In this document: positions 1 through 49,435 of the stretch, in pieces
Position numbering within the stretch: the stretch's first letter is position 1
How the letters are laid out: each line of letters starts with the position of its first letter
DNA from: Oscillatoriales cyanobacterium PMM_0019
Lineage (GTDB): Bacteria; Cyanobacteriota; Cyanobacteriia; Cyanobacteriales; CASBRB01
Direction of reading: 5' to 3'
Length of the DNA stretch: 49,435 nt
NCBI GenBank assembly: GCA_949127975.1
Contig: CASBRB010000229.1
Location: 1-49,435 of the forward strand
Translations under genes and position numbers: made by a program
The notes under the pieces: generated by a model
What the model saw: only the letters and a program-made list of their open reading frames with translations
The model's database searches: none
Told to the model about the DNA's origin: nothing

Positions 1-24
1 AGCTGGTTAAAACTACTAGATTAT

Positions 25-240
25 ATGCAGCCCAGCCGATATCCTGCCTTGGAGCAGGCAATTAACAGACATCCTTTAATCGTAAGACCCCAGAGCAACC
101 TCCTAGATGTCCTGGCTTTAATGAGCCATAGAACCGACAGCACCAGCACTAGCACCAAAAAAGCCAGCGGCGCTTTGGTGATGGAGGGATGCGCTTTGCA
201 ACAGCCAAGGAAACTGCTCGTACCCCATCCCTCTTGGTAA
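25..240 (+). pseudogene. Truncated CBS-domain fragment (N-terminus of a cyanobacterial multi-sensor protein)
   Basis: LEQAINRHPLIV...LLDVLALMS...ASGALVMEG resembles the first CBS repeat of cyanobacterial sensor proteins; it diverges and stops before the usual LVGIFTERD segment. Confidence 0.5.
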
Positions 241-246
241 TCAGGA

Positions 247-1200
247 ATGAATACACCCTATTTATTAAAAGAACCACCTGTCATCCTCGTCGTAGACGAT
301 GACAAGATGACCCGGCAACTATTGCGCCGAGCAATGGAAAAGGAAGGTTACCAGGTGGTAGAAGCCAGCAATGGAGAAGAGTGTTTGGCGGCTTACCCCC
401 GCGTAAAACCGCATATTATTTTGCTTGATGGCGTAATGCCAGTGATGGATGGCTTTAATTGCTGTACCCGTTTGCAAGCGCTGCCAGGGGGCGATCGCAC
501 GCCAGTGTTAATGATTACAGGACTAGAGGACAAACTCTCAGTCGATCGGGCTTTTGAAGCTGGAGCTAGCGATTATGTTACTAAGCCAATTCACTGGCCA
601 GTACTTCTCCAGCGCGTGCGACGTTTGCTCAAACAAATATCACTGATGGAACAACTAGAAATTGCCAACAAGGAATTGCAGCAACTAGCGACATCTGATG
701 CTTTAACAAACATTGCCAACCGACGCCGATTTGATGAATATTTTGACCTAGAGTGGCGACGGATGGCAAGAGAAGTATTGCCCCTGTCTCTGATTCTATG
801 CGACATTGACTTTTTCAAAGCCTATAACGATACTTATGGTCATTTAGCGGGAGACTTTTGTTTGCAACAGGTTGCTAATGCGATCGGCCATACCGCTAAC
901 CGACCAGGGGATTTATTAGCTCGTTACGGGGGCGAAGAATTTGCTGTGGTTTTGCCTTATACCCCCAGTACAGGTGCCCTGGAACTAGCAGAGAAAATTC
1001 GTCAGAATATTATAGGATTGAAGATTGAGCATAGAGGCAGCCAGATTAGCCCCTATGTCACTATCAGTTTAGGCGTATCCAGCACGTTTCCTCACACTAA
1101 AATGCCACCTTCAACACTGATTGCGGCAGCTGATATAGCTCTGTATCAGGCAAAAGCTCAAGGACGCGATCGGGCAATTTTGAACCCATTTGAAGATTAG
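247..1200 (+). CDS. Response regulator / diguanylate cyclase (REC + GGDEF, PleD-like)
   Basis: ILVVDDD and ILLDGVMP receiver motifs; GGEEF active site with RPGD I-site upstream. Confidence 0.93.
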   Translation: MNTPYLLKEPPVILVVDDDKMTRQLLRRAMEKEGYQVVEASNGEECLAAYPRVKPHIILLDGVMPVMDGFNCCTRLQALPGGDRTPVLMITGLEDKLSVDRAFEAGASDYVTKPIHWPVLLQRVRRLLKQISLMEQLEIANKELQQLATSDALTNIANRRRFDEYFDLEWRRMAREVLPLSLILCDIDFFKAYNDTYGHLAGDFCLQQVANAIGHTANRPGDLLARYGGEEFAVVLPYTPSTGALELAEKIRQNIIGLKIEHRGSQISPYVTISLGVSSTFPHTKMPPSTLIAAADIALYQAKAQGRDRAILNPFED

Positions 1201-1218
1201 TTGTCACCGATCAACCTT

Positions 1219-2595
1219 CTAAAGTAACGAAGCTGACTCATAAAGACGTCTCACAATCGATTTAATTTTAGTACCATACCCCAAATCTGCTGACCAACGA
1301 CCGCTGAGTTGCTCGACTAGAGGTGCAATGCCCCGCGTCACAAAGCGAAATCGGGGATCGACTAATTCCTGCACTATTGGCTCCTGAGAAGCGTAGGCTT
1401 TTAGGTGTTGAATTTGAGCCCGAACGCCGATTCTAGCACTGGGAAACGTTCCGCTCTCAGTTTCGCCACCGATCGAGCCTAAGCCAGCAAAATTATTTTG
1501 ACTGATTTTAACATCACCTCCAAAGCGCAGAAAGCCAGTTTCTAAACACATTTGGCCGAAGGCAATATCATAGTTAACGCCCTCAATAGTAGCTTCTTCT
1601 CGGTACAGCTTGGGTAAGTCAGGAAACTGAGACAGTGCATTCTCGTTATTAGCTTTGAGAAACATCATTAGCTGTACCTCGGAGGTATTGCCACGTCCCA
1701 TGAGTTGGTCTATGTCACCAGCGCAGATTTGTAAAATTGAGCGCAAAATTACGGTTTGGGTGGCACTATCCCAACTTACAGAAACATTAAAGTCTCGCAG
1801 TTCAATAGCTTTTACATACACTACACCTCGGTAGGAAACGCGACGGATATTGGTGGCATTACTCAATTTAACTCCCAGTCGATCTACTAGATCGATCGGG
1901 ATGTAGGCGTTGTTATTAATCAGGAGACCTTTTTCTCCGTAAACCTGGTTGTTAATACTAATATTAATCGGGCTATAAGTGGTTTCCGGGGTCGTGCCAC
2001 CACCCGTGCTACCTCCTGTGCTACCTCCCGTACCACCACCTTGGAGCCAAGATGCTATTGCGTCTGCTATTCCCAGTGCCATATCACGGCGTCGAGTCTG
2101 AATTAACTGCCGATCGTCTGGATTGGTGAGAAACCCAACTTCCAGTACCATTGAGGAAATAATGATATCGCGACAGAAAGCTAGACGTCCCACACTGGTA
2201 GTTGTGTCTGGCTTGGCACCCCGCGTCGGCAGTTGGGGAACACGACGCAGCAAGGCAAGCAGAATTTGTTCGGCTTGAGTTTTGCGCTCTGGGTTGTTGG
2301 TAATGTAATAGATAGTGGCACCACGAACATCTGGGTTGCCGTAGGCATCGGCACGGATTTGGATGGCGGTGTCACCGTTACGAGCGCGGCTATTGATCCA
2401 GTTAATTGTCTGCGGTAAAGTCAGGTCATCGGGTACAGAAAAAACTTCAATACTGCGCGATCGCACTTCCGGTACTATCTGATCCCGCAGCAGGATCATT
2501 TCCTGTGCTTCCGTCGTACCCCCCGCCACTATCCCTGAGTCGCTACCGTTGACTTCAGAACTACCATGCCCAGCTGCAATAAATATCCGTCCCAT
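1219..2595 (-). CDS. tftA: Amidase_3 + glucosaminidase-like cell-wall protein (hormogonium tapered terminus morphoprotein TftA family)
   Basis: MGRIFIAAGHG start, LEVGF motif, Gly/Thr linker, C-terminal QMCLETGFL...QNNFAGLG...QHLKAYA glucosaminidase-like domain. Confidence 0.8.
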   Translation of the reverse strand: MGRIFIAAGHGSSEVNGSDSGIVAGGTTEAQEMILLRDQIVPEVRSRSIEVFSVPDDLTLPQTINWINSRARNGDTAIQIRADAYGNPDVRGATIYYITNNPERKTQAEQILLALLRRVPQLPTRGAKPDTTTSVGRLAFCRDIIISSMVLEVGFLTNPDDRQLIQTRRRDMALGIADAIASWLQGGGTGGSTGGSTGGGTTPETTYSPINISINNQVYGEKGLLINNNAYIPIDLVDRLGVKLSNATNIRRVSYRGVVYVKAIELRDFNVSVSWDSATQTVILRSILQICAGDIDQLMGRGNTSEVQLMMFLKANNENALSQFPDLPKLYREEATIEGVNYDIAFGQMCLETGFLRFGGDVKISQNNFAGLGSIGGETESGTFPSARIGVRAQIQHLKAYASQEPIVQELVDPRFRFVTRGIAPLVEQLSGRWSADLGYGTKIKSIVRRLYESASLL

Positions 2596-2763
2596 CTCAG
2601 AGCTTTCCTTGTGCTATAAGTTGTTGGTTGTTGGTTGTTAGTATCACATTCATTACTGTAGCACTGCCTCTACATATAGCGGTTCGTAGGGGCAATCCCC
2701 TTTTAATCAAAATGCGATCGCACTAAGCAAATCTAAAATCTAAAATACTTGCCTGCCTGACCA

Positions 2764-3402
2764 TCAATTAGTTTGTAACATAATTTGTCTAATTTCTTTG
2801 AGGATACGCATTATATCATATAACTGATTACGGCGGGGAATTAGCAGAGAGAAAACATTTGATAAGTCATATTCTGGGGTGGACTGAATCAATAGTTTAA
2901 TAAACTGAAATTCATCGCCATTGGTAATTAGTCCATAAACCGGACATTCGGGATTAGGATTGGCTAACATATAGGTTAGTGCTTGGGGGAGCGCGATCGA
3001 AAATGTAATAGTTGCTTTGGATTCAACCACTAATACCCAGAGTTGTTGAATAATCAATATGTCAATGCGACCTCTTAAAATTTCATCTTTATCTTCTACA
3101 ACCACTTCTACTTCTGGTTCAGTCGTCACAAAAAAAGGTTCATCGTATAAACCAGCAAGAGTTAACAAAGGGGAAATTAGCAATTGATTAATTGTGCCTT
3201 CTGCCAGATAACCGCGTTTTCGATGCCGATAAAATCTGGTTTTAATTTGGTTTAAAATAGCAATTTCGGACTCAGTAAGTTGGGGTAAATCTTGCTGCCA
3301 TTCTGGAAAAAAAAGTTCATTGTCTGTAGGGCGCAGGTTAAATGTTTCTTCTAGGTCATCAAGAGTTTTAATAGTTTTGGAAATGGGGCGGGTTTGAACC
3401 AT
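2764..3402 (-). CDS. Cyanobacterial PD-(D/E)XK protein resembling the type I restriction HsdR N-terminal domain
   Basis: LRGRIDIL...LVVESK nuclease-like motif, QALTYML, GLITNG. Confidence 0.75.
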   Translation of the reverse strand: MVQTRPISKTIKTLDDLEETFNLRPTDNELFFPEWQQDLPQLTESEIAILNQIKTRFYRHRKRGYLAEGTINQLLISPLLTLAGLYDEPFFVTTEPEVEVVVEDKDEILRGRIDILIIQQLWVLVVESKATITFSIALPQALTYMLANPNPECPVYGLITNGDEFQFIKLLIQSTPEYDLSNVFSLLIPRRNQLYDIMRILKEIRQIMLQTN

Positions 3403-3527
3403 GTTTTATTTTCCTAGAGAACTGGACTAAAAGCTTGGCTATTTATATAATTATATCTGCTCCAGGCAGAACCCAGGTATAAAAACAACTCCAAGCCGCA
3501 AGACCAAAACGGCGCGAAAAACTCTTA

Positions 3528-3682
3528 CAGTACTGTAGCACTGCCCCTATATATAGCGGTTCGTAGGGCAATCCCCCTGTGGTTGCCCCTATATATAGCG
3601 GTTCGTAGGGGCAATCCCCTGTGGTTGCCCCTATATATAGCGATTCGTAGGGGCAATCCCCCTGTGGTTGCCCCTATATATG
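3528..3682. repeat. Tandem GTAGGGGCAA-type REP units (period about 42-43 bp) behind a CAGTACTGTAGCA MITE-like end
   Basis: gcccctatatatagcggttcgtaggggcaatcccc(c)tgtggtt repeated with starts at about 3543, 3585, 3627, 3670. Confidence 0.9.
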
Positions 3683-3683
3683 C

Positions 3684-3859
3684 TAGCCCTGCAATCGGTG
3701 TTCTTTCTCGTTCCCAGGCTCTGCCTGGGAATGCTGGAAAGGAGGCAGAGCCGACACCACTCGGGAACACCACTGCGGGAGCAATCGGTGTTCAAACTCA
3801 TTCCCTCCTTTAGCGATGGAACGAGAAGAAAGGTTACGAGAGTCACCTTGACAGGGCTA
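3684..3859. mobile_element. MITE-like element with TAGCCCTG(T)CAA ends carrying CTCGTTCCC hairpins
   Basis: tagccctgcaa...ttgacagggcta inverted ends; the same end recurs at about 5748 and 16915. Confidence 0.55.
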
Positions 3860-4157
3860 ACAGAGCTAGGTTCTATAAAGCCACATAGAGCCTACCATCA
3901 CCACCAGCGCGTCGAACGCATGCAAAATTAGATCGGGTAATAAATTCAGATTTGGACGACCGCCAAATGAGAAGAAAAGCCAGAACGATGCCACTGTGTA
4001 GAGCGTAAAAATTGTATCAGGGTAAGCGCAAGAAAAAGAGTGACAAGATGTGCTAAAGGGGGAGCCTTAATTTTGGCAATTTCGCTGAAAGAGTGCTATC
4101 TTTGGGTAGCGAACGACGAGAGTTGTCGCGCTTGCCTTGCGCTATCGCGCCCAAAAA

Positions 4158-4186
4158 TTACGCACCATTCGTCCAGGAGGTATAAT
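4158..4186 (+). promoter_or_regulatory. Candidate sigma70 promoter of the vapBC pair
   Basis: TTACGC-17 bp-TATAAT ending 24 bp before the ATG at 4211. Confidence 0.4.
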
Positions 4187-4210
4187 GTAAAAAAGTAGAA
4201 AGCCTTAACC

Positions 4211-4492
4211 ATGATTGGTACTAATATTTACATCAGTCAAGAAACTCAAGAATGTCTAATTAAAGCAGCCGCTTTACAACAAATGTCTGTTGAAAAACTA
4301 GCTTCTTATATATTGAGGGAAAGTCTCCAAAATAAGTTTGGGGAAATTAGCAATTCAAGGTCAATTCAAAGCCAATTCGCCGTTAATCCTCTGAGGGAAA
4401 TGCAACCCTATGCTTATTTAGCAGATCCTAATGAACCAGTGATTTCTCCTGATGATTGGGAAATGAATCAGAATGAGGTGAATGATTTGTGA
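4211..4492 (+). CDS. Putative antitoxin (VapB-like)
   Basis: Small protein overlapping the PIN toxin start (GTGA); DPNEPV...DDWE C-terminus typical of cyanobacterial antitoxins. Confidence 0.7.
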   Translation: MIGTNIYISQETQECLIKAAALQQMSVEKLASYILRESLQNKFGEISNSRSIQSQFAVNPLREMQPYAYLADPNEPVISPDDWEMNQNEVNDL

Positions 4493-4884
4493 TCGTTCTT
4501 GATACTCATATTTGGGTTTGGTGGAATCACAATGATTCCCGGTTGACCCCTACCCACCATGAGGCAATAAATCGGGAAAGACCTCATGGTTTAGGTATTT
4601 GCTCCATAAGTTTGTTAGAGATTAGCAGACTTGTTACCCAAAATAAGCTAATTCTTCCCTGTCCGGTTCAAGAATGGTTTAATATTGCTTTGACACAAGA
4701 GGGGGTACTTCTTCTGTCAATCACTCGCCAAATTGCCATTGATTGCTACTCACTACCAGGCAATTTTCATAAAGAACCAGCCGATAGACTTATCGTTTCC
4801 ACAGCAAGAATGTATGATGTTTTTTTGGTGAGTGTAGATGAAAAAATCCTGGCCTATTCTTATGTAAAAAGGATTTTACCCTGA
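4489..4884 (+). CDS. vapC: Type II TA toxin, PIN domain
   Basis: IVLDTHIWVW, SISLLEI, FHKEPADRLI, LVSVDEKI. Confidence 0.9.
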   Translation: MIVLDTHIWVWWNHNDSRLTPTHHEAINRERPHGLGICSISLLEISRLVTQNKLILPCPVQEWFNIALTQEGVLLLSITRQIAIDCYSLPGNFHKEPADRLIVSTARMYDVFLVSVDEKILAYSYVKRILP

Positions 4885-4950
4885 TGTGGAGCGTGATTTT
4901 CAGGTAAATAGCCATAGTTTGTCGCTAAAATTCTCGCCATAGCGATCGAG

Positions 4951-5071
4951 CGAAGAGCGATCGCACTATGAAGTTGGATTTCGTTCCTCAACCCTACAAG
5001 AGAAGAGCGATCGCACTATGAAGTTGGGTTTCGTTCCTCAACCCAACCTACAAAAGAAGAGCGATCGCACT
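4951..5071. repeat. Tandem HIP1 + GTAGGTTGGG-type REP units
   Basis: gaagagcgatcgcactatgaagttgg(a/g)tttcgttcctcaacc..ctacaa twice, plus a third partial copy in the end of the next gene. Confidence 0.85.
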
Positions 5072-5686
5072 CCCGCTTAGGGCTGCAACCAGAATCCTCA
5101 TCAATTGTTCTAAATCAGTTGGTACTCGATACAGGGTTAATTCTTGGGTGACTATTTTGCTCTGACGATGCAGGACTCCAAACTGCCAAATCGTACCTGT
5201 TGAAACTGCTCCAACTAAAGAAGGCTGTTGCTCTACTGATGTTGATTTTTCCCACTGATCGAGCGCAATCAGTTCAACTGCCATCTGGGTGAAGCCATTG
5301 GTCAAATCCTCCTGCTTTGCTTCCACTACTAACAGGTTATTTTTTGTTCTGAGCAAATAATCTAACTCGCCTTGAAGCCGATCGCTCACTTTTAATATAT
5401 ACTCAATCCGCAACTGCGCTCGCGTGTAATGAATTAAATCTTCCATTAACGGTGCAATTAGCATTTCTCGACGGGATTGCTCGTTGGTGAAATCTATATA
5501 AGGTAGCACTTCTTCAATGCGCGATCGCCGATCGAGCGATCGATCTAACTCACCCTGATATTGAGGTAAATCGAGTAGGGTACGTTCCAGTGAATAGCCA
5601 TATTCCGCCAACATTTCATCAGTTGGAGCCTTCATTTTAGCAATTTCACTGAAAGAGTAAGTACGATTGGGGTCAAGTAGAGGCAT
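5048..5686 (-). CDS. Cyanobacterial PD-(D/E)XK nuclease-like hypothetical protein
   Basis: LQGELDYL...LVVEAK, GFTQMAVEL, GAVSTGTIWQFG; ATG at 5686 preferred to the ORF-track start. Confidence 0.7.
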   Translation of the reverse strand: MPLLDPNRTYSFSEIAKMKAPTDEMLAEYGYSLERTLLDLPQYQGELDRSLDRRSRIEEVLPYIDFTNEQSRREMLIAPLMEDLIHYTRAQLRIEYILKVSDRLQGELDYLLRTKNNLLVVEAKQEDLTNGFTQMAVELIALDQWEKSTSVEQQPSLVGAVSTGTIWQFGVLHRQSKIVTQELTLYRVPTDLEQLMRILVAALSGSAIALLL

Positions 5687-5845
5687 AGAATTAAAAATAT
5701 GTATTGCTCTTTTGATTATGGTAGAGAATTGGTGGACAATGCCCACCTAGCCCTGTCAAGGTGTTATTTCTCGTTCCCAGGCAGAGCCTGGGAATGCTGG
5801 AAAGGAGGCTCTGCCTCCCAATTTCACGCACTAGCCTGATACTTC

Positions 5846-5939
5846 CAGGACTTACGCAGACTGGGCATATATAGGGGCAACGATCGGCTCTTGATTGCCC
5901 CTACCAACCGCTATATGTAGAGGCAGTGCGTAAGTCCTG
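5846..5939. mobile_element. MITE with CAGGACTTACGCA terminal inverted repeats and an internal REP
   Basis: caggacttacgca...tgcgtaagtcctg, perfect 13-bp TIR. Confidence 0.8.
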
Positions 5940-5988
5940 TCTTATCTTAGGCTGCTCTCAAAGGTTTCGTTCCTAGGCTCCGCCTGGG

Positions 5989-6180
5989 AACGAGAAAGCA
6001 ACGAGAAAACTCTCTTCCAATGGTAATGTTGGGTTTCGCTATCGCTCAACCCAACCTACAATAACTACAATAACTAGGAACGCGAAAGCAACGAGAAAAC
6101 TCTCTTCCAATGGTAATGTTGGGTTTCGCTATCGCTCAACCCAACCTACAATAACTAGGAACGCGAAAGCAACGAGAAAG
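5989..6180. repeat. Tandem duplication of a REP-containing unit of about 85 bp
   Basis: aacgagaaaactctcttccaatggtaatgttgggtttcgctatcgctcaacccaacctacaataacta present twice. Confidence 0.85.
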
Positions 6181-6223
6181 CACGCAAGCGTGCCAACTGG
6201 GGCGGCGAATTCTGGCTAATCCA

Positions 6224-6283
6224 CTACTGCTTGGCGTTGCGCTCAAAGTCGGTAAACGACTGAATATCTCTAAAGTCAATCAT
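6224..6283 (-). pseudogene. Relic of a Phd/YefM-type antitoxin N-terminus
   Basis: Reads MIDFRDIQSFTDFERNAKQ*, like the MIDxxDIxSLTDFxRN starts of Phd antitoxins; premature stop. Confidence 0.5.
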
Positions 6284-6417
6284 GGAGTTACGGTTAATTT
6301 AATGTTGTACTATATCCATATATTCTTCCAGTAGGGGCAACCACGGGGGTAGGGGGTGCCCCTACCATGAACCTAGGGGCAACCACGGGGGTAGGGGGTG
6401 CCCCTACAATTAATATC

Positions 6418-7701
6418 TTATGGTATCACTGCGGCGATCGCTTTCTCCAATACTTGTAACCCCTTATCTATCTCCTCGGCAGAAACAATCAGCGGCGGGA
6501 CAAAGCGAATTACCTTGGGACCAGCGGGAACTAACAGTAAACCCTCAGCAATAGCCGCCTTAACAATATCAGTTGAGGTAACTTGGGTGTCTGCTTTCAA
6601 CTCCATGCCGTTGATTAAACCCCAGCCACGCACTTCGGCAATCAAATCGGGATACTTAGAAGCAAGACCTCTTAACCCTGTCCGCAATTGTTCGCCTCGT
6701 TGCTGTACATTTGCCAGCAGGTTTTCCCGTTCCAAAGTCTGACAAACACTCAGGGCAGCGGCACAGGCAAAAGGATTACCGCCAAACGTGCTAGCATGAT
6801 CCCCCGGCTTGAAGACATCGCAGAACTGCTTGCACATCGTAGCACCGATGGGGATGCCACCACCCAATCCTTTAGCACTGGTGAAAATATCCGGCTCAAT
6901 TCCCAGATTCTCGTACCCCCAAAAGTGCCCTGTGCGCCCCATGCCCACCTGCACTTCATCCAGAATCAACAGAATACCTTTCTCAGTACAAATCTCCCGA
7001 ATCCGCTGGAAGTATTCCACATTTCCTGGGCGGACGCCACCTTCACCCTGTAAAGCTTCTAGGAGAATTGCAGCTACCTGGCTCTCTTGAGCGTCTAGTC
7101 GAGTTATTGTTTCTTCCAATGCCTGAATATCGTTGTAAGGCACATACTCAAACCCCGGCATCAAAGGATCGAAATTCTGCTGGTACTTCGGTTGCCCGGT
7201 AGCTGTAATTGTCGCTAATGTCCGCCCGTGGAAACTAGCGTGTGCTGTCAAAATTACTGGGTTCTTGATGTTTAACACTGTGTGGGCGTACTTTCGAGCT
7301 AGTTTAATTGCCCCTTCGTTGGCTTCCGCCCCAGAGTTACAGAAAAACACCCTATCGGCACAGGAATGTTCTATCAGCCATTTCGCTAACTCTCCCTGCA
7401 AGGGGATGTAATACAAGTTAGAAACATGGTGTAGCTTTTTGATTTGGCGCGTTACCGCTTCTATCAGGGCGGGGTGGGCGTGTCCTAGAGTACAAGTGGC
7501 AATTCCCGCCACAAAATCCAAATATTCTCGCCCTTGGGTATCCCAAACGCGGCAACCTTCACCTCGCTCTAGGGCAAGGGGAAAGCGCCCGTAGGTTGCC
7601 ATTACACTGTCGTCAAAGCGATCTTGGCTAAACTCGCTGTTATGAACTGGTGCTGACTTTAGTGGTATGGAAGGATTCTCAATGAGAGTTTCTATGCTCA
7701 C
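6418..7701 (-). CDS. argD: Acetylornithine aminotransferase
   Basis: NSGAEANE, SFHGRT, LDEVQVGMGRTG, SAKGLGGG, HASTFGGNP. Confidence 0.95.
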   Translation of the reverse strand: MSIETLIENPSIPLKSAPVHNSEFSQDRFDDSVMATYGRFPLALERGEGCRVWDTQGREYLDFVAGIATCTLGHAHPALIEAVTRQIKKLHHVSNLYYIPLQGELAKWLIEHSCADRVFFCNSGAEANEGAIKLARKYAHTVLNIKNPVILTAHASFHGRTLATITATGQPKYQQNFDPLMPGFEYVPYNDIQALEETITRLDAQESQVAAILLEALQGEGGVRPGNVEYFQRIREICTEKGILLILDEVQVGMGRTGHFWGYENLGIEPDIFTSAKGLGGGIPIGATMCKQFCDVFKPGDHASTFGGNPFACAAALSVCQTLERENLLANVQQRGEQLRTGLRGLASKYPDLIAEVRGWGLINGMELKADTQVTSTDIVKAAIAEGLLLVPAGPKVIRFVPPLIVSAEEIDKGLQVLEKAIAAVIP

Positions 7702-7833
7702 TTGTGGCTGCTCCTGATTAATTTGTTATTATCGATCGCATCTTAGTTTCAAAAATCATAGCTTGATATTCTTAGCTTATTGGTGGTTATTTTTACCAAA
7801 GAACAATTATAGTCGCGCCAGAGGTGACCGAAA

Positions 7834-8901
7834 TTGGTGTACTCGACGCTAGAAAAAAAATACCGACGCATCCAAAAAGAGCTGATTGCAGGCGCTCTAG
7901 CTCTCGGCTGTGTTTTCTTGATGGGCACTCTATGGTATAGGCTGATCGAGGGGTGGGGTTGGATAGACGCCGTTTACATGACGGCGATCACCCTGTCTAC
8001 CGTTGGGTTTGGAGAAATTCATCACCTAGGCGATCGCGGCCGGATGTTTACTATCTCCCTAATTTTCATGGGAGTAGTGAGCATCGGCTATATTGCCAAT
8101 CGATTTACAGAAGCCCTAATTCAAGGTTATTTTCAAGAAGGAAGACTCCTGCGACAACAGCGACGCTTAATGGACTCGTTAACTCGACATTATATCATTT
8201 GTGGATTTGGACGCACAGGGCGTCAGGTCGCCTTGGAATTTGAGGCCGAAGGCATATCTTTTCTCACCCTAGACTCTGACTTGGAGCAGGTACAGACAGC
8301 CCAGGCTGAGGGTTACATCGCTGTGCAAGGTGATGCTACTCTAGATGAAACTTTGCTGAAGGTGGGGATCGATCGAGCTATTTGTTTAGTAGCGGCCCTA
8401 CCCTCTGATGCCGAAAATCTCTACACCGTGCTGTCTGCGAAAACTCTCAACCCTCAAATCCGAGCGATCGCTCGTGCTAGTAACGAAGAAGCCTTAAAAA
8501 AGCTACGGCGGGCGGGTGCAGATGCTGTTGTCTCTCCCTACATCACTGGTGGTAGACGCATGGCGGCTGCCGCACTCAGACCTCAAGTGATGGATTTTGT
8601 GGATGGGATTCTCACTGGAACCGATCGGGCTTTCTATATGGAAGAATTCTTGATCGATCCCCAAAGCTGTCCCGTTGTTGGGCAAAACTTGAGAGAAGCA
8701 CGGTTGCGATCGCAATCCGGGGCACTGGTTCTAGCCATTCGCCGCGCTGATGGGAACCTGATTGGGGGACCGACGGGTGACACGCAATTATTACCAGGAG
8801 ATTTACTTATCTGCATGGGCACGGCTGAGCAACTGCGCATACTAAACCGTATTTTAGAACCAAACCCTTCCCAATTTCCGCGACCACCTAAGCATACCTA
8901 A
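7834..8901 (+). CDS. Potassium channel with TrkA-N/TrkA-C (RCK) domains
   Basis: TLSTVGFGE selectivity filter, two TM helices, ICGFGRTG Rossmann motif. Confidence 0.92.
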   Translation: MVYSTLEKKYRRIQKELIAGALALGCVFLMGTLWYRLIEGWGWIDAVYMTAITLSTVGFGEIHHLGDRGRMFTISLIFMGVVSIGYIANRFTEALIQGYFQEGRLLRQQRRLMDSLTRHYIICGFGRTGRQVALEFEAEGISFLTLDSDLEQVQTAQAEGYIAVQGDATLDETLLKVGIDRAICLVAALPSDAENLYTVLSAKTLNPQIRAIARASNEEALKKLRRAGADAVVSPYITGGRRMAAAALRPQVMDFVDGILTGTDRAFYMEEFLIDPQSCPVVGQNLREARLRSQSGALVLAIRRADGNLIGGPTGDTQLLPGDLLICMGTAEQLRILNRILEPNPSQFPRPPKHT

Positions 8902-9104
8902 TCTAACTTCAACGCATTGACTGGGACTTGATCCCAAGAATTAACAGTCCGCAAGCTAGCTACCCAGCCCTGTTCTTTTTGCTTATCGGACAAATTCTGC
9001 TGAAAAGATTCGTGGCAATCCTTTGCTAATTCCTCATCGCAAGAGGCAATACAAGAATATAGAAGTCCAGAAGGATCGATCTGTTCGTTTACCCAAATAA
9101 TCAT
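8898..9104 (-). CDS. Small conserved cyanobacterial protein
   Basis: IWVNEQIDPSG...SWDQVPVNALKL; start overlaps the GNAT stop codon. Confidence 0.75.
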   Translation of the reverse strand: MIIWVNEQIDPSGLLYSCIASCDEELAKDCHESFQQNLSDKQKEQGWVASLRTVNSWDQVPVNALKLD

Positions 9105-9504
9105 TTTTTTTCACTGGTAAGGCGGCAGATGCGCCAATCCTCTAAAATTACAGCTCCCATGCTTTCATAAAAAGTGCGAGCAGGCTGATTCCAATCCAAA
9201 ACGCTCCACTCTAAGCGCCCACAACCCCGCGCCACAGCTAATTTTGATAAGTGGCTAAATAAAGCCTTACCTATTCCCTGACGTTGGTATTCTGGCAAAA
9301 CAAATATATCTTCTAGATAAATACCTGGCTTAGTGAGAAAGGTGGAATATTTATAAAAAAAGACGGCGAATCCAACTACTTGCCCCTCATACTCTCCCAC
9401 AATAGCCTCTGCATAAGGTCGATTGCCAAACAGATGTTCCTTGAGGGCTTCAGGATTACCAGTCACAGCATGGGAGAGTTTTTCGTACTCTGCCAATGCC
9501 TGAA

Positions 9505-10785
9505 TTAATTGAATTGACACTCCCCGCTCGTCATAGACGGGGATTCTTGGTTCGCAGAGCGAACTTGCTCATACAGGATTTCTCCTGCAAAAGTAGCGGT
9601 TCCCTCTCCCCAAGCGTTTAATGGGTCATCCCACAAAGTTCCCGTATGCCCTACGGTACTCAATCCACGCCTTAATATGTTGATAGCAGCATTAAAATCT
9701 CGATCTAGTTCACATCCACAAGCACATTTATGGGTGCGAGTACTTAGAGATTTCTTGACAATGGTTCCACATTTTGAACATTCTTGCGACGTATAGTGAG
9801 GTGGCACAGCAATTGTTACTTTCCCCATTTTCTGCCCAAATCGTTCTACCCATTGTCGAAACTGATACCAACCAGCATCATTTATCGATTTAGCAAGGCA
9901 GTGGTTTTTAACTAAATTCCGTACCTTCAAGTCTTCATAGGCTACCAAATCGTTAGACTGGATTACGCAACGCGCCACTCTCTTGGCGTGTTCTTCACGT
10001 TGCCTACTTATTTTGAGGTGCTGTCTTGCTACTCGATTTCTAGCTTTGTGATAATTGCTAGACTGTGGCTGCTTATGAAGCTTCCTTTCTTTACTGTATT
10101 TTCGGGAAAGACGGCGTTGCAGCTTCTTTAACCTTTTCTCCCCTTCGCGATAAAACTTTGGATTTGGTTCTGCATACCCAGTCGAATCAGTGTAAAACGC
10201 TGCGAGTCCAACATCTAACCCAACAGCTCGATTTGTCGGTTCCGTTTCAACCTTGGGCGGTTCTATCTGAATCACAAATTGGCAATAATACCCATCGGCA
10301 CGTTTGACTAAGCGAACTCGCTTAATCCGATCGATCTGGTAATAGTTCAGATCGTATGTGCCAATAAGTTTTAATTTACCAATACCTTTTTTGTCGGTAA
10401 TGGTTATTGCTTTTCTGTTCTCAGATAACTTCCAGCCACTTGTTTTATATTCAACTGACCTGCCATGCTTCCTGAATTGGGGATAACCCAACCCACCCCT
10501 GGGGTGGGTAGCTTTGCAATTGTCAAAGAACCTCTTAATCGCAGACCAGGCTCGTTCCGCTGCTGCTTGACGCGCCATTGAGTTTAGCTCATCAGCAAAT
10601 TTATATTCAGCGGCTAAGACTTTGCAGTATTTATTCAAGTCGTATTGACTAACGTTTTTACCGTCCATCCAGAGTCTAAGGCATTTATTTCTAATAAAAA
10701 GAGCAGTTCGTATCGCCTCTTCTATGGCGACGAACTGCTCTTTTTTGCCCTTGACTTTAAATTCTATGACGGTTGTTGACGACAT
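9505..10785 (-). CDS. tnpB: RNA-guided endonuclease TnpB
   Basis: RuvC triad VGLDVG / AYEDL / DRDFNAAINI intact; CSKC..CACG zinc ribbon. Confidence 0.95.
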   Translation of the reverse strand: MSSTTVIEFKVKGKKEQFVAIEEAIRTALFIRNKCLRLWMDGKNVSQYDLNKYCKVLAAEYKFADELNSMARQAAAERAWSAIKRFFDNCKATHPRGGLGYPQFRKHGRSVEYKTSGWKLSENRKAITITDKKGIGKLKLIGTYDLNYYQIDRIKRVRLVKRADGYYCQFVIQIEPPKVETEPTNRAVGLDVGLAAFYTDSTGYAEPNPKFYREGEKRLKKLQRRLSRKYSKERKLHKQPQSSNYHKARNRVARQHLKISRQREEHAKRVARCVIQSNDLVAYEDLKVRNLVKNHCLAKSINDAGWYQFRQWVERFGQKMGKVTIAVPPHYTSQECSKCGTIVKKSLSTRTHKCACGCELDRDFNAAINILRRGLSTVGHTGTLWDDPLNAWGEGTATFAGEILYEQVRSANQESPSMTSGECQFN

Positions 10786-10921
10786 AATCCTTCTGCTCGA
10801 CTTATTCTATAGTAGGTCATTATCTATAGATTGTCAAGACTTACGGCAATTAAAATTGCCGTGTCGCTCTACATCCACCGCTTAAAAGACGGTGGTTTTG
10901 AGGCGAACCGTATTCTTTTAG
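9514..10921 (-). mobile_element. IS200/IS605-family element carrying tnpB only (IS1341-like), 1408 bp
   Basis: Inserted 3' of TTAT, ends in TCAA, no TSD; subterminal hairpins ccaccg..cggtgg (~10874-10896) and tccccg..cgggga (~9521-9544). Confidence 0.9.
10809..10837 (-). promoter_or_regulatory. Sigma70-type promoter of tnpB
   Basis: TTGACA-17 bp-TACTAT on the minus strand, ending 23 bp before the ATG. Confidence 0.65.
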
Positions 10922-11106
10922 ATAATATCGGTACATCTTCTGGAGCGGCGGGACGCACTATTAACTCAGTAGTCATTGGTGATTTGTCCTTTGGCATTTG
11001 AATTAAATATTTTTAATCGCATTGCGGCGCAGAGGGTTACGCAGAGTTCGCAAAGGGGGCTGAGGGCTTGAGCCGCAGCTTTTCGTGAGCCCTCTCTCTC
11101 TCCCTT

Positions 11107-12237
11107 TTAGCTTAACCAACCTTTTAGGCGTCGGGCAACCTGAGGACGACGCAGTTTCCGCATGGCTTTGCTCTGAATCTGACGCACTCGCTCCCGGGAG
11201 AGGTTAAACAAGCCGCCTACTTCTTCTAAGGTGTAGGGTTCGGTGCTGCTTAAACCATAGCGTAGAGATATAACATCTTTTTCCCGCTCTGTCAAGACTT
11301 CGCTCAACACTTCTTCAATTTCCTGGCGCATCATGGTTTCGTTCATCTTAGACTCAGGAGACTGGTTATCTGTGTCTTCTAGCAAATCCACCAGTTCGGT
11401 TTCTTCTCCCTTGCCAACTCGATGGTTCAGAGAAAGCGATCGCCGTCGCAATTGTAACAGATGACGCAGATGCTCTGGGGTAATCTCCATTGATTCCGCC
11501 AGTTCTACTTCAGTTGGATTCCGTTGTAGTTGTTGCTTGAGAACGCGCTGGGCTTTTTTCAGTTTGTTCAGCTTCTCAACGATGTGGATGGGCAAGCGAA
11601 TTGTACGGGCATCGTTGGCAATTGTGCGGGTGATAGCTTGACGAATCCACCAGTAGGCATAGGTGGAAAACTTATAACCTTTGTCGGGATCGAACTTTTC
11701 AGTGGCGCGGTTCAAACCTAGAGCGCCTTCCTGAATTAAATCTAAAAACGCAACACCCCGGTTCAAATAGCGCTTGGCAATAGAGACGACTAACCGCAGG
11801 TTCGAGCGAATCATCTTGCGTTTCGCCACCCGACCGCGATAAAGTTGATTATCCAGTTGCTTTTCTGTCAACTCCAAGCCTAAAGCTACTTCTGCTTTGG
11901 TTGGTTCGCGTCGCAGTTGACAGCGCAGGTCTTTTTGAATCTCGTCGATTTTCACCATGAATTGAACGTCATGGGCTAAGACAACTTCTTCTTCTGGCTT
12001 GAGGAGTGGATAGCGTGCCATCTCCTTGAAGAATGTGCCTACTGTGTCATCGGAGAGTGTTCTGCGGCGTGAGTCTACCCGCTCTATCCCTACTAATTCA
12101 TCTGCTGAGGACCCCGACAATTCAACCTCAACAAGGCTTATGCCTGGTTCCTGTAAATCAGGCTCAGCCATATTGTAAAAAATTTTATTGTCTTCAGATT
12201 CCAGCAGGTTCATTTGGCTTAATTCAGAAATATTCAT
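11107..12237 (-). CDS. sigE: Group 2 RNA polymerase sigma factor, SigE type
   Basis: DTVGTFFKEMARYPLL, SNLRLVVSIAK, STYAYWWIRQ, C-terminal RPQVARRLKGWL. Confidence 0.85.
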   Translation of the reverse strand: MNISELSQMNLLESEDNKIFYNMAEPDLQEPGISLVEVELSGSSADELVGIERVDSRRRTLSDDTVGTFFKEMARYPLLKPEEEVVLAHDVQFMVKIDEIQKDLRCQLRREPTKAEVALGLELTEKQLDNQLYRGRVAKRKMIRSNLRLVVSIAKRYLNRGVAFLDLIQEGALGLNRATEKFDPDKGYKFSTYAYWWIRQAITRTIANDARTIRLPIHIVEKLNKLKKAQRVLKQQLQRNPTEVELAESMEITPEHLRHLLQLRRRSLSLNHRVGKGEETELVDLLEDTDNQSPESKMNETMMRQEIEEVLSEVLTEREKDVISLRYGLSSTEPYTLEEVGGLFNLSRERVRQIQSKAMRKLRRPQVARRLKGWLS

Positions 12238-12374
12238 AAGTTTGCTCTAATTCAGGACAAGATAAAGTGAATTTGTAAGTCAGGTTGCTATATCTGCGTT
12301 GATAACAACATCAACCATAAACTGGAAAAACCTTGAGAGCGCTGAGTGACAAATCAGAACTTAAATTTTTTTAA

Positions 12375-12388
12375 GTATTGTCTGTTAC
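12375..12388. promoter_or_regulatory. Candidate NtcA box upstream of sigE
   Basis: GTA-TTGTCTGT-TAC (GTA-N8-TAC); sigE is an NtcA target in model cyanobacteria. Confidence 0.55.
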
Positions 12389-12640
12389 GATTACAGGATC
12401 TCATATAATAAAGTAATTCCTCTCTACCAATGGTGAGAAAAAAAGACATCTTCCCTGCGTAGTAGTGTTGCTAGTAAATATGAAGTTTGATAGTCAAAAC
12501 TTCAACCACTTGGCGGATGGCGGTATGCTACGGTGCCCGATCGCCATCTAAACTTATCCAGTTCCAGAATAACGTAAAATTAGCTAAAACTGGCGATCTA
12601 GGCATCGCGTGCAAGTCCCTCTCTGGTACAGGTCGGTTGT

Positions 12641-15175
12641 ATGTCAAATTCTAAACAGTTTTCTGCTGTGATGGCTGAGCCTAAGGCATCTTATGATGCT
12701 AGTGCTCCTGGTGAGCGGTTTATAGAAGTGCTGGTTGATTTTCCAGGGGCACCGGAAACACAGAAATTGTATACCTATCGGTTGCCAGCAGATTTGACAG
12801 TGCAGCCAGGGGATATTTTGAGTGTGCCGTTTGGAGCGCAGCAGGTGGGATCAATTGCCATTCGTCTCCTATCTCAGTTGCCACCCGATTTAACATCTGA
12901 AAAAATTCGCTATATCGAGGATGTAGTTTGTTCTGGGTTTTTCCCCTTTTCCTATTGGGAGCTAATTGAGCGAGTAGCACAATATTATTACACGCCCCTA
13001 ATGCAAGTGATTAAGGTCGCACTGCCGCCTGGGTTGTTGGCGCGATCGTCTCGTCGCATTCGCCTTAACGCAGACAAGAGTGGGGGTAGTACTAGCGCTG
13101 ATGCCTTCCTTAGTCCGGCAGCCCGTCAAATTCTGGGACTATTAAGAGCGCAACCAGATGGGGACTACAGTTGGAAGCACCTCCAGGGCAAAGTGAGAAA
13201 CGCTCACCAGGGACTAAGAGAGTTGTTACGCAGGCGTTGGGTGGAAAGTTACTTTGAAGCACCAAAACCAACACGACCAAAGCTGCAAAAAGCAGTTACG
13301 CTGGTGATTGACGCATTTCCCAGCGACCTCACTCCCCGCCAAAGGGAAGTTTTAGAAGTGCTGCGCCGTCGGGGTGGGGATTTGTGGCTGAGTGAGTTGT
13401 TACAAATTTGTAGCACCAGTTCCTCAACTCTCAAGGCATTGGAACAGAAAGGCTACATTACCATCGAACAGCGGGAAGTGTTGCGGAAAGATTATACACC
13501 ATTGGTGGCAAGTGAGGAAGCCAAATCTTTAACCGATGCCCAGGCTCAAGCGTTGGCAACTATTACTCAGTTGTCTGGAACAGCAACTGTGCTGTTGCAC
13601 GGCGTCACTGGCTCTGGAAAAACGGAGGTATATTTACAAGCGATCGCACCCGTCTTAGAATGCGGACAATCAGCCCTCGTCCTAGTGCCAGAAATTGGCT
13701 TAACTCCTCAGCTCACAGACAGATTTACTGCTCGTTTCGGTAACAAAGTTTGCGTCTATCACAGTGCCCTATCCGATGGCGAACGCTACGACACCTGGCG
13801 TCAAATGCTCACGGGCGAACCACAGGTGGTAATTGGTACTCGCTCAGCCGTGTTTGCCCCTCTGCCCAAGTTGGGCTTAATCTTTTTAGATGAAGAACAC
13901 GACTCCAGCTTTAAACAAGAGCAAAAATCACCCACCTACCACGCTCGTACCGTTGCTACTTGGCGTTCCGAACTAGAAAACTGCCCACTTGTCTTAGGTT
14001 CCGCTACCCCCTCTCTAGAAACTTGGGTGAACATTAACCAGCAAGGGACAGCAGCACAGGAAAATTCCACTCATTACCTATCCCTGCCAGAACGTGTCTA
14101 CTCGCGCCCCCTGCCGCCTGTAGAAGTGATAGATATGCGCCAAGAGTTGCGAGATGGCAATCGATCGATTTTCAGTCGCTCTCTTCAGGAATCCTTGCAG
14201 CAGCTACACGAACGCCAACAACAGGGAATTTTGTTTATCCACCGCCGAGGATATAGTACTTTTGTATCTTGTCGCAGTTGTGGTTATGTGATAGAATGTC
14301 CTAATTGTGATGTTTCTTTGGCATATCACCACAGCCAAGAGGGAGCAGTTGAGCTATTGCGGTGTCATTACTGTAATTTTGTGCGATCGCACCCTCAAAA
14401 TTGCCCAGAATGCGGTTCCCCTTACTTAAAATTCTTTGGCAGTGGCACCCAACGCATAGAACAAGAAATAGCGCGGCAGTTCCCCCAGTTGAGTTGCATC
14501 CGGTTTGATAGCGATACTACCCGTACCAAAGGCGCTCACCGTAGCCTGCTGACGCGCTTTACTAATCGAGAAGCCGATTTATTAATTGGTACTCAAATGC
14601 TGACTAAAGGGCTGGATTTACCCCAGGTGACGGTAGTGGGCGTGGTGGCGGCAGATGGGCTGTTATATCTAGGCGACTACCGAGCATCAGAGAGAGCCTT
14701 TCAAACTCTAACTCAAGTTGCTGGGCGCTCTGGGCGTGGTAACGATCCTGGTAAAGTGATTATCCAAACTTACACCCCCGAACACGCTGTTATTCAAGCA
14801 GTGCGTCGTCACGAGTATCAATCTTTTATTGAGGCAGAATTACAACAACGTGCAGCACTCAACTATCCCCCTTATGGGCGTCTAATTTTGTATCGACTGA
14901 GCAGTGTAGATGAAAGAGCTGTTGAGGAAGCTGCCGAAATATTAGGAGCGGAATTACGCCAAACTGAGTCAGACGAAACTGTTAAATCCAGTTATGAGAT
15001 CCTGGGACCAGCACCAGCTAATATTATGCGGATAGCTAATAAATATCGGTGGCAGATTTTGCTCAAGTTTCCCCCGGATGTTGCTGTAGAGTTACCGGAT
15101 TTAGCTTATTTGCGTACACTATGCCCAGATTCAGTAAGTTTAACGATTGATGTAGATCCGTTGAATTTGAGCTGA
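12641..15175 (+). CDS. priA: Primosomal protein N'
   Basis: GVTGSGKT, DEEH, four CxxC pairs, QVAGRSGR. Confidence 0.96.
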   Translation: MSNSKQFSAVMAEPKASYDASAPGERFIEVLVDFPGAPETQKLYTYRLPADLTVQPGDILSVPFGAQQVGSIAIRLLSQLPPDLTSEKIRYIEDVVCSGFFPFSYWELIERVAQYYYTPLMQVIKVALPPGLLARSSRRIRLNADKSGGSTSADAFLSPAARQILGLLRAQPDGDYSWKHLQGKVRNAHQGLRELLRRRWVESYFEAPKPTRPKLQKAVTLVIDAFPSDLTPRQREVLEVLRRRGGDLWLSELLQICSTSSSTLKALEQKGYITIEQREVLRKDYTPLVASEEAKSLTDAQAQALATITQLSGTATVLLHGVTGSGKTEVYLQAIAPVLECGQSALVLVPEIGLTPQLTDRFTARFGNKVCVYHSALSDGERYDTWRQMLTGEPQVVIGTRSAVFAPLPKLGLIFLDEEHDSSFKQEQKSPTYHARTVATWRSELENCPLVLGSATPSLETWVNINQQGTAAQENSTHYLSLPERVYSRPLPPVEVIDMRQELRDGNRSIFSRSLQESLQQLHERQQQGILFIHRRGYSTFVSCRSCGYVIECPNCDVSLAYHHSQEGAVELLRCHYCNFVRSHPQNCPECGSPYLKFFGSGTQRIEQEIARQFPQLSCIRFDSDTTRTKGAHRSLLTRFTNREADLLIGTQMLTKGLDLPQVTVVGVVAADGLLYLGDYRASERAFQTLTQVAGRSGRGNDPGKVIIQTYTPEHAVIQAVRRHEYQSFIEAELQQRAALNYPPYGRLILYRLSSVDERAVEEAAEILGAELRQTESDETVKSSYEILGPAPANIMRIANKYRWQILLKFPPDVAVELPDLAYLRTLCPDSVSLTIDVDPLNLS

Positions 15176-15186
15176 TAGGAGCGCTC

Positions 15187-15447
15187 TTAATTGCGATAAA
15201 CATTACGTCTATGACCAACATGAAATACAGTTACGACTTGTTGCCGATCGTCAATGTCATAGAGTACCCGGTAACTCCCGACGCGAATGCGCCACCCTTC
15301 GCGATTAGTTAATTTAATACAGCCCTGAGGTCTAGGAATTTCGGCAAGCTCAAAAATAGCCTGACGGACTTGTGTATAAGCCTCAACAGGCAGTAGAGCC
15401 AATTCTTTTTGAGCGCGTCGCACAATTAAGAGAGTATAACTCATCAA
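15187..15447 (-). CDS. relE: RelE/ParE family toxin
   Basis: AQKEL, PRPQGCIKL, WRIRVGSYRVLY, VGHRRNVY. Confidence 0.9.
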   Translation of the reverse strand: MMSYTLLIVRRAQKELALLPVEAYTQVRQAIFELAEIPRPQGCIKLTNREGWRIRVGSYRVLYDIDDRQQVVTVFHVGHRRNVYRN

Positions 15448-15644
15448 TGCTCCTGCTCAATTTCAGCTACTGCCTGCTCGAAGGGAATAGCTTCATCGCC
15501 AGATTCCTTAGCATCATCATAAGCACGTATGGATGCCAACTCTTCGAGTTCTTCAAGGATTTTGTGGTAATCTTCTATATTCAGGAATACTCCGATCTGG
15601 TTTCCGTTTTCATCTATAATATAGTGTTGTTTGAATCTAATCAT
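15444..15644 (-). CDS. Antitoxin partner of RelE
   Basis: YIIDENGNQIGV..LEELEELASIRAYDDAK..IPFEQA; overlaps the toxin start; ATG at 15644. Confidence 0.8.
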   Translation of the reverse strand: MIRFKQHYIIDENGNQIGVFLNIEDYHKILEELEELASIRAYDDAKESGDEAIPFEQAVAEIEQEH

Positions 15645-15673
15645 TATGAATAATCTCAAATTTTTCTTATTTA

Positions 15674-15758
15674 CAGGTTCGTAGTGAGGGCTTTAGCCCT
15701 GTCAGGTTCGTAGTGAGGGCTTTAGCCCTGTCAGGTTCGTAGTGAGGGCTTTAGCCCT
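15674..15758. repeat. Three tandem 29-bp GTAGTGAGGG-type REP units
   Basis: caggttcgtagtgagggctttagccctgt three times, no spacers. Confidence 0.92.
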
Positions 15759-15764
15759 AAACCC

Positions 15765-16166
15765 CTACTCAATCAAGTAGGTAAACCAAAATAAACCCGG
15801 TTCTTTGTGACTAGCTTGCCGTCGAGCCAAACGCCAGGTTTTGCCCTCTATCTGACGTTGTAAATAAACATCAAAGTTTTGCCTTTGACTCACCTGATGC
15901 TTTGGTAGCTTGACAGTAACGTTGTAATTCCCCTGGATGTGGTAGCTGGGTAAATCTTCTATTTTTAATGGTTCGGTGTCGGTAATTTGTAGGTGCTTGA
16001 CTTCAAAGAAAGCAGGTGGTGAGCCGAGATGCTGGCTAAACTGCTGGTGGGCTAAATTGAGCTGGAGTGCTAGAGCTTTCTCCACCAGTTGACTGCTCGG
16101 TGGCGCTACACCAGAGCAGCCCGTCAAAAACCAAATCAGCATTACTGTCAAAATTAGCCTTATCAT
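15765..16166 (-). CDS. Conserved cyanobacterial lipoprotein
   Basis: Signal peptide with LTGC lipobox; FDVYLQRQIEGKTWRL motif. Confidence 0.75.
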   Translation of the reverse strand: MIRLILTVMLIWFLTGCSGVAPPSSQLVEKALALQLNLAHQQFSQHLGSPPAFFEVKHLQITDTEPLKIEDLPSYHIQGNYNVTVKLPKHQVSQRQNFDVYLQRQIEGKTWRLARRQASHKEPGLFWFTYLIE

Positions 16167-16230
16167 AGATCTTATCCCCGCTGTTTATCTCGCCAGTTTT
16201 AGAATAGGCTTTCTTTGATTTTCCAAAACT

Positions 16231-16896
16231 ATGTCCAAAAACACACTAGGTCTTGAGCAGCAAGTCCACGATTATCTATTATCTGTATCTTTACGCGAAC
16301 CGGATCAACTCCGGCAACTGCGGGAAGAAACCGCCCGTCATCCTCATGGGATCATGCAGATTTCACCAGAACAAGGGCAGTTTATGGCACTGCTCATCCA
16401 ATTGCTAGGGGCTACCAAAACCCTGGAAATTGGTGTGTTTACTGGTTATAGCTCTCTGTCGGTAGCTTTAGCCCTTCCCCCAAATGGTAAAATTATCGCT
16501 TGCGATGTTAGTGAAGAATATACCTCGATCGCTCGTCGCTATTGGCAGGCGGCTGGGGTAGCAGACAAAATTGATTTGCGTATAGCACCAGCACTCACGA
16601 CTTTAGATCAGCTTTTGGCTACTGGGCAAGCAGGAACATTTGACTTTGCTTTTATTGATGCGGATAAGTATAATTATCTAGCGTATTATGAAAAAGCTCT
16701 CGAACTCATTCGTCCCGGCGGTTTGATTGCCATTGATAACGTTCTCTGGTCTGGACAGGTTGCCAACCCTCAAGTGCAAGATCATAGTACCCAAGCGATC
16801 CGAGCGTTCAATGAGAAGTTGCACCACGACGAACGGGTGTCACTCAGCATGGTTCCGATCGCCGATGGACTCACTTTAGCACTAAAGCGACCTTAG
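16231..16896 (+). CDS. SAM-dependent O-methyltransferase (caffeoyl-CoA OMT family)
   Basis: [24 protein letters not shown]. Confidence 0.93.
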
Positions 16897-16970
16897 TTGA
16901 ATTCGGTGACAACCTAGCCCTGTCAAGGTGTTTTTGCGTGTGTTCTCGTTTCTCGTTCCCAGCCTTGGCC

Positions 16971-17167
16971 CTTGTCCTTACCCACATTTATCGCTCATCC
17001 ATCAGCCCGCCTCCGGTTCAAACCGGAGGCTAATAGCCAAAGTCCGTTAAAACGGACTGAAAGCTACTTAAAAATAATTAGTCGGTTTTAACCGACTTAA
17101 GCTTAAGCTGCGCGATTTGAATCGCTGGCGGGATTGAAACGAAGCTAGAAATCTGGTTAAGGACAAG
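16971..17167. mobile_element. 197-bp MITE with CTTGTCCTTA ends and 9-bp target duplication GCCTTGGCC
   Basis: TIR cttgtccttacccacattt / aaatctggttaaggacaag; gccttggcc at 16962-16970 and 17168-17176; several internal hairpins. Confidence 0.85.
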
Positions 17168-17301
17168 GCCTTGGCCTGGAACGAAGCCTTTGAGGCTCTG
17201 CCTCATGTCGTCGATCGAGATGAAAATGTAAACTATGTAACTATACTAAGTCATAAAATTTGGTATTTCAAGAGAAGAGATAAATTATTTAGGCGCTTGC
17301 T

Positions 17302-17652
17302 ATGGAATACACCTTTGACATCTTAGGAGTTTCTCCTGTTCTCTACTTCTTCAATCAACAACAAGAAATTATTCAGAAAAATCCCCAGCCTAGCGTAGAA
17401 TACATAGGAACTTATAAATGCACCCTTGATGCTTTCCTTGATAACATCGAGCGTGTTACCCCAAAGCGCGGTTGGAATTTTGATGAAATCGCGAACACAG
17501 TGCTTAACTTTTGGCTCAATCACTCGGACAACATTCGTTATTGGCAATCTCGACTAACGGATGCTGGTAAGGAAAATCTGTTGGTGTCAAGAGTTGCTGA
17601 CATTCAAGGGTTGCAGGAAGAGTTTGAATTTTTACTGGGTAAAGGTTTTTGA
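17302..17652 (+). CDS. Conserved cyanobacterial hypothetical protein
   Basis: YTFDILGVSPVL..F, CTLDAF, DAGKENLLVSRV. Confidence 0.8.
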   Translation: MEYTFDILGVSPVLYFFNQQQEIIQKNPQPSVEYIGTYKCTLDAFLDNIERVTPKRGWNFDEIANTVLNFWLNHSDNIRYWQSRLTDAGKENLLVSRVADIQGLQEEFEFLLGKGF

Positions 17653-17815
17653 TCAAGAGTACCAGGATTGTAGGGGCGAGAGCCCCTACGATTAATTGAC
17701 TCCTGACTCCTGTTCATTACTCATTTTATTTTTCGCTGTTTAAAAAACTTTAAACTTCACTGGATTTTTTTGTCAAATTGCTGTATTATAGTCACGTTTT
17801 TAATATCCGACTTGT

Positions 17816-18652
17816 ATGAGCAAAATTTCATCCCTAGCCAAGTCTGCGGTTGTGGTTCTAATTGCTGGAGTGAGTTTAATCTATCCTACTCGAATTCAGA
17901 CCCAAACACTTGGAGATGCTCCAATCCCACAGCCAGAGCCAACAAACACACCTCTTGAGGCTATTCCCATTCCCATAACACCTCCATCACCAGCGCAACC
18001 ATCTGTACTACCGCCTTCACAGCAGGTACTTACAGATAACTTAATTTCTCAAGTTTGGTGGCAACAGAAAATAAAATCTCAAGTTAGAACGGCTCACAAA
18101 AAGCAATACGATGCTTGTTTGTTTGGTGATTCAATATCCTCAGGAATTGGCAATACACTGGGAGATGGCACTTTTAACTTCGCCTTAGGAGGGATGAGTA
18201 CCGTTTCCCTCATTGAACAGTTAAAAAGTTTATCGACAGCCAAATTAAAATGCAGTCTAGCTGTTATTGCAGTGGGGACAAATGACGCCGATTACAATAT
18301 TACAAATGATATGTTTTTGAAAAATATGAAACAAAGTATTGCTTTGGTGAAAAGTATGGGAGCTGACAATGTATATTTGGTTCCTGCTTTTTACTCTACT
18401 ACTGAGGCGAGTAATCAGCCCCGGCTAGCTGGTTCTCTTGCCAGAGTAGAAGAAATTAACGCTCTTATTCGTCAAGTAGCAGCAATGGAAAAGGTGGTAC
18501 TTTTTGAGCAAGATATTCAACCATTGTACCAAGGTCAAGCTCTGAGAAAAGATTTAACCACTGATGGTGTTCATCTCAATGCCGAAGGTAAAAAAATTTA
18601 TCGGCACGCTTTATCAAAATTACTCAGTCTCCGTTTTAAAGGGTGTGATTAG
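17816..18652 (+). CDS. Secreted SGNH/GDSL hydrolase
   Basis: Signal/anchor, Pro-rich linker, FGDSIS, GTND, DGVH. Confidence 0.85.
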   Translation: MSKISSLAKSAVVVLIAGVSLIYPTRIQTQTLGDAPIPQPEPTNTPLEAIPIPITPPSPAQPSVLPPSQQVLTDNLISQVWWQQKIKSQVRTAHKKQYDACLFGDSISSGIGNTLGDGTFNFALGGMSTVSLIEQLKSLSTAKLKCSLAVIAVGTNDADYNITNDMFLKNMKQSIALVKSMGADNVYLVPAFYSTTEASNQPRLAGSLARVEEINALIRQVAAMEKVVLFEQDIQPLYQGQALRKDLTTDGVHLNAEGKKIYRHALSKLLSLRFKGCD

Positions 18653-18811
18653 TCATTTGTCTTATCGAATCCTTTGGCATCTGAATTAATTTTTTTTAAT
18701 CGCATTGCGGCGCAAAGGTAAGCGCAAAGGGCGCAGAGGTAGCTGCAATCATTAGGACTGTAGCACTGCCTCTACATTTAGCGGTTCCTAGGGGCAATCC
18801 CCCTGGGAATT

Positions 18812-19780
18812 TTAAGCGCTCATCTCTAGCATCCTCTTAATTGGGCGCAATGCTGCTAATCGCATATCTTCTGGTAGGGTAATTCCTGGGGCGCGATTTT
18901 TCATGGCTAGATACAATTTTTCTAATGTATTTAGTCGCATATAGGGGCACTCGTTGCAAGCGCAACTATTCGTCGGTGGCGCTGGGATAAATTCTTTCTC
19001 TGGTGACAGCTTCTGCATTTGGTGTATAATTCCTGGTTCAGTCGCTACTACAAAGGCTGAATGAGTGTTTTGCTGAGAATACTTTAGCAGCGCACTGGTA
19101 GAACCGATGTAGTTGGCGTGTCGTAGTACGGCGGGTTCACATTCTGGGTGGGCAATTACTTCGGCTTCTGGGTGGGTAATTTTTAGTTGGACTATTTTCT
19201 TTTCTGAGAAGTTTTCGTGTACGATACATGCTCCTTGCCACAGCACTAAGTCTCGCCCTGTCTGCTCTATAACATAGCGTCCTAAATTGCGATCGGGAGC
19301 AAAAATAATCGGTTGATTTTCAGGAATTTGGCGGACAATTTTAACCGCGTTAGAACTGGTGCAGATAATATCGCTCATGGCTTTAATGGCGGCAGAGCAG
19401 TTGATATAAGAAATTACTAGATGCTCCGGGTGAGCTGCCTTGAATGCGGCAAAGGCTTCGGGTGGGCAGCTATCAGCCAATGAGCAACCAGCATTTAAGT
19501 CTGGTAGCAGTACCAGTTTATCTGGATTCAGGATTTTGGCAGTTTCTGCCATAAAGTGGACGCCTGCAAAGACTATGACGTCGGCATCCGTGTTGGCTGC
19601 CTTCCGGGAAAGCTCTAGAGAATCGCCAATGTAGTCTGCCACATCCTGAATGTCCGGATCTTGATAGTAGTGGGCGAGAATCACCGCGTTGAGTTCTTGT
19701 TTGAGGGCTTGAATCGCCTCAAACAAATCATGGGGAGTTTCAGACAGTGGGGGATTTAAGGGGAGTGCAGTAATAAACAC
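18812..19780 (-). CDS. nadA: Quinolinate synthase
   Basis: LAHYYQ, GDSLELS, GCSLA, YINCSA, AHPEC, CPYM. Confidence 0.96.
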
Positions 19781-19824
19781 AATTAGCTTCTACCTGGAGT
19801 CGGGGGGGGTAGCCTTGTTCATGA

Positions 19825-19845
19825 TTATAGTGGTTTTTACCAAAA
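19825..19845. promoter_or_regulatory. Candidate NrtR operator upstream of nadA
   Basis: TTATA-GT-GGTTTTT-AC-CAAAA, a 21-bp GT-N7-AC imperfect palindrome 44 bp before the nadA start. Confidence 0.6.
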
Positions 19846-20063
19846 TTGGTCTCTGGGTATAAATTTAGCATCCGCAACGACAAGCACTGCTATATTTGCG
19901 GATGACTTGCTTTGATAAACCCACCCCTACCCCTCCCAGGAGGGAACATTGACAAGTTGCTGGCGATTACGTTATCTTTAGGGTTATCCATGAGCTTTTT
20001 AGAAGGTGCAAAAACGGGCGATGCTTGCCTATGCTTGAGATAGATACGAACATTACATTAGGT

Positions 20064-21005
20064 ATGGGCAATCAGGGCAATCAGGAACAATTGGTCAAAA
20101 TTGCTGTAGTTGGGGATATACACGAGCAATGGGAAGTCGATGACGGCATTGCCCTCAAGCATTTGGGGGTTGACTTGGTGCTGTTTGTGGGGGATATGGG
20201 TAATGAGTCCGTGTCGGTGGTGCAGGCTGTAGCTTCTGTGGATATTCCCAAAGCAGTAATTTTAGGTAACCATGATGCGTGGTACACTGCTACCGACTGG
20301 GGCAGGAAAAAGTGCCCATACGATCGCACCCTCGAAGATTGGGTACAGCAGCAGCTAGATTTACTGGGAGATAGTCATGTAGGATATGGTAAATTAGACT
20401 TCCCAGCGCTGAATTTAACTGTTGTCGGGGGTCGTCCTTTCAGTTGGGGTGGCCCACAATGGAAACATGGCGATTTCTATCAGGAGCGGTTTGGAATAGC
20501 TAATTTTGCAGAGTCTACCGCTCGGATGGTTGCCGCCGCCCAGCAGTCAGCATATGAAACTGTGATTTTTGTCGGTCATAATGGTCCTACAGGTTTAGGC
20601 TCGAATCCCGAAGACCCCTGTGGCAAAGACTGGGGAGAACCCGGCGGAGATTACGGAGATCCGGATTTGACGGATGCTTTAGCCCAAACTCGCGCCCTTG
20701 GTAAAAATCTTCCTCTGGTAGTTTTTGGTCATATGCACCATAAATTGAGGCACACCACGGAACGTCTACGCAAGCAGCTCCATGTTAGTTCAGAGGGAAC
20801 AGTATACCTGAATGCAGCAAGCGTGCCTAGGATTGTTAATACTGACAGCGAGTGCCTGCGTAACTTTTCCCTAGTCTACCTGCAAGGTGGCATAGTCACC
20901 CAAGCGTCTTTGGTTTGGCTGGATAAAACCTTCACTGTGGCATCTGAGCAGATATTTCTCGATCGCACTAAACCACTTGTCAGCACTCCCCCACTTCTGA
21001 TATGA
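20064..21005 (+). CDS. Metallophosphoesterase (TIGR04168-like)
   Basis: GDIHE, FVGD, LGNHD, GHNGP, FGHMH. Confidence 0.88.
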   Translation: MGNQGNQEQLVKIAVVGDIHEQWEVDDGIALKHLGVDLVLFVGDMGNESVSVVQAVASVDIPKAVILGNHDAWYTATDWGRKKCPYDRTLEDWVQQQLDLLGDSHVGYGKLDFPALNLTVVGGRPFSWGGPQWKHGDFYQERFGIANFAESTARMVAAAQQSAYETVIFVGHNGPTGLGSNPEDPCGKDWGEPGGDYGDPDLTDALAQTRALGKNLPLVVFGHMHHKLRHTTERLRKQLHVSSEGTVYLNAASVPRIVNTDSECLRNFSLVYLQGGIVTQASLVWLDKTFTVASEQIFLDRTKPLVSTPPLLI

Positions 21006-21020
21006 TAAATAGAGACGCCT

Positions 21021-21105
21021 GGAGAGGTGGCAGAGTGGTCGAATGCGCCTGACTTGAAATCAGGTGAACCGCAAGGTTCCGTGGGTTCAAATCCCACCCT
21101 CTCCG
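21021..21105 (+). tRNA. tRNA-Ser (anticodon UGA)
   Basis: GGAGAGG/CCTCTCC acceptor stem, CCTGA-cttgaaa-TCAGG anticodon arm, long variable arm, GGTTCAAATCC T loop. Confidence 0.97.
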
Positions 21106-21161
21106 TCCATTGGTTCGTAGTGAGGACTTTAGTCCTCATTATCCGCGTAAGTCCTGTATAA

Positions 21162-21605
21162 CTAAAGAATGGTAAGATAAGTTTCATTAGGGCCGATGGG
21201 CAATACTTTCAAGCTTTGATTTTTCAACTCTACTTCAATGCCTAATGCTTCCATCGGCAAAACACCTAAAAGAGGACTTCTGCCTGCTGCGAGTTCCAAA
21301 CATTCAAAAGTTCCCTCCCTACCACACAAGGAAATTTTGGCATCTTGAAAAATCCGGGCACTACTAATCCCGGTAGCTGTTTCTACAACCACTTCCTTAA
21401 GAATTTTCAAGCCGAGTCTGGCAATTACATCTGCTGGCAGACACAAAGTTGTGGCTCCCGTATCTACTAAGACATTTTCTAGGGTGATAGACCGTACTTG
21501 CTCTGATGGGATTATACCATCTTCTGCTTTAGCCTGATCTATCCGATTTGTGATGACTAACGTTGTCGTAACTTTTCCCATTGCGTTGTCGGTCGTTGGT
21601 CGCAT
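21162..21605 (-). CDS. Clan AA (retropepsin-like) aspartic protease
   Basis: LVDTGAT and LLGVLPMEALG; start may be MGKV at 21581. Confidence 0.85.
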   Translation of the reverse strand: MRPTTDNAMGKVTTTLVITNRIDQAKAEDGIIPSEQVRSITLENVLVDTGATTLCLPADVIARLGLKILKEVVVETATGISSARIFQDAKISLCGREGTFECLELAAGRSPLLGVLPMEALGIEVELKNQSLKVLPIGPNETYLTIL

Positions 21606-21672
21606 AATGTTCCTAAACTTGTGGTATTATAATTTAATATATGGTAGCGATCGCTTAACAAACAGTAAGATT

Positions 21673-21794
21673 GTAGGTTGGGTTTCGTTCCTCAACCCAA
21701 CTTGCTAGTTGTAAAACCTTAACAGGACTTACGCACTGCCTCTATATATAGCGGGTTCGTAGGGGCAAACCCCTGTGGTTGCCCCTATATATGC
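21673..21794. repeat. REP hairpin followed by a CAGGACTTACGCA MITE left end with REP cargo
   Basis: gtaggttgggtttcgttcctcaacccaac; caggacttacgcactgcc...gtaggggcaaacccctgtggttgccccta. Confidence 0.75.
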
Positions 21795-21845
21795 TTATCA
21801 ACTATACTGTTATCAAACAGTTTCAATGGTAGGGGCAGTAGGCTG

Positions 21846-23378
21846 GTGAAATTGTCTGCAAAGGGTATTTATAAAGTCAAACATCAAGCTACAAGCAAGG
21901 GAATCGCACCTAAATATATTTATAATGTAGCGCCATTACCAGATGACGACCATTTTGTCAATAAGCTATTAGTCGCTGCATCTCAGGGTAGTTACAATCT
22001 TAATCTACCACCAGGATGCCCTAGAATACCCTCCTCTATCCAACTGCGGCAGTATCAGCAACAAGCGGTAGCTAGCTGGTTTGCTAATCAAGGGCGAGGC
22101 ACCCTGAAAATGGCTACTGGTAGTGGCAAGACTATCACCGCTCTAGCGATCGCTTCTGCACTTTACCAAAAAATCGGCTTGCAAGTCTTACTCGTCGTCT
22201 GCCCGTTTTGCCATCTAGTCACCCAATGGGGGCGAGAATGCGAAAAATTTGGCATGGCACCAATATTAGCGTTTGAGAATGTACATCACTGGCAAAACCA
22301 ACTCTCTACCCAACTCTACAATGTGCGTTGTGGCACTCAACCGTTTCTTAGCGTTATCACCACCAATGACACCCTGATGAGCGAGGGGCTACAATCTCAA
22401 TTAAAGCATTTCCCAGATAAAGCCTTAATTATTGGAGACGAAGCCCATAACCTGGGGGCAAAGCGTCGGGAAGCAAGTTTACCTCGCAATATTGGGCTGC
22501 GACTAGCTTTATCAGCAACGCCAGAGCGGTATCTTGATGAAGATGGTACCCAATCTTTATTTGATTATTTTGGCGCAGTAATAGATCCTGAGTTTACCCT
22601 AGGAGATGCTATAGCACAAGGTGCCCTAGTACATTACCTCTACTATCCCATTCTAGTCGAGCTTACAGAAGCAGAGAGCCATACATACTTAAAATTAACT
22701 AAAAGTATTGGGAGGGCGCTGCTATTTCGCCAACGAGAAACCCGCTCAGCTAATCTCAGCAACCATGATTATCAAGACTTAACACCATTACTAATGCAGC
22801 GGGCAAGGTTAATCGGAGCGGCTGCTAATAAATTAACCGCGTTGCGCCAGTTAATGAGTACACGCCTAGATACGACGCACACTTTATTTTATTGCGGTGA
22901 TGGTTCTTCTGAAAGCAGCCGCCAACTGCAAGCGGTTACTAAAATGCTGGGTAATGACTTAGGTTACAGAGTAAGCACCTACACCGCCGAGACATCCTTA
23001 TCAGAGCGCGAAGATTTGCGCTGTCAATTTGAAACTGGCGAGTTACAGGGTTTGGTAGCCATTCGCTGTTTAGATGAGGGGGTGGATATTCCAGCCATTC
23101 AGACTGCGGTGATTTTAGCCAGTAGTGGCAACCCACGCCAGTTTATTCAGCGACGGGGGCGAATTTTGCGCCCTTACCCAGGCAAGCAACGCGCACACCT
23201 CTTTGACATGATTGTACTGCCGCCAGAGCTAGACAGGGAAACCTTGGAAGTAGAGCGCAATCTGCTGCGCAAAGAATTGCGGCGCTTTGTAGAGTTTGCT
23301 GACTTGGCTGATAATGCTGGGCAAGCTAGGGTAAAACTGCTAGCGCTGCAAAAAAGATATGGTTTGTTGGATATTTGA
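21846..23378 (+). CDS. SF2 helicase/ATPase of the DNA phosphorothioation-associated 'restriction enzyme' family (TIGR04095-like)
   Basis: LRQYQ Q-motif, MATGSGKT, DEAH, LSATP, CLDEGVDIP, FIQRRGRILR. Confidence 0.85.
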   Translation: MKLSAKGIYKVKHQATSKGIAPKYIYNVAPLPDDDHFVNKLLVAASQGSYNLNLPPGCPRIPSSIQLRQYQQQAVASWFANQGRGTLKMATGSGKTITALAIASALYQKIGLQVLLVVCPFCHLVTQWGRECEKFGMAPILAFENVHHWQNQLSTQLYNVRCGTQPFLSVITTNDTLMSEGLQSQLKHFPDKALIIGDEAHNLGAKRREASLPRNIGLRLALSATPERYLDEDGTQSLFDYFGAVIDPEFTLGDAIAQGALVHYLYYPILVELTEAESHTYLKLTKSIGRALLFRQRETRSANLSNHDYQDLTPLLMQRARLIGAAANKLTALRQLMSTRLDTTHTLFYCGDGSSESSRQLQAVTKMLGNDLGYRVSTYTAETSLSEREDLRCQFETGELQGLVAIRCLDEGVDIPAIQTAVILASSGNPRQFIQRRGRILRPYPGKQRAHLFDMIVLPPELDRETLEVERNLLRKELRRFVEFADLADNAGQARVKLLALQKRYGLLDI

Positions 23379-23417
23379 TATTTGGTGATTGTGCTTTTAT
23401 AGGTGCGTTAACGGTAT

Positions 23418-23496
23418 CAGGACTTACGCAGCTACACTAAATACAGCGGTTCCTAGGGGCAATCCCCCTTTGTGTGCCCAGTGTGCGTAAGTCCTG
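23418..23496. mobile_element. MITE with CAGGACTTACGCA TIRs
   Basis: caggacttacgca...tgcgtaagtcctg. Confidence 0.8.
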
Positions 23497-23558
23497 ATTA
23501 TAACTGTGCCCGCTAGATCGTTTATATTAAAGGTAAAGATGAGTACGGGGTTGGCGGT

Positions 23559-24629
23559 ATGTCAAAGTTGGCAATTGAACAATTTACTCCTGAACAAGAA
23601 GCCTTAATTCCTATCTATAAAGATAAGTGGTGGCAAATAGCTACCTCCACCAAGCGACTCGATCGTCAAAAAGCTACAAAAGTTGTAAAAGCACTATATA
23701 ATTTAAGTGGTAACTCAGTAAAAGAGATTATATTTTTTGATAGCCCTTTTGCAGCTTTTAATAGCATTGAAGTCCTTATACAAATCGAGCATTTTTTAAA
23801 ATTAAATAATAATTCTATAAATAAAAATCTATGTGAGATAGGAACAATTTTTAATAAACTCTGGCTGCGCTTGCAGAAGCTCAGCTACGAATCACCAGTA
23901 TATCAACAATTGATAGAACAAGTAAATTGGCAGATAAGAACCGAATTAACCGGGAGAATGGAAAATGAACTATCAAGGCGAATCGACCACAAATTGTGGC
24001 AGCGATTGGCAGGTAAACCGAGAGTAGGAGGTCAAAGTCGGCTCCAAAATATTTGCATTCAACCTGAAAGGTTAGCTGGGTTTTGTAATTATTTTGATTG
24101 GGATTTTTCTGTGATAAAGGGTGTAGCCGATCGCCAAGAATGGGAAATATTTCAGTCACTGGTTAAAGAGTGTGGTTGGATTATACCTCTGGAAAATGCT
24201 TGTATCATTTGCGAACGCCCCCACATCCTTTCTTTCGACAATCAACAACAACTACATGGGGAAGGCTATCCAGCTATTCAGTTTATTGATGGGTTTAGTA
24301 TCTATGCCTATCATGGTGTAACCTTATCTGAAAAATATGGTCAAGTTCCTCCTTCTCAATGGTGTTCTGAATGGCTATTATCTGAACCTAGCGCTGAAAT
24401 TAGGCGAGTTTTACTTCAAGGAATTAGTTACAACAGGATTTGGCAAAATTTAACAGCTATTGAAATAGATAGTTGGCAAGAATACACTTTACTAAAAGTT
24501 AATAATGATGGCGAATTAGAGCCAACTTATTTACTAAAAATGACCAGCCCTAGTAGCGGTTCTATTCATGTCATCCGTGTACCGCCTAATATTCTCTCGG
24601 CTCGTGAAGCAATTCGTTGGGTACATTAG
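23559..24629 (+). CDS. DUF6745-like cyanobacterial protein, probably C-terminally truncated
   Basis: TPEQEALIP, FFDSP, CIICERP, LHGEGYPAIQF.DG, RVPP...AREAIRWV. Confidence 0.75.
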   Translation: MSKLAIEQFTPEQEALIPIYKDKWWQIATSTKRLDRQKATKVVKALYNLSGNSVKEIIFFDSPFAAFNSIEVLIQIEHFLKLNNNSINKNLCEIGTIFNKLWLRLQKLSYESPVYQQLIEQVNWQIRTELTGRMENELSRRIDHKLWQRLAGKPRVGGQSRLQNICIQPERLAGFCNYFDWDFSVIKGVADRQEWEIFQSLVKECGWIIPLENACIICERPHILSFDNQQQLHGEGYPAIQFIDGFSIYAYHGVTLSEKYGQVPPSQWCSEWLLSEPSAEIRRVLLQGISYNRIWQNLTAIEIDSWQEYTLLKVNNDGELEPTYLLKMTSPSSGSIHVIRVPPNILSAREAIRWVH

Positions 24630-24646
24630 GGACAGGACTTACACAC

Positions 24647-24841
24647 GGGAGCAACGCCAAAAAGTGATATTTAGCGCCAAAAGCCCAATAGCTTTCTCAG
24701 TAAGGGCTAAAGCCCTCACTACGAACTAATTTCCAAGAAAAAGTTAAAGGGCTAAAGCCCTCACGACGAACGAAAAAGTTTGTAGTGAGGGCTTTAGCCC
24801 TCAGTAAGGCTCACGACTTCTCACTTTTTCGCGTTGCTCCC
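24647..24841. mobile_element. MITE with 21-bp GGGAGCAACGC TIRs holding three AGGGCTAAAGCCCT REP hairpins
   Basis: gggagcaacgccaaaaagtga / tcactttttcgcgttgctccc. Confidence 0.8.
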
Positions 24842-24967
24842 AACGAACTCCTACTGCCGCACGATAAAACTGGTAAAACAACGGCGGTAGCCAAAAAAAC
24901 TAGCTTAGGATAGAAGTGAAGCCTTCACCAGATTGCTAGAGTACGAGTACATTATATTTTTCAACCT

Positions 24968-25414
24968 ATGACCTCAGCCAACCATTCTCCTTTTCGACGT
25001 AAAGAAATTCTTCGAGGCATCCTCTCCGTATGTATAATTATAGTGGGGATAACTCACTTTATTAGACCAGATCAGTATGCCAGAATAGTACCACCACCAT
25101 TTCCACCCTTGGCATCCGTATATATTAGTGGGGTTTTTGAGATTTTAGGTGGGATTGGCTTGCTAATTCCATTTGTGAGCGTAGCTGCTGCATGGGGGCT
25201 GATTTCCCTGTTTATTGCCGTGTTCCCTGCTAACATTTACATGACATTACATAATATTGAGCTAGAAGGGATTCCCCATAGCCAAGCCCTTTATATAGCA
25301 AGGCTACCTTTTCAGGCAGTGTTGATTGCCTGGGCTTGGTGGTACACTCGCCATCCAGAGCAGCAGCATGGAGCTTCTAAAGTTGCCGAGGAAGCTAAAA
25401 CACTTAGCCAGTAG
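24968..25414 (+). CDS. DoxX-family membrane protein
   Basis: GITHF..P..Y..IVPP, SGVFEILGG, IAVFPANIYM, RLPFQ. Confidence 0.85.
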   Translation: MTSANHSPFRRKEILRGILSVCIIIVGITHFIRPDQYARIVPPPFPPLASVYISGVFEILGGIGLLIPFVSVAAAWGLISLFIAVFPANIYMTLHNIELEGIPHSQALYIARLPFQAVLIAWAWWYTRHPEQQHGASKVAEEAKTLSQ

Positions 25415-25625
25415 AACTCCTACAGGTTTGTAGGGGCAATCCCCCTGTGGTTGCCCCTATATATGCCCAGTCCAATCGCTTTATAAAAATAGTTCTTCCT
25501 TATCAACTTAAGTATAACAAAAAAAATAACAGGTGTCAAGGGGGGCAGAAAAAATATTTTCCTTTGGATAAACGACGCAGTAACTCGCTAAAATATAGCA
25601 AACTTTAAGGGGCAACGTGGGCGGG

Positions 25626-25799
25626 GTGAGTAACGAAGCCAGTCTGAATGATGTACAACAGCCAATTACAGATGCGCCAGCGGAGGTACGTCAAATTATA
25701 GAGCGGGTGTTACAGGCGGAAAAGGATAAGCTGTATATGAAGAATCCCCGCCATATTAATGACGATATTTTGGCAATAGTGAAGGAAGCAGTACCATGA
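25626..25799 (+). CDS. Small helical protein translationally coupled to the SMC-like ATPase
   Basis: ATGA overlap with the ATPase start; DAPAEVRQIIERVLQAEKDKL; GTG start at 25626 or 25617. Confidence 0.75.
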   Translation: MSNEASLNDVQQPITDAPAEVRQIIERVLQAEKDKLYMKNPRHINDDILAIVKEAVP

Positions 25800-27862
25800 A
25801 GCTTACTTCCATCAAACTATGTAACTTTCGCCAATTTTATGGCAAAACACCAGAAATTCTACTTGCTGCTGGGGAGTCGGGGAATACTACAGTATTTCAC
25901 GGCAACAACGGAGCGGGGAAGACGGGGTTGTTGAATGCCTTTACTTGGGTACTGTATGAAAAGTTTAGTGCAGCTTTTGCCCAATCAGAGCAATTGGTAA
26001 ATAAAAGAGCGATCGCAGAAGCTTTACCAGGAATGGCGGTAGAATGTTGGGTGGAAGTAACATGGGAGCACGACTGCAAAAGCTACCGAGCTAAACGCGA
26101 GTGCCGTGCCTATAAAGGCGAAACCATCGAGTCGGGCGAAAGTCGGTTGTATATGCAGATAGCAGGGGATGATGGGCGCTGGGCACTGCCGCGAGAGCAA
26201 CCTGAAGATATCATTGGGAGAATTTTGCCAGAGAGCCTGCATCAGTATTTCTTTTTTGATGGCGAGCGGATTGAGCAGATAGTACGCTCTGACAAGAAAG
26301 CTGAAATTGCCGAAGCTACCAAGAAGCTCCTAGGGGTAGAAATATTAAGTCGAGCTATCAGACATCTAGGGGAAGTAAAGAAAACCCTAGAGAAAGAGTT
26401 GGAAGCAATCGGGGATATTCAGACGAAGAAGCTTTTAACCAAGAAAGAGGCAGTAGAGCAGGAAACTGAGCGACTATTCCAGCGACAAGCTGAGATTGCC
26501 CAGGAGTTGTCACATCAACAGACGCTAAAAAAAGATATCAGTAACAGATTAAGTGAGCTTAGTCGTGCTAAAGAGTTGGAAGAAAGACGCCAACAGCTAG
26601 AAGCCCAGCAAGCATCAAACCGAGAAGCCCTGAAGAAAAGTAAAGTAACACTCAAAAGAGCGATCGCTACTCAAGCATACACGGTTTTACTCTGTGAAGC
26701 AACAACTCAGTTTAGAGGAATAGTAGATGATTTGAGGCAGAAAGGCGAATTACCTATAGGCATAGAGCGGCAGTTTGTCAATGACTTACTCACACAGCAC
26801 CGATGTATTTGTGGGGGAGAGCTAATAGAGGATACTCCAGCTTACGATAACGTCAGTAGTTGGCTGGATAAAGCAGGGATAGCAGTAGTCGAGGAAACAG
26901 CTATCCGCATGAGTGCTCAAGTTGACGAAATAAACAAGCAAGCCGAAGCCTTTTGGGGAGAGATTGACACAGAGCAAGTCAATATCAATCAGGTAAGGCA
27001 AGTAATATCTCAGATAGAGACGCAACTGGATAATATCAGAGAACAGTTAAGAAGAGATCCTAGCGAAGAAATAAGGAATTTGCAAAAGCGACTGGATGAG
27101 ATTGAAGCCAAAATCCGGGAGCTAACCCTAGAAGAAGGGGAAAACCAGCAGAAAATCGCCGACAGTAAAACCGAAGCCGAGAATTTAGGCAAGCAAATCG
27201 CCAAACATGAGATGAATGAGGCAAGGCAGGTACTAGCCCAGCGACGGATTGCCACCGCCCAGGATGCAGTTGAGCGGTTAACAGAAGTGCGCTCGCGCAT
27301 GGATAAACAATTTCGCTTGCAATTAGAAAAGCGAGTGCAAGAGATATTTAGTGAAATTTCATTTACTCCCTACATTCCCAAGCTCACCGAGAAATACGAA
27401 TTGACACTGGAAGAGAATACCGCAGGGCAACCCACGCAAGTACCTGCTTCTACGGGGGAAAACCAAATTCTCAGTTTATCCTTTATCGGCGGAATTATTG
27501 ACAGGGTACGGGAGTGGAGTGCCAAGGAAATGTTAATGGTGCCAGATACCAGCACCTTTCCCCTGGTGATGGATTCGCCATTTGGGAGTTTAGATGAAAT
27601 ATATCGACGCCAAATAGCCAAGATACTGCCCAGATTAGCGAATCAGTTAATTATTTTAGTCACTAAAACCCAGTGGCGGGGGGAAGTAGCCACAGAAATG
27701 GAAAATCATATAGGTAGGGAGTATGTCTTGACTTATTACTCTTCTAAGTTAGATTGCGAACAAGATGCTATAGAATTAAGTGGAATTCGCTATCCTTTGG
27801 TGAAACAAAGCCCGAATGAGTTTGAGTATACCGAGATTCTAGAGGTGAATTATGATTTCTAG
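25796..27862 (+). CDS. SMC/Rad50-like coiled-coil ABC ATPase (DndD-related, CxC hinge)
   Basis: GNNGAGKT, FFFDGERI, central CICG, STGENQ signature, VMDSPFGSLD. Confidence 0.88.
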   Translation: MKLTSIKLCNFRQFYGKTPEILLAAGESGNTTVFHGNNGAGKTGLLNAFTWVLYEKFSAAFAQSEQLVNKRAIAEALPGMAVECWVEVTWEHDCKSYRAKRECRAYKGETIESGESRLYMQIAGDDGRWALPREQPEDIIGRILPESLHQYFFFDGERIEQIVRSDKKAEIAEATKKLLGVEILSRAIRHLGEVKKTLEKELEAIGDIQTKKLLTKKEAVEQETERLFQRQAEIAQELSHQQTLKKDISNRLSELSRAKELEERRQQLEAQQASNREALKKSKVTLKRAIATQAYTVLLCEATTQFRGIVDDLRQKGELPIGIERQFVNDLLTQHRCICGGELIEDTPAYDNVSSWLDKAGIAVVEETAIRMSAQVDEINKQAEAFWGEIDTEQVNINQVRQVISQIETQLDNIREQLRRDPSEEIRNLQKRLDEIEAKIRELTLEEGENQQKIADSKTEAENLGKQIAKHEMNEARQVLAQRRIATAQDAVERLTEVRSRMDKQFRLQLEKRVQEIFSEISFTPYIPKLTEKYELTLEENTAGQPTQVPASTGENQILSLSFIGGIIDRVREWSAKEMLMVPDTSTFPLVMDSPFGSLDEIYRRQIAKILPRLANQLIILVTKTQWRGEVATEMENHIGREYVLTYYSSKLDCEQDAIELSGIRYPLVKQSPNEFEYTEILEVNYDF

Positions 27863-27873
27863 TTTATCTACAA

Positions 27874-28050
27874 CAGGACATACGCACTGCCCCTAAATAT
27901 AGGGTTAGTAGGGGCAATCCCCCTGTGGTTGCCCCTATATATAGCGGGTGGTAGGGGCAATCCCCCCGTGGTTGCCCCCTACATATAGCGGGTGGTAGGG
28001 GCAATCCCCCCGTGGTTGCCCCTATATATGCTAAAGTCCTCACTACGAAC
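27874..28050. repeat. MITE end, three tandem GTAGGGGCAA REP units and a partial GTAGTGAGG REP
   Basis: caggacatacgca, then (gtaggggcaatccccc..gtggttgcccc) three times. Confidence 0.88.
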
Positions 28051-28069
28051 TATAACAAATATTAATTCA

Positions 28070-28537
28070 ATGGGTGCCAACAGAATCAAAATTGCTAAAG
28101 ATAAAGCTGACTTGGTGAAAGTCTTGACAGCATCAGATGACACCACTGGAGTTTTCCAGACTTATGTAGAGGTTATGGTGTTTGCGGCTGGATTAGGATC
28201 AAAGCGGAAAAAGCGGGTGCCATTAGCAGGAGTTTCTAAAGATTTAGAACCAATTCGACTAGAGTATTTTGAAAACCATAAATATGACTTGGTAATTAAT
28301 TTGCTAGCTGTTTCTGAAGTCAAAGAGCATAATATATTAGCTGATGATGAAAAACTGGAGGAGCAACGGATTAAAATATTTGAAGAATACGCCAATGCTG
28401 GATTAGAAATATTACAGCAAGAATTGCGGGGAGCAGTAGACTATTCTGAGCAAATTTTATTGCTTCTTAGTTCGGAAAGATTTCAGCAAGAGCAGTCAGA
28501 AGAGGAGTTTGATTTAAGCAAATTTCTCTCTAAATAA
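28070..28537 (+). CDS. DNA phosphorothioation (dnd)-associated protein 4 family (TIGR04062-like)
   Basis: MGANRIKIAKDKADLVK..FQTY..MVFAA.LG, IFEEYANAGLEIL; real start is ATG 28070. Confidence 0.82.
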   Translation: MGANRIKIAKDKADLVKVLTASDDTTGVFQTYVEVMVFAAGLGSKRKKRVPLAGVSKDLEPIRLEYFENHKYDLVINLLAVSEVKEHNILADDEKLEEQRIKIFEEYANAGLEILQQELRGAVDYSEQILLLLSSERFQQEQSEEEFDLSKFLSK

Positions 28538-28542
28538 GCGAT

Positions 28543-28575
28543 GGTGCGTTACGGCAAGAGCCTAACGCACCCTAC
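28543..28575 (-). repeat. GTAGGGTGCG-type REP hairpin, possible terminator
   Basis: ggtgcgtta...taacgcaccctac directly after the stop codon. Confidence 0.7.
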
Positions 28576-28623
28576 GCTTGTGGTACATTTGTAAAACATA
28601 GTGTGAAACAAAAAGAGAGATAG

Positions 28624-29286
28624 ATGACTAACGGTAAGTCGGAATCAATCGGGATACGGGTACCAGCCGAGTTGATGGCTGAATTGGAAAGTGTAGGCAA
28701 TGGTACAGCTTACTATCGGAAAGAACGGAAAAACCGAAGGAATACCAGGAATTATGATTTAACCCGCCTACTGCTGGATGCGATTCGTGCTGGGCTGTCG
28801 GTGATTAAGTCTGGGGAATATGTGCCAGTGTCAGAGGTTACTCTGAAACAAGAGTTAGACGATGTTAAACAAAAACTACAGGTATTGTTTAACAAGGTGT
28901 CTAACTTAGAGGATAAAGGTTTGTCTAACAATACGCCAGACGAAAAGGCAAATAAATGTCCGATCGCTAACCTAGAAGAGATTATACAAGAAAAGGATAG
29001 AGCGATCGAGGAACTAGAAACCATCAAAGCTTATACCAAGCAGCAGGAGGAGTTAGTTAACAAATATTATGACCAAATGAATTACTGGAAAACTAAAGCT
29101 GAAAAAAAGTGGGATGTCATCAATAACTATGAAATAGAGAAGCAAAAAACTGTTCAACTTCAAGCTCAAACAGAGACGCTGCGAGAACAACTGGCAGCGG
29201 CACAAGCAAAGGTAGCGCGGCTATCCTCATCACCACCTACACCAGTAATCATCGATACCTTGGCAATTTCTATATCAACACTGTAA
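28624..29286 (+). CDS. Hypothetical protein: ribbon-helix-helix-like N-terminus and long coiled coil
   Basis: SIGIRVPAELMAEL..LTRLLLDAIRAGL, then heptad-rich E/K/Q region. Confidence 0.65.
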   Translation: MTNGKSESIGIRVPAELMAELESVGNGTAYYRKERKNRRNTRNYDLTRLLLDAIRAGLSVIKSGEYVPVSEVTLKQELDDVKQKLQVLFNKVSNLEDKGLSNNTPDEKANKCPIANLEEIIQEKDRAIEELETIKAYTKQQEELVNKYYDQMNYWKTKAEKKWDVINNYEIEKQKTVQLQAQTETLREQLAAAQAKVARLSSSPPTPVIIDTLAISISTL

Positions 29287-29304
29287 GTCTTTGTAGTCTT
29301 TTGT

Positions 29305-29381
29305 AGGTTGGGTTGAGGAACGAAACCCAACATTACCACTGTGGGTTTATGTTGGGTAACGCTTACGCTCTACCCAACCTA
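29305..29381. repeat. Inverted pair of GTAGGTTGGG REPs (REPIN-like)
   Basis: gtaggttgggttgaggaacgaaacccaac...gttgggtaacgcttacgctctacccaacctac; close inverted copy at 36185-36264. Confidence 0.85.
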
Positions 29382-29670
29382 CAGCCGCTAGAATGGATAT
29401 CAGTACTGTAGCATACACCTTGGCAACTCTTAGATAATCCTGAAATATGATTCGAGGGATGTTTGGAGATAAGGGACAAATATATTTTGACATTGAGTTG
29501 AGTGATGAATCCGGTTTTAATACCATAGTAGTAGGTACACTAAGTCAAAAGTCGTAGTCAAAGTTCTCTAGTTAGTCATGGTTGAAATCAAGACATTTTT
29601 CAGATGTCAAGCTAATTTTAAAAATCTACTATGAGGATAGTTGAAATTACACACAACAGGAAACAACACC

Positions 29671-30126
29671 ATGCGTTTTATCTCTAAAAAAACTCTTTCT
29701 GCTCTTGCTGGATTGACCTTATTAGCAGGTGGAATTGCTGCTCCAGTTCTGGCTCAGACAACTAATACTCCTCAAAATAATGTCGAACAACACCATAAAC
29801 GGGGTGGAGATGATTGGGCTGCTAAGTTAAATTTAACAGACGCACAGAAAGCTCAGATTAAGTCAATCCGCCAAGCGGAACGAACTGAGACACAAAGCAT
29901 TTTCACAACCGAACAACAGGCTCAACTCGCTCAAGCAAAAGCTAATCATACCCGACCACAACTTAACCTCACGGATGCTCAAAAACAACAACTGCGTGCA
30001 ATTCACCAAAAGTATAAAGCTCAGTTTGAGGCACTGCTGACCCCAGAGCAACAGCAACAAATCCAACAGTTCAAGGCACAACACCAAAACCATCAGCATA
30101 ACGATGGGAATACTTCTAACCAATAA
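29671..30126 (+). CDS. Spy/CpxP-family periplasmic chaperone (LTXXQ motifs)
   Basis: Signal peptide; LTDAQ, FTTEQ, LTDAQ, LTPEQ. Confidence 0.88.
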   Translation: MRFISKKTLSALAGLTLLAGGIAAPVLAQTTNTPQNNVEQHHKRGGDDWAAKLNLTDAQKAQIKSIRQAERTETQSIFTTEQQAQLAQAKANHTRPQLNLTDAQKQQLRAIHQKYKAQFEALLTPEQQQQIQQFKAQHQNHQHNDGNTSNQ

Positions 30127-30212
30127 TCGAGACTAGGCAGGTTTTCAGGGGAGCATATATAGCGGTTCCCAGGGGGATTGCCCCTACAAACCGCTATATT
30201 GTAGAGGCAGTG

Positions 30213-31130
30213 CTACAGTGCTGAAACAGTTGCTTCAGAGAAGCCTAAAAGATTTTGTGTCTGTGCGGTAATGCCAAACAGCTTATCGGCATGGCAGAAG
30301 ATTTCCCAGCCACGAACTGACATAGAACCAATACCAACGAGCGCTAGGGGAACCGCTGCTACACCTAGGAGAAATGCGATGCTTGGGAACATCATGCAGA
30401 TTGCCATCAAAACGCCTGTCATGACAGCTCCAGCAATACCAGCAGTGGCGGTAGCAACGGTGACTCGTTGCACCAACTCTTGCTGGGTAATTTTACCTTC
30501 AACACATAACAGGGAGTTTTCTAAAAGTGAGAATACTAACTCAACCGCAGCAGCAACAACTGCGCCTTGGATAGCTGCCCCAACTACTTCTGAAACTGCT
30601 GCCTTGAAAGCTGCATCAGCCAAAACTTTCTTCGCGGCAGCTAGCTCTTTTGGAGTCATATCTGCACCACCGCGAGCGCGGTTAATCCAAAATTGTTCAA
30701 AAATACCGTTAGAGGCTTCGCTTCCACCCTCATTAACATAAGCTTTGATGTGACTCCAATCCTTATCTGAGCAGAATTTGCGGATTGCCTCCGGCCCTTG
30801 GGCGCGAATTTGAGCGGGAATAGTTTCAAATACTTTAGCCGCTTCCTGGAAATTACGCATCCCGTGACGTACCCCAGATCGAGCAAATTTTAGTTGCATC
30901 TGTAGTGACAAGTTATCAAAACAAATGTTGTGTGCCACCTGAAAAGCTTCTTGAGCCATGATAGTAGCAGAACTGGCAACTGAACAGGGCATCTCTTTGA
31001 CTATGCCAGTGACTTGAGTCACATTTTCCTGGATTTGGGAGATAGCCTGGTTGGTCAAATTTTGAGTGTTGGCAACAGCTTCAGTAACTTTAGCACCCAA
31101 AAAATCGATGGGGTTGATGTGGATTTCCAT
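30213..31130 (-). CDS. Hypothetical protein with an HNH-like motif and hydrophobic Ala/Gly-rich C-terminal helices
   Basis: DWSHIKAYVNEGGSEASNGIFEQFWINRARG; start at ATG 31130 (the ORF-track extension is repeat-derived). Confidence 0.6.
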   Translation of the reverse strand: MEIHINPIDFLGAKVTEAVANTQNLTNQAISQIQENVTQVTGIVKEMPCSVASSATIMAQEAFQVAHNICFDNLSLQMQLKFARSGVRHGMRNFQEAAKVFETIPAQIRAQGPEAIRKFCSDKDWSHIKAYVNEGGSEASNGIFEQFWINRARGGADMTPKELAAAKKVLADAAFKAAVSEVVGAAIQGAVVAAAVELVFSLLENSLLCVEGKITQQELVQRVTVATATAGIAGAVMTGVLMAICMMFPSIAFLLGVAAVPLALVGIGSMSVRGWEIFCHADKLFGITAQTQNLLGFSEATVSAL

Positions 31131-31213
31131 CTCTGTGATTTTAATAATTACAAAACTTAGTATTATTATATAGCGTTGTAGGTTGGGTTGAGGAACGAAA
31201 CCCAACATTAAGG

Positions 31214-31346
31214 AGCGATCGGGAGTTAGAATTGGTAGTTGGAGGTTTAAACCCGCAACCACTACCACCAGGGCGTTATTTGTCGGCTAGCTAAACCTTT
31301 CAACCCGCAACCACTACCACCAGGGCGTTATTTGTCGGCTAGCTAA
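31214..31346 (+). pseudogene. Relic double-glycine RiPP precursor with a tandemly duplicated core
   Basis: 31214-31294 reads SDRELELVVGG-LNPQPLPPGRYLSAS*; 47-bp duplicate at 31302-31348; no in-frame start upstream. Confidence 0.65.
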
Positions 31347-31538
31347 ACTGCGCCATAAATACCAACAGGCTATCGAGGCTTACGGGGTATGCAGGATATC
31401 GATCGCTGGTGGGTCTACAACACTTAGTGTGATTTTTTACTAATCAATTGGCTTGTAGGTTGAGCAGCAGCGTTACCCAACGTTTAAAGCGAATAAGTTG
31501 GGTTTCGTTCCTCAACCCAACCTACAATCCTTGAACTA

Positions 31539-32513
31539 TTACTTAGAGTTAATAACTAAGGTAATCGAGGTTTTTGTACCGATTGTAACTGGTTTGCTTC
31601 TGCTAGGATTGCTCACCTCCATTTGGATATTTACTTGGGTGGATAAGTTGGAAATAATTGGCTCCAGCTTGTTTAACGACAGTTGCACTTGCCCCTGTCC
31701 CTGTAAATTTAATGATTTTAGATTTATGTTAGTTTTCGTCGGCATTTCTGGTAAAATCAATTTTTGGGATTTGGCGTCACCATTTATACTCACATTTAGG
31801 GTGGCAACACCATCTTTGAAATTTACCAACTGATAGGTAGTAGTCATGGGTAAATTAACGCCGTTAAAATTAACTGAGGTGGAATTACGCCACTGGGCTC
31901 CTATGCCAATCGCTTCTGCGGGTAGTGGTGCAGATACTTGATTCATGGAGTCTGATAGTTGATTAAAGATTTTTTTTGAGTTGGCGTCAAGTCCTGGGGG
32001 CAAAGAAAAATTAATTGTTATAGGCTTGCCTCGGTTATCGATGACGAAAAAGCTGCTAGTACCGACTAAGGCTTTGAGGCGCGATCGGATTGCCTCGATC
32101 GCTTTTGGTGACATACTATTATCAGGGATAACATCAGCGTTAGTATAAGTTACCTTAGCGTGAATATTCCCGTTAGCATCGACTTGAGTGACATTAGTCT
32201 CCATCGTGATAACACTTGCCGGAGTTTTGAAAGGGGGCATAGACTTGCCTGCTACAGACATGGCAAAATCCATATTCAAAGTCATGGTTGTCGTTTCCTT
32301 AGCATTAACACTTGGTTGGAAACGCAGTTGCTGCCTAGGTTTAGCCCCAGCATTGAGCAATTCTAAATGGGATTGTATAATCGGGGTAGTTCGAGGGGAG
32401 CTATTGACTTGTTGCTTGTCAGTTGTCAGGATTTGGGCGCTAACGGGTGCATTTAGAGGTTTTGCACCCCATCCGACGGTGAAAAATATCAACAAAGCTA
32501 ATGTTTTTTTCAT
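31539..32513 (-). CDS. Secreted beta-rich hypothetical protein (DUF6263-like)
   Basis: Signal peptide; LELLNAGAKPRQQLR, PLPAEAIGIGAQW. Confidence 0.7.
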   Translation of the reverse strand: MKKTLALLIFFTVGWGAKPLNAPVSAQILTTDKQQVNSSPRTTPIIQSHLELLNAGAKPRQQLRFQPSVNAKETTTMTLNMDFAMSVAGKSMPPFKTPASVITMETNVTQVDANGNIHAKVTYTNADVIPDNSMSPKAIEAIRSRLKALVGTSSFFVIDNRGKPITINFSLPPGLDANSKKIFNQLSDSMNQVSAPLPAEAIGIGAQWRNSTSVNFNGVNLPMTTTYQLVNFKDGVATLNVSINGDAKSQKLILPEMPTKTNINLKSLNLQGQGQVQLSLNKLEPIISNLSTQVNIQMEVSNPSRSKPVTIGTKTSITLVINSK

Positions 32514-32674
32514 TTTTGAGAAAAACCATACTGGCTAGCCGAATAGCAGAATGGGCATATGTAGGGGCAATCCCCAAGTGGGTTGCCCCTGCCAACTAAC
32601 ATCGCGAAATAACCCTTAATATAGATATTAGCTCATATTCACGAATAAACCGAGTTTTCACGGCAACTTTTTTT

Positions 32675-35600
32675 ATGGTAATCACACAATCTGACTTAGA
32701 ACAAATTATTGCCCAAGCTAGCTTTATATCAGAACGTCTCTCCACATCTTTTTCAAAACTTAAAAACGATGAGGCGTTCAAAATTGATACCACCGCAGTT
32801 AGTCAACAGCAAGTTAGCGACGAGCGACTAGCCCGCTGGTGTCACGTAGTTGCCCAAGGAAACTGGGAAAAATTTCACAAGCGGCTACAATGGGATGGGT
32901 TAGATATCGACACAGTACGCCCGATACTAGGCTCTTACTCTTTTGAGTATACTGGAGAAGCCCAGGAAATGCCAACCTGGGGGGAAACTTTGAGGGAGAT
33001 TATTCAATCTGCCACGGAATTAGACTTGCAGGATAAAACAAACATCCCCCGTGAACCGGAAAATCCGGTGCCGTTTGAAGATGTGTTGTTGCCTGCTGTA
33101 TTAGTGGCACGGCAGAAATTACTAACTGCATTGGATTCTCCTTCATTATCCCCAGACAGCTTACCCTTGGCATTGCTGACGGAAGCAGCCTACAAAAAAT
33201 TAGAACACAGCCTGCTAGAAAGGCTAGTGCAAATCTGCGGGAAAACTTTAGACTTTGAATTTACTCATTCGCGTCCCCTGGGGCACAACTTGCTCAGTCT
33301 GCTGATAGGAGAAACCCAAGAAAATAGCACAGATGGATACAACGCCTTTGTTGATAAATTATTACAGGATGGGCTATTGACATTTTTCCAGAAATACCCA
33401 GTGCTGGGCAGGTTAATGGCAACTGCTATTGACTTGTGGGTAGAAGTAACAGCGGAATTGTTGCAACGTATCCAGGCTGATTTATCCGAAATTCAGCAAA
33501 TATTCAGTCAACAGTCAACAATCAACAAAGTTACTGAAATCAAAACTTCTTTATCAGATCCCCATAATCGAGGGCGTTCTGTAACTATACTAACATTCGA
33601 TTCTGGGTTAAAGCTCGTCTACAAACCTAAGAATATCGGGTTAGAAGTTGCCTATAACCAGTTTTTAGAATGGTGCAATCAGCAAATAAACAATTCTCCC
33701 CCTCTTTTCTTCAAAATAATCAAGATAATCAATCGGGAAACTTACGGCTGGGTGGAATATGTAGAGCATCTGCCCTGTGAAGATGAAGCAGCAGCAGAGC
33801 GCTTCTATCAGCGGGCGGGAAAGTTGTTGTGCCTGCTGTATTTTTTGAGAACAACTGACTGTCACCGTGAAAATTTAATAGCTAGTGGTGAACATCTGGT
33901 GTTAATTGATATGGAAACCCTGATGCACCATGAAGCTAATTCATTTGGCAACCCCCTAGGAGAGACAACCACCCAGACGGTTTTGACTCAACAGCTCTAC
34001 AATTCAGTTTTGCGTACAGGAATCTTGCCCAGTTGGGAGATTAATCGAGATAACGAAGTTGCTTACGATATTAGTGGCTTAGGCAGCGTCGAGGCACAGC
34101 AAACACCCAGACGTAGTTGGCGCTGGAAATCAATCAATACAGATGATATGCGACTGAGTTACGATAATTTTACAGTACCATTAGAAAAAAATAGTCCAAT
34201 TTTGAATGGAGTACCCCTGTCACCTAATGACTACCTTGACAGTATAGTCGCAGGGTTTAAGCAGATGTACCACTTCCTGCTAGAGCAGCGACAAACGCTG
34301 CTAGCAGAAGATTCACCATTGGCAGCATTCTCAGCACAGCGCGTGAGGTTTGTTTTCCGCCCTACTAAAATTTACTTTTTGGTTTTAAACAAATCTTTTG
34401 CCCCTGAATTTCTTAAAAATGGGGTAGACTGGAGCATAGAACTAGAAGCTATGAGTCGGGCTTTTCTCACACCCCCACATAAACCTTATAATTGGTCAGT
34501 ATGTGGCAGCGAACTCAGCGCCATGCAGCAGTTGGATATTCCCTACTTTGCAGCATCCTCTGACAGCGATGTTCTCAGCTATGGGGTGATGTCACCTATT
34601 GAACATTTTTTTAAAAAACCCAGCTACAGCCAAGTCATAACCCAGCTAGCATCTCTCGATGAAACAGATTTAGCTCGACAAGTTGCCTTGATTCAGGGGG
34701 CTTTTTATGCTAGAGTAGCGCGGCAACCTGGAAGTATTACAGAATCGGATACCGAGAGTACGACGCTCGAAGAAGCTGATTTTTCCCAAGTCTGTGCTTT
34801 AACTGTTGAACAATTGCTTGGGCAAGCTAGTCAGATTGCCCAAGATATTCAGGCACGGGCGATTAAAGAAACCGATGGCAGTGTAAACTGGATTGGCTTA
34901 AGTTATATTCCCAAGGTCGAGCGGTTCCAACTCATGCCCTTGGGCGATAACTTCTATGATGGTAGTTGTGGGATTGCCTTATTTCTGGCAGCTTTGGATT
35001 ATGTAAAGGGCAACAGCGAATTCCGGCACCTAGCTTTAGGAGCAATACATTCCTTACGTCAATTCTTACAGAAAGCTAAACCTGAAGACCTGCAAGAATT
35101 TGCTCAAGTGGGAATTGGTGGAGCTGCGGGACTTGGTTCTATAATATATTGTCTAGTGAAGATGAGTCAATTCCTTCAGGAAACAGAGCTTTTAGCAGAC
35201 GCCCAGAAATTTGCCAACTTAATTACTCCCGAACTGATAGCCAGCGATAAGGACTTGGACATAGTCAAGGGAGCAGCAGGAGCAATCTTGGGGCTATTGG
35301 CACTTTATAATGAAACCAAGGATGGGGCAGTTTTAGATAAAGCGGTAATCTGCGGACAGCATCTGGTGGAGCATCAAATGAGTAGTGAAGATGGTATTGG
35401 AGCGTGGAAAACCTTTGCCCAAAAGCCATTAACAGGTTTTTCTCATGGAGCCGCTGGCATTGCCTACTCCTTGCTAAGACTATATAAAGTAACACAACAA
35501 GACGCCTTTTTAAAAGTAGCGAGTGAAGGAATTGCTTACGAGCGTAGTGTATTTGAGCCCAGTGTCGCTAATTGGCCAAATTTTATAGTGTCTGGCGATT

Positions 35601-36031
35601 CTGAAAATGTAACCCCAGGTTTTATGGTGAGCTGGTGTCATGGCGCACCTGGGATTGGCTTAGGGAGGCTGGGCGGTTTATCTATATTAGATACTGATGA
35701 AATTCGTCAAGACATAGAAGCAGCATTACTGACTACAAAGAATTACAACTGGCAAGGTGTAGCTCATCTGTGCTGCGGGCAATTTGGCAGAATAGAAATG
35801 CTGCTGGTGGCTGCTCAGAAGCTTCAGCGGAAAGAATTGCGAGACATCGCTCAACTAAGGGCTGCTTGGGTGATAGCCAACGCTTCAAAAACAGGAGCAT
35901 TCAAACTATTTCTTAACTTGCCATCAGAAGTATTCATCCCCTGTTTCTTTCAGGGAAATGCAGGCATTGGCTACGAGTTGCTGCGGTTAGCGAAGCCAGA
36001 GGTACTACCCTCAGTGCTATTATGGGAATAA
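32675..36031 (+). CDS. lanM: Class II lanthipeptide synthetase
   Basis: Dehydratase motifs KLVYKP, YGWVEYV, TDCHRENLI, IDMETL, RPTKIY; cyclase motifs GFSHGAAG, WCHGAPG, LCCG. Confidence 0.96.
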   Translation: MVITQSDLEQIIAQASFISERLSTSFSKLKNDEAFKIDTTAVSQQQVSDERLARWCHVVAQGNWEKFHKRLQWDGLDIDTVRPILGSYSFEYTGEAQEMPTWGETLREIIQSATELDLQDKTNIPREPENPVPFEDVLLPAVLVARQKLLTALDSPSLSPDSLPLALLTEAAYKKLEHSLLERLVQICGKTLDFEFTHSRPLGHNLLSLLIGETQENSTDGYNAFVDKLLQDGLLTFFQKYPVLGRLMATAIDLWVEVTAELLQRIQADLSEIQQIFSQQSTINKVTEIKTSLSDPHNRGRSVTILTFDSGLKLVYKPKNIGLEVAYNQFLEWCNQQINNSPPLFFKIIKIINRETYGWVEYVEHLPCEDEAAAERFYQRAGKLLCLLYFLRTTDCHRENLIASGEHLVLIDMETLMHHEANSFGNPLGETTTQTVLTQQLYNSVLRTGILPSWEINRDNEVAYDISGLGSVEAQQTPRRSWRWKSINTDDMRLSYDNFTVPLEKNSPILNGVPLSPNDYLDSIVAGFKQMYHFLLEQRQTLLAEDSPLAAFSAQRVRFVFRPTKIYFLVLNKSFAPEFLKNGVDWSIELEAMSRAFLTPPHKPYNWSVCGSELSAMQQLDIPYFAASSDSDVLSYGVMSPIEHFFKKPSYSQVITQLASLDETDLARQVALIQGAFYARVARQPGSITESDTESTTLEEADFSQVCALTVEQLLGQASQIAQDIQARAIKETDGSVNWIGLSYIPKVERFQLMPLGDNFYDGSCGIALFLAALDYVKGNSEFRHLALGAIHSLRQFLQKAKPEDLQEFAQVGIGGAAGLGSIIYCLVKMSQFLQETELLADAQKFANLITPELIASDKDLDIVKGAAGAILGLLALYNETKDGAVLDKAVICGQHLVEHQMSSEDGIGAWKTFAQKPLTGFSHGAAGIAYSLLRLYKVTQQDAFLKVASEGIAYERSVFEPSVANWPNFIVSGDSENVTPGFMVSWCHGAPGIGLGRLGGLSILDTDEIRQDIEAALLTTKNYNWQGVAHLCCGQFGRIEMLLVAAQKLQRKELRDIAQLRAAWVIANASKTGAFKLFLNLPSEVFIPCFFQGNAGIGYELLRLAKPEVLPSVLLWE

Positions 36032-36064
36032 CTGACGATTAAGAATCGGGAACGGGGAACAGAT

Positions 36065-36294
36065 TTCTCGTTCCCAGGATGTGCCTGGGAATGCTGTGTG
36101 GAGGCAGACTTACGCGCACTGGGCACGCACAGGGGGTTTGCCCCTACTCACCCGCTATATATAGAGGCAGTAGTTGTAGTTGTAGTAGGTTGGGTAGAGC
36201 GATCGCGAAACCCAACATAAACCCACAGGGGTGATGTTGGGTTTCGTTCCTCAACCCAACCTACAAATATAGCAACCGCCTTGGCGGTTGCTTA
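36065..36294. repeat. Composite repeat block (CTCGTTCCC hairpin, MITE fragment, REPIN pair, AGCAACCGCC palindrome)
   Basis: Segments match the repeats at about 3706, 5846 and 29305; agcaaccgccttggcggttgct at 36271-36292. Confidence 0.75.
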
Positions 36295-36325
36295 CAATTG
36301 AATAAGTAGAACGGACAAAAATAGT

Positions 36326-37030
36326 GTGACACCAGAAAAAGTCAAGTTTGGACAACAGGTAGTCAATAAATTCATTGAGATGATCTTGGCGAGGATGATC
36401 GATGCTGAACTATGCCAAGTCCGCGTCAGAGCCAATCTCAAGCAATTAGCTCGTGGCGAACTCGATGGGCTGACTATCGAAATGTATGGTTTTAGGCTGC
36501 GTCAACACTTGCGAGTTACAGAATTTCGGTTCGATATTGGGGAAGCGGCGGTTAACATTCAAAGCATCATGCGCCGACAAATCGAACTACTGCATCCCTC
36601 AGAAGGCACTTTGCTCTTGGTGGTTACTCAAGAGCAGTTAACCAGTGTACTAAACTCCCTGAATGTATCTCCATCAGACGAACATCTTGAGCCAAAGAAG
36701 AGGCAGGTCAACTGTCAGCTAGGGGAAGATGGCGCAATGGTATTCCACTTTGAATGGATATATGCTGGAGAAATTGCATCTGGAAGTTGCACCGTCATAC
36801 CGCTTCTTAAAGCAGATGGTTCTGGAGTTGTGCTGAACCAAGGAAATAGGTCGGGCAAGGAACCACCTGACGAATTTGTTAGAGCAGTAAGCACCCAAGT
36901 AAGCGACATCTTGAGCCTAAGTGACATTGCTAATCTTGGGACAACTTTTCACTTTGAAAAGATTGATATCACAGCAGGTAAGATAACGGTACGAGCCACT
37001 ACCCATATCGAGCATTTTCCCAAAGTTTAA
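36326..37030 (+). CDS. LmeA/DUF2993-family phospholipid-binding protein
   Basis: GQQVVNK..E..L..MIDAE..QVRV...LARGELDGL.I, IELLHPSEG.L.LV.T. Confidence 0.75.
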   Translation: MTPEKVKFGQQVVNKFIEMILARMIDAELCQVRVRANLKQLARGELDGLTIEMYGFRLRQHLRVTEFRFDIGEAAVNIQSIMRRQIELLHPSEGTLLLVVTQEQLTSVLNSLNVSPSDEHLEPKKRQVNCQLGEDGAMVFHFEWIYAGEIASGSCTVIPLLKADGSGVVLNQGNRSGKEPPDEFVRAVSTQVSDILSLSDIANLGTTFHFEKIDITAGKITVRATTHIEHFPKV

Positions 37031-37087
37031 TCTAACAAAGAATTGGCTCTTTGGTACTTGTTATGCTAGAGCAACAGTTGATGGGTC

Positions 37088-37114
37088 GGGAACAGGGAAC
37101 AGGGAACAGGGAAC
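37088..37114. repeat. Heptamer tandem repeat (GGGAACA, STRR type)
   Basis: gggaaca three times plus gggaac. Confidence 0.8.
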
Positions 37115-38184
37115 GAGAAAATGGTTTGATTTCAGGCGTAGGAATTTTCAACCCTGACAGGCCGATAAGATTGTGTAGTCCTCTTGAGCGAGGACTTTAG
37201 CTATTAGCCTCTGGTTTAAACCAGAGGCGGGCTGTCGGATAATTTTTACCCCTATTATATTTTAAAAAATTTTCACCATCTGATGTTGGGTTTCGTTCCT
37301 CAACCCAACCTACAACTACAACTGGCTCTATATATAGCGGGTTCGTAGGGGCAAACCCCCTGTGGTTGCCCCTATATATGCCAGTATGCTACAGTACTGT
37401 TTAAAAAAAATCACCATCTGGGAGAGGGGAGTAAGAGTCGGAATTTCTTCTATTTCTCCCCTTCTCCCTTGATGGGAGAAGGGGTTGGGGGATGAGGGTG
37501 ATAACTTAGGTCTGGCGTACAATATGTTTAAGATACTTGATGAACGAGTCCCGATCGATCATTACTTTTGTGCTAATATTATTAAATTTCTATTACATTT
37601 TAGCATACTAAGTACGAAAGACCCGGATTGTCTGAGCGCGGCTGGGCAGTTTTCTCGTTCCGGTGGCTCTGCCTGGGAATGCTGTTTGTCGGCAGAGCCG
37701 ACAAGCCTTCGTTCCGGTGGCTCCTGCCTGGGAACGAGAAGAAAGGTTACGAAGTCATAAAGATGCCAAAGGATTCGATATTACTGGCTTTCCTCTATCT
37801 TAATAGATAAATCATAAGGCATAGTTAGAATAGAATTACACTTTTCAATCACCCTTCAACGATTTTAAAGAGAGCTATCTCTTGAGCCTGTACTTAAAAC
37901 TGATATAACCGTAAAACCTACCCTTAATAACAGGATAACAGAAATTGTTCTCAGTATTTACACGTATCAACATAGTATAATTACGTAGATTTAACTCCTT
38001 TTACTGGTTGATAAGTGGGGTATATACATAGATATTAATACACTTATCAAAAGTTTGATGCTAGTGGCTGTGGATGCTAAATAATCAAAAAAATCTTTAA
38101 AATTCAGTAGTTTCTCCAATGACGTTTTAAAAATAAACGGTGAAGATAAATATAGAGACAAGAAAAAAATTAAGGATTAAGCAA

Positions 38185-38529
38185 ATGTTCGGCCAAAAGA
38201 ATTGGAACCAATTTCTACAAATATTACAACAAGACCGCCAAGCTCAAGACAGTCTGAAGAAAGCGACAGACCAAGAAGGCTTTGTGAATCTGGCAGTTCA
38301 ACTGGGTAAACAAAAAGGCTTCAATTTCACCAGCAAAGATTTGAAAGCAATGCTTGCTCAAGCTCTAGCTCCAATCTCTGAAGAGCTTAGTGACGATGAA
38401 TTAGCGTGCGTGGCAGGAGGAGGAGACAACGACGACAAACCAAAAAATACACATAAGAACTGTGGCGTTGGTGGAACGTGCTATAATCATACATGTTGTG
38501 TTACTGGTGACCAGGCATATACTCTTTAG
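38185..38529 (+). CDS. lanA: Nif11-leader lanthipeptide precursor (79-aa leader, 35-aa core)
   Basis: Nif11-like leader ending EELSDDELACVAGG; core GDNDDKPKNTHKNCGVGGTCYNHTCCVTGDQAYTL; AAGGA RBS before ATG 38185. Confidence 0.9.
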   Translation: MFGQKNWNQFLQILQQDRQAQDSLKKATDQEGFVNLAVQLGKQKGFNFTSKDLKAMLAQALAPISEELSDDELACVAGGGDNDDKPKNTHKNCGVGGTCYNHTCCVTGDQAYTL

Positions 38530-38757
38530 GGGTATAAATCTTGGCAGTTTTCACCATCATTGAAATTACAATGACTGGGCAAATAATTGACTTAACTTCA
38601 GATTTTGGATGTTAGATTGTGATGAATTTTACAGCGAATTAACCCCTGGATTTATCCAGGGGCTAGTAAGAACAAAATCGACTTTTTAAAAACTGTCAAT
38701 TTTAAATTTGAAATCAAAGCTTTGGTGGTATATATTGATAGGGAGCATGTGTTAGAG

Positions 38758-40044
38758 ATGAAAAATATTAAATCAGCGATCGCTATCCTTAGCGCCCTCA
38801 CACTTAATCTTGTGACTCTCCAAAGTACCACAGCACAATCGGCTGCTAAAAGATACATAGTGGTTTTCAAAGAAAACCCTGTCACTGATGTTGATTCTGT
38901 GGTTCAGGAACACACTAGGCTTTATGCTTTGCCTGAGGTTACTCATACTTATAAACGTGTTTTGAAAGGATATGCGGCTCTCCTGCCAGACGCTCTCGTG
39001 ACAATGCTTAAAAACGATCCGAGGGTTGACTTTATTTCTCCAGACTATCCCGTTAAAGCTGTGGGACAGACACTACCAGAAGGTGTACAGCGGATTGGAG
39101 GAAATCTCAGTAGTGGCAAGTCTGGAAGCGGCCAGGGTTCTGTTAATACACCTATAGCGATAATTGATTCAGGGATTCAAGTTAACCATCCCGACCTCAA
39201 TGTAGTTGGGGGTCATAACTGTGTAGGTAAGGGAACAAGCTATAATGATGGTTACGGTCATGGCACTCATGTAGCTGGCACCGCAGCCGCTAAGGATAAC
39301 ACCATTGGCGTTGTTGGGGTAGCACCTGGTGCGCCACTGTACGCAGTTCGAGTTTTAGACAACACAGGAAATGGAAGTTGGTCTAATCTTATTTGCGGTG
39401 TGGATTGGGTGACAACTAACAGCGCTAGCACCGGAATCAAAGTTGCCAATATGAGTCTGGGTGGAGTTAACTCCTCTGATGATGGCAATTGCGGTAATAC
39501 CAACAAGGACGCGCTACACCAAGCTATATGTAAGTCTGTGGCTGCTGGCATTACTTATGTAGCTGCTGCTGGAAACAATTCTCAGGACTTTTCTAATTTT
39601 ACACCCGCAGCATATAGCGAAGTTCTCACCGTAACAGCAATGGCTGATTTTAATGGTAAACCAGGAGGTGGTGCAGCTTCCACCTGTGGGAGCGATACCA
39701 CTGATGCGGATGATTTTGCTGCTTCATTCAGCAATTTCGCTACTATTGGCACCAGTAATGTCAATCACACCATTGCCGCACCAGGTGCATGTATCGAATC
39801 TACTTGGCTCAGTGGTGGCTATCTTAGCATTTCCGGTACGAGCATGGCTTCACCCCACGTAGCTGGAACGGTGGCTGTGTGCATTGCTTCTAGTAAGTGT
39901 GCAGGTAAGACACCGCAACAAATCATCAGTAAACTACGGAGCGATGCCGCTGCACAACCGATAACTTACGGTTTTCAGGGCGATCCGAACTCACCTATCG
40001 GCACCCATTACTATGGTCCTCTGGTGTATACAGGGAATTACTAG
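38758..40044 (+). CDS. Secreted subtilisin-like S8 serine protease with I9 prodomain
   Basis: Signal peptide, RYIVVFK prodomain, triad IAIIDSG / HGTHVAG / GTSMASPHVAG. Confidence 0.93.
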   Translation: MKNIKSAIAILSALTLNLVTLQSTTAQSAAKRYIVVFKENPVTDVDSVVQEHTRLYALPEVTHTYKRVLKGYAALLPDALVTMLKNDPRVDFISPDYPVKAVGQTLPEGVQRIGGNLSSGKSGSGQGSVNTPIAIIDSGIQVNHPDLNVVGGHNCVGKGTSYNDGYGHGTHVAGTAAAKDNTIGVVGVAPGAPLYAVRVLDNTGNGSWSNLICGVDWVTTNSASTGIKVANMSLGGVNSSDDGNCGNTNKDALHQAICKSVAAGITYVAAAGNNSQDFSNFTPAAYSEVLTVTAMADFNGKPGGGAASTCGSDTTDADDFAASFSNFATIGTSNVNHTIAAPGACIESTWLSGGYLSISGTSMASPHVAGTVAVCIASSKCAGKTPQQIISKLRSDAAAQPITYGFQGDPNSPIGTHYYGPLVYTGNY

Positions 40045-40054
40045 GTTAAGGAGA

Positions 40055-40345
40055 GGGGCAACCACAGGGGGATTGCCCCTACACCGGAGCCTTCACCCTC
40101 ATCCCCCAACCCCTTCTCCCATCAAGGGAGAAGGGGAGAAAGAGAAAACCATCAAACCATCCGACTCTTACTCTCCTCTCCCGGCTCCCCCCTTCCGGCT
40201 CCCCTCCTGGGAGGGGCGAGGGGTGGGTAGGACTGGGGTGAGAGCCATTTACAGAGCCTAAGGGGAGGGCAACCACAGGGGGATTGCCCCTACACTGGAG
40301 CCTAAGGGGAGGGGCAACCACAGGGGGATTGCCCCTACGCCGGAG
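40055..40345. repeat. Three GTAGGGGCAA REPs (minus strand) and CCCC-type hairpin repeats
   Basis: gggcaaccacagggggattgcccctac three times; ccccttctccc..gggagaagggg. Confidence 0.85.
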
Positions 40346-40481
40346 TGCCCAACCTTTCTGTAAAAGTATCCGGGAACCTTGAAAATCTGGTTGAAAAGAT
40401 GTATTAGGGTGTATTTATATGAATTAGGCGATTACTTGGCCAAGTTTTAAGTGATGGTTCAAAATTAAGGAGCGCGAACCT

Positions 40482-42860
40482 ATGAAAAATTATCTGAAAT
40501 TTCTTCAGCCCCACCGTCACTTTAGGTTAGTTTCTCCTTCAGCTTTGTCACCAATGCAAACTTTAGCCCAAACCTTATCTTTATTTGTTTTAAGTTTTTC
40601 AAGTTTACTTTTTACTTCTACAGCACAAGCCAATCCTATCCAGGCAGATACTACCCTGCGGATTCCTTCGGCGGTATCGTGCGTGGCTAATAGCTGCATT
40701 ATCAATGGTGGAACACTACGAGGAAGCAACCTGCTCCACAGCTTTACCCAGTTTTCTGTACCTACAGGTGGTGTAGCTCAGTTTAACAACGATCCAGGGG
40801 TGGTAAATATCTTCAGCCGGATTACCGGAACATCGATTTCCAATATAGATGGTTTGCTGAAAACTAACGGCACCGCTAATTTGTTTTTGCTCAATCCCAA
40901 CGGAATTGTTTTTGGTCCAAATGCCCAACTAAGCATAAACGGTTCTTTCCTTGCCAGTACAGCCAGTGGGATTCAGTTTGCTGATGGGAGTTTTTTTAGT
41001 ACCACCCCACCATCCACACCCCTGCTCACAGTAAGTGTGCCAGTAGGTTTACAGTTTGGCTCTACCCCCGGTAAAATCGTGGTGCAGAGCCAAGGCAACC
41101 AAGGCGATGGCTTGATCGTACCACCAAATCAAACCTTAGCTTTGGTGGGTGGCGATATCTCAGTAGAGGGAGGAATACTGCAAACAGCAGGGGGAAGAAT
41201 TGAATTAGGGAGTGTGGGCAGCCAGAGTTTAGTCAGCCTCACCCCGATAGCTAAAGGATGGGCATTGGGATATAATGGTGTTTCTGTTTTCCAAAATATT
41301 CAACTTTCCGGTAGTACAGCTTACGTTAATGCCAGTGGTGCAGGTGGTGGGGATATCCAGGTTCAGGGAAAAACTGTCAGCCTTACCAGTGGTGCCCAAA
41401 TTGAAGCTTCGACTTTGGGTTCGCAACCGGGAGGAACTTTAATAGTTAACGCAACTGACGCGGTGGAAGTGACGGGAAAAATCTCAGATCCCCCAAGCGG
41501 CTTTTTTACTGAAGTTTACCCACCAGGCAGTGGTGCAGGCGGCAAGTTGACTATTTCGACTCAGCGGTTGTTGTTGGATGGAGCCGCATTAATAGACGCT
41601 TCTGCGTTTCCTAACTCCATAGGTAAGGCTGGCGACGTGACTATTAACACGGGTAGTTTAATTGTTCGCAATGGGGCACAGCTAGACGCGGCAAGCATTG
41701 GTGGCAAAGGAGCAGGGGGAAATATCAACATTAACGCCACTGACTTGGTGCAGTTGAGTGGTGCTAACTCTAACGGCATCCGCAGTGCTTTGTTTACTGT
41801 GACTACGGGTAATGCGCCTGCTGGCGACTTGAGGATTAACACCAGTCGGTTGATTATCGAGAATGGGGCACGGGCATCAACTTCGACTCGGCTTGCCGGG
41901 AATGGGGGAACTTTAACCGTAAATGCCAACTCGGTGGAATTGAGTGGCGTCTCGCCCAATGGTAAAAACCCCAGTGGCTTATTTGCCCTCTCTGGGGAGT
42001 TGGGTACTGGCACCGATCCAAAAAAAGCTTCTGGAGCGGGGGGTTCCTTGATGATTAATACAGGACAACTGATTGTCACAAATGGGGCACAGGTATCAGC
42101 CAGCGCTCTAGGCACGGGCACGGCAGGCAATTTGAACATCACTGCTCAGTCAGTTAATTTGGACAATGCAGGCAGCATCCGAGCAGAAACCCAAGTAGGA
42201 ACTGGCGGTAACATTAACCTGCAAGCACAAAATTATCAAATGCGCCACAACAGCAACTTAACTACCAGTGCCAGCCAAGCGGCAACAGGCGGCAACATCA
42301 CCCTCAATACCAATACATTATTAGCTTTAGAAAATAGTAATATCACAGCCAATGCCGTCCGAGGTAGAGGTGGAAATATCAACATTACCACCCAAGGCGT
42401 CTTTCTTTCCCCAAATAGTTCTATTACTGCTAGTTCTGACTTGGGAGTTAATGGTGTTGTGCAAGTGCAAATTCTAGGGTTTGACGTCACCAATACCCTA
42501 ACGCCATTTAGGGGTAATTTCGTCAGTACGGAGCAAGTTGTGGCTGGCAGTTGTCTGGCAAATCGTAATCGACAGCAGGGTACCTTTGTCGTTACAGGTA
42601 CGGGAGGTTTAGTACCTACTCCTTACGATCCCATCAGCGGTCGATATAATGTGGTTACATTGCAGCCTCTCAGAGATGGGCTTTCTCGTCCGGGATCTTG
42701 GAAACCTGGGAATACTTCTCCCTCTGCTCGTTGGAAAATAGGCGATCCGATCGTGGAAGCGCAAAGCATTGTGGTTACTCCAGATGGACGCACTTTGTTG
42801 GCAGCATCGTCTGCAAAAGGAATGACTGAATCATCAAATATGGTCTGCCATCCCAGCTAA
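40482..42860 (+). CDS. Filamentous haemagglutinin-family (TPS domain) exoprotein
   Basis: NLLHSFTQFSV, LFLLNPNGIVFGPNAQL, GGNI.I beta-helix repeats, cyanobacterial C-terminal FVVTGTGG..IVEAQ. Confidence 0.9.
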   Translation: MKNYLKFLQPHRHFRLVSPSALSPMQTLAQTLSLFVLSFSSLLFTSTAQANPIQADTTLRIPSAVSCVANSCIINGGTLRGSNLLHSFTQFSVPTGGVAQFNNDPGVVNIFSRITGTSISNIDGLLKTNGTANLFLLNPNGIVFGPNAQLSINGSFLASTASGIQFADGSFFSTTPPSTPLLTVSVPVGLQFGSTPGKIVVQSQGNQGDGLIVPPNQTLALVGGDISVEGGILQTAGGRIELGSVGSQSLVSLTPIAKGWALGYNGVSVFQNIQLSGSTAYVNASGAGGGDIQVQGKTVSLTSGAQIEASTLGSQPGGTLIVNATDAVEVTGKISDPPSGFFTEVYPPGSGAGGKLTISTQRLLLDGAALIDASAFPNSIGKAGDVTINTGSLIVRNGAQLDAASIGGKGAGGNININATDLVQLSGANSNGIRSALFTVTTGNAPAGDLRINTSRLIIENGARASTSTRLAGNGGTLTVNANSVELSGVSPNGKNPSGLFALSGELGTGTDPKKASGAGGSLMINTGQLIVTNGAQVSASALGTGTAGNLNITAQSVNLDNAGSIRAETQVGTGGNINLQAQNYQMRHNSNLTTSASQAATGGNITLNTNTLLALENSNITANAVRGRGGNINITTQGVFLSPNSSITASSDLGVNGVVQVQILGFDVTNTLTPFRGNFVSTEQVVAGSCLANRNRQQGTFVVTGTGGLVPTPYDPISGRYNVVTLQPLRDGLSRPGSWKPGNTSPSARWKIGDPIVEAQSIVVTPDGRTLLAASSAKGMTESSNMVCHPS

Positions 42861-42887
42861 TTTTTTAACGCAAAGGGGCGCAAAGGT

Positions 42888-43874
42888 TTACGCAAAGGGC
42901 GCGGAGGTAATTTTAGGCTCTATTGTTAAGGCGGGAAGTCCTTCTAGTTTTTCGTCGGCAGGGGATTGGGCTTCTTCAAGCTTTGGTACTAGGAGGGTTA
43001 AACTACCTGGCAAACATTCAATTTCTAAAGGCGTTGTGCCGATAATTTCACCATCAATAACGACTTTTTGAGGAGGAATGGTGGTAATTTTGAAGCTTTT
43101 ACCCCGGATGTAGCCGATATCATCTCGCTCGGCGGCAGTGCCTTGTAAGGCGCTCTGGAGTAAATGATAAGAGGCGGCGATCGCCCCTACCACATTCGTC
43201 GGTGCTACTACTGTTAAATCTAGTAACCCATCATCAACTATTATCCCTGCTGGCCCCTGAGCCAAGATGGAAGTTGGCGGTGCCGCATTAGCTATAGTCA
43301 CTGCTACTGCTGGCACTTTGATTATTTTATCTTCGGTTTCTATCTCCGCTTCAAACCTTTCCATTTCTTGCAGTTGTTGTAGTCCGGCTAGAATATATGC
43401 AAACATTCCGAAGCGATCTTTCATCCCTCGATCGGCCTTTTCTACTGCCTCCGCTTCAAACCCAATTCCTGCTAGTAATACCATCCGCTTGCCGTTACAG
43501 TAAGCCGCATCTACTACCCGCGTAGCACCCCCCAATATAGTCTGACAAGCGGCTTCTATCGTGTCTGGAAGCCCCATTGCTGCGGCAAACGCATTAGCTG
43601 TTCCCTGGGAAATTACGCCTAGGGGAATATTTGTTCCTACCATAACATCAGCGGCTGCTGAGAGTGTACCATCACCGCCAGAGACAATAATGGTACTAGC
43701 TCCTCGTTCTATCGCTTCATCTGCAAGTTGACCAGCGTGAATTTCTTTGGTAGTAAACCGGATATCCAGATCTATTTCCGGCTCTAAAAGCGACCGGATT
43801 ACTAACAAATCTTGCTCTGGATCGCTATGACCGGCAACAGGATTAAATATTAGGCAAGCAGAACGTTTTATCAT
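42888..43874 (-). CDS. YegS/BmrU-family lipid kinase
   Basis: IFNPVAG, SGGDGT, GTANAFA, DDGLLD, IDGE. Confidence 0.93.
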   Translation of the reverse strand: MIKRSACLIFNPVAGHSDPEQDLLVIRSLLEPEIDLDIRFTTKEIHAGQLADEAIERGASTIIVSGGDGTLSAAADVMVGTNIPLGVISQGTANAFAAAMGLPDTIEAACQTILGGATRVVDAAYCNGKRMVLLAGIGFEAEAVEKADRGMKDRFGMFAYILAGLQQLQEMERFEAEIETEDKIIKVPAVAVTIANAAPPTSILAQGPAGIIVDDGLLDLTVVAPTNVVGAIAASYHLLQSALQGTAAERDDIGYIRGKSFKITTIPPQKVVIDGEIIGTTPLEIECLPGSLTLLVPKLEEAQSPADEKLEGLPALTIEPKITSAPFA

Positions 43875-46127
43875 TTAACAACTAAAAACTCGTTTCATGC
43901 TCAGGATATCGCTCATCTGTTTAATTTGGGTGAAACTGCGATCGAGTTGTTTGCAGTCGCAGATATCGATGCACAATTCTATGATCGCTGGCTGATTTTT
44001 GTCAGTTTTCACCTGAGCCTTGCGGACGTTGATATTATTGTCACTCAAGCGAGACAAAATATCTTTGAGTACGCCCACACGGTCAAGAGCTTCAATTTGG
44101 ATATTAACCGGATAAGTTTCGGGACGACCACCATCTAAAGAAGGAGAATTCCAGTTAACTGGTACCAAGCGATCGCCTTCCACATTTTCCACATTTTGGC
44201 AACCCTGGCGATGAATAGCGATCCCGCGATTGCTGCGGCTGACTACGCCAATAATCTGTTCCCCCGGTATCGGGTTACAACAACCTGCCAGGTGGTATAG
44301 TAATCCTTCAATCCCCACTATCGGAGATTTACTATTAGTTGAGCTAGCAGGTGGGCGTCCACTATTTGTAGACTGGGGTAGCACTTCAAGAGCGGCTGGA
44401 AGCGGTTGAGTTGCCTTAACGCCATCTCGCAACCGATTTACCACTTGGTTAAGCGTCACTTCTCCATAACCCAAACCAGCGAGGAGATCTTCGACGCTAT
44501 GATAATTGCAGCGCTCTGCCACTACCATCATCGGTGGGGACTTCAGCAAAGCTTCAAAGCCATTTTTCCCCAGTTCCTTTTCTAGCATTTCTTTCCCGCG
44601 AGCAATATTTTCTTCACGGCGCGATCGCTTGTACCACTGCCGAATCCGGTTACGTGCCCCAGTCGTGATCGCATAATTGAGCCAGTCCAAGCTGGGATGG
44701 CTGTTTTCTCTAGTGATAATTTCCACCATATCCCCATTTTTCAGAGGCGTTTCCAGCGGCAGCATCCGCCCATTCACTCTGGCCCCTGCACAGTGATTTC
44801 CCACCTCGGTATGAATCCGATAGGCAAAATCTACAGGCGTTGCCCCACGAGCCAGGGGCACCACATCTCCTTGGGGCGTAAACACATACACGTCATCGTC
44901 AAATAAATTATCTTTGACGTTTTCCATGTATTCTTGAGCATCCTTGAGATCGCTTTGCCATTCCAGCAACTGCCGCAGCCAGGTGAACTTTTCATCTATA
45001 TCTTTCAACTTGCTGCGGTTGGAGTTTCCACTTTCCTTATATTTCCAGTGAGCCGCGATCCCATACTCTGCCACCCGATGCATTTCTAAGGTGCGGATTT
45101 GTACCTCTAAAGGACGAAAGCTGATCCCCAGAACTGCCGTATGCAGTGACTGGTAGCGATTAGCCTTGGGTAAACCAATATAATCTTTAAACCGACCTGG
45201 GATTGGTCGAAACGCATCGTGAACTACTGCTAAAGCACGATAGCATTCATCCTTGGTATTGACAATTATCCGGATAGCAGCTAAATCGTAGATCTCGTGA
45301 AATTCTTTCTGTTGTCGGCGCATCTTCTGATAGATGCTGTACAGGTGCTTGGGTCGCCCGCTGATGTCTGTATAATTAATCCCAGCTTCCTTAAGTCCGT
45401 GCCGCAAAACTTCTGCGATGTTAGTCAGTCTGGCTTCTCTAGCTGCCCGTTTTTCTGCCACTAAATCCTGTATCTGTCGGTAGGCTTCCGGTTCCAAGTA
45501 CTTAAATGATAAATCTTCCAATTCCCATTTAAAGCGTCCTATTCCTAAGCGATTTGCCAGTGGGGCAAATATTTCCCGTGTTTCCGTGGCAATTTGGCGT
45601 TGTTTGTTATCCGGTAGATGTTCTAGCGTCCGCATATTGTGCAGGCGATCGGCCAGTTTCACTACTATTACCCGGATATCCTGCGCCATCGCCAGAAACA
45701 TCCGGCGAAAATTCTCGGCTTGGCGTTCTTTCTTACTGGAGAAGTTAAACTTAGAAAGTTTAGTGACACCTTCTACTAACTGTCGGACTTCGACTCCAAA
45801 CAGTTTTTCTAGATCGTCTGACGTCACATCGGTATCTTCAACAATGTCGTGCAGAAACCCAGCGGCAATCATCCCACCGCTGCCGCCTAAGTCGCGCAAC
45901 AAACCAGCAACCGCAACTGGATGGCAAATGTATGGTTCTCCTGACGCTCGACGCTGACCATCATGCCGTTTGTAGGCAAATTCAAACGCCCGACAAATCA
46001 AATCTACGTCTTGAGCATTGGCTGCCGCCGCTGCCCCAGCCGTGTCAGATTCTTTGGCAATCAAACATTCTTGGAGCCAGTCAGGAATAACGCAATCAAT
46101 TATGGGAGTAGGAGCCTGGGTATTCAT
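43875..46127 (-). CDS. spoT: Bifunctional (p)ppGpp synthetase/hydrolase
   Basis: RASGEPYICHP, LHDIVEDT, ADRLHNMRT, GRPKH, YQSLHT, EVQIRT, TGS and ACT domains; start at ATG 46127. Confidence 0.95.
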   Translation of the reverse strand: MNTQAPTPIIDCVIPDWLQECLIAKESDTAGAAAAANAQDVDLICRAFEFAYKRHDGQRRASGEPYICHPVAVAGLLRDLGGSGGMIAAGFLHDIVEDTDVTSDDLEKLFGVEVRQLVEGVTKLSKFNFSSKKERQAENFRRMFLAMAQDIRVIVVKLADRLHNMRTLEHLPDNKQRQIATETREIFAPLANRLGIGRFKWELEDLSFKYLEPEAYRQIQDLVAEKRAAREARLTNIAEVLRHGLKEAGINYTDISGRPKHLYSIYQKMRRQQKEFHEIYDLAAIRIIVNTKDECYRALAVVHDAFRPIPGRFKDYIGLPKANRYQSLHTAVLGISFRPLEVQIRTLEMHRVAEYGIAAHWKYKESGNSNRSKLKDIDEKFTWLRQLLEWQSDLKDAQEYMENVKDNLFDDDVYVFTPQGDVVPLARGATPVDFAYRIHTEVGNHCAGARVNGRMLPLETPLKNGDMVEIITRENSHPSLDWLNYAITTGARNRIRQWYKRSRREENIARGKEMLEKELGKNGFEALLKSPPMMVVAERCNYHSVEDLLAGLGYGEVTLNQVVNRLRDGVKATQPLPAALEVLPQSTNSGRPPASSTNSKSPIVGIEGLLYHLAGCCNPIPGEQIIGVVSRSNRGIAIHRQGCQNVENVEGDRLVPVNWNSPSLDGGRPETYPVNIQIEALDRVGVLKDILSRLSDNNINVRKAQVKTDKNQPAIIELCIDICDCKQLDRSFTQIKQMSDILSMKRVFSC

Positions 46128-46418
46128 GATATCACACCTAATGATTAAAAATAGAAGTTGGCAAGAGGGATGGGTTGTAGCCATTTATGGCGCTACACCC
46201 GCAGGTAAAAAGCTCAAAAGCTTTGCTGAAGGTCGGTTCAGGGGCGAACTATTAGATATTGTTCTTAACTATATTTGATGCAGAAATGTCGCTGCTAGTT
46301 CGCCCTCTAGAACAGCATTTTGCTTTAAGTGTAGACTCCAGCACGCTGAAGCGGTAACTATCGCCTGTATGAATTCGATAAAATTCTTTACATTAATTAT
46401 AGTCTATCTATGGGATAA

Positions 46419-46763
46419 ATGTTACTACCGTTACATCGCCAGCATTTACAGGAATTTATAACAGCCCTAGAACAGTTGCTACCAACTAGCCAACAGGCAG
46501 AAAATCTAGAGTTGCTCAGGGAGCAGTTTCAGGAGGTACAACAAATTTTTCAGGGGCAAATTTTAACTTTGAGCAGGGATGGCTCTCTCACATACCAGCC
46601 CTACTTGACGGAAATCCACAGGCTGTTGCGACTTTTGCAGATTGATGTCATGTTTTTGCTCTCATCCCAGCAAGCAGTAACATCCCAGCAACGACAAAGG
46701 GGAATTGAGGAGCGGATCAAAGCTGCTAGAGCCTTGTGCGAAGTGCTGCTCCAAAAACATTAA
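46419..46763 (+). CDS. patD: PatD-family protein
   Basis: MLLP..RQ..QEF, QQIFQ.QIL, YLTEIHRLLRLLQID.MFL; divergent from relA/spoT as usual in cyanobacteria. Confidence 0.75.
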   Translation: MLLPLHRQHLQEFITALEQLLPTSQQAENLELLREQFQEVQQIFQGQILTLSRDGSLTYQPYLTEIHRLLRLLQIDVMFLLSSQQAVTSQQRQRGIEERIKAARALCEVLLQKH

Positions 46764-46786
46764 ATCTGAAATTAGGAGATCTAGCT

Positions 46787-47356
46787 GTGAACTGTCCGAA
46801 ATGCAAGCAACCACTAATCGATAGCACTTTATCTACTGCTTTAGCTGTGAAGCACTGTACCAATTGTCAAGGCAGTTGGATTCCCGCAGTTGAATATCAA
46901 GCATGGGTGAGCCAGGAACCCCAAAAGTCATTGTCCCCAGAATTATTCTCTGAATTGCTAAATAATATAGATGTCGTCCCATCTCCTTTTGATAGCAAAG
47001 CAGCTTTGTGCCCAGAGTGCCATCACTATCTAGCTCGTGCCAAGGTAAGCATGAAAAATCCATTTTATGTGGAGCGCTGTCCTAGCTGTACCGGGGTTTG
47101 GTGCGATGAGGGTGAATGGAACATGCTAGAAAAGTTAGGGCTTTCCACCACTATTGAACAATTGTTCTCTAGTGGATGGCAAGCGCGGATGCGAGAGCAA
47201 TTACATGCTTATCAGGAGCGTCAAGCAGTTGTAGACAAAGTTGGACCAGAGCTAGCCGCTCAGCTATTTCAGCTAGCATCAGTCCTAGAGAAGCATCCCA
47301 ACGGCGATTTTGCTGCCGCTTATCTAATGCGACGCTTTGACAGAACTTATGTATAG
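46787..47356 (+). CDS. Double zinc-ribbon (zf-TFIIB-like) protein
   Basis: CPKC, CTNCQGSW, CPEC, CPSCTGVWCDEGEW; AGGAG RBS before GTG 46787. Confidence 0.85.
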   Translation: MNCPKCKQPLIDSTLSTALAVKHCTNCQGSWIPAVEYQAWVSQEPQKSLSPELFSELLNNIDVVPSPFDSKAALCPECHHYLARAKVSMKNPFYVERCPSCTGVWCDEGEWNMLEKLGLSTTIEQLFSSGWQARMREQLHAYQERQAVVDKVGPELAAQLFQLASVLEKHPNGDFAAAYLMRRFDRTYV

Positions 47357-47374
47357 AGGATCTAAAATCTAAAA

Positions 47375-49030
47375 TTGATGAGCAATGCCTTGTTGAATGT
47401 AGAAAATTTGCGAGTGTCTTATCCTAGCAGTCGATCGGGGGCGGCAGCTCCACCCCAAAGTTGGGCTGTGGATGACGTTTCTTTCATCCTCCAACCCGGA
47501 GAAAAATTAGGCTTAGTCGGAGAATCTGGTTGCGGCAAGTCAACCCTGGGGCGGGCAGTAATGCGGTTGTTGTCGAAAGAAACGCGACTTGAAGGGCGGG
47601 TGACTTTTGAGGAGCGATCGGTTTTTGAGATGACACCTTCTCAATTACGGCGATTTCGAGGAGAAGCAGTAGCACTGGTGTTTCAAGATCCGATGACGCG
47701 CCTCGATCCCCTAATGCCCATAGGGGAACACTGTCTGGAAACCCTCAAAGCTCATCAACCACAACTGTCTAGGCGTCAAGCGAAAGAACAGGCTCTAGCT
47801 ACCCTGGAAGCAGTGAAAATACCTGCGAACCGATGGTCCCAGTATCCCCATGAGTTTAGTGGCGGGATGCGACAACGGGTAGCGATCGCTCTTGCCCTAC
47901 TCCTTAACCCAAAACTGATCGTAGCGGATGAACCCACTACTAGCTTAGATGTTACTGTCGCCGCTTCTATTTTAAAGGAACTAACGCGCTTGTGCCGCGA
48001 TCAAAACATGGCCCTAGTGTTAATTTCTCATGATTTGGCCCTGGTGGGGGAGTATTGCGATCGCCTTGCTGTTATGTATGAAGGCAAAATCGTGGAAACT
48101 GGTTCAGTCGGTCCCATTTTTGGGCAGCCACAGCATGAATATACCCGATCGCTCCTCAAAGCAGCTCTGCACATTAAATCAGATTCGGGGGTGAAGCAGG
48201 TAAAATCTGGCAGCCTGGGGGCAGAAACAATTCTTCGGCTCACTTCTTTGAAGCAGTATTATACCTTAGAAAGTAATTTTTTGCAGCAGATTTTTTCTAA
48301 AGAAGGCAAAAAAACGATTAAAGCTGTAGATGGGATTAATCTGGAACTCGAACGCGGTGAGATTCTCGGACTTGTAGGAGAATCAGGCTGCGGCAAGAGT
48401 ACCCTATCAAGAACAATTTTGCAGTTGATTCGCCCGACAAGTGGAACAGTAGAATTTCTGGGACAGGATTTAACCAAGCTGTCTCGCCAGTCCATCCGAG
48501 GGTGGAGGCGGAAAATGCAAATGGTGTTTCAAGATCCCCATGCTTGTCTCAATCCACTGATGACTGTAGGCCAAAGTATTGCCGATCCCTTGTTCATTCA
48601 CAAGCTAGCTACCCCAGAAGCAGCGAAAATTCAGGTGATGGAGATGCTAGAGCGGGTGGGGCTTACTCCCGTGGAGGAATATTATCAACGGTATCCAGCA
48701 GACTTGTCTGGGGGGCAACAGCAACGGGTGGCTCTAGCACGAGCCTTGATTACTCATCCGGAATTACTGATCTGTGATGAGCCGGTGAGTATGCTGGATG
48801 CTAGCGTGCAGGCGCAGGTGTTAGATTTGATGTTGGAGTTAAAGCGGGAATTTAATCTCACGTACTTGTTTATCACTCATGACTTGTGGGTGGCGAAGTT
48901 TTTGTGCGATCGCATTGCCGTCATGAATGCTGGTCAAATTGTGGAACTCGGTCCCACCCAGGATATTTTTACCAATCCCCAACACCCCTATACTCAAACT
49001 CTACTGAGTGCTGCTCCTTTACTAGGATAG
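47375..49030 (+). CDS. Fused peptide/nickel ABC transporter ATPase (two ABC domains)
   Basis: Two GESGCGKST Walker A motifs, FSGGMRQR and [12 protein letters not shown] motif. Confidence 0.94.
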
Positions 49031-49095
49031 AGAAGTTATACATTTGCGTATACATCAACGCAAACATCCAGCTTGGATAATTGATTTTAGATCAA

Positions 49096-49232
49096 CAGGA
49101 CTTACGCACTGTCTCTATAATATAGAGGTTTTGTAGGGGCAAACCCCCCGTGGTTGCCCCCTATATATAGCGGGTTCGTAGGGGCAAACCCCCTGTGGTT
49201 GCCCCTATATATGCCAGTGTGCGTAAGTCCTG
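49096..49232. mobile_element. Complete CAGGACTTACGCA MITE with 5-bp TSD ATCAA and two REP units
   Basis: atcaa|caggacttacgca...tgcgtaagtcctg|atcaa. Confidence 0.88.
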
Positions 49233-49435
49233 ATCAATCCCGATTCTGGAGAAAATTTTTATGAGAGAGTTGGATCGCAAAAAAGCCATGTATTTTTTTA
49301 CCTATAGAGATTTTATCATTGAGTTTTACCCAGATCAGCTGCTAAATGGTGATTCTATATTGCGCATGGTCTGCATAAATACTCAAGTATTACCATACTG
49401 CGCTCAAGACCTGTGGTACACCGAAGATATGTGGC

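Follow-up and report, generated by a model that had tools for sequence, protein, structure and literature searches.

A ProcM-like class II lanthipeptide locus with a Nif11 precursor and an adjacent general-type subtilisin in Oscillatoriales cyanobacterium PMM_0019

Gene content of the locus

The window analysed here, 49,435 nucleotides long, is the entire contig C229, and its 34 proteins were scanned with domain profiles. On re-reading, the four same-strand genes described in the initial annotation were all found between positions 32675 and 40044 on the plus strand, encoding a CCG-type LanM, an LmeA-like protein, one Nif11 precursor and an S8 subtilisin, arranged with their spacers as follows.

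32675..36031, plus strand: lanM, class II lanthipeptide synthetase, 1118 aa, ProcM-like (CCG); TIGR03897, DUF4135 plus LANC_like, motif scan
36061..36296, no strand: genome-wide short palindromic repeat elements in the gap that separates lanM from the LmeA-like gene; families D3, D5 and D12; as many as 515 overlapping blastn matches in the genome
36326..37030, plus strand: LmeA/DUF2993-like protein, 234 aa; PF11209 (E 2.5e-13), Atlas LmeA clusters
37048..37757, no strand: repeat-rich spacer from the LmeA-like gene to lanA; up to 714 overlapping blastn matches; Logan contigs break here
38185..38421, plus strand: lanA leader, Nif11-type, 79 aa, C-terminal end EELSDDELACVAGG; TIGR03798 above cut-off, ATG with AGGA upstream
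38422..38529, plus strand: lanA core, 35 aa plus stop; Thr10, 19, 24, 28 and 34; Cys14, 20, 25 and 26; Ser absent
38530..38757, plus strand: short repeat-free gap from lanA to the S8 gene, 228 bp, the only repeat-free one among five gaps around the locus
38758..40044, plus strand: S8 subtilisin, 428 aa, with I9 propeptide; probable ATG 38758, stop 40044; domain, tree, motif and fold evidence

An intact LanM and a suitable precursor

LanM scored 1028 bits against TIGR03897 (cut-off 304) and carried DUF4135 and LANC_like domains, as a bifunctional class II enzyme with dehydratase and LanC-like cyclase does, and the motifs of both halves were intact (dehydratase: YKPK 316, TDCHREN 394, IDMET 411 and RFVFRPT 558; cyclase zinc motifs: GFSHG 921, WCHG 987 and LCCG 1032). 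It aligned with LicM2 (E 2e-85) and CylM (E 1e-52), and the catalytic residues within the motifs were assigned from the work on CylM, which we take to apply here. The CCG zinc-ligand motif, described as the mark of ProcM-like cyclases (PMC10783134), is the one present at position 1032.

The precursor, running from a probable ATG at 38185 to the stop at 38529, scored 38.2 bits against TIGR03798 (cut-off 32.3), and its start was supported by a 114-aa protein in the protein collection that begins at the same ATG. Its leader ends in Leu-12, Leu-7, Val-4, Gly-2 and Gly-1, with an unusual Cys at -5, and so carries the motif of C39 substrates as defined for LahT150 (PMC6363468), in which Gly-Gly is preceded by hydrophobic residues at -12, -7 and -4. 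The core that follows, 2.15 kb downstream of lanM, holds five Thr and four Cys behind a charged linear nonamer, with a computed monoisotopic mass of 3728.57 when unmodified, 3656.53 at four dehydrations and 3638.52 at five. At the level of sequence, an intact enzyme and a suitable core are both in place, which bears out the class II lanthipeptide reading of the initial annotation.

A word-index search for relatives of the core, which yielded two candidates, returned only LanA itself. A phmmer search of LanA against 1.84 billion representatives gave 265 matches at E<=0.001, and in the best 150 of these the similarity was mainly to the leader; most of the 149 homologues aligned over the leader only and none over the whole core. 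After removal of 25 of the 149 (longer than 200 aa or GG motif not found), 124 cores remained, all from the nearest leader homologues, and none was similar to that of LanA. The precursor thus combines a Nif11-family leader with a non-conserved core, as in ProcM-like (cyanotin) systems, and the earlier remark that the product resembles no recognised peptide held in both the word-index search and the 124 cores.

Locus layout and genomic setting

Since lanM and lanA lie 2.15 kb apart, with the LmeA-like gene and two gaps rich in genome-wide repeats between them, they do not form a tight operon. The genome also holds a second intact LanM (contig C498, ~60% identical), on a contig of its own without a precursor, and a second short GG-type candidate precursor on contig C138; no contig-end overlap joined C498 to C138. 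The claim of a single precursor stood for the locus; genome-wide, one clear and one possible precursor face two LanMs (assembly 96% complete, in 512 contigs). The separation of lanM from lanA and the second LanM without a precursor on its contig would fit a loosely joined or decaying remnant, in which rearrangement made lanM and lanA neighbours, or in which LanA is a substrate of the second LanM or is not made at all, and the failure of Logan contigs to bridge the repeat-rich gaps points the same way. We nevertheless consider a remnant quite improbable: lanM and lanA are intact, near-identical intact copies occur in other assemblies (LanM 1117/1118 and S8 427/428 identical), no other Cys-rich Nif11 precursor of the GG type turned up in the genome and this one sits 2 kb from a lanM, and 21 of 38 other loci have lanM next to precursors of the Nif11 or NHLP kind.

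An inverted repeat (I2) around lanA and the S8 gene was considered as a cassette boundary and rejected because it sits in genome-wide repeat segments. Promoter and terminator counts did not stand out from those in shuffled sequences, the differences being about one standard deviation at most (18 vs 14.4 and 10 vs 8.3), and none of the sequencing runs listed as holding the locus was of RNA. In X2 and X3 contigs end within the core, which is uninformative.

LanM, precursor, C39 and S8 genes were found at none of 14 loci of LmeA-like orthologues read about 1.5 kb to each side (for six of them, and for an additional orthologue, 17-19.5 kb was read), and the LmeA-like gene was absent from all 37 lanM stretches. 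A single genome (G024) carried an orthologue and lanM on one contig, ~17 kb apart with unrelated genes between, and a LanM match was absent in three of the four orthologue genomes other than this one. On the orthologue neighbourhoods and the absence from lanM stretches, a part in the pathway was rejected for the gene, which is probably an unrelated bystander.

Transporter genes elsewhere in the genome

No PF03412/C39 match was found among the 34 window proteins, consistently with the initial annotation, and this absence applies to the window rather than the genome. Elsewhere in the genome, the search for LanT and HlyD that had been proposed retrieved an NHLP/Nif11 export set, comprising a C39-ABC transporter (TIGR03796, 1149 bits, cut-off 853) and a partner ABC protein (TIGR03797, 981 bits, cut-off 709) on contig C300, and an HlyD protein (TIGR03794, 382 bits, cut-off 156) apart from this pair on contig C262. 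The Cys/His/Asp motifs of the C39 domain were intact on C300, likewise on C418, so that the three genes and the catalytic triad expected of a PCAT are present. The intact-looking NHLP-type set, together with the C39 motif in the leader, supports export in trans, which the annotation had raised as an option.

The same annotation treated the lack of a local LanT as remarkable, which is wrong for cyanobacteria: a C39 gene was absent from the fetched stretch at 23 of 38 cyanobacterial lanM loci, and at 16 of the 28 having at least 6 kb on both sides. In five genomes assembled in 1-5 contigs each (G574, G210, G292, G087 and G064), the only TIGR03796 gene above cut-off among the matches listed lay 0.8-2.4 Mb from lanM. 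Similarly, Wang 2011 described 9 of 16 cyanobacterial lanM genes as standing alone, and the LanM of MIT9313 as thought to rely on distant transporter clusters (PMC3140520). A new route of leader removal, postulated from the missing LanT, was rejected because transporter genes are present in the genome and local absence is common. Seven lanM genomes without C39 beside lanM (for example G016, G285, G401, G170 and G254) gave no TIGR03796 match above cut-off, and a transporter in trans is therefore not universal.

The S8 enzyme belongs with general subtilisins

The S8 protein carries the triad D149/H180/S374 and the oxyanion residue N285 (numbering from a TTG at 38722), and its signal-peptide-like N-terminus suggests that it is secreted. 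In a tree it fell in an 18-row clade of its own family (99/98), separate from five LanPs (100/100; the reference set consisting of CylA plus four Bacillus cluster S8s that are annotated but uncharacterised), to which it is 24-32% identical, as against 56-67% to its own family. It has neither the SLG[ST]YK motif nor the long insert before the catalytic Ser seen in four aligned LanPs, features taken from our own alignment rather than a published definition. A model of its mature domain built from 117 sequences (pLDDT 95.7; a 20-sequence model at pLDDT 42.5 was set aside) was nearest in fold to pro-subtilisin E (Z 38.7, 42% identity), with EpiP (Z 32.7) ranking 14th, NisP (32.6) 19th and LicP (30.1) 27th, and the cytolysin protease at 29.1. 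Its tree position, motifs and modelled fold mark the enzyme as of the general subtilisin type rather than a LanP.

The proposed survey of S8 homologues found no lan genes beside any of the 28 family genes read, with the nearest orthologue, treated below, standing outside this set (27 genes in 28 stretches covering 329 kb, 10 of these 28 stretches below 5.3 kb, plus one more), and five of six cyanobacterial S8 carriers tested had no LanM match. A paralogue on contig C278 (58% identical, same starred subclade) had neither lan neighbours nor a precursor. The proposal that the enzyme acts as a LanP-type protease on LanA, removing the leader or trimming GDNDDKPK, is thus unsupported by phylogeny, motifs, fold ranking or synteny, and the subtilisin is probably, though not certainly, a bystander.

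That it removes the whole Nif11 leader with no C39 enzyme involved is very unlikely. Such a reaction has precedents in CcaF, an S8 protease reported for a long NHLP leader (PMC10676384), and in CylA and LicP, which can remove whole leaders in vitro; however, the S8 enzyme here is not a LanP, the C39 motif of the leader is fully retained, and a complete NHLP transporter set, for which the genome offers few other substrates, is still present. A secreted S8 would, moreover, meet the peptide only after export, which would itself need a C39-type transporter.

Proposed pathway and comparison with known systems

The explanation we favour, with reasonable though far from full confidence, is a ProcM-like class II lanthipeptide ("cyanotin") system of the kind usual in cyanobacteria, its parts being scattered, in which C39 export is supplied in trans, the S8 enzyme is not needed for dedicated maturation and the LmeA-like gene is a bystander. 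LanM would bind the Nif11 leader, dehydrate as many as five core Thr and join them to the four Cys in at most four methyllanthionine rings, in a pattern that we infer; the NHLP-type transporter (C39-ABC and partner ABC on C300, HlyD on C262), acting presumptively on LanA, would then remove the leader behind Gly-Gly and export the peptide. The product would most likely be a polycyclic peptide of ~3.65 kDa serving as a secreted signal or acting at surfaces. Such a system is not surprising, and would add one unmatched core, with up to four interlocked methyllanthionine rings, to a large and mostly uncharacterised cyanobacterial pool of Nif11 lanthipeptides.

As far as the cited accounts describe them, the ProcM/prochlorosin and cyanotin systems (family II 26; Haft 2010, PMC2887384; Walker 2020, PMC7268733; Arias-Orozco, PMC10783134) share the CCG-type LanM, the Gly-Gly Nif11 leader, the hypervariable Cys/Thr core and a TIGR03794/03796/03797 transporter in the genome, with parts that are not always clustered. 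They have many precursors, whereas one stands beside LanM here, with a longer core (35 aa, Thr only, four Cys) for which no sequence match was found and a subtilisin gene directly downstream. The missing local transporter is shared with the stand-alone group IV lanM loci (9/16 in Wang 2011, PMC3140520). Nostolanthin (nlt) of Nostoc punctiforme, in its preprint description (bioRxiv 10.64898/2026.08.14.744816), resembles the present system in its Nif11 leader, LanM, His..(S/T)-Cys-Cys core stretch and a single dehydratable residue in excess of possible rings, and differs in having two precursors and three local transporter genes; the core motif given there, (S/T)HxHxSCCxDCP, was not matched by the lanA core.

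A possible precursor-subtilisin pair

The subtilisin could still take part in a second step, in which a C39 protease in trans removes the leader and exports the peptide, and the co-encoded general-type S8 trims the charged N-terminus outside the cell, as the general subtilisin AprE does for mersacidin (PMC10885120; PMC8581636), leaving the ring-protected core. We regard this as possible but doubtful. The two genes share a strand, only a repeat-free 228 bp separates them, and one Logan contig covers both; the repeat-free gap is a weak signal, as repeats are likewise absent from 408 of the genome's 712 gaps of 100-300 bp between co-directional genes. The nine residues ahead of the first Thr are unmodifiable, and the core starts with Gly-Asp, as do GDVQAE and GDMEAA, the segments that two-step maturation takes off; yet the same start occurs in 7 of the 124 related cores, and a six-residue cut would fall before Pro, impossible for NisP.

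A further hint comes from a JGI metagenome contig of 160,091 bases, at which length both P0273, the nearest S8 cluster member (68% identical), and P0272, a near leader homologue (48% over 94 aligned residues), are listed, each being a mutual nearest match to the S8 and lanA of this locus in the genomes searched. This shared listing may tentatively suggest a conserved pair, with P0272 and P0273 as putative neighbours. No LanM was listed at 160,091 bases in a set of 120 representatives or in 19 LanM clusters, the start of the P0272 core differs from that of LanA, and three other members of cluster P0003 lie on 2.5-4.3 kb contigs whose sizes match no listed precursor. No relative with the same pair was found in the genomes searched, the C278 paralogue lacks a precursor, and an S8 gene was absent from all 39 further Nif11 loci, each read 1.5 kb to either side. 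A search of largely open-access literature brought up no study in which an S8 had been tried on a Nif11 lanthipeptide from cyanobacteria.

As a speculative alternative, a small cyanobacterial lineage might have coupled a Nif11 precursor with a secreted subtilisin of the general, non-LanP type, the two genes forming a conserved unit and the subtilisin trimming the ring-closed peptide after cleavage by the distant C39 transporter. This would be the first two-step maturation that we could find for a cyanobacterial Nif11 lanthipeptide, acting on a new tetra-methyllanthionine scaffold; trimming by the S8 would mean that a general protease was recruited independently into a cyanobacterial lanthipeptide pathway, and that the native molecules may differ from those obtained by E. 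coli expression and LahT150 cleavage.

Cytolysin (CylB and CylA), lichenicidin (LicT and LicP) and mersacidin (MrsT and AprE) resemble the present system in their Gly-Asp core start, Gly-Gly leader and available secreted S8, as described in PMC10885120 and PMC8581636. The S8 here lies outside the LanP clade and a hexapeptide cut would precede Pro, so that among these two-step class II systems the AprE-type route alone stays as an analogue. An S8 is also reported, with no function given for it in the account cited, in the group IV lanM cluster of Fischerella sp. PCC 9605 (PMC4558948), a precedent for the presence of such a gene in a cyanobacterial lanM cluster. Across the lanM stretches, S8 genes were mildly in excess (3/37 vs 0.6-0.8 expected, P 0.03-0.05), and at one locus (L082) three precursors are immediately followed by a co-directional S8 gene.

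Gene content and assembly of the lanM locus

Profile searches confirmed the gene set that had been read from sequence, namely a LanM, an LmeA-like gene, one Nif11 precursor and an S8 peptidase on the same strand.

32675–40044, + strand: four-gene locus (lanM, LmeA-like gene, Nif11 precursor, S8)
within 32675–40044, + strand: lanM, 1118 aa, TIGR03897 1028 bits (cut-off 304)
within 32675–40044, + strand: LmeA-like gene, PF11209
likely ATG 38185, + strand: Nif11 precursor (lanA), 114 aa, TIGR03798 38.2 (cut-off 32.3)
likely ATG 38758, + strand: S8 peptidase with I9 propeptide, 428 aa

The reported lack of a C39 transporter also held, with no C39 domain in any of the 34 window proteins scanned. 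The window equals the complete 49,435-base contig C229. Gene content and named homologues of the window are cyanobacterial, and the genome comprises 5.74 Mb in 512 contigs (96% complete). A distance of 2.15 kb, which holds the LmeA-like gene flanked by two repeat-rich gaps, separates lanM from lanA, and the 228 bp between lanA and the S8 gene are free of repeats. Logan contigs from four runs cover the locus genes, one containing lanA and S8 together, and none bridges the repeat gaps, so that the lanM-lanA adjacency is drawn from the PMM_0019 assembly. Short palindromic repeats of several families are present in hundreds of copies in the intergenic DNA of the window (for example 27894–28029, 36061–36296, 37108–37514 and 40047–40343), and 43–78% of non-divergent intergenic gaps >100 bp carry them.

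The LmeA-like gene was treated as a putative bystander. Its orthologues (47–65% identity) have unrelated neighbourhoods, no lan genes occurred in the orthologue stretches read, and no orthologue was found in 37 lanM stretches; one lies about 17 kb from lanM in another genome, G024.

Precursor, LanM and predicted product

In a motif scan, LanM showed the dehydratase motifs as well as GFSHG, WCHG and LCCG of the cyclase, and it aligns to LicM2 and CylM; CCG is described as a mark of the ProcM-like LanM group (PMC10783134). The end of the lanA leader carries Leu-12, Leu-7, Val-4 and Gly-Gly at the positions read by the C39 domain LahT150 (PMC6363468). Since the 35-residue core is free of Ser and contains five Thr and four Cys, any rings in the product would all be methyllanthionines. 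The calculated core mass is 3728.6 unmodified, 3656.5 after loss of four H2O and 3638.5 after loss of five. From these sequence features, modification of the lanA peptide by this LanM appears highly probable.

In a search of 1.84 billion representatives, most of the 149 listed lanA homologues aligned over the leader only, and none of the 124 parsable cores (the first 59 inspected directly, the remainder screened via motif counts) resembled that of lanA, in agreement with the initial impression of an unfamiliar peptide. Cyanotins are defined by a conserved Nif11 leader and a freely varying core (PMC7268733), and the locus adds to a known kind, the Nif11-leader class II lanthipeptides, with a core for which no match was found. 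Among characterised peptides with a His..Cys-Cys core, as in lanA, the nearest analogue is nostolanthin, which showed no antibacterial activity and is linked to host association (bioRxiv 10.64898/2026.08.14.744816), so that a signalling or surface role for the lanA product is a guess. Nif11 precursors bearing the nostolanthin motif were also seen in two other stretches, L075 and L228, the latter in G024, outside the family with most lanM matches, and with no C39 gene in the stretch read.

Transporter genes elsewhere in the genome

We read 38 cyanobacterial lanM loci: one from the genome G296, one on a Nostoc plasmid and 36 from a 401-genome search with 39 matching genomes, from which the better-scoring places rather than all were taken. 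No C39 gene was present in 23 of the 38 stretches, in 16 of the 28 that extend 6 kb or more to each side, or in four of six further loci; in some (G567, G588) one lay just outside, 8–17 kb off, and in five genomes of 1–5 contigs it was 0.8–2.4 Mb from lanM. Wang 2011 (PMC3140520) reports that 9 of 16 lanM genes lack associated machinery and proposes distant transporter clusters for them. The missing local LanT, which the initial annotation had singled out, is therefore ordinary and already published.

A profile search of the genome returned four C39-domain proteins. The one on contig C300 matches TIGR03796 (1149 bits, cut-off 853) with its Cys/His/Asp motifs kept and adjoins a TIGR03797 partner (981, cut-off 709). 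With a TIGR03794 HlyD on contig C262 (382, cut-off 156), all three families that Haft 2010 (PMC2887384) links to NHLP and Nif11 precursors as a transporter set are present. The search proposed for LanT/HlyD thus recovered the full set, and these genes, together with the C39 motif in the leader, support export in trans at gene level. Cleavage and export of the lanA peptide by the C300/C262 system are quite probable as judged from the genes; counting against this reading, seven lanM genomes without C39 beside lanM gave no over-cut-off TIGR03796 match.

On C300 (7120–26779; L243, L244), the NHLP ABC pair stands beside TPS, ShlB, CHAT/TPR, DUF928, CHAT-CHASE2 and DUF1822 genes. This neighbourhood resembles that of the Nostoc plasmid lanM cluster L108 (CHAT, DUF1822, haemagglutinin, CHASE2), a hint that the lanthipeptide system of PMM_0019 may be a broken-up cluster. 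A second intact CCG-type LanM (C498, 10605–13979, L008; TIGR03897 1008 bits) lies 235 bp from its contig end, and no precursor was found on that contig. A second candidate GG-type precursor (C138, 324–521, L242) has a short acidic leader with Leu-12/Leu-7/Ile-4/GG, a 16-aa core with two Ser, one Thr and two Cys, and no Pfam or NCBIfam match; the TPS-domain gene downstream of it shares 59% identity over 561 aligned residues with its counterpart behind S8 in the window.

Other lanM loci showed further arrangements. In L099 and L100, lanM stands beside six Nif11-like precursors without Cys in the core, and the NHLP transporter is 0.8 and 1.9 Mb away. In two loci without a nearby C39 gene (L079, 7378–8253; L089, 7175–8062), a gene for a papain-like C1 protease directly follows lanM and seems a more promising candidate than the window S8 for a protease recruited to lanthipeptide maturation. 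L081 (1966–19901) has lanM without a detected precursor amid methyltransferase and NRPS/PKS-like genes, the latter labels read from sequence rather than from a profile scan. A JmjC-domain gene lies between precursors and lanM in L078 (4845–6089), with a similar gene start in L230, and HopA1-family and kinase-like genes lie upstream of lanM in L098 (11763–14234).

The S8 peptidase compared with LanP proteases

The S8 protein has the catalytic triad and oxyanion residues (alignment) and, from its signal-like N-terminus, is probably secreted. Its family is large (4651 matches at E≤1e-50) and spans Actinomycetota, Chloroflexota and a few cyanobacteria; within the order, 6 of 400 genomes had a match. 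Sequence comparison with the PDB puts Bacillus subtilisins first, and none of the best 60 of 167 entries is a LanP. A 32-row tree, midpoint-rooted only and flagged for compositional bias as well as long branches, joins the S8 to 17 family members (99/98) and keeps five cluster-encoded LanPs including CylA in a separate group (100/100); the motif and insert present in four aligned LanPs are lacking. The structural model (pLDDT 95.7) matches pro-subtilisin E best (Z 38.7, rmsd 2.0, 265 aligned), above EpiP (Z 32.7), NisP (32.6) and LicP (30.1).

No LanM, precursor or C39 match was detected around 27 S8-family genes (28 stretches, 329 kb, 10 of them under 5.3 kb) or 68 more distant S8 loci (522 kb), using HMMs home-made from cyanobacterial loci that may miss divergent precursors. 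Nor were lan genes found around the S8 copy of the genome G716 or beside the S8 paralogue on contig C278; five of the six cyanobacterial S8 carriers lack a LanM match and the sixth has LanM on another contig. The C278 paralogue (3733–5394, L011) has a long Pro-Ser repeat insert near its C-terminus.

Tree, motif and insert, fold ranking and synteny at the loci read lend no support to the suggested LanP-type protease, and by sequence the S8 is placed outside the LanP clade. We consider it fairly probable that it has no dedicated role in lanA maturation.

Possible trimming by the S8 peptidase

No synteny of S8 homologues with lan genes appeared at the loci read, but one pair of listed proteins may depart from this. 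P0273, a member of the nearest S8 cluster (68% identical to the window S8), and P0272, a Nif11 precursor with a Thr/Cys core (48% identity to lanA over 94 residues), both list a 160,091-base JGI contig and thus very likely share it; chance co-location is estimated at about 3% for a 6-Mb genome. Their best matches, both clear of any other genome, are the window S8 (627 bits, against 460 for the runner-up genome) and lanA (84 vs 53 bits), in searches of 351 and 391 genomes, respectively. These observations count in favour of two-step maturation, in which the S8 would trim the lanA peptide, as does an excess of S8 genes in lanM stretches (3 of 37 vs 0.63–0.79 expected, P 0.03–0.05, calculated from a density of 242 S8 genes per 207 Mb and with related loci counted as independent). 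Against it, no LanM listed on a 160,091-base contig was found among the LanM representatives and clusters examined, three sister S8 genes on contigs of 2.5–4.3 kb had no precursor listed on a contig of the same size, and no S8 lies within 1.5 kb of any of 39 further Nif11 loci. The three S8 genes in lanM stretches belong to unrelated subfamilies, and six later lanM loci added none. In L082 (4686–7902), three NHLP precursors and, 260 bp behind them on the same strand, an S8 from another, distant subfamily run divergently from lanM.

Precedents also bear on trimming: AprE takes GDMEAA off mersacidin (PMC8581636), an S8 removes the NHLP leader of dehydrazoles (PMC10676384) and a Fischerella lanM cluster has been described as containing an S8 (PMC4558948), so that a non-LanP enzyme could still act on lanA. 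In the literature passages covered, we found no S8 tested on a cyanobacterial Nif11 lanthipeptide. That the lanA core starts with Gly-Asp is weak evidence for trimming: this start recurs in 7 of the 124 related cores, and removal of six residues would require a cut in front of Pro, the sole P1' residue described as rejected by NisP. Overall, trimming by the S8 is unlikely though far from negligible, and leader removal by the S8 alone is very improbable.

An intact LanM, a suitable precursor, the C39 motif, transporter genes in trans and a non-LanP S8 form the basis of the model that we prefer: LanM would modify the lanA peptide, the C300/C262 system would cleave its leader and export it, and the S8 would have no dedicated part. 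Taken as a whole, this model is the best available and moderately probable; that the locus is a loose or silent remnant is improbable.

Elsewhere in the window, 21846–28537 carries DNA phosphorothioation-associated genes, including dnd-associated protein 4, a TIGR04095 helicase above cut-off and a DndD-like protein below it (167 vs 246 bits), and 9505–10785 encodes an IS605-type TnpB (OrfB_IS605 plus Cas12f1-like domain).
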